Assembly: GCA_014237955.1 (NCBI GenBank)
Contig: JABABY010000002.1
Coordinates: forward strand, 1-43,903
Source: Planctomycetota bacterium
GTDB taxonomy: Bacteria > Planctomycetota > Planctomycetia > Pirellulales > UBA7805
Length of the DNA: 43,903 bases
Reading direction: 5' to 3'
Numbering within the stretch: the first letter of the stretch is position 1; every line of letters begins with the position of its first letter. The notes beneath the pieces were generated by a model. That model was given only the letters and a program-made list of their open reading frames with translations. It did no database searches and had not been told where the DNA came from. Of this stretch, positions 1 to 43,903 are shown piece by piece. Made by a program: the position numbers and the translations under genes.

Positions 1-4
1 GCGT

Positions 5-26
5 GAAAAGGCGTTCAAAATAACGC
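5..26 (-). terminator. Candidate rho-independent terminator after CDS 49..744
   Basis: GCGTT (11-15) pairs with AACGC (22-26) around a 6-nt loop. On the minus strand the hairpin is followed by CTTTTC. It lies 23 nt past the stop codon. The stem is short. Confidence 0.3.
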
Positions 27-48
27 TTTATAGAAAAGTCGTTCATAT

Positions 49-744
49 TCAGCGACTCCGCTGTAGGTTGCCTCTAGATTGGGTCATCGATCCACGATCC
101 TCTCGCTTGGATGGTGACCATCGATTTTGATCCAAGATAAGATCCGCTTCGTAAAATGTGGCAAACCAATCTTCATGTTCGGGATCTCGCATCTCCGGCG
201 CAATCTCTTCGATGCTCACTGGGTCCTGCGTTTGTTGAATAAGGCAGCGGAAGAGGTGCGTGCCGCTCTCGATATTGGCTTTTCGGAGCATCCCGCCAGC
301 GAGTGCTGCCACCAAGTCGGCCTCCTCGTTGTTGTCCCCAAGGTGGAGCCGTAGTTGCTGGGCCAGGGAGAGATAGCGCCGCTGACGCAGTCCGTCCCAG
401 ATTCCCTCGGGCATCAAATCAACAAATGTCCGCTCAGTCTGTTCGTTTTCAATAGCGGTAGGGTTGAGTTCAATCTGGCAAACATGATCAAAATCGTATG
501 GATTGTTGTAGATCAATCCAAAGTCATAGCCCGTATCCATCCACAAGGTTCTTAAATAAGGCTGAATGCCCGGACTTTCACGTAGATCTCGTCTTAGTCC
601 GCTTCGGGCTCCAAAATTGCCCGCGACGCCGGCAAAAAGCGCAAAGAGGTGAAAAAACAACAGAAGTGTGATAAGAGTACGGACGCCTTGGCTGGGAATT
701 CCAGGTGAGCCGCTATCTTTAGGGGGTACAGTCTGAGAAGACAT
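49..744 (-). CDS. Hypothetical membrane-anchored protein
   Basis: 231-aa ORF with a Pro/Ser-rich N-terminus followed by one hydrophobic helix (LITLLLFFHLFALFAGVAG). I recognised no family. Confidence 0.6.
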   Translation of the reverse strand: MSSQTVPPKDSGSPGIPSQGVRTLITLLLFFHLFALFAGVAGNFGARSGLRRDLRESPGIQPYLRTLWMDTGYDFGLIYNNPYDFDHVCQIELNPTAIENEQTERTFVDLMPEGIWDGLRQRRYLSLAQQLRLHLGDNNEEADLVAALAGGMLRKANIESGTHLFRCLIQQTQDPVSIEEIAPEMRDPEHEDWFATFYEADLILDQNRWSPSKREDRGSMTQSRGNLQRSR

Positions 745-887
745 GGAAATTTTGGCCGGGGATGACGATTGGTCGTCTCCCCGCTCCGGTCGGGGTGGGA
801 ATCACTTGGTCGCACCTATATATCGACAAAGTGATGGGACCGACTCCACTTGGCTCAGCTAAAGCGTCCCAATCTCCGCCTGCTACC

Positions 888-922
888 AAAAAAAATACCG
901 GACCCCCGAAAGGGTCCGGTAT
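888..922 (-). terminator. Rho-independent terminator of the Cys-rich protein gene
   Basis: Perfect 11-bp inverted repeat, ATACCGGACCC (895-905) and GGGTCCGGTAT (912-922), with a 6-nt loop. The plus-strand A-run at 888-894 gives a U-tract on the minus strand. It lies about 90 nt downstream of the stop at 1014. Confidence 0.72.
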
Positions 923-1013
923 CATAAACTTCTCATCATCCCTAACAGCTTGATGCGTCTCACCAGGCTATTAGGCAGCGGGCTTCGACAAGCGAAGCCA
1001 TATTTACGCTAGC

Positions 1014-1352
1014 TTAGGCAGCGCAGCCATTGCAGCCATTGCAGCGACCTTTGCAGCGACCATGACAGCGGCCTTTGCAACGATCACGACCAGAGCATTT
1101 ATCGCGACCACAGCATTTGTCGCGACCATGGCAACGATCACGACCACAGCATTTGTCGCGACCACAGCATCGCTTTTTGCCACGACATTTGCAATCGTTG
1201 TCGCAAGCTGAGCAATCGTCTGCTGAGCAGTCACATTTTGCGCTACAGCCATGGCAACCGTGGCCGGCCAGAGCTTGTTTCTCACCGCCAATCATGGCGA
1301 TTCCAACAACCGCGAGGAAAATCGCGATGCCAAGAATTAAAGTGCGATTCAT
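1014..1352 (-). CDS. Small secreted or membrane-anchored Cys-rich repeat protein (metallothionein-like composition)
   Basis: The ORF track gives 1014..1409. I prefer the ATG at 1352 (MNRTLILG...) because GGAGGA sits 9 nt upstream and the protein then opens with a signal/anchor helix (LILGIAIFLAVVGIAMIGG). The remainder has 22 Cys in about 83 aa, arranged as (C-x-G-R-D-K/R)x5, (C-x-G-R)x3 and (C-N-G)x2. The gene has its own terminator at 888-922. Confidence 0.6.
   Translation of the reverse strand: MNRTLILGIAIFLAVVGIAMIGGEKQALAGHGCHGCSAKCDCSADDCSACDNDCKCRGKKRCCGRDKCCGRDRCHGRDKCCGRDKCSGRDRCKGRCHGRCKGRCNGCNGCAA
1026..1169 (-). repeat. In-frame degenerate tandem repeats (18-, 12- and 9-nt units) encoding the CxGRD(K/R), CxGR and CNG units
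   Basis: Repeated blocks such as acagcatttgtcgcgacc are visible at 1080-1169. The periodicity shortens towards the 3' end of the gene. Three frames stay open across this stretch because of the repeat. Confidence 0.8.
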
Positions 1353-2093
1353 CTTTTCCAATCCTCCAAAAAGGTACCGAAAGAAGTAGGAGTTGACATT
1401 GATCCACAAGTGCCGTCTCGGCTTTTAACTGCCTCGCCGACTCGACGGCACGTGTCGGGTGACAGGCAACCTCCCAGCAATTACAACCTCCAACCCACGA
1501 CAACTGGTTTAGTTTTTGCGGGTTAGGCAGGTTTTACCGAATTTGTAAGCTAGGGGGCTAAAATAGCATGGCTGCAATTCTTGTCAACCAGCCATTTAGG
1601 TCAAATACAATTTCTAGGTTATTAAGGGATAATAAGTGGTATAGGATAAAGCTGTTCAACTCTACCCCATAATGCTTGCATGTCGATTAGATAACAATGA
1701 AAAAATAAAAATTTTGCGAAAAATAGGAAATTTATGCGGTTTATTCCGTTTTTCCGATGCAAGAGTCAGTGTAGTGGGAGCGTATAACCCTTGGTGTTCT
1801 CTTATGTCAGAGGACTCTTTGCGTGGTCCGGAAAAGAACGTGGCAGGTAATTTTTGGGGTGCGAAAAGGGCAGATGTTGCCAGAAGTGTTTTCTGTGTGG
1901 AGCCGTCCGTCCCTTCCCGTGCAGTTTGTCGCTCAGGATGAGACGATCGATTAGATCGACTGAGAGGATAACACAGTCGGTATGGCGTAGCCCCAAGCCA
2001 TTTTGTGGTCTAAGAATCTGAAGCAGTCGAATCGGCCACAATGGAAATGATACGGGGGGTGCGGAGGGACAGCTTAGAGAAATCGATGCAAGT

Positions 2094-4040
2094 TCATTTG
2101 TTCCTTGCGTTTTTCTTGCCCTTCTTTTTCCCCTTTTTTTTGTCATTCCCGAGTAGTTCTTCAGGGGTTTTATCGCCCCGTTGGTTCTGTTCTCCTTCAG
2201 CTTCTTCTTCTTGGGCCTGGTCCACCTGAAAATTCCACTGTTTGTCAAATGCCGCGGCCATGCCCACATCGCTCACAGAATTTCTGGTGAATAAATTGCC
2301 ATGCGAATCAAGAAATAGCATTTCAGTAGGAGCGGCCATTACCGCTTGCTCTGGGGCCGCCGGAACGCCGTCAGGAGCAGGCAGTCCGTCAAAGCCACCG
2401 AGAGCCCCACCGCCCTGCCAGTCCAGCAGTACCAAATCCGTGGTTATAGGGCTTTTATTGTTGATGGCGGGGCCATTTTTTCCTTGCTGCAATTGTTTGG
2501 CCGCTGCTTTCTGGTTCGCTACCTCCCCAGGCTGGAGAGAGACACGTCCCGTGCGTTGTTCCCCTTTATCAAAATCGATCTCTCGTACGATGATCTCTCG
2601 TGCGATGATATTGTCTTCAGGGCCTTCTTTGTTACCGTTTGTCACCACATATACCTGCTCATCGGCGGGTACGCGAACGGCATTACTCGATTTACTCCAG
2701 CCCGATTCACGATATTTTCGGGTCTGCATTTTGACAGGATTCTCCAAAAAACGAGGATCGATACCAAGTTCCTCGGAGTTTGGATTTTTTAGTGCCAATT
2801 GAATCCGGTAGCGATAAATGTTTCCGGGTTCCACAGTGTAATCAAAGATGCGAACAAGGCGGTTTTTTGCCAAACGTTGGGACGGTGGTGTGTTAACAAT
2901 GATTGGTGGCGCAGGTTGCTGCTCTTGCGAAGGGGGTTTGTTATCCGTTGCGTTCCCATCATCGAAAAAATCATTATTAGCATTGTCCGCAGAGGGAACG
3001 GAATCGCCCTGTAGGTTCCCCGTGGATTTTCCGCCTTGTGGACTCGTCGTAGGCGCCTTGCCTTTTTTGGCCTTGGGTGGCGCGAGTGGAATTTCTGGGT
3101 GGGTTGCCTGGAGGCCCCAATCGCGGAAGGCCAGCGGTCCGAGAGGTTTTGCTAATGCCCGATCAACAAATCGCGGATCCACGGGCTCAGGGGCCCGGGT
3201 TGCCCAGCTGTCGGCCTCTTCCCGTTCTAATTGCCGAAATTCCCTCCACTCCCACTCTCGAGATTTTCCCCAATCGACGTTTTCGGTGGTATCTGCGTCC
3301 GATACCGTAAGTCGTTGGATTCGGGCGGCAAGGTAACTGGGTACATCCCGCTTGGGATCGTATCCCCCGGCATCGGCAAAATGTAGGAGATAATTATTCG
3401 TTTGTTCATCTAGAGGGGCGAGAGCCGTGATGACTACCCAGCGGCGCCCTCGCCCTACGGAATTTGAAGGTGGCGCAACGCCGCGACGAGGCGGTTGAGG
3501 AGTTTTTGATTTTGCCCGCCCCCCTTTTTTGCCTTGGGCCTTGGGCACCGGTTCCGCAGTAGGGTCTTTCATCCAGAAAATGCCGTTGCCCCCGATGGCT
3601 CGAAGATTGTTGGCCGCCAAAAAATCGGGTTCGCGGCGTTTAGCGCCCGTTTTTATTTTTTTGATACCGGGCGCTTTAAAAGTATAAAGGTCGGGTGTTA
3701 TTTTGCTCCGCGCTGCCGTGATCTTTGTTGAAAAATCGGGAATGGGATAAGCTCCCTTATCCCAAGCAGACTGCTCAATCCGAGCTTCGAACTGAGTCGC
3801 CATTTTCGAAAGTTTTTCTGGAGTTTGGTCGCTCTGTACCTGCAGCTTGCCAACGGCGCTATATACCAGAAGTCCAAAAATAATGAGTACGGCAAAAAGC
3901 AAAGGCTTCTCAAGATGCAATAAAAGCCACTGTTTAGCTCCAGGGGATGAGCTTGTTGCCGGCCGTGGCGGAGCATTACTCGCCTCTACGGGCTCGGTGT
4001 CTTTCTTTTTTCGCCGGAATTTGAAGGAAGGCAATTTCAT
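2094..4040 (-). CDS. Hypothetical bitopic membrane protein, third gene of the PilMN-like cluster
   Basis: 648-aa ORF starting 14 nt after the upstream stop. It has a basic N-terminus, one TM helix (LLFAVLIIFGLLVYSAV), long Pro/Gly/Lys-rich low-complexity stretches and a Lys-rich C-terminal tail (KKKGKKKGKK). Confidence 0.7.
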   Translation of the reverse strand: MKLPSFKFRRKKKDTEPVEASNAPPRPATSSSPGAKQWLLLHLEKPLLFAVLIIFGLLVYSAVGKLQVQSDQTPEKLSKMATQFEARIEQSAWDKGAYPIPDFSTKITAARSKITPDLYTFKAPGIKKIKTGAKRREPDFLAANNLRAIGGNGIFWMKDPTAEPVPKAQGKKGGRAKSKTPQPPRRGVAPPSNSVGRGRRWVVITALAPLDEQTNNYLLHFADAGGYDPKRDVPSYLAARIQRLTVSDADTTENVDWGKSREWEWREFRQLEREEADSWATRAPEPVDPRFVDRALAKPLGPLAFRDWGLQATHPEIPLAPPKAKKGKAPTTSPQGGKSTGNLQGDSVPSADNANNDFFDDGNATDNKPPSQEQQPAPPIIVNTPPSQRLAKNRLVRIFDYTVEPGNIYRYRIQLALKNPNSEELGIDPRFLENPVKMQTRKYRESGWSKSSNAVRVPADEQVYVVTNGNKEGPEDNIIAREIIVREIDFDKGEQRTGRVSLQPGEVANQKAAAKQLQQGKNGPAINNKSPITTDLVLLDWQGGGALGGFDGLPAPDGVPAAPEQAVMAAPTEMLFLDSHGNLFTRNSVSDVGMAAAFDKQWNFQVDQAQEEEAEGEQNQRGDKTPEELLGNDKKKGKKKGKKNARNK

Positions 4041-4054
4041 AAAAGCCCAGTCAA

Positions 4055-5413
4055 TCAGGATTTTTCAGGGGGGCCACTATTGGCCTTTTTGCCACCATTG
4101 CTATTTTGCCCCACAGTCTCTGTGTCCATTGGTCCTTTAGCATCCGCTAAATAGGCATAGCCCCATATTTCAACGAGGATCCCACGGCCAATTTCATCCG
4201 CGTCCGGTTCTGACTCATCACCCACCTCTTTTGTCGGTTGATTTGTTTGGCGGTTAAAGCGTCTGCGACTGCTAGCACTGGCTTGTGGTTTCTTGGCGAC
4301 CGCTGATTGTATGGGCGTTAGAGATGATGGGCGATGAAAACGGAGCCCTTGGATTTCTAGAGGTAATGGTGAATTCGCAATAGCACTTAACAGTGTATTC
4401 AAATAATGTGGATCCATCCGGACCTGTATCAGGAATGGAATCAACTCATAGCCGTCGATGCGGGGTAGTGTCGTGATAGCATCGGCAAGAGGTTTCTGCA
4501 GGGGCTTGTTACCCCGAGCCTTTGGTGTCTTCGGTGCGTTTGCCTTTCCGCGCTTTTGTGACGCAGGCCCCCTTTTCGTGGGCGTTTTTCCCTTCACGCC
4601 CTTTCGGTTCGTTTCCGTTTGTGTCGTACTGTCCGAAACTTCCTGAACAGACCACTTTGCCTCATTCAGGCGCTCGGCTACCCATTCTCCAGCCCCCAAT
4701 TCCTTGATGGTGTGGATCGGGAGATTGTATTTGTCGTCCGTGTCCCTATTGGTATGTGCGATGGCTTGGCCCATGGCCTGAAAAACCCACAGGGCCTTTT
4801 GGCGGTCTCTACAGGCACTCCATTTCAACTTTTTAATCTCGTCGGTGGCATAGCCCTCTTCGAGTAAATCGTAGTTGGACGGATCCCAAAACACCCCTCC
4901 CTGGCCGGCATTCTCTGCGACTTCTAGCATTTTGCGTAGGTCGCGGATTAACAGGGGTGCTGCCTCTGCATAATATTGCACCAAGCCCCCTTTTTCTTCA
5001 TCAGGCTCCTCCTTTGCCACTTCATCAGCAAAACCGATGAGATCAATTTCCCCCCGATCTTCTTCTAGTGTTCCATTGCCGTCATCGCCCACAATGTGAT
5101 TTGGCCACGCCGTTCCTTCCTGCTGCATCTCGACCACGTTCGTCCAAGCTGCCGCCACAGCGTCAGAGACCTTATTCGTGACACTTTTTGTTTCTTTGAC
5201 CCAAGATTCATTTGGAAATACAGGTCGCTGACTATCGGTTGTCATCTTTTTGAATTGTGAACTTACGGCATTTTTATTCTTTTTGAAGTCCCGTTCTATT
5301 TCATAAACCGAAACGTTCCAGCAATAAAGCATGATGGCAATTCCCGCAGCGGCTAGAATCCAGAAATGATGTGTCTGAATCTTTGCCAAAATCACTTTTA
5401 TTTTTTCCATCAT
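4055..5413 (-). CDS. Hypothetical bitopic membrane protein in the PilO position of the cluster
   Basis: 452-aa ORF with GGAG 6 nt upstream of the ATG. It has an N-terminal TM helix (FWILAAAGIAIMLYCW), and its periplasmic part contains basic low-complexity segments. I recognised no family. Confidence 0.7.
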   Translation of the reverse strand: MMEKIKVILAKIQTHHFWILAAAGIAIMLYCWNVSVYEIERDFKKNKNAVSSQFKKMTTDSQRPVFPNESWVKETKSVTNKVSDAVAAAWTNVVEMQQEGTAWPNHIVGDDGNGTLEEDRGEIDLIGFADEVAKEEPDEEKGGLVQYYAEAAPLLIRDLRKMLEVAENAGQGGVFWDPSNYDLLEEGYATDEIKKLKWSACRDRQKALWVFQAMGQAIAHTNRDTDDKYNLPIHTIKELGAGEWVAERLNEAKWSVQEVSDSTTQTETNRKGVKGKTPTKRGPASQKRGKANAPKTPKARGNKPLQKPLADAITTLPRIDGYELIPFLIQVRMDPHYLNTLLSAIANSPLPLEIQGLRFHRPSSLTPIQSAVAKKPQASASSRRRFNRQTNQPTKEVGDESEPDADEIGRGILVEIWGYAYLADAKGPMDTETVGQNSNGGKKANSGPPEKS

Positions 5414-5513
5414 GCCACTCCGGCCACAAAGAGTGGCCTAAGTAAAGTATTTCATGTTGCTTCAAAACAATAAAACGAATTCACGATTTATCAAGTCACA
5501 ATGGTTCTTTGGC

Positions 5514-7679
5514 TCATTTTGGTTGCCATGCAAATTGGATAACAAAACGGTACTGTGTAAGTGCTCGAGGTCCGATGCCGTTATCGCCATTTTGTTCAAA
5601 GGGCGATTCAACTTTCCTCTCATCAAGCATTTTCAATACTAGTGGATGGGTGATGCCCAGTTCGCCAGGAAAGACTTCAATCGTGCTTCCTGCTGCATCG
5701 GGAATGGCAACTTTGCGTTCCTGGAGGTTATGGAGAAAAGTCCGCTGTACGAATTGTTTGCCATCACCATGGTTTTGGGATTTATGGAAATGGTACCCCT
5801 CCAGTTCTACAATGCAGCCAGCGCCTCGCGGTGGTTGGTTTGTCGCGCTCGTAACTTTCGGCGCGGGAAGCGATTTTTTTGCAGCCTTGCGATCTGTGGT
5901 CGAATGTTTATCACCGAACAGCGTGGAGCTAGCATCTTCACTAGTCGTGGTGTTGTTTTGTGCTCCTGCGATCACCAGTGGCGTGCTGTTGTCTTTGAAT
6001 TTAACCCGGTTGTCTTTGGTGAACCAGCGTCCTAGATCGGGGACTTTGCGGACTCGCATGTCAGTGATCCAGAGTTCAATGCGATTGGTTGGATCGCGTG
6101 GTGTCTCCGCTTCGACATTGTCGGGTACCGGTTCCGACCCACCCGCAGTATTGTTCTGGTCAGGCTCTTGGGTGTCGTCATCGCCCGTTTGTCCCGTTGG
6201 TGTTTTCTTAGCGGGTTCAATGTAACGGTTGCGCTCATCGGGCAGGCATTGGTAGATGGCTTCGCAAAGCTCGAGGTAGTCTGTTTTGCTGTTAAAGACT
6301 GCCAGACGTTTTTCTCCGGAAAGCTTTGCTGATTCGTAGGCCTGTTTCGCTTCGTTATGGCGCATCCGCAATTGATCGGCGTTGCTCACGACCGATTGTG
6401 AACGATTGATAGCTGCTGTCCATTGGGAGTCGTCGTTGATGCGCACCTTGTTCCAGCTTGCCCAGAGAATGAGAAAATTAACTAGGCAGGCCATTGCTAA
6501 AAGTAATGCTGCTGCAATGGCCCACGGCTTCTTGCGGTTTATGGTGCGATTCAAGACAAGTTCTTTGGGCACCAGATTTGTCGCAATATATGCTTTTGAT
6601 ATGCCCTGCAATGCCAGTCCATAGGAAACGCCAAATGTAAGAATGTTGTCTTTAAACGCAGGGGACTGGGTCACGGTGGAACTGGCAAGCGTTTTTATTT
6701 CGCCAATTTTTTCAACCTCATAACCGAGGTGTTGTGCAAGATAACGCCTCAGTCCAGGGAGCTTCATTGTATTTCCTAGTGCAATGACCCGGTCAATCTT
6801 GGCTGTCTTGTCAAGGCTCTGGAAATATCCAATCGATCGTTGAATTTCAGTCAGCAGGTCTTTAAAGATGGGTCGCATCGCCTTGTAGATGACCTTGGGG
6901 TCTTCTGCGCGAGTCGCATTGCGTTTCAGATGCTCAGCCTTGGCATACGTCAACTGCAGTTCCTTGACCAGTGCCTTCGTAAAGTGACTGCCACCAAGAG
7001 GAATATTCCGTTGCCACACACGATATCCATTGGTAATGACCAAGTCGGTGGATTCGGTGCCAATCGAAGCGACTACAAACGAATGTGGTGGCTCCTCCGG
7101 ATCATATTCTTCACTCCAAATTGCCGGGTCCATCTGGTCGAAGACGATGTCGTTGTAAATGGCCAGTGGCGTTAATTGAACAATGTCAATGTCGATCCCG
7201 GCTTCTTGATAGGGCTCAATTTCTTGATAGACCTGATCGCGTTTCATCGCGAAGAGGCCAACCTCAGCTTCCAACGCAAAGCCCTCTTCCTCACTGCCGA
7301 CAAACATCCTTTGGTAATCCCAAATGACATCATCCAAGTCGAATGGAATCTGTTGGTTGGCTTCATAGCGCACAATGTCGGGAATTTTGCTGGTTTCTAT
7401 CGGGGGCAGTTTGATAAAGCGCGCAAGCCCACTTTGTCCAGAAACCGATACAGCAACTTTTGTCCCCTGAAGATCATTTCGAGACAAAAATAATTGGAGC
7501 GCCTCGCGGACTAATTCTACGGGGTCCGCCTCCGGTTGGGTGAGGATTTTCGGATACTCGATATAATCAAATGCTTCTGCAACAACTTTATTGGGATCAT
7601 CGGCCGATGGCGCACAGCGAACCGCTTTTAGGGCGCATTGTCCAATATCGATTCCCCAGGCGGAGTCGATCTTCGCCAT
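5514..7679 (-). CDS. pilM: Type IV pilus assembly ATPase-fold protein PilM fused to a PilN-like bitopic module
   Basis: The N-terminus MAKIDSAWGIDIGQCALKAV is typical of the PilM/FtsA actin-like fold (about residues 1-365). Residues 368-371, NLVP, match the conserved PilN N-terminal NLLP-type motif. A basic patch and TM helix follow (KKPWAIAAALLLAMACLVNFLILW), then a roughly 310-aa periplasmic region. Confidence 0.8.
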   Translation of the reverse strand: MAKIDSAWGIDIGQCALKAVRCAPSADDPNKVVAEAFDYIEYPKILTQPEADPVELVREALQLFLSRNDLQGTKVAVSVSGQSGLARFIKLPPIETSKIPDIVRYEANQQIPFDLDDVIWDYQRMFVGSEEEGFALEAEVGLFAMKRDQVYQEIEPYQEAGIDIDIVQLTPLAIYNDIVFDQMDPAIWSEEYDPEEPPHSFVVASIGTESTDLVITNGYRVWQRNIPLGGSHFTKALVKELQLTYAKAEHLKRNATRAEDPKVIYKAMRPIFKDLLTEIQRSIGYFQSLDKTAKIDRVIALGNTMKLPGLRRYLAQHLGYEVEKIGEIKTLASSTVTQSPAFKDNILTFGVSYGLALQGISKAYIATNLVPKELVLNRTINRKKPWAIAAALLLAMACLVNFLILWASWNKVRINDDSQWTAAINRSQSVVSNADQLRMRHNEAKQAYESAKLSGEKRLAVFNSKTDYLELCEAIYQCLPDERNRYIEPAKKTPTGQTGDDDTQEPDQNNTAGGSEPVPDNVEAETPRDPTNRIELWITDMRVRKVPDLGRWFTKDNRVKFKDNSTPLVIAGAQNNTTTSEDASSTLFGDKHSTTDRKAAKKSLPAPKVTSATNQPPRGAGCIVELEGYHFHKSQNHGDGKQFVQRTFLHNLQERKVAIPDAAGSTIEVFPGELGITHPLVLKMLDERKVESPFEQNGDNGIGPRALTQYRFVIQFAWQPK

Positions 7680-7848
7680 TTGAACACCTTCTCTCTATCC
7701 GTTCAGTGTGTCGCCACCCTCAAGAGTCCGATGACCGCTGCTGCCACTATGGGAAATAGACCCCGAAACCGAATATCTCACACGATGCGGGCAAACCAAT
7801 CGACACAAACACCAGTCTAGTAGGGTCAATAAACACATGTCAAACAAG

Positions 7849-7866
7849 CACCCCTCTTATGGGGTG
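7849..7866 (-). terminator. Weak candidate terminator after the acyl-CoA dehydrogenase gene
   Basis: CACCCC (7849-7854) pairs with GGGGTG (7861-7866) around a 6-nt loop. On the minus strand only the moderately T-rich CTTGTTTG follows. It lies about 105 nt downstream of the stop at 7970. Confidence 0.3.
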
Positions 7867-7969
7867 TCCAGTTTTCTATGCAATGGGCACCTTCGGAGGA
7901 TAAGGCCTTTTCTCAGCGGCTCCACCATACCAAAAAAGCTTCCGGACGATGAAACGGGCCAGCGGCTAT

Positions 7970-9925
7970 TTAAAGTTTGGAGGAAGGATTTTCATTTTCA
8001 TATCCCATAAGTATCTCACCGGCATCCACTCCGGCGATCGACTTAAACCCGCCATCGGCTACTGTGGCACCGAGTTTGCTGACTGCACGAAAGTAGGAAT
8101 CATCCGGTGGTTTCCCCGAAAGACGATCTGTCAATTCGGTGCAAATCACGTCAGCCGCTGCCTGTAGGACCTCATCTTTTTTCCGAGCCGCAAAAAGAGA
8201 GGTGCATACAATGGTAAGCAAATCCTGGACATTTGCCGAGAGAGCGGCCATGCGACATTGCCGATCGGCCAATGCCAGTTGGTATTTCGACATTGTTTTG
8301 CTGATTGTCAGAGGCATTGTTTTCAGTTTGCTTGTGGCAAATTCAGCGTGCTGCCTGAGCGACGCCGGCATCTCCGGAAAAGAACTATTCTTGCTGAATC
8401 GCAGCTTTTGTTGAGTGAACCAACACAAATAGGGTGGCAGTGCCGACCGAAGTGCCCAGGCATGAGCCGGATTGAGCGGGTTTACCTTGCGAATGCTCGC
8501 TGCTTGCAGCGCTTTGCCGATAGGTTCAAAAAATTGTTTTCCATGCTGTTTGACCAACGATTTGAAGAAGGCCATTCCCAGCATTTCGCCCTCGCCTTCG
8601 TAAATACACGGCGCGAGAAATTCGTGCACATTGTCGCCAAAGAGATGCCCATGCAGAAAACTGCGTCCACCATGAGTTTTCATCAGTAATTCAATAGCAG
8701 CTTCTTTTTGCATTTCACTGCCTAAAATCTTTGCGATGATGCATTCCATTTCGCCACGGTATCCCTGATCGATCAGGCCACTGCACCAGGTCACCATGGC
8801 ATCACAGGCAACGATCATACCTGCCAAGCGTCCGAGCCGTCGCTGGACCAACTCTCGGGTGCAAATTCGCTGGCCATAGGTTTCCCTAAATTGTGTCCAG
8901 GGAATCATACTGGCCATCATGAGTCGCATTGATCCTGCAGCAGTCGCACAGAGTGCAACGCGGCCAAGATTCAGCCCATGATAGGCGATCGTGAGTCCAT
9001 CCCCCTTCGGAGGTTGCAATAAATTCCTTGCAGGAACCTTGAAATCGCGAAAGATAATTCCCAGATTGTGGGTGTGCTTGAGTGCGTAAAGGCCGTATTT
9101 GCGAAGCTGGAAGGAGTCATTTTCCTCAGGCGGTAAATCGACAATCAAAACAGCCGGCTCATCGTCAATGAGGCAGACCAATCCGATGGTGCGGCCCGGA
9201 ACCACGTTTGTAATGAAGAGTTTTTCTCCATTGACGATATATTCATCACCACGAAGTTCGGCGCGCGTTCGCAAAGCCGTCAAATCGGAACCCGCCCATG
9301 GTTCGGTGAGCGCAAAGGCGGATAACTTGTTGCCACTAGCCAAATCAGGCAGATAGCGGTCTTTTTGTTCCGTGGTTCCAAAAGTTCGAACTGGATCCAC
9401 CGCTCCGATGCAGCCGTGGACACTCGCCAACCCGGCAACGGTTGGATTGTGAATTGCCATCCGGGTTAGGAAGGATGCAAAGTTGGAAAACGAATCCCCG
9501 CTTCCTCCATATTGCTTGTCAACCAGTAATCCCCAATAACCAACATCTGCAAGATCGCGAAGAACAGAATCGGTAATTTTATTGTTGCCATCGAGCAGGG
9601 TGTTTGCATGTTTGTGAGAAGTGACAATTTCAACCGAACGGTCCATGACCGTTTTTGTGGCAAGAGGAGCCTCCGTGTCTTTGCTGGAAAAAAGATCAGA
9701 AGGAAACGTATGATCCCAGACAGCTCGATGTGCAGGGCTATTGACTGTTTGGTACTGAGGCGAAAAAAGGGCTTCTACTTGGTCATCGGCAAGGTCAATC
9801 GCTCCCGTTCGCCGCGCCTCGTCGGCACTTTTTCCACCAAGTTCCAGCGCGGTCTCGGCAAATGATTTTTCGATTTCTTTCGAATTTGAACCGGAACGAT
9901 CAGGACCAACAGTTTTTTTATCCAT
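7970..9925 (-). CDS. Acyl-CoA dehydrogenase, long form with N- and C-terminal extensions
   Basis: 651 aa. Family-typical motifs include LTEPWAGSDL, FITN, the catalytic-region IYEGEGEMLG, and GLLVDKQYGG. Confidence 0.9.
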   Translation of the reverse strand: MDKKTVGPDRSGSNSKEIEKSFAETALELGGKSADEARRTGAIDLADDQVEALFSPQYQTVNSPAHRAVWDHTFPSDLFSSKDTEAPLATKTVMDRSVEIVTSHKHANTLLDGNNKITDSVLRDLADVGYWGLLVDKQYGGSGDSFSNFASFLTRMAIHNPTVAGLASVHGCIGAVDPVRTFGTTEQKDRYLPDLASGNKLSAFALTEPWAGSDLTALRTRAELRGDEYIVNGEKLFITNVVPGRTIGLVCLIDDEPAVLIVDLPPEENDSFQLRKYGLYALKHTHNLGIIFRDFKVPARNLLQPPKGDGLTIAYHGLNLGRVALCATAAGSMRLMMASMIPWTQFRETYGQRICTRELVQRRLGRLAGMIVACDAMVTWCSGLIDQGYRGEMECIIAKILGSEMQKEAAIELLMKTHGGRSFLHGHLFGDNVHEFLAPCIYEGEGEMLGMAFFKSLVKQHGKQFFEPIGKALQAASIRKVNPLNPAHAWALRSALPPYLCWFTQQKLRFSKNSSFPEMPASLRQHAEFATSKLKTMPLTISKTMSKYQLALADRQCRMAALSANVQDLLTIVCTSLFAARKKDEVLQAAADVICTELTDRLSGKPPDDSYFRAVSKLGATVADGGFKSIAGVDAGEILMGYENENPSSKL

Positions 9926-10029
9926 GAAAGGGGCTGCCGAGGACTTCGAAGTGTCTAAAAATTATAACACGTCTTCTTGTAAGCGATATTGGGGAGAAAC
10001 AATTCCTCACGCCGTATCCCACTCTAAAT

Positions 10030-11718
10030 CTAAGAGGCATACACGCCACCAATTTCCACCTCAAAGTTTTTCAGAATGACATCTCGCCGGAGCTTGAGCG
10101 TTGGTGTCAGTTCGCCCATTTCGCTACTGAAGTCGCGATCAAGAAGTCGGAATTTGTGAATTTGTTCATGTGAAGCGAGGTTCTTGAGCCGCTGGGCTAA
10201 AGCGGTGCGATATACTTCTATAATTTGCGGATGCGAGCACACTTCTTCAGGAGAGCCAACAGCAAGACTGCGACGAACGATTTCCTCCCGCAATACCTTT
10301 GGATTGGGGACGATTAGAGCCGCCAATGAACTACGATCATTGCCAAATACAAAGGCTCTCGATATGAGCGGGATATCGACAAGCATTAATTCTATATTGA
10401 CTGGCGAAATATTTTTTCCGGTTGAAAGCACAATCATTTCTTTTTTGCGACCGGTGATCGTCAGATATCCGTCATCGCTGAGCGTACCGAGATCACCAGT
10501 ATGTAGCCAACCGTCACGAATGACTTCATTGGTTGCACTCGGATTATTGTAGTAGCCTTTCATGATGTGTGGCCCGCGAGTGAGAATTTCACCATCTGCA
10601 GCAATACGGATTTCGACATCACGCAGCGGTTTACCGACGGTGCCGCGGCGGTTTTCTTCCAATGTGGAGATGGTTATCACGGGTGATGTCTCAGTCAGAC
10701 CATATCCAGACAGAAGATCAATGTCCTGTCGCCAAAAGAATTCCTCAATGTGACTAGGTAATGCCGCTCCACCACTACAGCAGACGCGGATTCGCCCGCC
10801 AAGCAATTGATTGAGACTCCCAGGCGTTTTGGCGGAATCTTTTTCGGCCAGAGTTTGATAGAGTTTGTCAAAAAAATATGGGACGGCATTAAGAAGAGTC
10901 GGTTTTAGCTCCTGGCAGTTGTCCAGAATCTTTTCTCGATGTTCGGCAATTGCCAATTGACAACCACTGGCAATCCAACAGTAAAGGTCACAAGTACGGG
11001 CAAAAACATGACTCCATGGCAGTAGGCTCAGTCGCAGATCCTCAGGTTTCTGCCTGTTGTCGGCAAGAATGCCAAAAGTATTGGAGATCAAATTATGTTG
11101 GGTAAGCATGACTCCTTTAGGTTCGCCGGTGGTCCCCGATGTGTAGAGAATTGTTGCAACATCATCTCCGGATACTGGGTACTCACAGGACTCTCGACCT
11201 GCGGTGGGATGATCGGCCAATTCGTGACGCAGGTAAACGTTCTCGGACTTGGAATTCTGGGGAAGGAAATCTAAAAAGAGCCACTGTGTATCATGAAAAC
11301 AATCATCCAATAGCGAACTCATATCTTCATAGAGTTTGGCCGAAGAGAGAATCACTAACTGAGCACCGCTGTCAATGATTTGAAAGGCAATCTGGTTCAC
11401 AGACGACGTGGCATGGATGGGCACATGCACAGCGCCACATAATTGAATTGCGAGATCAAAAAGAATCCACTCATAACGATTTTCTGAAATCTGGATGACA
11501 CGCTGCCCGGGTTGGACACCCAGTCGGATCAACATGGATGCAGTGCGGCGCACTTCCTCACCGAGTGTTTGCCAACTCACCGCAACAAAAGATTCTCCAG
11601 AGTGAAAAAACAAAGCCTCGCGATCACCACAATGATCGACCTGTCTGAAGAAAAGATCAATAATTGTCTTTGTGTTGGTCCAGTCTGGTGTGGTGTGCGA
11701 CGAATCCATGGGGCGCAT
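10030..11718 (-). CDS. AMP-dependent acyl-CoA synthetase (long-chain fatty acid-CoA ligase type)
   Basis: 562 aa. It carries the AMP-binding signature LYTSGTTGEPKGVMLTQHN, plus GYGLTETS, GWLHTGDLG and the C-terminal KLRR motif. Confidence 0.9.
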   Translation of the reverse strand: MRPMDSSHTTPDWTNTKTIIDLFFRQVDHCGDREALFFHSGESFVAVSWQTLGEEVRRTASMLIRLGVQPGQRVIQISENRYEWILFDLAIQLCGAVHVPIHATSSVNQIAFQIIDSGAQLVILSSAKLYEDMSSLLDDCFHDTQWLFLDFLPQNSKSENVYLRHELADHPTAGRESCEYPVSGDDVATILYTSGTTGEPKGVMLTQHNLISNTFGILADNRQKPEDLRLSLLPWSHVFARTCDLYCWIASGCQLAIAEHREKILDNCQELKPTLLNAVPYFFDKLYQTLAEKDSAKTPGSLNQLLGGRIRVCCSGGAALPSHIEEFFWRQDIDLLSGYGLTETSPVITISTLEENRRGTVGKPLRDVEIRIAADGEILTRGPHIMKGYYNNPSATNEVIRDGWLHTGDLGTLSDDGYLTITGRKKEMIVLSTGKNISPVNIELMLVDIPLISRAFVFGNDRSSLAALIVPNPKVLREEIVRRSLAVGSPEEVCSHPQIIEVYRTALAQRLKNLASHEQIHKFRLLDRDFSSEMGELTPTLKLRRDVILKNFEVEIGGVYAS

Positions 11719-11844
11719 CCAGACGGGGCTTGATTAACGGTAAAGAAATTTGCAATCTCAGGATTGTATTCACGGCTCGTCAAGCGGCAGTCCTCAAACT
11801 AGGAGAGAGTGTTTTGCCGGCAGAGAGCAAACAACAATGTACCG

Positions 11845-13008
11845 CTAGAGGGACATGTTTTCAAAAATAGTGGCGATTCCTTGGCCGACTCCGATGCACA
11901 TGGTTGCCAAGCCATAACGAGCATCGCGATCAATCATGTTGTGAATGAGCGTTGTGGCAATCCGAGCACCGCTCGCGCCGAGTGGGTGTCCAATCGCAAT
12001 CGCGCCACCACGGACGTTGACGCGATCGGGATCGACCTCCATCATTTGCATGCACGCGAGAGCCTGTGCCGCAAACGCTTCGTTCAGCTCGATCAAATCG
12101 ATATCTTTAAGTTCGAGATTGGCACGTCGCAAGGCTTTTTTCGTGGCAGGAACGGGACCGGTGCCCATCACACAAGGATCGACCCCAGCGACTGCTGTTG
12201 CGACTATGCGTACCATCGGTTTGAGCCGGAGTTGCTCGGCCTTAGTATCGGACATAATAAGCAGTGCCGCGGCGCCATCGTTCAATGGCGAACTGTTGCC
12301 GGCAGTCACGGTTCCTATGCCGGGCATGAACGCGGGTTTCAATGCAGCAAGGGCTTCCTCGCTGGTATCGGGCCTTACGCACTGGTCATAATCACAGAGC
12401 AGCCGGTGCCCCTCCTCATCTTTTCCCCAGGTGGGAATAATTTCTCTTGAAAATTCACCGTTTGCCGTGGCCTCTGCCGCCAAATGATGGCTTCGCAACG
12501 CGAATGCGTCTTGCTGCTCGCGCGTAATAGAGTGCATTTGAGCTAAAAATTCTGCAGTAACACCCATCATCAGGGCGCCTTTGCTCGTGCGCCTAAAAAG
12601 TTTTGGATTGATATCGAAATCTTTGTCCATCGGAATATGGTGCATGTGTTCCAGGCCGCCAGCAATCTGGACATCTTCAAATCCAGACATAATGGCGTGT
12701 GCTCCCTGATTGAGTGCCTGTAGGCTGCTACCACAAAGACGATTGACGGTGACCCCACCAGCATGGACGGGCAATCCCGCCATGAGTCCCACGTTACGGG
12801 CAACACAGAAACCTTGTTCACCCTGTTGTTGGGTGTTTCCCATCAAGACATCTTCAATTTCTTGAATGTCGATTTCTGTACGGTCAACAAGTCCTTCAAC
12901 GACGCTCACCGCCAGATCGTCACTGCGAACAGAGCGAAAAAATCCCTTTTCGGGATGGGCCCGGCCTATCGGCGTCCGCGCACAATCGATAACAACGGCA
13001 CTGTTCAC
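11845..13008 (-). CDS. Acetyl-CoA C-acyltransferase (thiolase)
   Basis: 387 aa. It has the active-site Cys context VNRLCGSSLQAL, plus NEAFAAQ, GGAIAIGHPLGASGARI and the C-terminal CIGVGQGIA. Confidence 0.92.
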   Translation of the reverse strand: MNSAVVIDCARTPIGRAHPEKGFFRSVRSDDLAVSVVEGLVDRTEIDIQEIEDVLMGNTQQQGEQGFCVARNVGLMAGLPVHAGGVTVNRLCGSSLQALNQGAHAIMSGFEDVQIAGGLEHMHHIPMDKDFDINPKLFRRTSKGALMMGVTAEFLAQMHSITREQQDAFALRSHHLAAEATANGEFSREIIPTWGKDEEGHRLLCDYDQCVRPDTSEEALAALKPAFMPGIGTVTAGNSSPLNDGAAALLIMSDTKAEQLRLKPMVRIVATAVAGVDPCVMGTGPVPATKKALRRANLELKDIDLIELNEAFAAQALACMQMMEVDPDRVNVRGGAIAIGHPLGASGARIATTLIHNMIDRDARYGLATMCIGVGQGIATIFENMSL

Positions 13009-13147
13009 TTTAGACGGCCTCAGAAATACGAAAATGTGAAGGGTGGTTTCCGAGCAAGCTTCTACTATACGGATTTGTCTCTTCTCTGGCCAGCGAGTGA
13101 CCGGTAAGCGACAATGGCCATTTCAAGGATTCGATCTATCCTGCCCG

Positions 13148-13972
13148 TCAGCAATCCCGCGACCGCACGATGATTTCACCGCGCCCCCCCTCGATGAGGT
13201 CACCATGATAAAGGTCATAGCTACGAGTAAGAAACTCGGTGTCCACCGAAAATCCCCGTAATCGAAGTTTCCGAAGAGCGATTTGCAGATACAAGGGATC
13301 GAACGTAGTCGCGCGGCAAAAAGTAGGTAATAGCGAGGGGGGATCGTGCCCAAATAAACCGATCGTTCCGCGGCGCATAGCAGCGCCGGGCCGTATACCG
13401 CTGTTGCCAAAAACAAAAATATTGCCCGCTATCATGTTGAAGCCAACCATATCACCGCAATGACCTCCGACGGCCAACATGCCCCTCCGCATGCTGTGGC
13501 CAATTTCATTGCCAACATCCTCATCAATCAAAATGGTCCCTGCGGTCATGCCCCGCGCGCTACCACGGTAGGCGGCTCCAATCAGATGTCCCGCACTTCC
13601 TTTGATGTGGATGAATCCACCATGCATCTCACCACCCACCCAATCTCCAGCGTTTCCTTCGACATATATTTCTCCGCCGGTCATTTGGCTGCCAATATGG
13701 CGTCCGGCATCGCCGACCACGCGGATTGTTCCAGAATCCATTCCAGCCCCGATCCAATGCACCCCGGAAAGGTCCCCGTCAAAGATCACCTCGCCATCAT
13801 CTGGCGACCCGGACACGCGGAAAAATTCACCTAACGGCGACTTGCGGTTTCCATGAAAAATCTCAAACAATTCAATTTCTTTAACGGAAGTATCGCAGAG
13901 CGCAGCCGGCAACAGCCCTTCGACTTCTACGGGGATGGCGGTTTGACCGGTGTATGTTAGTGTGAGTGCCAT
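13148..13972 (-). CDS. Formylmethanofuran dehydrogenase / formyltransferase-hydrolase complex subunit C (GXGXG repeat protein)
   Basis: I prefer the ATG at 13972 (MALTLTYTGQ...) over the ORF-track start at 14062. The sequence shows a GXGXG-type beta-helix repeat series, GDAGRHIGSQMTGGEIYVEGNAGDWVGGEMHGGFIHIKGSAGHLIG... I cannot tell Fhc from Fwd/Fmd by eye. Confidence 0.8.
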   Translation of the reverse strand: MALTLTYTGQTAIPVEVEGLLPAALCDTSVKEIELFEIFHGNRKSPLGEFFRVSGSPDDGEVIFDGDLSGVHWIGAGMDSGTIRVVGDAGRHIGSQMTGGEIYVEGNAGDWVGGEMHGGFIHIKGSAGHLIGAAYRGSARGMTAGTILIDEDVGNEIGHSMRRGMLAVGGHCGDMVGFNMIAGNIFVFGNSGIRPGAAMRRGTIGLFGHDPPSLLPTFCRATTFDPLYLQIALRKLRLRGFSVDTEFLTRSYDLYHGDLIEGGRGEIIVRSRDC

Positions 13973-14108
13973 CGTCGGAAGGAAAAAGTAGTATGGAATA
14001 TGGGCCAAGAATGGATTTACAAATTGTAGATAAATTGGTTCCCGCAGAAAAGTGATGCACAAAGATTATGTATCGATCGGTAGTGAAAATATCGGGTAGC
14101 GGCACAAT

Positions 14109-14753
14109 ATGAGACGCTCGGGAATTGTTCTTTGCGGCGGTCAGAGCACGCGGATGGGCGTACCGAAGGCGTTGCTGCCCTTTGGTGATGAGTTGATGTT
14201 GCAGCGTGTAGTCCGGATTTTGAGTGGAGTTGTCGATTCGGTAGTCATCGTCGCTGCCACCACCCAGCAATTGCCCCCCTTGGATGGAAAGATCGAAGTA
14301 GCTCGCGATCGCAGGGAAGGTTGCGGCCCGCTCGAAGGATTGAGGGTTGGTTTGACGACGCTGCAAGATAAAGCCGATCTTGTCTATGTGACAGGCTGTG
14401 ACGCCCCCTTCTTGCACCCCGGATTTATCGAGCGACTCTTTGCACTACTCGGTGACTTTAGTGTGGCGGTACCCCATGAAAAGTCGTTCTATCACCCTCT
14501 TGCGGCCGTTTATCGCTGCAGCGTTCTTAAAGAGATAGAACAATTGATCGCTGCCGATCGGATGCGCCCTGCCTTTCTCTTCAACCAAGTTTCTACGCGG
14601 AAAGTATCGCCAGAAGAATGGCAGGATGTCGATCCCGATTCAAATACATTGAGAAATATCAATCATCCCACAGACTATTTTGAGGCGCTGCAGATCGCTG
14701 GCTTGACGGCGCCTCCTGAAGTGTTGGCAGCTTTAGACCATTCCACAAAGTAA
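14109..14753 (+). CDS. mobA: Molybdenum cofactor guanylyltransferase
   Basis: 214 aa. The N-terminal GIVLCGGQSTRMGVPKALLPF matches the MobA nucleotide-binding signature (LAGGxxxRMG). The size is also typical. Confidence 0.85.
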   Translation: MRRSGIVLCGGQSTRMGVPKALLPFGDELMLQRVVRILSGVVDSVVIVAATTQQLPPLDGKIEVARDRREGCGPLEGLRVGLTTLQDKADLVYVTGCDAPFLHPGFIERLFALLGDFSVAVPHEKSFYHPLAAVYRCSVLKEIEQLIAADRMRPAFLFNQVSTRKVSPEEWQDVDPDSNTLRNINHPTDYFEALQIAGLTAPPEVLAALDHSTK

Positions 14754-14770
14754 AACCTAAAGGATGGCAG

Positions 14771-16441
14771 TCAGTTGGAGTGGCGATTATTTGGCCGACA
14801 ATCGATTTTTTGTGGAGCTTCGAGGTAGCCATTCCCCACAGGATAATTGCGAAATCGGATTGAATAGAATTTTTCAAACCATTCGGCAATATCTGATTCT
14901 CTTTCGGGATCGTATTCGGGTTCTACATGCAAGGTAGAACCACTGGGCGTCGCTCGCAGTTCGGTGTCCTCGACAACCACCTCACCCTGCTTAATGACAT
15001 AGCGGGGCAATTCAAACATCGTTTCTTTGTTTTCGTGAGGGACATAGATTGTCACATCAGCATCGGCCCCCACTCCTAGATGTCCCTTGTTTGTAAGCCC
15101 TAAAATTCGAGCTGGCCCTGCTCGTGTAATGATGGCGATCTCGCCGAGCGAGTATTCGCGATCGATGTCGGGAAAATGACAACGACTTCGGACAGCCGGA
15201 TGACATTCTTTGAGCATGTCGTTACGAAAGGTACGATCCATCAACATACGGACGATTTTCGGATAGGCTCGGAAGGAGGCCCCGTTGGGGTGGTCGGTGC
15301 TCATCACCACTTTCCACGGGTCGTTAACCATCAGATACCAGTCAAGTCCGATACCCCACTGCAACGAATGAACCAGACTTTTGTTGCGATATTTGATTGG
15401 AGCAATACCGCACCCAGCTTCCATTTCTGTGTCGCCACTGAACCATTTGCTCCCGTACACATTCGCCAGAAAATAGCCAAGGGGCCCATCTCCGGTCATA
15501 CTGGTCGTTTCCCCGAACATTACTTGTCCGACATCAATCGTAAGATTGTCATGTCCATTGACATAGTCGGCTAATGGAGCCACTTTGGAGTTGAATGTGT
15601 TTTCATCTCCCTCGCCGCCCCCGTAACTGTGGAATTGAATGTGTGTGAGGTGGCCCCGGTTGCCCTCGAGTGCTTTCATGGTCTCAAGGGTCGTCTCCCA
15701 GTTGCCGGGCATGCCCAGATTATTGCAATGGATATGGACCGGATGAGGCAGGCCGAGTCGGTTCCCTGCGGCGGCAATCCCGCGGATAATCTGACGTGGT
15801 GTGATTGAAAAATGATCAACCTCGGTATCGAGACCCGATACATTGCCGCCTTGTTGTTGTTTCCAAACCTCAACTCCCCCCGGATTCACCAACTTAGGTG
15901 CATATCCTTTGGCGGCACCAAGCAACCAGGCCAAAAAGGCGTCGAGGCGATCTGGCTCGCCATCATGGATCGATTGCATGGCATAGTGGTTGTTCCCCAC
16001 GAGCACAAAGAATCCTTTATCTAAACAAGGTGTATCTTCAAATTCTTCGTGTACATGGCGGGCATCGAGTGGTGGGATTGCGGCGTCAAAAGCGGTTGTG
16101 TATCCCAGGCCGGCATAGGTATAGCCAGTGGCAAAGGTACTCGGCGCGCTACCCATGGTGCCGCTGTGGGTGGTCGCCGTGCGATGGATTTTGGTATCCG
16201 CACGCTTTTCCTCCGGCCGCATCTTTCGCGCCACATTTACTTTCGGTCCGGCAATGTGGCAATGCATGTCGATACCCCCGGGCATCACCACCATCCCCGT
16301 GGCGTCGATAGTTTGCGTCGGTCGCGTGGCACGATCGGTCGGTGCTTCGATAAATCGACCCTCGCTGATCCAGAGATCACCGACTTTCCCGTCAATGCCG
16401 TTGGCCGGGTCGTAGATTGTTCCACCAGATATTTTGAGCAT
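14771..16441 (-). CDS. Formylmethanofuran dehydrogenase / Fhc complex subunit A (amidohydrolase fold)
   Basis: 556 aa. The N-terminus MLKISGGTIYDPANGIDG and the metal-site context GGIDMHCHIAGPKV are typical of FwdA/FhcA-type amidohydrolases. Confidence 0.85.
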   Translation of the reverse strand: MLKISGGTIYDPANGIDGKVGDLWISEGRFIEAPTDRATRPTQTIDATGMVVMPGGIDMHCHIAGPKVNVARKMRPEEKRADTKIHRTATTHSGTMGSAPSTFATGYTYAGLGYTTAFDAAIPPLDARHVHEEFEDTPCLDKGFFVLVGNNHYAMQSIHDGEPDRLDAFLAWLLGAAKGYAPKLVNPGGVEVWKQQQGGNVSGLDTEVDHFSITPRQIIRGIAAAGNRLGLPHPVHIHCNNLGMPGNWETTLETMKALEGNRGHLTHIQFHSYGGGEGDENTFNSKVAPLADYVNGHDNLTIDVGQVMFGETTSMTGDGPLGYFLANVYGSKWFSGDTEMEAGCGIAPIKYRNKSLVHSLQWGIGLDWYLMVNDPWKVVMSTDHPNGASFRAYPKIVRMLMDRTFRNDMLKECHPAVRSRCHFPDIDREYSLGEIAIITRAGPARILGLTNKGHLGVGADADVTIYVPHENKETMFELPRYVIKQGEVVVEDTELRATPSGSTLHVEPEYDPERESDIAEWFEKFYSIRFRNYPVGNGYLEAPQKIDCRPNNRHSN

Positions 16442-16549
16442 GAAAATACTAGAGTCAGGAAGCAGTGAATAACGAGTGAGTGAAGTTATCTGTGGAGAGG
16501 GGCTTGGGGGATGACAGACGAATACAGTAAGCTGATCGCTGTTTCATAT

Positions 16550-16564
16550 TGAATTGTAAATTCA
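16550..16564. promoter_or_regulatory. 15-bp palindrome in the divergent fhcA/dinB promoter region (candidate operator)
   Basis: TGAATT-GTA-AATTCA, with 6-bp arms, sits 25 nt upstream of the DinB-family ATG. This is a sequence observation only. Confidence 0.2.
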
Positions 16565-16588
16565 CAATGTTGTTTCGCCCAGTCGCGC

Positions 16589-17092
16589 ATGCAAAATATT
16601 TTAGAGATACCACTACAAAAAATCTGCAGTGCTCGAGAGTATACGCTTTCGCTTCTTGAGGACCTAGAGCCTGAAGACTGGTTTAGGATGCCACAGGAAG
16701 GCGTGACACATATTGCCTGGCAGGCGGGCCATATTGCGATGGCGCAGTTCCGGCTCTGCCTTGAGAGATTGAGAAATCTGCAGCCTGGGGACTGGGATTT
16801 GATTCCAAAAGAGTTTTTGAAGTCTTTTGGTAAGGGCACGACACCTTCTGCAGATCGCAGTCTTTATCCGGAAGGGACAGAAATACTGGCCGTGATGTGT
16901 CGAGTCCACGAGGCGGTACGTATTGAAGTTCCGAAATATGCGGCAACAGATTTGACAACACCACTTCGCAATCCCCATCCGATTTTCAAGACCAAACTCG
17001 AAGCCCTTAGTTTCTGTGCCCAGCACGAGATGTTACATGCTGGACAGATTGGCTTGTTGCGCCGGCTGATTGGAAAATCTCCGGTCCGATAA
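16589..17092 (+). CDS. DinB-family (DinB_2-like) metal-dependent protein
   Basis: 167 aa. The spaced His motifs (HIAWQAGHIAMAQ ... HEAV ... HEMLHAGQIGLLRR) are characteristic of the DinB/YfiT four-helix bundle. Confidence 0.75.
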   Translation: MQNILEIPLQKICSAREYTLSLLEDLEPEDWFRMPQEGVTHIAWQAGHIAMAQFRLCLERLRNLQPGDWDLIPKEFLKSFGKGTTPSADRSLYPEGTEILAVMCRVHEAVRIEVPKYAATDLTTPLRNPHPIFKTKLEALSFCAQHEMLHAGQIGLLRRLIGKSPVR

Positions 17093-17587
17093 ATGGCTGT
17101 TGGTAAAGCCGGGACAGGGGGCCGCCCATCGCAAAAATTGAGAACCAAAAAGCCCCTTTCAAATACTTTTCTTCAGGAACAGTATTGATCGCATTGTCCC
17201 ACTCCCGCTTTTTGATGCCGTCTGTTTGAGTTGGGCTGTCGGTCGGGAGTACGTAAATTAGCTAAAGAGGCTGGCAGTGGCGTTTTGATGCTCTTGAAGT
17301 AGAGTCCGCAATTCGCGGAGACCACCCTATATCCGTGTTTTTGAGAGACTCGTCCAAATCCTTATGTTCCAGGGACTTGAGGTGTTACCGGTCCCAAAGC
17401 GGAGTCCATTCGGGGGATGGAATGTTCGCCCCGAACCAGCCCGTTTCTAGAGTGGGTCAGCCATTAGGGAGGTACGTTGACGAGGATTACCCTCTCGCTA
17501 AAATATGGGAACCCTACTGTGGGGTTAGACTCGATTTAGTTTGAATCGGGTAATGTCGGAGAGTTATTTTTTTGAGGGATTTGAATA

Positions 17588-17791
17588 ATGGCTGAAGGTA
17601 CGGTTAAACGATTGACAGACAAGGGATACGGCTTTATTGACACCGGTGGGGGGCCAGGGACGGACATGTTTTTCCACTCGTCAAATGTCGAGGGCGTTTC
17701 GTACGACGAACTAACCGAAGGACAACGGGTTTCTTACACGGAAGGTAAGGGTCCAAAAGGTCCACGTGCTGAAAACGTAACACCTGTATAA
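17588..17791 (+). CDS. Cold-shock protein (CspA family)
   Basis: 67 aa. It has the RNP1-like KGYGFI and RNP2-like FFHSS motifs. GAGGGA lies 8 nt upstream of the ATG. Confidence 0.95.
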   Translation: MAEGTVKRLTDKGYGFIDTGGGPGTDMFFHSSNVEGVSYDELTEGQRVSYTEGKGPKGPRAENVTPV

Positions 17792-17881
17792 TTTTGATTG
17801 CTGTAGTACCGCAGCCACCGCGACACAGCGAGAGATGGCGAAGATAGCGAAAGCTGGTCGCATCTTCTGTTTCCGTGTTTA

Positions 17882-17906
17882 GTGCGCTTTCGTTGCGCGC
17901 TTTTTT
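17882..17906 (+). terminator. Rho-independent terminator after the cold-shock gene
   Basis: GTGCGC (17882-17887) pairs with GCGCGC (17895-17900), one pair being G-U, around a 7-nt loop. TTTTTT follows at 17901-17906. Confidence 0.55.
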
Positions 17907-17952
17907 GTGTCATCGCGGTTTTCCCTCCACTGGACTGTAAGTATTTAAGGCG

Positions 17953-18720
17953 ATGATCGTCATTTCACTCCAGTCGGGCAGTAACGGGAACTGCCTTTAC
18001 GTCGAGTCGCGCGGAGTTCGCCTATTGGTCGATGCCGGGATTTCTGCACGCCAGGCAGAAGATCGCCTTCTGGTTCGGGGACGCGAAATACGGGGAATCG
18101 ATGCACTGCTGATCTCCCACGATCACACCGACCATACCCGTTCGATGGGTACCTATCAGCGAAAATTCTCTCTGCCGGTTTATATCACCGAAAAAACCCT
18201 TTCGGCGGTCCGCCACCGCACTCGTCTGGGGAAGGTATCCGATATTCAATCTTTCATTGCGGGAGATTCGATTCAATTGGCTCATATGACGGTAGAAACG
18301 TTGCCAACGCCTCACGATGGTGTCGATGGAGTTGGCTTTATTCTTGACGATGGTGAGCGACGTTTGGGCATTCTGACCGATTTGGGGCACGTTTTTGATG
18401 GGCTCAGTGACGCGCTTAAAACTCTTGATGCTATCGTCATTGAAAGCAACTACGACCCCACAATGCTTGAGCAGAGTGGCTATCCCAAACACTTGAAAGA
18501 ACGTATTCGTGGCCCAGGGGGCCATCTTTCAAACCGGGAGTCGGCCGAGTTGCTTTCTGGTCTCTCTGCTGGCAGTTTGCGTTGGGCCTGCCTGGCACAT
18601 CTTTCGGAAAAAAACAATGCTCCCGATTTGGCAATCCAAGCACACCGCGAACTTTGTGGTGATGAATTGATGCTTTATGTTGCCAGTCGCTATCAGGCAA
18701 GCGAGTGCATGGAAGTGTGA
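17953..18720 (+). CDS. MBL-fold metallo-hydrolase
   Basis: 255 aa. It has the HxHxDH motif (LISHDHTDH), later His/Asp ligands, and a YycJ/PhnP-like length. Confidence 0.85.
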   Translation: MIVISLQSGSNGNCLYVESRGVRLLVDAGISARQAEDRLLVRGREIRGIDALLISHDHTDHTRSMGTYQRKFSLPVYITEKTLSAVRHRTRLGKVSDIQSFIAGDSIQLAHMTVETLPTPHDGVDGVGFILDDGERRLGILTDLGHVFDGLSDALKTLDAIVIESNYDPTMLEQSGYPKHLKERIRGPGGHLSNRESAELLSGLSAGSLRWACLAHLSEKNNAPDLAIQAHRELCGDELMLYVASRYQASECMEV

Positions 18721-18822
18721 TGGGTGGGAAGTACTCAGTCTTATGCAGATGCCAGCGAGCGACGCGCTGAACACGATCTCTACCAAATGCTGATTTTAAA
18801 CGAATAATACCACAGGAAAAAA

Positions 18823-20724
18823 ATGTTGTCGGGATCAAGACAAGATATTCTCGCGTCGATTGTTGTATTTTTAGTGGCGCTCCCCCTCTGTATGGGAATC
18901 GCCATCGCATCGGGCGCACCGGTTGCTACTGGACTCATTACTGGAATCATTGGCGGTCTCGTTGTCGGCTTTTTTTCTGGCGCACCACTCCAGGTGAGCG
19001 GTCCCGCGGCAGGGCTTACCGTAATCGTTTATCAGATCATCAATGATCTGGGATTAGAAACTCTTGGCATCACTGTGTTGGTCGCCGGGTGCCTGCAGTT
19101 GGTTGCGGGCGCACTCGGATATGGGAGATGGTTCCGAGCGGTCTCGCCTGCAGTTGTCTCTGGTATGCTTGCGGGAATAGGCGTACTCATTTTAACGAGT
19201 CAAGCGCATGTCATGGTCGATGATAGCCCCAAAGGTTCGGGGCTGGATAACCTTCTCTCTATGCCTACAGCAATCCATAAAGGACTACCGATACCCGAGA
19301 TTCATTCTCTCAAACAGCGAACGATAGAAACCAATTTTCTTCAGGCATTTGGTGCACTCCACGACCAACAGGTACAACTGCGCGAAATAGCATCGCAGCT
19401 GGTGCCCGAGCAAACCCAGTCGAGCGAAGCGTTCAGTCCGTACACAACGCTTCACCTTAGCTTGCTCGCTGCACGACAAGATGCATTGCAAATGGATCTC
19501 GTCCGGTTAATAGAAGCGATTCGGCACACCACTATTATTGCATCTGCGACCGATTCTGATGGACTTTCAGAGGCTCTTGAACAAGCACCATTGGCAACCG
19601 CTACTGCGATTGAAAGCTTGAAATCTGGTAACCCCGTTGCAATTCGTAACACACAACTGGAGGTGCAACAAAGCATTGAACGGATTTTATCTGAACTGAT
19701 GAATCATGATTGGGCCGCAAAAGTGGGCCTTCTGACAATTCTGCTTATTGTTCTCTTTAAGGCAGTGCCAATCAAAAAATTACGGCATGTCCCCTCACCA
19801 CTGTTTGCCGTTGTCGTAGTAACCACACTCACAACGATCTACAAAATACCGGTACTCTACGTTGAGGTTCCCCAGAGCCTATGGAGTCAGGTTCATTTTC
19901 CTTCATGGGCAGTGATCACTTCGACACCGTGGACACTAATTTTAGGTTCTGGGATCGTTCTCGCCATTGTGGCGAGCGCAGAAACCCTTCTCTGTGCAAA
20001 CGCTGTTGACCAAATGCAGTCACATTCCAGGACCAACTACAACCGCGAACTTGCCAGTCAGGGTATTGGGAATATGCTCTGCGGCCTGCTCGGCGCCTTG
20101 CCTATGACCGGTGTAATCATTCGTAGCAGTGCTAATGTGAATGCAGGGGCCAAAACGCGATGGGCCACGATTCTTCACGGTTTATTGTTACTTATTTTCG
20201 CCTCGTTTCTTGCGTTCATATTACGTCTCATTCCAACCGCATCACTGGCGGCTATTCTCGTTTACACCGGTTATAAACTCATTGATCTGCAGTCCATTAA
20301 AAAACTGAGGGAGCATGGTTGGGGAGAAGTCATTATCTACTTTGCCACACTCGGCACCATTGTCTGTGCCGACCTTCTTACCGGCGTGATCACTGGAATC
20401 GTATTATCGGCCATGAAATTACTTCATACCTTTTCGCACTTATCCGTCGGCCTGAAAATCAACAAAGATGTCCAGAAGGCACACTTGCAGCTATGTGGAG
20501 CAGCCACTTTTTTGCGGCTTCCTTTGCTTGCGGAAGAATTGGAACGCGTTCCCCATAACTACGAATTACATGTCGACTTCGAAAAGTTACACCACATCGA
20601 TCATGCTTGTCTCGATCTACTAATGACCTGGGCTCGCCAACATGAGAAGACCGGGGGCACGCTGGTGATCGATTGGGAAACATTACACACTGGCCTCAAT
20701 CGCCGCCCAGAAGTTGCTAGGTAA
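18823..20724 (+). CDS. SulP-family anion transporter with C-terminal STAS domain and a large internal hydrophilic insertion
   Basis: 633 aa. The N-terminus (DILASIVVFLVALPLCMGIAIASGAP) is typical of SulP, and multiple TM segments follow. The C-terminus is STAS-like (LQLCGAATFLRLPLL...). AGGAAA lies upstream of the ATG. Confidence 0.9.
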   Translation: MLSGSRQDILASIVVFLVALPLCMGIAIASGAPVATGLITGIIGGLVVGFFSGAPLQVSGPAAGLTVIVYQIINDLGLETLGITVLVAGCLQLVAGALGYGRWFRAVSPAVVSGMLAGIGVLILTSQAHVMVDDSPKGSGLDNLLSMPTAIHKGLPIPEIHSLKQRTIETNFLQAFGALHDQQVQLREIASQLVPEQTQSSEAFSPYTTLHLSLLAARQDALQMDLVRLIEAIRHTTIIASATDSDGLSEALEQAPLATATAIESLKSGNPVAIRNTQLEVQQSIERILSELMNHDWAAKVGLLTILLIVLFKAVPIKKLRHVPSPLFAVVVVTTLTTIYKIPVLYVEVPQSLWSQVHFPSWAVITSTPWTLILGSGIVLAIVASAETLLCANAVDQMQSHSRTNYNRELASQGIGNMLCGLLGALPMTGVIIRSSANVNAGAKTRWATILHGLLLLIFASFLAFILRLIPTASLAAILVYTGYKLIDLQSIKKLREHGWGEVIIYFATLGTIVCADLLTGVITGIVLSAMKLLHTFSHLSVGLKINKDVQKAHLQLCGAATFLRLPLLAEELERVPHNYELHVDFEKLHHIDHACLDLLMTWARQHEKTGGTLVIDWETLHTGLNRRPEVAR

Positions 20725-20832
20725 GTGAACGAGCATTAAGAGACAATAGTGCTTTTGCAGGGTGGTCGTGAGGTCCAAGAGGTTCTTTACAGAGTAGATA
20801 CAAAACTCTCTTTAAAGGCTCGGAACAACAGC

Positions 20833-21492
20833 ATGAACTATCGATTGATCGTCTTCGATTTGGACGGCACCTTGCTAGACACGCTTCCGGATATCGTCGT
20901 GGCCGTCAATGAGGTTCTAGACAGCATGGAAATGCCCTCGCATTCGCACGATTCCATTCGTGAATTTCTCGGTTCGGGAGTGACGGTTCTTTTTGAAAGA
21001 GCCATTCCTGCAGCGATATGTAATCCGCAAACAGTTCAACAGTGCGTATTGGAATTTTTCAAAACGTATAGTCAACACTGGAATCGACGCACGAGGCCGT
21101 TTGCGCAAATCTCCGAGTTACTCGAGAGACTACAGGAGGCGGACTGCAAGCTGGCTGTTCTCTCAAATAAACCGGATCAATTTACAAAGCAATGTATCGC
21201 AGAATACTTTTTACCCGACCTGTTGCATCCAGTATTTGGCCAGCGGGATGGGATTGCCTGCAAGCCAGATCCGCAGGCCTTACACGAAATTATTGAAAGC
21301 TCGGGACTTCCATCCAGGCAAACAATGTTTGTAGGAGATACAGTCATCGATATTCAAACCGCAAAAAATGCTGGGATCTGTTCGGTTGGTGTTGGGTGGG
21401 GATATCGCCCGCGTGAGGAATTACTTCTGGCCTGTCCAGACCATGTTATTGAGCATCCGCTGGATCTATTGCCTCTCGTTGCAGATATCTGA
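20833..21492 (+). CDS. HAD-IA hydrolase, phosphoglycolate-phosphatase-like
   Basis: I prefer the ATG at 20833 (MNYRLIVFDLDGTLLDT) over the GTG at 20749. HAD motifs I (DLDGT), II (LSNK) and III/IV (KPDP ... VGDTVIDIQTAKNAG) are all present. Confidence 0.85.
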   Translation: MNYRLIVFDLDGTLLDTLPDIVVAVNEVLDSMEMPSHSHDSIREFLGSGVTVLFERAIPAAICNPQTVQQCVLEFFKTYSQHWNRRTRPFAQISELLERLQEADCKLAVLSNKPDQFTKQCIAEYFLPDLLHPVFGQRDGIACKPDPQALHEIIESSGLPSRQTMFVGDTVIDIQTAKNAGICSVGVGWGYRPREELLLACPDHVIEHPLDLLPLVADI

Positions 21493-21669
21493 CTAAACTA
21501 GTTTGTGGATTGAGGCGAATAGCGATTGCCGGATGGTCTACCTGCCTTTACTTGGCCCATTGTCCTTCCGAGATAGTAGTGACGTAATTTCAAATGCAAC
21601 ATTTGGTACACGAGGCGTTTGCCGATAAACTGAATATGGTTGTGATGCCCAGCCTGCATACGGTGTATT

Positions 21670-21690
21670 GCGGGGCTCCCCGCTTTATTC
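21670..21690 (+). terminator. Weak candidate terminator downstream of the HAD gene
   Basis: GCGGG-GCTC-CCCGC hairpin at 21670-21683, followed by TTTATTC. It lies about 180 nt after the stop. Confidence 0.25.
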
Positions 21691-21846
21691 TGTCGCCCTG
21701 ACTTGCTATCAAGTGAAATGTCGTCTCTCGCTGCTTACGCCAAACCAGGACCGCATTTGTTGAGCATAACGCGAGCAAATGCCTTTGAAAATATTTCTTG
21801 TGTAACGAGAAGCTGCCAATCGAGTTTCTAGTATTTCGTGGGTGTC

Positions 21847-23370
21847 ATGTCACAGCAATTACATTTTCTTCTGATTGATCATGATCGCAAGAAAGCAACC
21901 CATGTCATAAAGCTCCTAGAGACATTGAAGGATGCACTCCAACTTGAATGGGTTGCCGATCTGGACCGTGCCCTTGAGTGTGTCGAAAAAAGGAATCTCG
22001 ATGGGATTCTTCTCGGAATATCAGACAATATTCACCAGAATGTGATTCCGCAATTGCGGGCCACAAACCGTACGATCCCGATCGTTGTATCAGTTCCCCA
22101 AGATCAGATGGAATCTGCAGCAGATTCGCTGCGTCAGGGTGCCCAGGAATTTATTATTGAAGAGCGAATAACTGCGCAGCGGTTATTAGAGGCTGCAAAG
22201 TATGCGGTTAGCGTAATGAAAAACCTCGTAATCCTGGAGGCCGCTAAAGAACAGTTCCGAGAGAGCGATTTACGGATGCGGGCCGTACTCAACGCTTCGC
22301 TCGACTGCATCATCACCCTAGACGCAAAGGGACACATTCTTGAATTCAATCCAGCTGCCGAAAACACGTTTGGATATACAAGCGATGAGCTAGTAGGTCG
22401 CGAAGCGACCCAGTTATTTGATACTCCGGAAACGAAAACGTTTCCTGTTGATGCTCTCCAGCAATACCAGCAGCATGGAGAGAACCCAGAGATTGGGAGG
22501 CGGATTGAAATCAAGGCACTCCGCAAAGATAGAACGGCTTTTCCTGCTGAGTTGGCGGTCCATCCTGTGCCGCTCGAGGGTGAGCCTATGTTCACAATTT
22601 TTTTGCGTGACATTACCGCTCGTCGAAATGCTGAGGAGGGGCAGAAACAATATGCAGCTGAATTAGAGAGGAGTAACCGCGATTTGGAACAATATGTGTC
22701 GATTGTCTCTCACGATCTTACAACACCGTTACGTGCTATTACCGGATTTTGTCAGTTGCTCCAGATCGACCATCATACCCACTTCGATAAAAAGGCACAG
22801 GAATGCCTCACTTTTATTGTTGAAGGCGCCAGGAGGATGCGAGCACTCATTGATGATCTACGAATCTATTCAAAGGTAACCACCAAACAGAAGCCGATCA
22901 AATGTGTTGCCTGTCAGGAAATACTGAAGGACTCGATGAACAACCTGGAATTTGAAATCCGGGAAGGTCAGCCTGAAATAATTGCCGACAACCTTCCGGA
23001 GGTTATGGCTGACAAAACGCAGATGGTTCAGCTTTTTCAAAACTTAATTGGCAACGCGATAAAATATAGAAGCGAACGAGCCCTTCAAATTCATGTTCTA
23101 GTAGAAAGAGTAAAGTGCGAATGGGTATTCACAATTCGTGATAATGGTATCGGCTTCAATCCGGAAGAAGCAGATAAAATATTCGAGATTTTTCAGCGGT
23201 TGCATGTCGATGAAGAACAGTATTCGGGAACGGGAATTGGTTTGGCCATTTGTAAGCGGATTGTCGAGCGGCATCAGGGAAAAATTTGGGCACAATCGGT
23301 ACCCCGAGAGGGGAGTTCGTTTATTTTCACATTACCGGTTGCCCCGGAAGAAAGAGTAACGGCACGGTGA
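21847..23370 (+). CDS. Cytoplasmic hybrid sensor: receiver-like domain, PAS, HisKA and HATPase histidine kinase
   Basis: No TM segment is present. The N-terminal roughly 120 aa are REC-like (FLLIDHD ... IPIVVSV). A PAS region follows (MRAVLNASLDCIITLDAKGHILEFNPAAENTFGY). The H-box is SIVSHDLTTPLRAI, and the N/G boxes are NLIGNAIKY, DNGIGF and GTGIGLAICKRIV. The start may be the GTG at 21838 or the ATG at 21847. Confidence 0.85.
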   Translation: MSQQLHFLLIDHDRKKATHVIKLLETLKDALQLEWVADLDRALECVEKRNLDGILLGISDNIHQNVIPQLRATNRTIPIVVSVPQDQMESAADSLRQGAQEFIIEERITAQRLLEAAKYAVSVMKNLVILEAAKEQFRESDLRMRAVLNASLDCIITLDAKGHILEFNPAAENTFGYTSDELVGREATQLFDTPETKTFPVDALQQYQQHGENPEIGRRIEIKALRKDRTAFPAELAVHPVPLEGEPMFTIFLRDITARRNAEEGQKQYAAELERSNRDLEQYVSIVSHDLTTPLRAITGFCQLLQIDHHTHFDKKAQECLTFIVEGARRMRALIDDLRIYSKVTTKQKPIKCVACQEILKDSMNNLEFEIREGQPEIIADNLPEVMADKTQMVQLFQNLIGNAIKYRSERALQIHVLVERVKCEWVFTIRDNGIGFNPEEADKIFEIFQRLHVDEEQYSGTGIGLAICKRIVERHQGKIWAQSVPREGSSFIFTLPVAPEERVTAR

Positions 23371-23374
23371 TCGC

Positions 23375-23392
23375 CAGCGAATCGGGTCGCTG
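23375..23392 (+). terminator. Weak hairpin after the first kinase gene
   Basis: CAGCGA (23375-23380) pairs with TCGCTG (23387-23392) around a 6-nt loop. There is no strong T-run after it. Confidence 0.2.
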
Positions 23393-23526
23393 ATTGCCGC
23401 TTTTCACCGTGATCGTTGTACTTCCCTACTGCACGCCAAAAACGTTCATGTTACAGTGGCTATTTTGGAGACAATCCCTGTACCCATTGTTGGGCAACGT
23501 GTGGTGCCGGTAGGTAAAATCAAGCG

Positions 23527-24972
23527 ATGAAACTAACAGCAAAACTCATTTTGATTTTCATCCTCGGCATTATTATTGTCACATCGCTGTACGCTTTTAT
23601 TGAGATAAGGCGCATTGAAGAACAGTTTCATCGCGATACAGAATTGCTCGCCAAGAAGATTGGCACTGCGATGGAGGAAAGGATTGAGATTGTCTGGCGC
23701 AAGCACGGTGAAGAAGGTGTGCTTCGCATGATTCAGGAAGACAGCGGCAAGGAACAGCGAATGCGAGTTCGCTGGACCTGGTTTCAGCCCGAAATTATTA
23801 AGACAAAGGTCGTTCAACGTGGGGCGTCCATCGTTACGGTAGATGCCGAAGGCAACAGACAACTTGTCTATTACCGTCCTATTGCTCTTGATGACCATCG
23901 TTCTGGTCGCTTGGAGTTGTCGCGACCCCTTGCCGAGCTAGATAAGAATAAACAGTGGGCAATTATTAAAGTATTGGGTTTTTCAACTGCTATGGTACTC
24001 GTGTCGGGCGCCGCGGTGACTTTAGGAGGTATTTGTTTTGTCGGTCGACCACTCAAACAGTTAATCGAGAAGACGCGGCGCATCGGTCATGGGGATCTCG
24101 ACGGCCCCTTGCAGTTGCAATCCCGGGATGAATTAGGGGAATTGGCCGGTAGCCTCAATGTAATGTGTCAGCAGTTGATTGCCTCGCAAGAAAGAATCCA
24201 AGAAGAGGCCGTTGCGAGATTGGCCGCTGTGAACCAACTGCGCCACGCAGACCGCTTGCGGACAGTGGGTCGTTTGGCATCGGGGTTGGCACACGAGCTA
24301 GGAACACCCCTCAATGTGGTTTCCGGTCGGGCCAGTTTGATCGTCTCGGAAAAACTATCTGCCGAAGAGGTCGTCAGTAGTGCAGAGACCATTCGCGCAG
24401 AATCGGAACGTATGTCCGCAATCATTCGGCAGCTTCTCAACTTTGCTCGGCGTAGTAAGCCCCAGCCAAGCACGACCGACTTGCGGAAAATGATCCTTGG
24501 TACCCTCGACTTATTAAAATCGATTGCAGAAAAAAGTGCTGTGCAATTGGATTTTTACTGTAAGGAAAAAGAGTTTCCCATTTTGTTTGATGTGGACCAA
24601 CTTCAACAGGTGTTGTCTAATTTAATCGTCAATGCCATCCAATCGATGCCAACAGGAGGGGTGGTAAGGGTAGGCTTGAAGAAGGATTCGAAAGTTCGTT
24701 GCAAGGATGGGGTAGAGCGGACTGGACCCTACTATTGCTTGACGGTAGCCGATGAGGGGGTGGGGATTTCGCCCGAGAACATTGAACATGTGTTCGAGCC
24801 ATTCTTTACAACCAAAAAAGTTGGTGAGGGAACCGGATTAGGGCTTTCGATATCCTACGGAATTATTCAGGAACACGGAGGCTGGCTTGATGTCCACAGT
24901 GAATTGGGGCAGGGTAGTTGTTTTGAGGTTTTTTTGCCTATGGAGACAGAGGTGTGCCAGGACGAGTCTTGA
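23527..24972 (+). CDS. Membrane sensor histidine kinase (two TM segments, HAMP, HisKA, HATPase)
   Basis: 481 aa. TM1 is LILIFILGIIIVTSLYAF and TM2 is VLGFSTAMVLVSGAAVTLGGICFV. A HAMP region follows (RPLKQLIEKTRRIGHGDLD). The H-box is LASGLAHELGTPLN and the G-box is GEGTGLGLSISYGII. Confidence 0.87.
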   Translation: MKLTAKLILIFILGIIIVTSLYAFIEIRRIEEQFHRDTELLAKKIGTAMEERIEIVWRKHGEEGVLRMIQEDSGKEQRMRVRWTWFQPEIIKTKVVQRGASIVTVDAEGNRQLVYYRPIALDDHRSGRLELSRPLAELDKNKQWAIIKVLGFSTAMVLVSGAAVTLGGICFVGRPLKQLIEKTRRIGHGDLDGPLQLQSRDELGELAGSLNVMCQQLIASQERIQEEAVARLAAVNQLRHADRLRTVGRLASGLAHELGTPLNVVSGRASLIVSEKLSAEEVVSSAETIRAESERMSAIIRQLLNFARRSKPQPSTTDLRKMILGTLDLLKSIAEKSAVQLDFYCKEKEFPILFDVDQLQQVLSNLIVNAIQSMPTGGVVRVGLKKDSKVRCKDGVERTGPYYCLTVADEGVGISPENIEHVFEPFFTTKKVGEGTGLGLSISYGIIQEHGGWLDVHSELGQGSCFEVFLPMETEVCQDES

Positions 24973-26363
24973 TTGTCGATGATGAGCAGAGCATGTGCGA
25001 ATTGCTGGAGGTTGATTTGCGCATGCGTGATTTCAAAACGGCTTGGTTTACAGTCGCCGAGGAAGCCTTCCAGGCACTCAGTAGGGAATCGTTTGATGTG
25101 GTGCTTACCGACCTGAATATGCCAGGTGTGGGAGGCCTTGATCTCTGCGAGCGTATCGTGGCAAACCGTCCGGATATTCCGGTGATTGTGATGACTGCGT
25201 TTGGCAGTCTGGAAACTGCAATCGCTGCAATCCGCGCGGGAGCCTACGATTTTGTTACCAAGCCAATTGAGATGAACCTTTTGGGGGTTACGCTAAATCG
25301 AGCGCTCCAACACCGTAACCTGCAGGAGAAGGTTAAGCGACTTAGCGAAGCAGTAGCCCGTAGCGAGCGATTTGGAGATATCTTGGGCAGCAGCGCGCCC
25401 ATGCAGGAGTTGTTCGACCAATTGGCGCGTTTTGCCGACTCGGAAACGTCTGTTTTGATTACAGGCGAAAGCGGTACGGGAAAAGAATTGGTTGCGCGAG
25501 CCATTCACCGGCAGAGTCGACGAGCAGAAAAGCCTTTTGTTGCGGTGAATTGCGCTGCAATCCCCGACACACTGCTGGAAAGCGAATTATTTGGCCATGC
25601 AGCAGGGGCGTTTACCGATGCCCGTGGCGAGCGTAAAGGGCTGTTTCTCCAAGCGGAGGGAGGGACATTGCTACTGGATGAAGTTGGAGAACTTCCACTG
25701 ACGATGCAGCCCAAATTGTTGCGTGCATTGGAAGAGAATGTTATTCGACCGGTCGGAAGCGATCAGGAGGTGCCTTTTGATGTCCGCATCGTTACCGCCA
25801 CAAATCGCGATCTTGAAACAGCAGTTGAAGATGGGCGATTTCGCGAAGATCTTTTTTTCCGCGTCAATGTTATTCAGTGCGACCTGCCCCCACTACGGTC
25901 ACGTGGCACCGATATTCTGTTGTTGGCCCAGCACTTTCTGGAAATATTTGCCGCCCGGGAGAAAAAACAGGTAACCGATATTTCCAAAGCGGTTGCTGAA
26001 AAATTACTCAGCTACGCGTGGCCCGGAAATGTTCGGGAATTGCGTAATGTCATTGAGCGAGCGATTGCTTTGACGCGGTACGACCGCCTCGGACTAGAAG
26101 ATTTACCCGAAAAGATTTGCAACTATCGCAGTTCACAAGTTTTTATTGGCGGGGAGGATCCCACCGAACTTGTGGCACTTGAGGAAATCGAAAAGCGATA
26201 TATTTTGCACGTTCTCCAGTCGGTGGATGGTAACAAAACGCTCGCAGCCCGAATTCTTGGTTTGGATCGAAAAACGCTCTACAGGAAGTTAAAGGACGAT
26301 AAGTCGACGGGCGACAACAGTCCAGTGGATCCCGACACTGGGAACTCTGCGACAAACGCCTAA
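24954..26363 (+). CDS. Sigma-54-dependent response regulator (NtrC/AtoC-type enhancer-binding protein)
   Basis: 469 aa. The REC domain shows VLIVDDE ... VVLTDLNMPG. The AAA+ domain has Walker A GESGTGKE, ELFGH, a GAFTGA-loop variant reading GAFTDA, and LLLDEVGEL. The C-terminal Fis-type HTH reads NKTLAARILGLDRKTLYRKL. The GTG start overlaps the kinase stop by 19 nt. Confidence 0.9.
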   Translation: MPGRVLIVDDEQSMCELLEVDLRMRDFKTAWFTVAEEAFQALSRESFDVVLTDLNMPGVGGLDLCERIVANRPDIPVIVMTAFGSLETAIAAIRAGAYDFVTKPIEMNLLGVTLNRALQHRNLQEKVKRLSEAVARSERFGDILGSSAPMQELFDQLARFADSETSVLITGESGTGKELVARAIHRQSRRAEKPFVAVNCAAIPDTLLESELFGHAAGAFTDARGERKGLFLQAEGGTLLLDEVGELPLTMQPKLLRALEENVIRPVGSDQEVPFDVRIVTATNRDLETAVEDGRFREDLFFRVNVIQCDLPPLRSRGTDILLLAQHFLEIFAAREKKQVTDISKAVAEKLLSYAWPGNVRELRNVIERAIALTRYDRLGLEDLPEKICNYRSSQVFIGGEDPTELVALEEIEKRYILHVLQSVDGNKTLAARILGLDRKTLYRKLKDDKSTGDNSPVDPDTGNSATNA

Positions 26364-26512
26364 GAGCTACCCACGTAAAGACTTCATAACGGGGCAGCTT
26401 TCCACGGTGGGGCATTCTGCCTCGCACCGCAGCCGTATTTCTTGCGGCAGCTTGCTGACCCATCACCTTACAGCCAAACACCTTGTGCTTTCTCCAAGAG
26501 ATCCTCGTCTTT

Positions 26513-26528
26513 CGGCACAGCCATTGCT
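26513..26528 (+). promoter_or_regulatory. Sigma-54 (-24/-12) promoter candidate upstream of the ECF sigma gene
   Basis: cGGCACagccaTTGCt: GG at 26514-26515 and GC at 26526-26527. The spacing is exactly that of the consensus TGGCAC-N5-TTGCW. The site faces the ATG at 26622, about 95 nt away, and lies about 150 nt downstream of the enhancer-binding protein gene. Confidence 0.55.
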
Positions 26529-26621
26529 TCTCATTTGAACAGAAAAAGGGACCAGCGTTTTGGACGGTTGGTCGGCTTAGGTGTTTGTACGGTTTGTCCA
26601 GTGAGAAGGGAATGAAGTGCC

Positions 26622-27272
26622 ATGTCTTGTTCAGTAATAACAGAACGCAATGATCAGTTGTGCGGTGATTGGGAAAACCGATTGACCGATGAGCAGCTAC
26701 TGCTCTCCTACAGGGAGACCGGTAACGAGGCTCAGTTTGCTGAGCTTGTTGATCGGTATCGAGGACCGCTGATGTATTTCCTCAAGCGGCAAATCGGAAA
26801 TTTATCGATTGCGGAAGACGTCCTGCAGGCGACATTCATGCAATTGCATGTCAAATGCGAACAGTTCCAGGAAGGTCGACAAGTAAAACCATGGTTGTAT
26901 CGCATTGCAATCAATCAGGCGATCGACAGTAATCGTCGGAACCGTCGCCATGAAATTGCGAGCTTGAATCAATCCGGAAGTGAACAGGATGGCCAGCGGT
27001 GCGAGTTGGTGGATTTGGTTCGTGGTGGCGGACTCCAGCCCGCGGAAACTCTCCAGAAGCAGGAGCAGAGCGAGTCGGTGCGTAGGGCGGTAGAAAAGTT
27101 ACCGCTCCAACTGCAGACGATTGTGTCGTTGGTGTTTTTCCAGGGCCTCAAATATCGCGAGGCGGCCGAGAAGCTTTCGATTCCTGTCGGAACCTTGAAA
27201 AGTCGTATGCATACCGCATTGCTGCAGTTGCGGGCAACTTCACCGGAGTTGCAGTTTTCCGAAGCAGCATAA
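26622..27272 (+). CDS. ECF-type (group 4) sigma-70 family sigma factor
   Basis: 216 aa. Region 2 reads [16 protein letters not shown] ... [18 protein letters not shown]. Region 4 HTH reads [28 protein letters not shown]. Confidence 0.88.
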
Positions 27273-27327
27273 AAAAGGTTCAGTAAGTAGTTGTTTACCA
27301 AAGATTTTCCAACGGAGTTTACTGAAA

Positions 27328-28821
27328 ATGACAAACGCTTCCAGGATTGCCGGAGTGTCCAGGGCTACTGAGAAAAACAAGATATCTCGAGTTCATCATG
27401 AGCCCAAGAGAAACGAGAAATCCAAACCAGTCGCGGAGGACAATCCGGTTCGTTTATATCTCATGCAAATGAGTACGTTTCCCATGCTCAGTCGTGCTGA
27501 GGAATTGGAAGCGGCCAAAAATATCGAAAGTTCGCGTAAAAAGTATCGTGAAGAAATGCTGGCAAATTATTACATAATCTGCGGCGCGATCAATATTCTT
27601 GAAAGTATTGGGCGAGGGACACTGAGGGTTGATAGGACACTGGACTTTTCAGCCTCAGACGCATTAAAACGCCAGCACATTGAGTGTCGTATGGGGCCCA
27701 ATCTCGAGACGCTCAAAAAACTCGTAGACGACATGCCGGCGGACTTTAACACGGCAGTGAATCGTAAAATGCACAAGCAAAAGCGCCATCACGCGTGGCG
27801 GCGGCTTTCGAGGCGCCGCACAAAGGCGATGCGACTTCTTGAGGAGTTGCAAATACGTATCGAACAGCTTGAACCATTATTTAAAAATGTAATTGATATC
27901 AGCCAGAAAATGAACCGCGCCAAGCGTCAGGTGGATAAAAATCGCGCAAAACATTATTTGGGTTCGGCATCAGAAAGTCGCGCCGAAGTCTGTAGGTTGA
28001 TGAAGTTGACCCTTGAGTCCCCCGCGACTCTCGACCGACATGTGAAGAAAATTACGCAATACCAGCAAGCGTATGTTCAAGCAAAGCGAGATTTAGTGGC
28101 AGGCAATCTTAGATTGGTGGTTTCGGTTGCAAAGAAGTACACCAACCGAGGCTTGAGCATCATGGATCTTATTCAGGAGGGAAACGCCGGCCTCCTTCGT
28201 GCCGCAGAAAAATTTGAGTACAAGCGAGGTTATAAGTTTTCAACCTATGCGGTGTGGTGGATTAAGCAGGCAATTACGCGGGCCATAGCCGACCAGAGTC
28301 GGACCATTCGAATACCAGTACACGCGATTGGGAAAATGCTGATGATTCAGGATCGTATGTCGGAATTAGTCCAACAGCTGGGTCGAGAGCCAAGCATCGA
28401 AGAGATGGCAGAGGTTACAAAACTAAATGCTAGAGATGTTCGATCACTAATAAAAATGCGACAGCCGCCGCTATCCCTCGACCATCCCAGTGGCACGCTT
28501 GACGAGGTTCGTTTTGGTGAGGCTATTCACGATACTCGAGGTGTGGATCAGATAGAGTCTCTTCACCATCACCACCTTCGGGAGCGTCTCGATAGCGTGA
28601 TGCGTGTTTTAGATGTACGTGAGCGGGAAATCTTGCGGTTACGATATGGACTGGCAGATGGAAGTACGAAAACCTTAGATGAGATCGGGAAAATATTTTC
28701 AGTATCACGAGAGCGAATTCGTCAAATTGAATGTCGGGCCATGAATAAACTGAAGGCACCGGCGCAGTCGACTTGCTTGCGAGGATTTTTGAACATCGAC
28801 CAGGTGTCAGCGACCGCATAG
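27328..28821 (+). CDS. Sigma-70 family sigma factor of RpoD type (group 1/2-like) with a roughly 200-aa insertion between regions 1.2 and 2
   Basis: 497 aa. Region 1.2 reads [21 protein letters not shown]. Regions 2.1-2.4 read [74 protein letters not shown]. Region 4.2 reads [28 protein letters not shown]. Only about 37 aa precede region 1.2, so there is no acidic region 1.1. ACGGAG lies 10 nt upstream of the ATG. Confidence 0.9.
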
Positions 28822-28832
28822 GAGTGCCCCCG

Positions 28833-29312
28833 ATGATCTCACTCGACAACGTTTGCGATCATGACAACGACAAGTTGGGGGAGTGCTTCAAAAAGAAGGC
28901 ACATCAGTCGTGTGGAAAAATTATTTCGAAGCGACTCTTTGTGGCCGAGTCTGATCATGAACGTTTGACTTTACGGAGCCATGCTCTAGAGCATATTGGA
29001 TATGAGGTGATTGCTTGTCAGGCCATGGAAAATATTCTTCCTGCCATACATTTGATGTTCGCCCAAAAGACCAACCAGACGCTTGTTGATCTGGTGATTT
29101 GTGATGCTACACTCTTAAGCGATGCGGCAATCGAAAAGATTATTCAAACACAACGGGCCAATCGCTTTCCCCCGCTCATTTTGTTAGCCGACTCTCCTAA
29201 CTCCGAGATGCTTTCGCGGACAGCAAGATTAAAGCGTAACGCCACATTTGACAAAACATTCAATCCGCTACGGCAATTGGATGTCGTCCGCCAGCTGGCG
29301 CCTATCCTATAA
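28833..29312 (+). CDS. Single-domain receiver (CheY-like) protein, divergent
   Basis: I prefer the ATG at 28833, which is 11 nt after the sigma gene stop. The pattern is REC-like: RLFVAESD (beta1), VDLVICDATLL (beta3, with a candidate acceptor Asp), PPLILLADS (beta4) and ATFDKTF (beta5 Lys). The acidic pocket is non-canonical, so the call is tentative. Confidence 0.5.
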   Translation: MISLDNVCDHDNDKLGECFKKKAHQSCGKIISKRLFVAESDHERLTLRSHALEHIGYEVIACQAMENILPAIHLMFAQKTNQTLVDLVICDATLLSDAAIEKIIQTQRANRFPPLILLADSPNSEMLSRTARLKRNATFDKTFNPLRQLDVVRQLAPIL

Positions 29313-29329
29313 GCGGAATCGTCTTGCAG

Positions 29330-29354
29330 AACGTGGCGTTGTGTTGCATCGTTG
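29330..29354 (+). promoter_or_regulatory. ECF-type promoter-like motif GAAC-N17-CGTT upstream of the outer-membrane factor gene
   Basis: GAAC at 29330-29333 and CGTT at 29351-29354, separated by a 17-nt spacer. It lies about 285 nt upstream of the ATG at 29638. This is a motif resemblance only. Confidence 0.2.
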
Positions 29355-29637
29355 TTCCATAGTATGAGAGTCTTTAGCGGGTCCTTTAATCAGCTGCCCA
29401 GAATCGTGTAGGCAGATATCTGCGGACCATCTTGGCAGCCTTCCATTGTCCGGGCATGTGAAGATGTACGGATTAGTAAAACTGCCAAATGTATGTTGTG
29501 GATAGCAGTTGTTGCGACTCTGCCGGCCTTTGAGTGTCCGGTGGTTTTGTAGTCGCGACCGAACCGATATTGCACGCTAGAGGTCTCATGACGGTTATGC
29601 CGATTGTGCCAGTTTCTGGTTGTTTATTGGGTACTGA

Positions 29638-31371
29638 GTGCAACAAAGTGCTTCCCGTCTTCCGCGTCGGAGCCATTTATTCATGCTGGGCGATTCGTTC
29701 CGTTGTTCGTCAAGCGGACTCTTGGCCGCTCGGGCTTGGTTTGCGCATCAAGCTAGCAAGCCTGCAGGGCGGCTTGTTTTAGTCTGTCTGTGTATCACCG
29801 TCTGTGCCAGCACAACCGGCTGTACCCGCTTTGGCGGTTCGAGTCTGATGGATTGGTGGCAGAATGGGATGAAGGTAGGCCCAAACTATGGCCGGCCTGC
29901 GGCGATGGTTGCTGACGATTGGATTGAGGAAGAAAACAAACATGTTCGAAGTGACCGCCCCGAGGATGTGTACTGGTGGACCGTGATGAACGATCCGGCT
30001 CTCAACAGGCTGATCGAACTTGCCAACGAAGAAAATTTGCCGCTCAAAATAGCTGGGATGCGGGTGCTTCAAGCACAGGCTACTCGTGCCATCGCGGTAG
30101 GTCTCATCTTTCCACAGTCGCAGGGTATTTCGGGCCAATATTTGTCGGTCCTGCAGAGCAAAAATCAGGGATTGGCTTTGCCACTTCCTGTAAACGATCG
30201 ATTACCCAATAACTGGCAAAACTGGAACACGGGTTTTAACCTCTCCTGGGAACTGGATGTCTGGGGCCGTTTCCGGAGGAATCTGGAATCCGCAAATGCA
30301 AATCTGGAAATGTCGGTGGAAGATTATGATGCTGTACTGGTAGGCCTCCTGGCGGAAGTGGCAACCACCTATCTTGAATTGCGGACCTACCAACAAAGGC
30401 TTATTTATGCGCATCAGAATGTTGCAGCCCAGGAAGGATCGTTAAAAATTGCCCAGGTCCGTTTTGAGGCGGGCGAAACAGATAAGCTTGATGTGACGCA
30501 GGCCGAATCCAATCTGGGCAATACTCAGGCTATTATTCCAGAATTGGAAATAGGGGTCCGCCAGTCATCCAATGCTCTGTGTGTTTTGCTAGGAATTCCC
30601 ACGCAAAAACTGGGGGATTTAGTGCCTGATCTCCAGACGCCAATCCCCACAGCACCGACCATTGTCTCAGTAGGCTTGCCCGCCGATTTGATTCGTCGGC
30701 GTCCTGATATCCGCGCCATTGAGCGTGCTGCTGCTATAGCAAGTGCACGCATTGGTGTTGTCGCATCGGAGCTTTATCCGAGTTTTTCCATCAACGGCAC
30801 GATTGGAACTTCGGCGCGTAATTTCGATAGGCTCTTCCAGGGTGATAGTACCAGTGGGATTATGAATCCCAGCTTCAGTTGGAAGATCCTGAATTATGGC
30901 CGCCTCATGAATGAAATTGCCATCCAGGATGCAGTATTCCAACAGCGTGCGATTGAATATCAAGAAAGAATTTTGGTGGCAAACAAAGAAGTCGAAGATT
31001 CGTTGATCAGCTATATCAAGACACAAAAACAGGTGAAATATTTAAATGAAAGTGTGGCGGCTTTAAAGGAATCTGTGCGATTGGCAGAACTCAAATACAA
31101 AGCTGGCGAAATCGATTTCAATAGGGTGTTTCTCTTGCAGAGCGATCTTACTAAGGCCCAAGACCAGTTAGCCCAGAGCCAGGGGAACGTGGTAATGAGC
31201 CTAATTGGTATTTATCGAGCGCTAGGGACGGGTTGGCAAATTCGCCTTGGAAACCAATCGTCCGCAGTTGCCGATCAAACGGCAACGCTCGAACAGATAC
31301 CACGTGTGGCGAGTCCGGCACCTTTTAGGAAGGTTGCCTCACAGTCGATCCGGAGATTGCCGTCGCCGTGA
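29638..31371 (+). CDS. Efflux outer-membrane factor lipoprotein (NodT/OprM family)
   Basis: 577 aa. A lipobox-like VCASTTGC follows a hydrophobic stretch. The N-terminal half reads GPNYGRP ... DPALNRLIE, and the two-repeat OEP architecture includes FPQSQGISG, WELDVWGRFRR and the second-half YPSFSINGTIG. The exact start is uncertain, with an alternative ATG at 29683. Confidence 0.85.
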   Translation: MQQSASRLPRRSHLFMLGDSFRCSSSGLLAARAWFAHQASKPAGRLVLVCLCITVCASTTGCTRFGGSSLMDWWQNGMKVGPNYGRPAAMVADDWIEEENKHVRSDRPEDVYWWTVMNDPALNRLIELANEENLPLKIAGMRVLQAQATRAIAVGLIFPQSQGISGQYLSVLQSKNQGLALPLPVNDRLPNNWQNWNTGFNLSWELDVWGRFRRNLESANANLEMSVEDYDAVLVGLLAEVATTYLELRTYQQRLIYAHQNVAAQEGSLKIAQVRFEAGETDKLDVTQAESNLGNTQAIIPELEIGVRQSSNALCVLLGIPTQKLGDLVPDLQTPIPTAPTIVSVGLPADLIRRRPDIRAIERAAAIASARIGVVASELYPSFSINGTIGTSARNFDRLFQGDSTSGIMNPSFSWKILNYGRLMNEIAIQDAVFQQRAIEYQERILVANKEVEDSLISYIKTQKQVKYLNESVAALKESVRLAELKYKAGEIDFNRVFLLQSDLTKAQDQLAQSQGNVVMSLIGIYRALGTGWQIRLGNQSSAVADQTATLEQIPRVASPAPFRKVASQSIRRLPSP

Positions 31372-31420
31372 TCGCCAAGTATCCCATACTTGAGCATAGT
31401 ATGAGAGATCCGCACCACGT

Positions 31421-31450
31421 GTGCGTCATGGCAAAATTACCATGACGCAC
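31421..31450. terminator. Bidirectional hairpin terminator between the convergent OMF and hdeD-like genes
   Basis: Perfect 11-bp stem, GTGCGTCATGG (31421-31431) and CCATGACGCAC (31440-31450), with an 8-nt loop. AGATTTTCTT follows on the plus strand. It sits 50 nt after the OMF stop and 29 nt after the hdeD-like stop. Confidence 0.6.
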
Positions 31451-31478
31451 AGATTTTCTTGCAGCGAGAATCAACGCT

Positions 31479-32057
31479 TTATGCTTCGGAGCGATCCTTC
31501 AGTTCGTTACCGAGCATCACCCAATACCAACCGTTGAAAATCATTTCGATACCGATGTAGAGCCCAATAATCATGGCCCCTGTGTACGGCCAGCCTTTAT
31601 AAATCAGAACCCCTAAAAGCAATGCAATGATGCCGCTCAGAAGCGCCCAGCCCCAGCCAGCAAATTGCATAGATAGGGCCGCTATGATACGAATAATCCC
31701 ACCAACAATAAAGAAAGCAGCCAATAGCGCACTAAGGACGAGGACCGCTTCTTGATGATCGTCCACCATGAATAAACCGACGACAACATAAATGATGCCG
31801 ATAAGAAGATTGAGAAGGAACCCATTCCATTTGCCGGCCCAAAAGGCATTGATGATCTGGGCAATACCACCGGCAAGGATTAAGATTCCAAAGAGCACCA
31901 CGGCTGCCTGAGAGGCAAAGAAACAATAGATTACCGCAATGACCCCAAGGATGATAAGTACCAGCCCTAGGGTGGTAAACCACTTCCAGTCATCCTGCAG
32001 GTGCTCAAGTTCGTGAGTATCTTTCACATTTGTTCTCGCCGGTGCGCGCTTAGCCAT
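31479..32057 (-). CDS. HdeD-family (DUF308) membrane protein
   Basis: 192 aa with six evenly spaced hydrophobic helices. The repeat character (GLVLIILGVIAVIY ... GWALLSGIIALLLGVLIY) is typical of HdeD/DUF308. Confidence 0.78.
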   Translation of the reverse strand: MAKRAPARTNVKDTHELEHLQDDWKWFTTLGLVLIILGVIAVIYCFFASQAAVVLFGILILAGGIAQIINAFWAGKWNGFLLNLLIGIIYVVVGLFMVDDHQEAVLVLSALLAAFFIVGGIIRIIAALSMQFAGWGWALLSGIIALLLGVLIYKGWPYTGAMIIGLYIGIEMIFNGWYWVMLGNELKDRSEA

Positions 32058-32569
32058 GTCTTAATCTCCTCGTCATTGTCGATAGGGATACGTTCTTTCC
32101 ATTTGATCTTTTTTGCAAAGCGACATACGGGTGCTCCGTATCATGAAATCGCTCAGAAGCTGTGAGAGACCGGTGTGGCAGTCTCAGTTTCTATCCTGAT
32201 TGGGCAATTGCTGAAAAGCAATGGTCTCCTGCCTTTGTGGCAAAAAGAACACAAGTCATTCGGTATTCGTGTTTTATAGCCCCTTGCAGCTTGGATCGAT
32301 CGAGCAAGAAAATTGGTTCCCGAACTCTTTTTTGCGATCTGCCCAACAGCGACTGAGAAGAAGTTTCCAATGGGATTTCTTCTGATTTTCGATGGACAGG
32401 ACAAACGGGGCCGAATTTTAGCCTCAGCGAGACATCGAAATGCCCTGGGCTTGCGGATGACTATGATCGGGTGAATGTTTTGTCTAGAATTTTATACGCC
32501 TCCTAGGCAAAGCGAAACCGCGCAGTTGTCAGCTCGGAGCGTGGCGGCAGCCACCCGAATTTTGCAGAA

Positions 32570-33682
32570 ATGGGTTATATCGTGCAGCAAGCCAGTGCTA
32601 CGGGGCCATCCCGTGCCTTGAGAACTCTCTACTCTGCCGCTGCTTTTGTCATTGTCGTGGCGGGCATACGGGTCGCCGCACCGCTATTGGTACCCCTGCT
32701 CTTGTCTATCTTCATTGCCATTGTTTGCGCTCCGATACTCACCTGGCTTAAGTCAAAGCGTGTGCCGGTAGTGCTGGCTCTTGCGATTGTTATTGTTGGT
32801 CTAACGCTCATCGCCTTGGGTTTCATCGTTTTGATGGGTTCGTCGATTAACAGCTTCTCCCAAAATTTGCCAGGTTACGAAGCGAGTCTTAAGAAGACTG
32901 TGGACAGCGTGTTTAAATGGCTCGATCAATACAAATCGCTTCAGGGGTTGGAGCAATTTTCAGGGCAGGATTTTGTGACATCCATCCGGCAGTCTCTTGA
33001 TGTCGGTGCCGCAGTACAATTTGCTGGAGGGATGGTGAGCAGCCTGGGGGGTGCCTTTGGCAGTGCGTTTATGGTCGCCCTCACCGTAGTTTTTATTCTT
33101 TTGGAAGCAGCAGGATTTCCGTCCAAATTGGCCGCACTGTCCGGGGGCTCACAAAACACTCGGCAGCAGTTTAGTCGTATCGTTGCCGACGTAAGACATT
33201 ACCTTGTGTTGAAGACCATCATGTGTTTTGCAACGGGATTGCTGACAGGATTGTTTCTTTTTTTTATGGGGCTGGACTACCCATTTCTCTGGGGAACCCT
33301 GGCCTTTCTATTAAATTTTATACCAAATATCGGTTCCTTTATTGCCGCGATCCCCGCAGTGATTCTGGCGCTCGTTCAATTAGGCTGGCAGGGGGCTGGC
33401 TGGATTATTGTGGGCTACGTTGTCATCAATATGCTTATCGGTAACGTCATAGAGCCACGAGTCTTTGGTCGGGGACTGGGTCTTTCGCCGCTCGTAATCT
33501 TTGTGGGATTGGTCCTTTGGGGATGGATTCTCGGACCTGTTGGGATGGTTCTCTCGGCCCCTTTGACGATGGTGGTGAAAATTACACTAGAAAGCCAACC
33601 CGACGCGCACTGGATTGTGGTCCTGCTTAGTTCCGATGCGAGCGTTGCTACGCCAGCGGTATCCTCCAATACAACGCATTAA
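32570..33682 (+). CDS. AI-2E family transporter (PerM/UPF0118)
   Basis: 370 aa, polytopic. It carries the family motif LNFIPNIGSFIAAIPAVILAL followed by VIEPRVFGRGLGLSPLVIF. Confidence 0.88.
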   Translation: MGYIVQQASATGPSRALRTLYSAAAFVIVVAGIRVAAPLLVPLLLSIFIAIVCAPILTWLKSKRVPVVLALAIVIVGLTLIALGFIVLMGSSINSFSQNLPGYEASLKKTVDSVFKWLDQYKSLQGLEQFSGQDFVTSIRQSLDVGAAVQFAGGMVSSLGGAFGSAFMVALTVVFILLEAAGFPSKLAALSGGSQNTRQQFSRIVADVRHYLVLKTIMCFATGLLTGLFLFFMGLDYPFLWGTLAFLLNFIPNIGSFIAAIPAVILALVQLGWQGAGWIIVGYVVINMLIGNVIEPRVFGRGLGLSPLVIFVGLVLWGWILGPVGMVLSAPLTMVVKITLESQPDAHWIVVLLSSDASVATPAVSSNTTH

Positions 33683-33784
33683 GCTGAGACGGATTACAGG
33701 TGTTTTGTTCCGCAAGGCGAATAGACGCCCAATCTACGTTAGCCAAGTCTCGTCGGTTGAGCGCGACTCCCGAATGATCAAAAA

Positions 33785-34144
33785 TCATTCTGCACTGTCA
33801 GGAGTATCCAGATCACTATCTCCTGCTGGTGACGGCTCCACAATGCGACCACCAGGGCGAACCATAACCAACTTTACCTGGTTGATATAGAGATAGTACG
33901 TCATGCCCTCTTCGCTATATACCAAGTAGTTGGGGCCAATGGCCTCGACCTTTTTTATACCCCCCCAGTCTGAGATGACGCAGCCGGTCGCTTCCCACTG
34001 AACATTGATCAGTTGCCCGATTGTCAGGGCAGAAAACATCGGGTGGTCGGGGTTAACTGCACGGAAGTTTTGTCCGCCCATCGCAACACATAAGCCTCCA
34101 ACAACAAGCGACAATGCCAATAAAGTTGTAAAAATACGTGACAT
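33785..34144 (-). CDS. Small secreted hypothetical protein
   Basis: I prefer the ATG at 34144 (MSRIFTTLLALSLVVGGLCVAMGG, a signal peptide) with AAGGA upstream, rather than the ORF-track start at 34222. 119 aa; I recognised no family. Confidence 0.55.
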   Translation of the reverse strand: MSRIFTTLLALSLVVGGLCVAMGGQNFRAVNPDHPMFSALTIGQLINVQWEATGCVISDWGGIKKVEAIGPNYLVYSEEGMTYYLYINQVKLVMVRPGGRIVEPSPAGDSDLDTPDSAE

Positions 34145-34516
34145 GGTAGATTCCTTTAAGTTAGATGGACAAGAGTATTGTACCGGACAATGGACACGAT
34201 GATGATTTTGAAAAAGAATCACCTCCCCGATTGTGTTTCATTGGTATGGAATAATTTTATAGAGCGACTACAATATCCCATTCTGTGAAAGTGAAGACCG
34301 ACTTGCTAGCCAACTGTGGATTCATTTCCCGGCCCGCCATCACTACTCTTTAGTTGAAGATTCGCTTTCTGAAGCAGATTAGGGATAAAGTATGGTAGTT
34401 GCGTACCAGACTCGATGAACAACTCAAGTGATTCAAAAATGGTATTGCCCATTATTATCGCTATTTTGTAAAGCTCGCACCCCGTTACTGGGTGTTCGTT
34501 TGAAAGCAGGAATCGA

Positions 34517-34714
34517 ATGGGCAACACAGGTCCCAGAAACTGTACCGCTCCAGAATTGGCCAAGTACGGTATTGATCTGGTGGATTTTGTTCGTGTGAAG
34601 TTGCAGTGTCAGCAATGTGCGCAAGTGTGGGCTCCGGACCACGATCGAGGACAGCTTGTTCACCACTACTGGCATTGCCCCAATCGGTGCAATCATACGT
34701 TTTCCGAAGGTTAA
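34517..34714 (+). CDS. Possible small zinc-ribbon-like protein (65 aa)
   Basis: AGGA lies 8 nt upstream of the ATG. It has a CxxC ... CPxxC arrangement (LQCQQCAQVW ... WHCPNRCN). It sits in an otherwise gene-free AT-richer gap, with competing ORFs on both strands. Confidence 0.3.
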   Translation: MGNTGPRNCTAPELAKYGIDLVDFVRVKLQCQQCAQVWAPDHDRGQLVHHYWHCPNRCNHTFSEG

Positions 34715-35291
34715 ATGTATCCTTCGGGCAGTCGAGACAACCGGTTTGATTGCTTGCCCGAGATGTCTCCGTTGTAGCCTTCAAAACAGAGCCTTCCGAA
34801 ATCAATCCACGGCCTTTTCTCGAAGGGCTAGAAAGTGGGATGTGGCAGCGAGAGAAGAGTCGTTTCTATCCTGAGCTTTTGGGGTGAAGGGTGCTCGTTT
34901 CCCGATTGTGCCGGGCGTTCTTTATCCCGAGGTATGTCCTATAGATCTGATGGCGGATCGCCTCAATGTCGCATTCTGAAATGTACCTGTATGCAATCAG
35001 TAGTTCAGATAATCCAAAAATAACGACTTTGAGTACGTTTTTTGACTTTTTGTCAGGTAAATCCGGCAAATTATCCGGCCCAGCCAATTTTTGCGAGTTA
35101 TTGTAGTAATAACTGGTATCCCGCCCTAGAATAAGTAGCGGGTGACCAGTCTGGTTGCGCAAGGTCTACAGCGGGCTGTTGCGATAAACCAGAAGCGGAG
35201 CAAGGCGTTTTACGTGCTGGCTAGTGTTTCGGAACAGAATCGCATCCCGGCACGTGGGTTTCTTTCAAATAATACTGGTCGGAGTCCTGCC

Positions 35292-38018
35292 ATGACCTCA
35301 CGGTTTGGTTTTGTATGCGCGGCACTGGTAGTTGGGATCATTAGCCTCACTGCTAAGGGCACTGCCGAATCACCTTCGGGTGTGTCTCGGCTTGATACCT
35401 ATACATCTGCTGATGGCGAAACGTATTTTGCCTTGAGCCTCAAGCCAAATGCCAGTGATGCCTCTCCGGCGAATACGGAGGTTGTCGTTCTGTTCGATAC
35501 CTCGGCCAGTCAGTTTGGCGAATACCGGACAGCGGCTCTGGCAACACTTAGAAAATTTCTGAAACAAGCTGGGAACAATGATCGCGTAAAATTAATTGCA
35601 GTCGATTTAGACGCCACGCCCCTCACAAACGGTTTCGTTGCACCCGGTAGTGCAGCCCTCGATGAGGCCCTGGAAAAACTAAACCGCCGTGTTCCGCTCG
35701 GGTCTACCGATATGGAGAAGGCAGTCGAGTCAGCAGTCGATAGTTTTCAAAAGTCTGGAGATGGTAAGCGGGCTGTTGTGTATATCGGAGATGGTCAAAG
35801 TGCCGCCAAAAAGGTCGCCGGGGAGAATCTCCGATCCCTCATCGGTCAATGTGTGGAAAAGCGATTACCAATTACCAGTTATGCAATAGGTCCAGGTGCC
35901 CAACCGTTTTTTTTAGCGACTCTGGCAAACCAAACAGGTGGTCGGGTGCTGTTAGATGGTTCTCAGATCAACCCCGATGGTGCAGCAAGGGAGTTGGCTG
36001 CTGCAGTCAAGGGAACAGTGGTCTGGCCAGAAGGTGTGACCTGGCCACAAGGAGTGACCGCGTATCCGAATCCACTGCAACCGCTGCGAACCGATCGAGA
36101 CAATATTGTGGTGGGGAAAGGCGCGACTATAGTTAACTCCAAGATAGAACTAAACGGCTTGGTCGATGGCGAAACGCGCACATTCTATTTTGATCAGCCC
36201 GCTTCTAAGTCGGAAGCTGCAAACAGCTACCTTGCAAACCTTGTAACAGAGGCCGCAAAGAACAGTGGACTGACCTTGGCAACATTAGGCACTTCTGGCC
36301 TTGGAAAAATCCGCCAAGGGATAGCACATAATGTTGAATCCCTGAATCGATTGGCACAATCAGCATCTTCCGTAAACAATTCCGGGGCTGCGGGACGATT
36401 GGCCCGAGGCGCGCAGAAACTCGATCCGGAGGATCCGGATGCCAATGCCATCCTCCGACATGATAGGCAATTGTCGAGCGACGACCACAATTTACTCGAT
36501 GGATTTATTGATGACTCAGGTGAGGGTATCGACACAGTTCGCCAGAGGCAACAAGTGGTTACAGATGCCGTCAAGACAGATACTAAAGAGACTCTGGAAA
36601 AAGCCAATCGTCTTATGGCCGTAGATCCACAGACTGGCGAAGAACTTTTAAAGCTCCAATTGGACAAGGTGCGAGACGCACTCGACTTAGATCCCGATGT
36701 TCGTTTACAGCTTGAGAATGAACTCAAGTCCGCTGTCCGGTTAGCGGGTACGAGAAAAATCGAGCATGACCAAGAACGCCGGGAACAGCAGGAAGTTGAG
36801 GCACGGAAAATCGAACGACAGCGACTTGTTACGGATTTAGAGCGAAAGCAACAGGCAATGAACGCGATGATGGTCCGCTTCTCATCGCTTATGAAAGAAG
36901 ATCGCTACGATCAGGCAGAACTAACTGTGGCCGAGGTGCAGCAAGTGAGCAGAGACAATGCCCTGTTGCCCGACCCCGCTATCACCGCGGCCAGCGAGAG
37001 TTCACATAATACAATGATGTACGAGGAGTATCTGGTAGCAGTCCAGCAATACAACCGCGGAGTGACTCGCCAATATCTGGATGTACTGAAGTCATCGATT
37101 CCTATGCCCATTGATACGCCTATTATTTATCCAGATGCTCAACAGTGGCAAAGTTTAACAGAGCGCCGCAAAAAATGGTCAGAGGTAGACTTGCAGATAA
37201 AAAGCGCTGCTGAAAAAAAGATACTTAAAGAGCTTGATGAGATCATTGGGCCAGAAGTTATCGACTTTCCTGATCCGACACCTTTGGTTCTGGTCCTTGC
37301 GCGGATCTCAGCCAGTACTTCTACTCCCGGACAAGATGACGGTATGCAAATCCAACTCGACGACAGAAATCTTGAGGAACTGGGCATCGCCTCCGACACA
37401 CCGGTTCAAATGAAGGTTGCGGGTATTACGCTTCGGTCGGCCATAAAATTGTTATTGCTAAAAATCGATCCGGAGTTGACGTACACGATCCAAGATGAAG
37501 TACTTATGATTACGACAAAAGAAGCAGCAACAGAGAATTTAACAACAAAGGTCTACCCGGTTGCCGATCTTGTCTTGCCGATTACGCTCGATACCACTGG
37601 TGTTGGCGGCTTTGGGAGCAATACTTCTGGCGGGATGATGGGTTTTGGCGGTATGGGAGGTGGTCAATCAGCCGGCATGGGCGGTATGGGTGGTGGCGGC
37701 ATGGGTGGTGGCGGCATGGGTGGTGGCGGTATGGGTGGCGGTATGGGTGGTGGTGGTGGCGGCGGCATGTTTAGTGATCAACGCCTGAAGACCGATATTG
37801 AGCCGATTGGAATGAGTCCCTCCGGGATTACCATCTACCGGTTTCGCTATTGGGGCGACTGCCGCCTCTATGAAGGTGTTATGGCTCAGGAATTACTCGA
37901 GACCCACCCGGAAGCTGTTGTCTTGATGCCGAGCGGATTCTATGCAGTGTTATACGACCAAATCGACGTTGAGTTTTTTGAGTTGTCGGGCGCTGAGCCC
38001 ATCCTTACTGGTCCTTAA
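35292..38018 (+). CDS. Secreted multidomain protein: vWA (MIDAS), coiled coil, STN-like module, Gly/Met-rich tract and C-terminal peptidase S74-type intramolecular chaperone (tail-fibre) domain
   Basis: I prefer the ATG at 35292 (MTSRFGFVCAALVVGIISLTAKG, a signal peptide) with GGAG 8 nt upstream. The DxSxS MIDAS motif, VVVLFDTSAS, starts at 35496. The central part is charged and helical. ITLRSAIKLLLLKIDPELTYTIQDEVLMITT, followed by KVYPVADLV, resembles the secretin/TonB N-terminal short domain. A G/M-rich tract spans 37599-37772. SDQRLKTDIEPI...YRFRY...GVMAQELLETHPEAV, from 37773 on, matches the endosialidase-chaperone (S74) domain, including the Ser-x4-Lys dyad. Confidence 0.85.
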   Translation: MTSRFGFVCAALVVGIISLTAKGTAESPSGVSRLDTYTSADGETYFALSLKPNASDASPANTEVVVLFDTSASQFGEYRTAALATLRKFLKQAGNNDRVKLIAVDLDATPLTNGFVAPGSAALDEALEKLNRRVPLGSTDMEKAVESAVDSFQKSGDGKRAVVYIGDGQSAAKKVAGENLRSLIGQCVEKRLPITSYAIGPGAQPFFLATLANQTGGRVLLDGSQINPDGAARELAAAVKGTVVWPEGVTWPQGVTAYPNPLQPLRTDRDNIVVGKGATIVNSKIELNGLVDGETRTFYFDQPASKSEAANSYLANLVTEAAKNSGLTLATLGTSGLGKIRQGIAHNVESLNRLAQSASSVNNSGAAGRLARGAQKLDPEDPDANAILRHDRQLSSDDHNLLDGFIDDSGEGIDTVRQRQQVVTDAVKTDTKETLEKANRLMAVDPQTGEELLKLQLDKVRDALDLDPDVRLQLENELKSAVRLAGTRKIEHDQERREQQEVEARKIERQRLVTDLERKQQAMNAMMVRFSSLMKEDRYDQAELTVAEVQQVSRDNALLPDPAITAASESSHNTMMYEEYLVAVQQYNRGVTRQYLDVLKSSIPMPIDTPIIYPDAQQWQSLTERRKKWSEVDLQIKSAAEKKILKELDEIIGPEVIDFPDPTPLVLVLARISASTSTPGQDDGMQIQLDDRNLEELGIASDTPVQMKVAGITLRSAIKLLLLKIDPELTYTIQDEVLMITTKEAATENLTTKVYPVADLVLPITLDTTGVGGFGSNTSGGMMGFGGMGGGQSAGMGGMGGGGMGGGGMGGGGMGGGMGGGGGGGMFSDQRLKTDIEPIGMSPSGITIYRFRYWGDCRLYEGVMAQELLETHPEAVVLMPSGFYAVLYDQIDVEFFELSGAEPILTGP
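37686..37730 (+). repeat. Three near-perfect tandem 15-nt units (atgggtggtggcggc, encoding MGGGG) inside a longer G/M-rich coding tract (37599-37772)
   Basis: Read directly from the sequence. The units occupy 37686-37700, 37701-37715 and 37716-37730. Degenerate copies flank them on both sides. Confidence 0.9.
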
Positions 38019-38105
38019 GATCGCTTGAGAAAAAAATATTTAAGCACGACAGAAAAGTTATCTGGACTAAGTGTATAAGAGATTTGCTTTGTGGAGAACG
38101 AACCT

Positions 38106-40091
38106 ATGCTGAAACAATTCAAGCCATGTACCAATCAGCCAAGCAGCCGTTTATTGCTGATGGTCCTAATGTTGATCGGTTTTTTAGCCATCTCCAAAGC
38201 AGATGCTAACCCACCAGTTGCAGTCAATGATGGGAAAAGCCTTTTTGCACCAGATGCAAACCAAAAAGTTTCCACGGATGTGCAGAATGCAGTGATACCG
38301 ACAAAGCGGGGCGTGGCTAGCAATGCGTCCAGCTCCAAAGTATCACCAGAGACATACTCTAGAGCCAAATTGAATGTAGAGCGGAAAGCAGGCGATGGTT
38401 GGGAGGCCGCGTACTATCGTTTTCTACAGGAGCATCGTGTTCGTCCCAAGCTAATCCGCTCGAAGGTACGTCAACTCGTTCAGGGAGATCCCCAAGATCT
38501 GGAGCAGGCTATTGCGCTCATCCGCGCTTCGCTGCGGGCAGGTCAGGTACAGCCCTGGATGTACGAAGCACTGGCACTAGCCATGCAAATGAATAATATG
38601 CCGGCATCTGAGGTTGAGCGGGTTCTGATGTCTTCTGCTGATTTTGCCACGACACCCCACCAATTGGTTTTTTTGGCCGATTATATGGGACGCCTCGGCA
38701 ACCATGCCCGCGCTCTTGATTTGTTGCACCAGGCAACTTTGCGCACACAGGGCTTTCCCGAAGCGTATGTCAAAGCCCTTGCGTTGGCCGTTTACTTGCA
38801 AGATGACGACGCCATCAAATGGACCTCTCTTGGCATTCTGGGACAGGAATGGCCAAAAGAGGAATCGGATATAACTGCGAAGGCTCGCAGAAATGCCGAG
38901 GCATTGCTCGCTCGCCTGCGCGAGGAAGATAAAAATGAAGAGGCCGACCAATTTGCAAAGCAGCTCGGAGAAGTTCTGCAGCGGGATGTCGTCGTGAAGG
39001 TGTCTTGGAGCGGGGAAGCTGATGTCGATCTGATGGTTGAGGATCCGACCGGGAGCATCTGTTCCTACCACCAGCCTCGGACCGCTGGCGGGGGCGTTCT
39101 TATGGGAAATCCCAATGATACTTTGGATCGATCCGCTGGGTCGGGGTACGCTGAGGCGTATTGCTGTCCCGAGGGCTTTGCCGGAGATTACCGCATCCTG
39201 CTGCGACAGGTTTGGGGAAAAATTTCCGCCGGGCGCGTGACGGTAGATGTTTGGAATCATTCCGGTACAGAACGGGAAATTCATTTTCGACAAGTTATTC
39301 CCCTGGACGACAATGGGGCCATTGTGACATTCAATCTGGAGGAAGGGCGCCGCAAGGAGTCGTTAGCAGATCAGCAAATTGCCAATGACATTACGAATCA
39401 ATTGGCAGTCAATCGCACGATCCTGGCACAGCAGATCGATGCGGTTTCGGATTCCGATGTTTCTCTGAGCCAAGCTGCTGCTAGTCGCTTGCGTCAGCCT
39501 TCAACGATTGGTAACCGGCCAGTATTCAGTCGATCTGCAGTAGGATACCAACCACAAATTACCGTTCTCCCTGTGGGTGTGACCATGCAGGCAAACGCAG
39601 TCGTTTCGGCCGATCGCCGTTATGTGCGTATTACCTGCATTCCGTTCTTTTCCCACATCAAGGGAGTCGTCCAATACAATATTCAGACCGGCGTTACCGA
39701 GCAGGGACAAACGGATACTGCGTTTGCTGATCTCGATATTGGGATTGATAATGACAATAATGATGGTGACAATGAGGACCAAAATACTGGAGAACTGTTG
39801 CTCACGATAGTCAACACGTCTCTTGCCCCTGGCGGTTGTACCGTGGCAATTGTCTCGCGTACGGGCCCCACCCAGGAGGCCCTGACCGTGACCGTTACCT
39901 TTGACAATACCCTGGCAACAGTGTGGTGGCCATCCACATTGTGTGTGGCCCCCTCAGTGACCGCGGTCACCATTCCTGCAGGGGATAGTGGTACAGTCTT
40001 TTCGGTCTCAGGATTGGTTGCAGGTTCCGCGGTCATTCAGGTAACGGCACCAGGGTATGTGGCTGATAGCGACACCATAGCAATCAACTAG
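38106..40091 (+). CDS. Secreted hypothetical protein with helical-repeat N-terminal half, a DUF2135-like beta domain and a C-terminal Ig-like domain
   Basis: The ATG at 38106 has GGAGAA 9 nt upstream. The signal peptide reads RLLLMVLMLIGFLAISKADA. The segment VVVKVSWSGEADVDLMVEDPTGSICSYHQPRTAGGGVL...GYAEAY...GDYRILL (38988 to about 39270) resembles the DUF2135-type domain seen at the C-terminus of bacterial VIT/vWA proteins, as I recall it. An Asp/Asn-rich linker and a Big-like C-terminus follow. Confidence 0.8.
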   Translation: MLKQFKPCTNQPSSRLLLMVLMLIGFLAISKADANPPVAVNDGKSLFAPDANQKVSTDVQNAVIPTKRGVASNASSSKVSPETYSRAKLNVERKAGDGWEAAYYRFLQEHRVRPKLIRSKVRQLVQGDPQDLEQAIALIRASLRAGQVQPWMYEALALAMQMNNMPASEVERVLMSSADFATTPHQLVFLADYMGRLGNHARALDLLHQATLRTQGFPEAYVKALALAVYLQDDDAIKWTSLGILGQEWPKEESDITAKARRNAEALLARLREEDKNEEADQFAKQLGEVLQRDVVVKVSWSGEADVDLMVEDPTGSICSYHQPRTAGGGVLMGNPNDTLDRSAGSGYAEAYCCPEGFAGDYRILLRQVWGKISAGRVTVDVWNHSGTEREIHFRQVIPLDDNGAIVTFNLEEGRRKESLADQQIANDITNQLAVNRTILAQQIDAVSDSDVSLSQAAASRLRQPSTIGNRPVFSRSAVGYQPQITVLPVGVTMQANAVVSADRRYVRITCIPFFSHIKGVVQYNIQTGVTEQGQTDTAFADLDIGIDNDNNDGDNEDQNTGELLLTIVNTSLAPGGCTVAIVSRTGPTQEALTVTVTFDNTLATVWWPSTLCVAPSVTAVTIPAGDSGTVFSVSGLVAGSAVIQVTAPGYVADSDTIAIN

Positions 40092-40101
40092 AGTCAATCC
40101 A

Positions 40102-41526
40102 ATGAAACCAATGGCGAGTCATCCAATGGCAGGTTGTTTACGATTGTTGTTACCGGGCGTTTTTCTCGCGATGGTCGGATTGTTATCCTCCACCGCTGGA
40201 AACCAGGCCTTCGCCCAGTTTGGTGGTGGTGGATTCAATGCCTCGCAGGTCGGTGGGGTGGCGATCGATGCCCAAGGTGCGATTGCCGATTTAAGGCCAC
40301 AGGTCCGCCAGGAAATCGCAAACAAAAGGGATCGGTTGGCAAGAGAAGTTCCCGCAGGCATGCAGGAGGGAGTTCGCCTACGCAAGATCTCCCTGCGGGC
40401 ACTGCAGGAGGCAATTTCCCATGCCCAGACGGCCGGTGAAGGGCAGACGCTTTCGCCCCAGATCCGTTATCTTGGCGGAATCCAGCGTATCCAGTACGTT
40501 TTTGTCTATCCCGAGAAAAACGATATTGTGCTTGCCGGGCCGGGCGAGGCTTGGCGTATCGACGATTTGGGACAAGTTGTGGGGGCCACGACTGGACGTC
40601 CGGTGATTCTCCTGCAGGACTTCCTGGTCGCTCTTCGCGCAGCGTTTGCTCCCGAGGTGGCGCCGATTACCTGTTCGATCGATCCGACCCGGGAGGGAAT
40701 CAAAAATCTTAGGACCCTCATGGCCAGCTTTGGACGGCTGAACGGGCCAGCCCAAGTGGAGCAAGTTGTTGCTAGAAAACAGGATATTGAAGAGAGTCTT
40801 GGTCCGCAGAGAGTCTCCGTTTCGGGGGTGGATCCTGCGAGCCGGTTTGCCTGGACGCTCGTCGTTGCGGACTACCGGATGAAATGTCTTGGGATGGGTT
40901 TGGAGCCAGCACCGATTGTGGGAATGCCGAGTTACTTAAAGATGCTCAAATCGCACTCGAAAGATTTTATGCCTCGCTGGTGGATGGAGACCGATTACGA
41001 AGCACTGTTGACCGATGCTGCGGGACTCGCGTGGGAATTGCGAGGCCAAGGGGTCAAGGTCCTCGCAGAAGATGAACGGATCAGTGCCGATGGTAAACGG
41101 ACACGTACTGGAAAAGTAAATAAGGTGGCCCGCAAGTGGGCCGAGACGATGACCGAAAAATATGACGAGCTTTCTGTTGTCGATCCAATTTTCGGGCAGT
41201 TGCGCAACTGTATGGATATGGCCGTAGTAGGTGCTCTTCTTCAGAGCGAAAATTTACCCCAAAAAGCCGGATTGAGCATGGATGGGCTGCTCGATACGGA
41301 AAGCTTGGCCACACCTGCAGGGACCGTTCCGCAAAGCACGCCGTCGATTGTCAGTTTTCTCAAGCGGCCCCGATCCTTGGTGATTACGGCTTCAGGGGGT
41401 GTGTGGATCAATCCTTATGAGGTGATTGAACACCAAGAGATAAGCAAGCAACTGGCGACAGAGAGGAGCAGTGCGATCACCAAGCTGCGCCAGGATGTCG
41501 TGCCGGGCAATTGGTGCTGGGACTGA
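40102..41526 (+). CDS. Secreted hypothetical protein, DUF1598-like (planctomycete family; assigned from memory of the motif pattern)
   Basis: The start is 10 nt after the upstream stop. The signal peptide reads LRLLLPGVFLAMVGLLSSTAGNQAFA. The motifs LRKISLRALQEAI and IRYLGGIQRIQYVFVYPEKNDIVLAGPGEAW are what I associate with DUF1598 proteins of Rhodopirellula-type genomes. Confidence 0.78.
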   Translation: MKPMASHPMAGCLRLLLPGVFLAMVGLLSSTAGNQAFAQFGGGGFNASQVGGVAIDAQGAIADLRPQVRQEIANKRDRLAREVPAGMQEGVRLRKISLRALQEAISHAQTAGEGQTLSPQIRYLGGIQRIQYVFVYPEKNDIVLAGPGEAWRIDDLGQVVGATTGRPVILLQDFLVALRAAFAPEVAPITCSIDPTREGIKNLRTLMASFGRLNGPAQVEQVVARKQDIEESLGPQRVSVSGVDPASRFAWTLVVADYRMKCLGMGLEPAPIVGMPSYLKMLKSHSKDFMPRWWMETDYEALLTDAAGLAWELRGQGVKVLAEDERISADGKRTRTGKVNKVARKWAETMTEKYDELSVVDPIFGQLRNCMDMAVVGALLQSENLPQKAGLSMDGLLDTESLATPAGTVPQSTPSIVSFLKRPRSLVITASGGVWINPYEVIEHQEISKQLATERSSAITKLRQDVVPGNWCWD

Positions 41527-41706
41527 GAATCCTCTAGGCGTGATTTGTTTCCCTCCTCTGGCAGTTAGCATTTTCCAAAAAACATAGAGGTTTTTTAGGG
41601 AAAGCTATCTCTGCACCGGTCTCGACAAGTGGTGTTTTATTCTTGTTGGCCCTAAATCGAGGTCGCGACAACGCGACGGAACGAAAAATAGGTCCAAGTG
41701 GAGTAG

Positions 41707-41731
41707 TTTCAAAGCTAAGAATGCTTTGAAA
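41707..41731. promoter_or_regulatory. 9-bp perfect inverted repeat upstream of CDS 41785 (candidate operator or hairpin)
   Basis: TTTCAAAGC (41707-41715) and GCTTTGAAA (41723-41731), separated by 7 nt, end 54 nt upstream of the ATG. Confidence 0.25.
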
Positions 41732-41784
41732 TAGACTTCTGGAGAACAAAAACACAATTCTACTTCCATTTGAGAGGACCACAA

Positions 41785-42708
41785 ATGAAAGACTATCGGT
41801 GTTTTCTTTTTGTTTTGTTTGTTCTAACCCATAGTCCATCGATTGCGGGACCCCCAGAACAGGATCCGTTAAAGCAAATCGACGCCCTGTTTCGGAGCAC
41901 CTACAGCCACGCGCGCAAAACACTTTTACAGGACGCGGGTCCGATCATTATCGCAAGTGGCGAGGATCTTACGCTTTTGCAGGATGGAAAAGAAAGCAAA
42001 GGTATCGCGCCCCCTACCGGTTATCGTGCCTTGACCACCGTTTCCCACATTACCTTAACCATATTTCTCTTGATGGAACCGTATGGTGAGGGATTGCTTT
42101 CACCCGAACGGATTGAAAAGCTTGAGCAATTAAACCACCTCGCGGGTGCCGCAAAGCAGTCTGTTGCAAAACAACTGTCCTTTAATGCATCCTTGGCAGA
42201 AGCACAACACAAGCTGATCGATACGAGTCGAGCGTTTGCGCAAAAGATTGTTGCCCAGCGAAAGTGGAAGCGAAAAGAATTAGCCGATTTTTTGGAAACA
42301 GTGAAACCACAGATACTCACCAATGTGCAACTGGCAGCGAAGTTCCGAATTGATCACTTCCACCGGCAAATGACCGCCTGGAAACAAACCATGCGTCAGG
42401 AAGAGTGGGATCGGTTGCATGTCGTGGTTTTAGGTGCATCGATGCCGAGAAAAAATAATCTTGCCGTGCAGTATTTTTCAAAGCTCCTAAGTGTCCGAGG
42501 TGAAGGCCACAAAATCACGTATGCGGAGTCGATTTTTAGCAACCAGCGAGCATTGCAGATTTTGGGAACCAATCTTCTTGACACGCAGATTGGCGAGGGC
42601 TACTTCGCGGACCCGTGGCGTATGCATCGAGATTTATTGGGTAATGCTGCTGCGGTTTACCTCGATGGGACAACGCTTGCATTCCCGGATTCGCCAGAGG
42701 AACTTTGA
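41785..42708 (+). CDS. Secreted hypothetical protein
   Basis: The ATG at 41785 has GAGAGGA upstream. The signal peptide reads FLFVLFVLTHSPSIAG. 307 aa, largely helical; I recognised no family. Confidence 0.65.
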   Translation: MKDYRCFLFVLFVLTHSPSIAGPPEQDPLKQIDALFRSTYSHARKTLLQDAGPIIIASGEDLTLLQDGKESKGIAPPTGYRALTTVSHITLTIFLLMEPYGEGLLSPERIEKLEQLNHLAGAAKQSVAKQLSFNASLAEAQHKLIDTSRAFAQKIVAQRKWKRKELADFLETVKPQILTNVQLAAKFRIDHFHRQMTAWKQTMRQEEWDRLHVVVLGASMPRKNNLAVQYFSKLLSVRGEGHKITYAESIFSNQRALQILGTNLLDTQIGEGYFADPWRMHRDLLGNAAAVYLDGTTLAFPDSPEEL

Positions 42709-42846
42709 TATTGGTGATTCTGTTGTCGTTGCCAAAACGCATTGTGCGGCAAACTTCCAATCTTGCAGGATAATACACCGGGGTGGTCGTTGTTGGCGAT
42801 ACGAAAGTCATATCGCGGCTATTATCAATAAAGCCAGAGATTTTCT

Positions 42847-43903
42847 TTACGGCGTCTTCCAGGGCGCATCCCACTGGATCGTATCTTCGGCCCGGGCATT
42901 CTTTGCCCTGACAGTCCCAAAAATATCTGTTGCGAAGTGGATTCCTTCACCCTCCGGCACGATCACTTGCCGAAATCGCAATAACTCGAGTAATTGGATC
43001 TGTTCTGCCTCATCATGGGCCGCGTTCCAGGTGTCGAAAAGATACTGCGCGTAGATCGTTCGGAAAATATTGGGCGTGCTTGGTTTGTTAATACCCTGAA
43101 GATATTTAACCCATCGGTGATTGGGTTGCCTGCTCGACCGGGTCGGATGTTCCACCGGAAATCCACCACGAAGTAAATCGACCTGCTTCCCATTGACCAG
43201 CCGGGCTTGCGCGACATACCAGGTATTGGTCGGCTGCTCTTTCGAAAACATGGCCCATCTTTGGCGCAGAACTAGCGATTCGGCCACTCGTTTCATCGCC
43301 GTTGGAGTGAGCGAACCACGCTCGGGTTCCATAAGCCCCAGAACATTGTAGACAATTACAAAAAGAAGACAGAGGGTGACGATCGATGTGAAAATAAGCG
43401 GTGGTTTGGGATGGTGGAGATCACCACTCTTTATCTGATCTGTCGCGTGCTGCAGTTGGCTTCTGGTTGCACCTTGTACCAACAGCGTTCGAACCGGATT
43501 CCAGCAAGTAGCCGACCAGAATTCGGTGGGTAGCAGAAGTGCCCAAGCTGCCAGGGAGATGTAGGAAAACAGACCGACCGTAACGGTCAGTTCAATCCCG
43601 ATATGAAACAATACAAATCCGGCGATTGTGAAGAGGCGAAACGTTGCGGTCCGCCACGGCACAAAGAGTAACCAGGGGCCGATAATCTGGAGGCCAATCG
43701 CCATCATTGATAAAAGTCGGATCAGGGTAGGGTGGCCAAGCAGCCATTCCCCCAGTGGTTTGTTGTAATCTCCCCAGATCAACATCCCCTCTAATAGACT
43801 GCTTAAATGTTCGTGGTTGATCAGTTTATAAATAATTGTACAAAAAAAAACCAAAAACACCTGAATGAGAATGGCACAGGTCCCCATCGATAAGACAATC
43901 GAT
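42847..43903 (-). CDS. HTTM-like (vitamin-K-dependent gamma-carboxylase-like) polytopic membrane protein, probably truncated by the window edge
   Basis: The ORF track starts at the ATG at 43887, but the frame stays open to 43902 and the upstream residues (SIVLS) continue a hydrophobic helix. There are five TM helices, then a soluble C-terminal region containing LRQRWAMFS, which is reminiscent of HTTM-associated regions. The family call is tentative. Confidence 0.55.
   Translation of the reverse strand, partial: SIVLSMGTCAILIQVFLVFFCTIIYKLINHEHLSSLLEGMLIWGDYNKPLGEWLLGHPTLIRLLSMMAIGLQIIGPWLLFVPWRTATFRLFTIAGFVLFHIGIELTVTVGLFSYISLAAWALLLPTEFWSATCWNPVRTLLVQGATRSQLQHATDQIKSGDLHHPKPPLIFTSIVTLCLLFVIVYNVLGLMEPERGSLTPTAMKRVAESLVLRQRWAMFSKEQPTNTWYVAQARLVNGKQVDLLRGGFPVEHPTRSSRQPNHRWVKYLQGINKPSTPNIFRTIYAQYLFDTWNAAHDEAEQIQLLELLRFRQVIVPEGEGIHFATDIFGTVRAKNARAEDTIQWDAPWKTP

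What the first reader, a model, noticed from the sequence alone, without database searches (positions are those of the whole stretch)
35292..41526. Three-gene operon of secreted proteins built around a vWA protein capped by a phage-type self-cleaving tail-fibre chaperone domain
- Layout: three consecutive plus-strand genes, separated by 87 nt and 10 nt, all begin with signal peptides.
- Gene 1 combines a MIDAS-containing vWA domain (DTSAS), a long charged helical region, an STN-like module, a Gly/Met-rich tract, and a C-terminal domain matching the peptidase S74 intramolecular chaperone of endosialidase and phage tail spikes (SDQRLKTDIEPI...).
- Gene 2 carries a DUF2135-like beta domain and an Ig-like C-terminus.
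- Gene 3 looks like a planctomycete DUF1598 protein.
- Why it matters: the S74 domain is established to drive homotrimerisation of the upstream segment and then remove itself, in phage tail fibres and in eukaryotic MYRF. I cannot match it, attached to a cellular vWA adhesion/ligand-binding protein with two dedicated secreted partners, to any characterised system.
- Inference: this could be a trimeric, self-processing envelope or surface fibre/adhesin module, or a periplasmic scaffold.
Basis: partly seen in the sequence, partly recalled or inferred. Interest (0 to 1): 0.8.

Follow-up and report, generated by a model that had tools for sequence, protein, structure and literature searches.

The report
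Self-cleaving phage cap on planctomycete vWA protein
A widely conserved but uncharacterised exported protein of Pirellulales planctomycetes is here split into two genes, and its first half has gained a short phage-type self-cleaving "chaperone" domain, an unusual but not unprecedented reuse of a tail-fibre module by a cell.

Summary
The three plus-strand genes exist as described, each with a plausible signal peptide. HMMs confirm the vWA domain with a complete MIDAS, the DUF1598 domain, and a Peptidase_S74 domain with an intact Ser828/Lys833 motif. DUF2135 and the Ig-like domain are not confirmed, and the STN-like module is only weakly supported.

- **Genes 1 and 2 are one protein split in two.** They are the halves of a conserved Pirellulales protein with at least 557 relatives in species genomes. 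In 54 of 61 loci holding both modules they form a single ORF of about 1350 aa, joined at the Gly-rich tract.
- **The S74 domain is a late add-on.** It occurs only in a small marine clade: the window plus five loci, all with the junction ...GGGMF|SDxRLK. It is more conserved than the rest of gene 1.
- **Predicted cleavage gives a native-like end.** It would release 81 aa and leave a ...GGGMF C-terminus, the same kind of end that S74-less split relatives have.
- **The trio predates S74.** A sister locus has all three genes without S74. Elsewhere DUF1598 genes stand alone.
- **No fibre-forming segment lies upstream of S74.**

I read this as a periplasmic or envelope scaffold with a self-removing oligomerisation cap, not a fibre adhesin. 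Its cellular function remains unknown. Cellular S74 proteins are already known (Bdellovibrio MAT fibres, MYRF).

The parts
35292..38018 (+). Gene 1 (908 aa): signal peptide, vWA, beta region, helical region, STN-like module, Gly/Met tract, S74 domain
   Evidence: ORF. Its start agrees with homologues P0002 and P0003. It has 268+ homologues.
35292..35366 (+). Predicted Sec signal peptide of gene 1 (aa 1-25, ...AKGTA|ES)
   Evidence: Sequence features and hydrophobicity. No dedicated predictor was run.
35478..35945 (+). vWA domain with complete MIDAS (D69-x-S71-x-S73, T139, D167)
   Evidence: Pfam VWA_3 1.2e-19 over aa 63-218. MIDAS residues are conserved in 28-32 of 32 homologues.
36279..37211 (+). 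Helical, highly charged region (about aa 330-640), with weak TPR matches in homologues
   Evidence: Sequence composition. TPR_14/TPR_2 sub-threshold hits in homologues at the equivalent position.
37239..37586 (+). STN-like module ending in the invariant VYPVxDLVxPI motif (about aa 650-765)
   Evidence: Invariant motif. STN 27.1 bits in P0104. Profile hit to the PupA signalling domain 2A02, E 0.023. No Pfam hit in the window protein itself.
37602..37772 (+). Gly/Met-rich low-complexity tract (aa 771-827) ending in Met-Phe. It is the linker at which the ancestral protein is split or fused.
   Evidence: Sequence and the 15-nt tandem repeat at 37680-37757. Fusion point in 54 loci.
37773..38015 (+). 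Short Peptidase_S74 intramolecular-chaperone domain (aa 828-908), with catalytic Ser828 and Lys833 in SDQRLK. The predicted cleavage site is Phe827|Ser828.
   Evidence: Pfam 24.9 bits for the isolated domain. PHROG 3e-18. Profile hits to 3GUD, 6F45 and 7DC3. It is the only S74 match in the six-frame window. The junction is conserved in all six clade members.
38106..40091 (+). Gene 2 (661 aa): the second half of the ancestral protein, now with its own signal peptide (aa 1-34)
   Evidence: 41% identity to aa 883-1334 of the fused homologue P0028, E 9e-108. Fused in 54 loci and adjacent in 6.
38400..38975 (+). TPR-like alpha-solenoid of gene 2 (aa 99-290)
   Evidence: AlphaFold2 pLDDT above 90. 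Foldseek returns only generic TPR matches such as MamA and CTPR.
38982..39338 (+). Beta-sandwich of gene 2 (aa 293-411) with a conserved Cys pair (C319, C354)
   Evidence: AlphaFold2 pLDDT above 90. Cys conserved in 48/48 and 43/48 homologues. DUF2135 not supported.
39537..39695 (+). Conserved C-terminal motif of the family (GYQPxI..LP.G....A.V.SADRRYVR...P.FS)
   Evidence: Invariant R504 and R505 with nearly invariant neighbours. Low-confidence beta-hairpin in the model. No Pfam match.
39726..40088 (+). Window-specific C-terminal extension of gene 2 (aa 541-661). It takes the place of the Gly-rich tail of most relatives.
   Evidence: No tblastn match in any of 86 loci. Absent from the L089 orthologue. 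No confident Pfam match. pLDDT below 50.
40102..41526 (+). Gene 3 (474 aa; the public call has 466 aa): exported DUF1598 protein
   Evidence: DUF1598 4.4e-24 over aa 191-278. 2918+ homologues of about 455 aa. AlphaFold2 pLDDT 84, pTM 0.85, with no PDB fold match.

Best explanation
**What it is**
Genes 1 and 2 encode the two halves of an ancient, Sec-exported, multi-domain envelope protein of Pirellulales. The domain order is:
- vWA with MIDAS
- a beta region
- a charged helical/TPR-like region
- an STN-like module
- a Gly-rich linker
- a TPR solenoid
- a disulfide-bearing beta-sandwich
- a conserved C-terminal motif

**How this version arose**
In most species this is one polypeptide of about 1350 aa. 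In a marine sub-lineage it was split at the Gly-rich linker. The first half then ends in a Gly-rich tract plus Phe, and the second half gained its own signal peptide. A DUF1598 gene came to lie downstream. Within that sub-lineage one clade, which includes this window, then appended a minimal (about 72-81 aa) phage-type S74 domain directly after the terminal Phe.

**How it most likely works**
1. After export, the S74 domains of several (by analogy, three) gene-1 chains associate.
2. This brings the Gly/Met tracts and STN-like modules together.
3. The Ser828/Lys833 dyad then cuts the Phe827|Ser828 bond.
4. An 81-aa fragment is released. The mature vWA-STN protein ends in ...GGGGGGGMF, which is the ancestral type of C-terminus.

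The mature protein would act in the periplasm or envelope as a metal-dependent (MIDAS) binding scaffold together with the gene-2 protein.

**Shown versus inferred**
- Shown: domain identities, the fusion/split relationship, clade restriction, and conservation of S74 and of its junction.
- Inferred: export, cleavage, oligomeric state, compartment, partnership with gene 3, and the cellular role.
For: **Fusion and split**
- Gene 2 aligns at 41% identity with the C-terminal 450 aa of 1350-aa homologues.
- Of 61 loci with both modules, 54 are one ORF (plus one more out of frame) and 6 are adjacent genes.
- The family has at least 557 relatives in GTDB species genomes, all Planctomycetota.

**S74 identity**
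- Pfam scores 24.9-30.3 bits for the isolated domains of the window protein and its closest relative P0002 (the third clade member, P0003, scores 18.2).
- PHROG virion-structural and tail-fibre families score down to 3e-18.
- There are 5874 relatives.
- The subfamily profile hits the solved chaperones 3GUD, 6F45 and 7DC3, aligning the SDxRxK motif.

**Evidence that S74 is functional**
- S74 is present in only 6 closely related loci, and all share ...GGGMF|SDxRLK.
- The domain is 58-80% identical across the clade, against 51-62% for the rest of gene 1.
- GC content is not anomalous, and the context is chromosomal and syntenic.

**Native-like product**
- S74-less split orthologues end in ...GGGGGMGF...GGFGF or ...GGMGFF.
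- 28 of 58 gene-2-module ORFs (fused or split) also end in a Gly-rich tract plus Phe.
- In this S74 subfamily the residue before the catalytic Ser is Phe in 106 of 213 domains.

**Order of events and compartment**
- Locus L089 has gene 1 without S74, then gene 2, then DUF1598.
- A conserved Cys pair in gene 2 and three signal peptides fit an oxidising, extracytoplasmic compartment.
- Self-cleaving S74 on a cellular exported protein has been shown experimentally for Bdellovibrio Bd3182 (PMC10769870).
Against: - No experiment or multimer model supports cleavage or trimerisation here.
- The domain is much shorter (81 aa) than the solved chaperones (129 aa or more). It probably lacks their C-terminal helical bundle.
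- The segment upstream of S74 is a Gly/Met low-complexity tract. It is not a triple beta-helix or coiled coil, so the classical substrate of the chaperone is absent.
- Pfam's threshold is missed when the whole protein is scored (19.3 against 22 bits), and by the isolated domain of relative P0003 (18.2 bits).
- The cellular function of the vWA/TPR protein family is unknown. Fold searches gave only generic TPR matches for gene 2 and nothing in the PDB for gene 3.
- The functional link to gene 3 rests on adjacency in a few related genomes only.
Confidence: 0.55

Rival explanations
1. The trio would be a dedicated module that builds a trimeric, self-processing surface fibre or adhesin. The vWA domain would be the adhesive head, and genes 2 and 3 would be its secreted partners.
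For: - The S74 domain is normally found on trimeric fibres and spikes.
- Bdellovibrio uses S74-capped trimeric fibres as adhesins.
- vWA domains commonly mediate adhesion.
- All three genes have signal peptides.
Against: - No fibre-forming repeat, beta-helix or stalk lies upstream of S74. Only an STN-like domain and a 57-aa Gly/Met tract are there.
- The vWA domain is at the N-terminus, about 600 residues from S74.
- The same protein family functions without S74 in hundreds of species.
- No outer-membrane anchor or surface-export signal was detected.
- Gene 3 stands alone in most genomes.
Confidence: 0.12
2. The S74-like domain is not cleaved. It would stay attached as a C-terminal oligomerisation or docking domain. 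For example, it could replace the covalent link to the gene-2 half that was lost when the gene split.
For: - The domain is a minimal version lacking the C-terminal part of the solved chaperones.
- S74 appears only in a lineage where genes 1 and 2 are split.
- Its high conservation fits any retained function.
Against: - The catalytic Ser and Lys and the whole SDxRLK motif are invariant in all six clade members and in 54 of 54 aligned subfamily members.
- The residue before Ser is the Phe that ends S74-less orthologues.
- Split orthologues without S74 exist and evidently manage without such a domain.
Confidence: 0.15
3. Gene 1 would be the periplasmic N-terminal part of a secretin-like outer-membrane channel system. 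The STN-like module and Gly-rich tract would belong to a secretin architecture, and genes 2 and 3 would be channel accessories.
For: - Homologue P0086 joins the same vWA-helical-STN N-terminus, after a Gly/Met tract, to a genuine Secretin domain (PF00263, E 3.9e-25).
- STN modules are typical of secretin and TonB-dependent-transducer N-termini.
Against: - P0086 is a single protein on a single MEGAHIT contig, and the join lies in a repetitive Gly-coding tract. An assembly chimera cannot be excluded.
- Gene 2 shows no similarity to the secretin part.
- No secretin or pilus genes lie in the window or in the related loci inspected.
Confidence: 0.08
4. The S74 segment would be a functionless relic of a phage-derived insertion or a recombination at the Gly-coding repeat.
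For: - The closest non-family relatives include phage virion proteins and basic proteins of phage type.
- The Gly tract is a DNA tandem repeat that could promote illegitimate recombination.
Against: - The domain is retained in six loci whose gene-1 bodies have diverged to about 50% identity.
- It is more conserved than those bodies, with intact catalytic residues and no frameshifts or stops.
- There are no phage genes nearby.
Confidence: 0.05

Closest known systems
Peptidase S74 intramolecular chaperone domain of phage endosialidases, tail spikes and tail fibres (K1F endoNF, GA-1 neck appendage 3GUD, T5 pb1, S16 gp37 6F45)
   Same: - The C-terminal position is the same.
- The SDxRxK motif with nucleophile Ser and base Lys is present.
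- The sequence profile links it to the solved structures.
- The expected outcome is the same: assembly-coupled self-cleavage that releases the domain.
   Different: - The host protein is a chromosomal, signal-peptide-bearing vWA/STN protein, not a virion fibre.
- The upstream segment is a Gly/Met low-complexity tract rather than a triple beta-helix or coiled coil.
- The domain is a minimal form of about 72-81 aa, against 129 aa or more in the solved examples.
Bdellovibrio bacteriovorus MAT (mosaic adhesive trimer) fibres with S74 caps, e.g. Bd3182 (PMC10769870)
   Same: - It is a cellular, exported bacterial protein ending in S74.
- Cleavage at the catalytic Ser has been shown experimentally for that family.
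   Different: - MAT proteins are long trimeric beta-helical fibres with adhesive tips and a shared N-terminal beta domain.
- The window protein has none of these. It belongs to an unrelated vWA-STN-TPR family.
Eukaryotic MYRF (ICA domain, 7DC3)
   Same: - S74-type domain is reused outside phages for trimerisation-dependent self-cleavage.
- The subfamily profile hits it at E 0.005.
   Different: - In MYRF the domain is internal and releases an N-terminal transcription factor from the ER membrane.
- Here the domain is terminal on an extracytoplasmic bacterial protein.
The uncharacterised Pirellulales vWA-STN-TPR protein family (annotated 'VWA domain-containing protein', 'hypothetical protein' or 'TPR repeat protein')
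   Same: - Genes 1 and 2 are clear members, at 33-63% identity over the whole length.
- The vWA/MIDAS, helical region, VYPVxDLVxPI motif, Gly tract, TPR, beta-sandwich and SADRRYVR motif are all the same.
   Different: - Here the protein is split into two genes.
- Gene 1 carries S74.
- Gene 2 carries a unique 120-aa C-terminal extension instead of the usual Gly-rich tail.
- A DUF1598 gene follows.
STN / N0-type modules of secretins and TonB-dependent transducers (e.g. PupA 2A02, FecA)
   Same: - There is weak sequence similarity in the ...ISLRSALRLML..LTY.I.D.VL.IT... segment.
- The expected location is periplasmic.
   Different: - No beta-barrel or secretin domain occurs in the window proteins.
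- The similarity is below curated thresholds.

Membership tests
Peptidase_S74 (PF13884) intramolecular chaperone | Profile-HMM match at or above Pfam's gathering score (22 bits) | tested here: met
   - The isolated C-terminal 88 aa score 24.9 bits, E 2.5e-5.
- Relative P0002 scores 30.3 bits.
- Scored as a whole protein it reaches only 19.3 bits, and relative P0003 reaches 18.2 bits.
Peptidase_S74 (PF13884) intramolecular chaperone | Catalytic Ser-Lys dyad in the S-D-x-x-x-K motif at the start of the domain | tested here: met
   - S828-D-Q-R-L-K833.
- Invariant in all six clade members and in 54 of 54 aligned subfamily members.
- It aligns with SDERHK of 3GUD.
Peptidase_S74 (PF13884) intramolecular chaperone | Similarity to solved S74 chaperone structures | tested here: met
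   - By sequence profile only: 3GUD E 4e-4, 6F45 E 1.3e-3, MYRF 7DC3 E 4.8e-3.
- No 3D model of this domain was made.
Peptidase_S74 (PF13884) intramolecular chaperone | Sits C-terminal to a trimeric fibre segment (triple beta-helix, coiled coil) whose folding it assists | tested here: not met
   - The upstream 57 aa are a Gly/Met low-complexity tract, preceded by an STN-like globular module.
- No fibre repeats were detected by Pfam.
Peptidase_S74 (PF13884) intramolecular chaperone | Trimerisation-dependent autoproteolysis releasing the domain | not testable with these tools
   This needs expression with S828A and K833A controls, or at least a multimer structure prediction.
von Willebrand factor A domain with MIDAS | HMM match plus the DxSxS...T...D metal-site residues | tested here: met
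   - VWA_3 scores 71.3 bits.
- D69, S71, S73, T139 and D167 are conserved in 28-32 of 32 homologues.
DUF1598 (PF07643) | HMM match above the gathering score | tested here: met
   Gene 3 scores 85 bits against a cut-off of 25.
DUF2135 (PF09906) | HMM match above the gathering score in gene 2 | tested here: not met
   - No hit in the window protein at E up to 10.
- One of ten homologues scores 13.5 bits against a cut-off of 22.
STN (PF07660) secretin/TonB N-terminal module | HMM match above the gathering score (28.4 bits) | tested here: inconclusive
   - The window protein gives no hit.
- Homologue P0104 scores 27.1 bits and P0014 scores 16.8 bits.
- The family profile against PDB 2A02 gives E 0.023.
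Bdellovibrio-type MAT fibres | Conserved N-terminal beta-rich domain of about 130 aa after the signal peptide, and a trimeric beta-helical stalk | tested here: not met
   - The N-terminus is a vWA domain.
- The middle is helical and TPR-like.
- There was no direct comparison with MAT sequences.
Secretin (PF00263) channel | Secretin C-domain in the protein or in an adjacent gene | tested here: not met
   - No Secretin hit in genes 1-3.
- Gene 2 is unrelated to the secretin part of P0086.
Anti-phage defence systems (PADLOC) | Match to any PADLOC model | tested here: not met
   No hits at E up to 0.01.

The most novel reading that the evidence does not exclude
The minimal S74 module of about 72-81 aa would be a portable, self-removing assembly cap that is not restricted to beta-helical fibres. 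In marine Pirellulales it would act on glycine-rich, Phe-terminated tracts, both in this vWA-STN scaffold and in the unrelated 286-aa P0271 family. There it would nucleate an ordered oligomer, for example a polyglycine-II or collagen-like bundle, or a cohesive FG-like mesh. The vWA-STN-TPR protein would be a structural component of a planctomycete-specific envelope assembly such as a pore or crateriform structure.
Probability: 0.12. Interest if true: 0.7.

Novelty: new variant of a known kind. Interest (0 to 1): 0.45.

Why it matters
**The S74 domain**
- S74 domains are understood as quality-control caps for trimeric phage fibres. The known reuses are in MYRF and Bdellovibrio fibres.
- Here a minimal S74 is grafted onto a non-fibrous exported vWA/STN scaffold, directly behind a glycine-rich tract.
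- It sits exactly where the S74-less relatives end. This gives a clean natural experiment on what S74 can assemble and on why a cell would add a removable cap.

**The host protein family**
- The analysis defines a large, conserved, wholly uncharacterised envelope protein family of Pirellulales, with hundreds of species and both fused and split forms.
- The family includes cultured strains (Bremerella, Bythopirellula), so its function may be open to genetic test.

Tried and rejected
**Searches that gave nothing**
- DUF2135 in gene 2: rejected after scanning the window protein and ten homologous beta-sandwich segments.
- Ig-like (Big) C-terminus of gene 2: no HMM support, a low-confidence model, and no homologues.
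- Direct phmmer of the S74 segment against PDB sequences: no hits. Only the profile worked.
- Foldseek of the gene-2 model: only generic TPR matches.
- Foldseek of the gene-3 model: nothing in the PDB, and one uninterpretable BFVD match to a Tupanvirus protein.
- Promoter and terminator scan: counts equal to shuffled controls.
- Rfam scan of the window: nothing.
- PADLOC: nothing.
- Literature: no paper mentions DUF1598. Papers on crateriform structures or secretins do not identify this family.

**Ideas rejected**
- Prophage or recent horizontal transfer as the context: rejected. The neighbours are housekeeping and regulatory genes, syntenic with a 1-Mb contig, and GC content is unremarkable.
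- The 437-aa gene upstream of a fused homologue (L003) as a hidden DUF1598: rejected.
- Gly-rich tracts as a general feature upstream of this S74 subfamily: rejected. Only 9 of 213 domains have one.

Full report
**1. The observation**

The three plus-strand ORFs exist at 35292-38018 (908 aa), 38106-40091 (661 aa) and 40102-41526 (474 aa). The gaps are 87 nt and 10 nt. The public gene call for gene 3 starts eight codons later.

Each N-terminus has a basic n-region, a strongly hydrophobic core and an AxA-like cleavage site.

Pfam results:
- Gene 1: VWA_3 at 1.2e-19 over aa 63-218. The MIDAS residues D69, S71, S73, T139 and D167 are conserved in 28-32 of 32 homologues.
- Gene 3: DUF1598 at 4.4e-24.
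- Gene 2: only sub-threshold TPR-type hits.

DUF2135 was not found in gene 2 or in nine of ten homologous segments. The 'Ig-like' tail has no HMM support, no homologues and a low-confidence model. The STN-like module is supported only through homologues: P0104 scores 27.1 bits against a cut-off of 28.4, and a family profile hits PupA 2A02 at E 0.023.

**2. The S74 domain is real**

- Scored in the whole protein, it falls just below Pfam's cut-off (19.3 against 22 bits).
- The isolated 88-aa C-terminus scores 24.9 bits, and the closest relative scores 30.3 bits.
- It matches phrog_6121 (virion structural protein) at 3e-18 plus twelve further PHROG families, eleven of them tail-fibre.
- tblastn finds 46-48% identical segments in structural proteins of Brucella, Rhizobium and Sulfitobacter phages.
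- An exhaustive search found 5874 relatives at E up to 1e-3.
- A 54-sequence profile of this subfamily has S1, D2, R4 and K6 invariant. It hits the solved chaperones 3GUD (GA-1 neck appendage, E 4e-4), 6F45 (S16 gp37, 1.3e-3) and MYRF 7DC3 (4.8e-3), aligning the SDxRxK motif.

The catalytic Ser828 and Lys833 are therefore in place, and the predicted released fragment is 81 aa.

This is a minimal form. In C-terminal members of the subfamily the domain runs only about 72 aa from the Ser to the end, and the residue before the Ser is Phe in 106 of 213 cases. It is the only S74 match in the window.

**3. What genes 1 and 2 are**

Gene 1 has 268+ homologues among the candidates scored, all planctomycetal where named. 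They fall into two length classes, about 820 aa and about 1350 aa.

Gene 2 aligns at 41% identity (E 9e-108) with residues 883-1334 of a 1347-aa homologue. The long class is therefore gene 1 (up to the Gly tract) fused to gene 2.

A scan of one genome per species found at least 557 relatives. Those in the 80 loci retrieved are all from Planctomycetota, mainly Pirellulales, and include the cultured Bremerella sp. JC770 and Bythopirellula polymerisocia Pla144.

Across 86 loci:

| Arrangement | Loci |
|---|---|
| Gene-2 module follows gene-1 module, one ORF | 54 (plus 1 out of frame) |
| Gene-2 module follows gene-1 module, adjacent genes | 6 |
| No gene-2 module within up to 10 kb | 8 |
| Runs off the contig | 17 |

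The join is always the Gly-rich tract after the invariant VYPVxDLVxPI motif.

AlphaFold2 on gene 2 gives a confident TPR-like solenoid (aa 99-290) packed on a beta-sandwich (aa 293-411). A long helix follows, then a poorly modelled region containing the family's conserved SADRRYVR motif. Foldseek returns only generic TPR proteins. A Cys pair in the sandwich is conserved in 48/48 and 43/48 homologues. Together with the signal peptides, this suggests an oxidising extracytoplasmic compartment.

**4. S74 is a recent, clade-restricted add-on**

Among the 120 listed homologues only the window protein and its two closest relatives (63% and 52% identical) carry S74.

Among the loci, S74 is found only in L001, L002, L007, L009 and L011, all marine MAGs. 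All have the identical junction ...GGGMF|SDxRLK.

The domain is 58-80% identical across these loci, against 51-62% for the rest of gene 1. Its GC content is unremarkable. The context is chromosomal and syntenic with a 1-Mb contig: sigma-54 two-component system, two sigma factors, OEP, DUF308 and an AI-2E transporter. The domain is therefore maintained by selection and is not a prophage remnant.

**5. The predicted cut regenerates the ancestral C-terminus**

- Split relatives that lack S74 end in ...GGGGGGMGF...GGGGFGF...GGLGF or ...GGGMGFF.
- 28 of 58 gene-2-module ORFs (fused or split) also end in a Gly-rich tract plus a terminal Phe.
- Cleavage before Ser828 would leave ...GGGGGGGMF.

Locus L089 has gene 1 at 42% identity, 823 aa, ending GGGMGF with no S74. 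It is followed by a gene-2 orthologue (48% identity), a DUF1598 gene, HTTM and tsaD.

The most economical history is: a fused ancestor next to tsaD; then a split at the linker with DUF1598 downstream; then S74 appended after the terminal Phe.

**6. Gene 3**

DUF1598 proteins of about 455 aa are very common in Pirellulales, with 2918+ hits at about 45% identity. In the two large genomes inspected they stand alone among unrelated genes.

Adjacency to genes 1 and 2 is seen only in the marine sub-lineage: the window, L001, L002, L011 and L089. None of the roughly 55 other loci with a gene-2 module has it. In the relatives the gene-2 to gene-3 gap is several hundred nt.

The AlphaFold2 model is confident (pLDDT 84, pTM 0.85) but has no PDB match, the best being E 0.74. 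It has one BFVD match, to a Tupanvirus protein, that I cannot interpret. A functional link is possible but not shown.

**7. Mechanism**

I commit to the following reading.

- Genes 1 and 2 encode the halves of a Sec-exported periplasmic or envelope scaffold. The vWA/MIDAS head binds a ligand.
- In this clade the first half is made with a self-removing S74 cap.
- By analogy with endoNF, GA-1, T5, MYRF and Bd3182, the caps associate as trimers, which aligns the Ser/Lys dyads.
- The Phe827|Ser828 bond is then cut. This releases 81 aa and leaves an oligomerised protein with the native type of Gly-rich, Phe-terminated end.

Shown: domain identities, the fusion/split relationship, clade restriction, and conservation. 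Inferred: export, cleavage, stoichiometry, compartment and biological role.

The main weakness is that the usual substrate of S74, a triple beta-helix or coiled coil, is absent, and that the domain is a shortened version.

**8. Rivals**

- *Surface fibre or adhesin.* This lacks any fibre segment, and the vWA domain is about 600 residues from S74.
- *Uncleaved docking domain.* This is hard to square with the invariant catalytic motif and with the Phe junction.
- *Secretin-associated reading.* This rests on one protein, P0086, in which the same N-terminus is joined to a true Secretin domain after the Gly/Met tract. It comes from a single short-read contig, and the join lies in a repeat.
- *Neutral relic.* This is contradicted by the conservation.

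**9. Comparison and novelty**

S74 on cellular proteins is not new. Bdellovibrio MAT fibres self-cleave at the S74 serine (PMC10769870). MYRF uses the domain in eukaryotes (my own knowledge, plus the 7DC3 hit). A second marine Pirellulales family, P0271, also carries it: 286 aa, with a signal peptide, a coiled coil and GGFGGGF|SDERLK, in chromosomal context.

What is new:
- the host architecture, a non-fibrous vWA-STN scaffold;
- the Gly-rich tract as the immediate upstream element;
- the clear evolutionary series of fused, split and split-plus-S74 forms.

I rate it a new variant of a known kind, of moderate interest. The host family itself is large, conserved and uncharacterised.

Noticed in passing
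window 34517-34714 (+): A small 65-aa ORF with a CxxC...CPxRC zinc-ribbon-like pattern lies in the roughly 1-kb 'intergenic' region upstream of gene 1. Its DNA is conserved with the equivalent region of L002, with mostly third-position differences, so it is probably a real unannotated small gene.
   Followed up: partly
window 35089-35110 (+): The 22-nt block TTTTGCGAGTTATTGTAGTAAT lies about 180 nt upstream of the gene-1 start. It is conserved in the window, L002 and L001, although their proteins are only about 50-60% identical. It is a candidate promoter or operator, and the sigma-70 consensus scan did not find it.
   Followed up: partly
L006 8164-11685 (protein P0086): This homologue has the vWA-helical-STN N-terminus joined, after a Gly/Met tract, to a genuine Secretin domain (PF00263, E 3.9e-25). 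An ORF of more than 5000 aa follows it. It is either a real domain swap at the linker or a short-read assembly chimera.
   Followed up: partly
L090 and L091 8001-8861 (protein P0271 / P0127 cluster): This 286-aa marine Pirellulales protein has a signal peptide or TM segment, a coiled coil, GGFGWGGFGGGF, and then the same short S74 (64% identical to the window's). Its neighbours are housekeeping genes. It is a second cellular use of the Gly-rich-Phe|S74 arrangement in this lineage.
   Followed up: partly
proteins P0128, P0135, P0141 and others: These phage-like proteins of 1300-1800 aa carry two internal copies of the short S74 domain, each preceded by ...F|SD. This suggests polyprotein-style self-cleavage at two sites.
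   Followed up: no
window 40102-41526 (gene 3 model): The confident AlphaFold2 model of the DUF1598 protein has no PDB fold match. Its single BFVD match is to a Tupanvirus 'J domain-containing protein' (E 1.3e-6, 291 aligned columns).
   Followed up: no
window 39726-40088 (gene 2 aa 541-661): This acidic Asp/Asn-rich linker plus a beta-rich segment of about 100 aa is unique to this genome. It is absent even from relatives whose gene 2 is 58-75% identical. It replaces the Gly-rich, Phe-terminated tail of most family members.
   Followed up: partly
L029 + L033 (MAG DASSFG01); L044 + L083 (MAG DASYGD01): Some genomes hold two paralogues of the gene-1 module. In the DASYGD01 MAG one copy (L044) is fused to the gene-2 module and the other (L083) runs off its contig. 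In DASSFG01, L033 ends ...GMGFF with no gene-2 module nearby and L029 is cut short.
   Followed up: no
window 37680-37757; proteins P0288, P0131: The Gly/Met tract is a 15-nt DNA tandem repeat. Several database proteins show frameshifted translations of it (W/R/H-rich strings), so assemblies are error-prone at this point.
   Followed up: no
window 23527-33682 compared with L001 1-8803: The upstream gene order is conserved with a 1-Mb contig whose gene 1 is only 52% identical. The order is HAMP histidine kinase, sigma-54 response regulator, ECF-type sigma factor, sigma-70, OEP outer-membrane protein, DUF308 and AI-2E transporter.
   Followed up: partly
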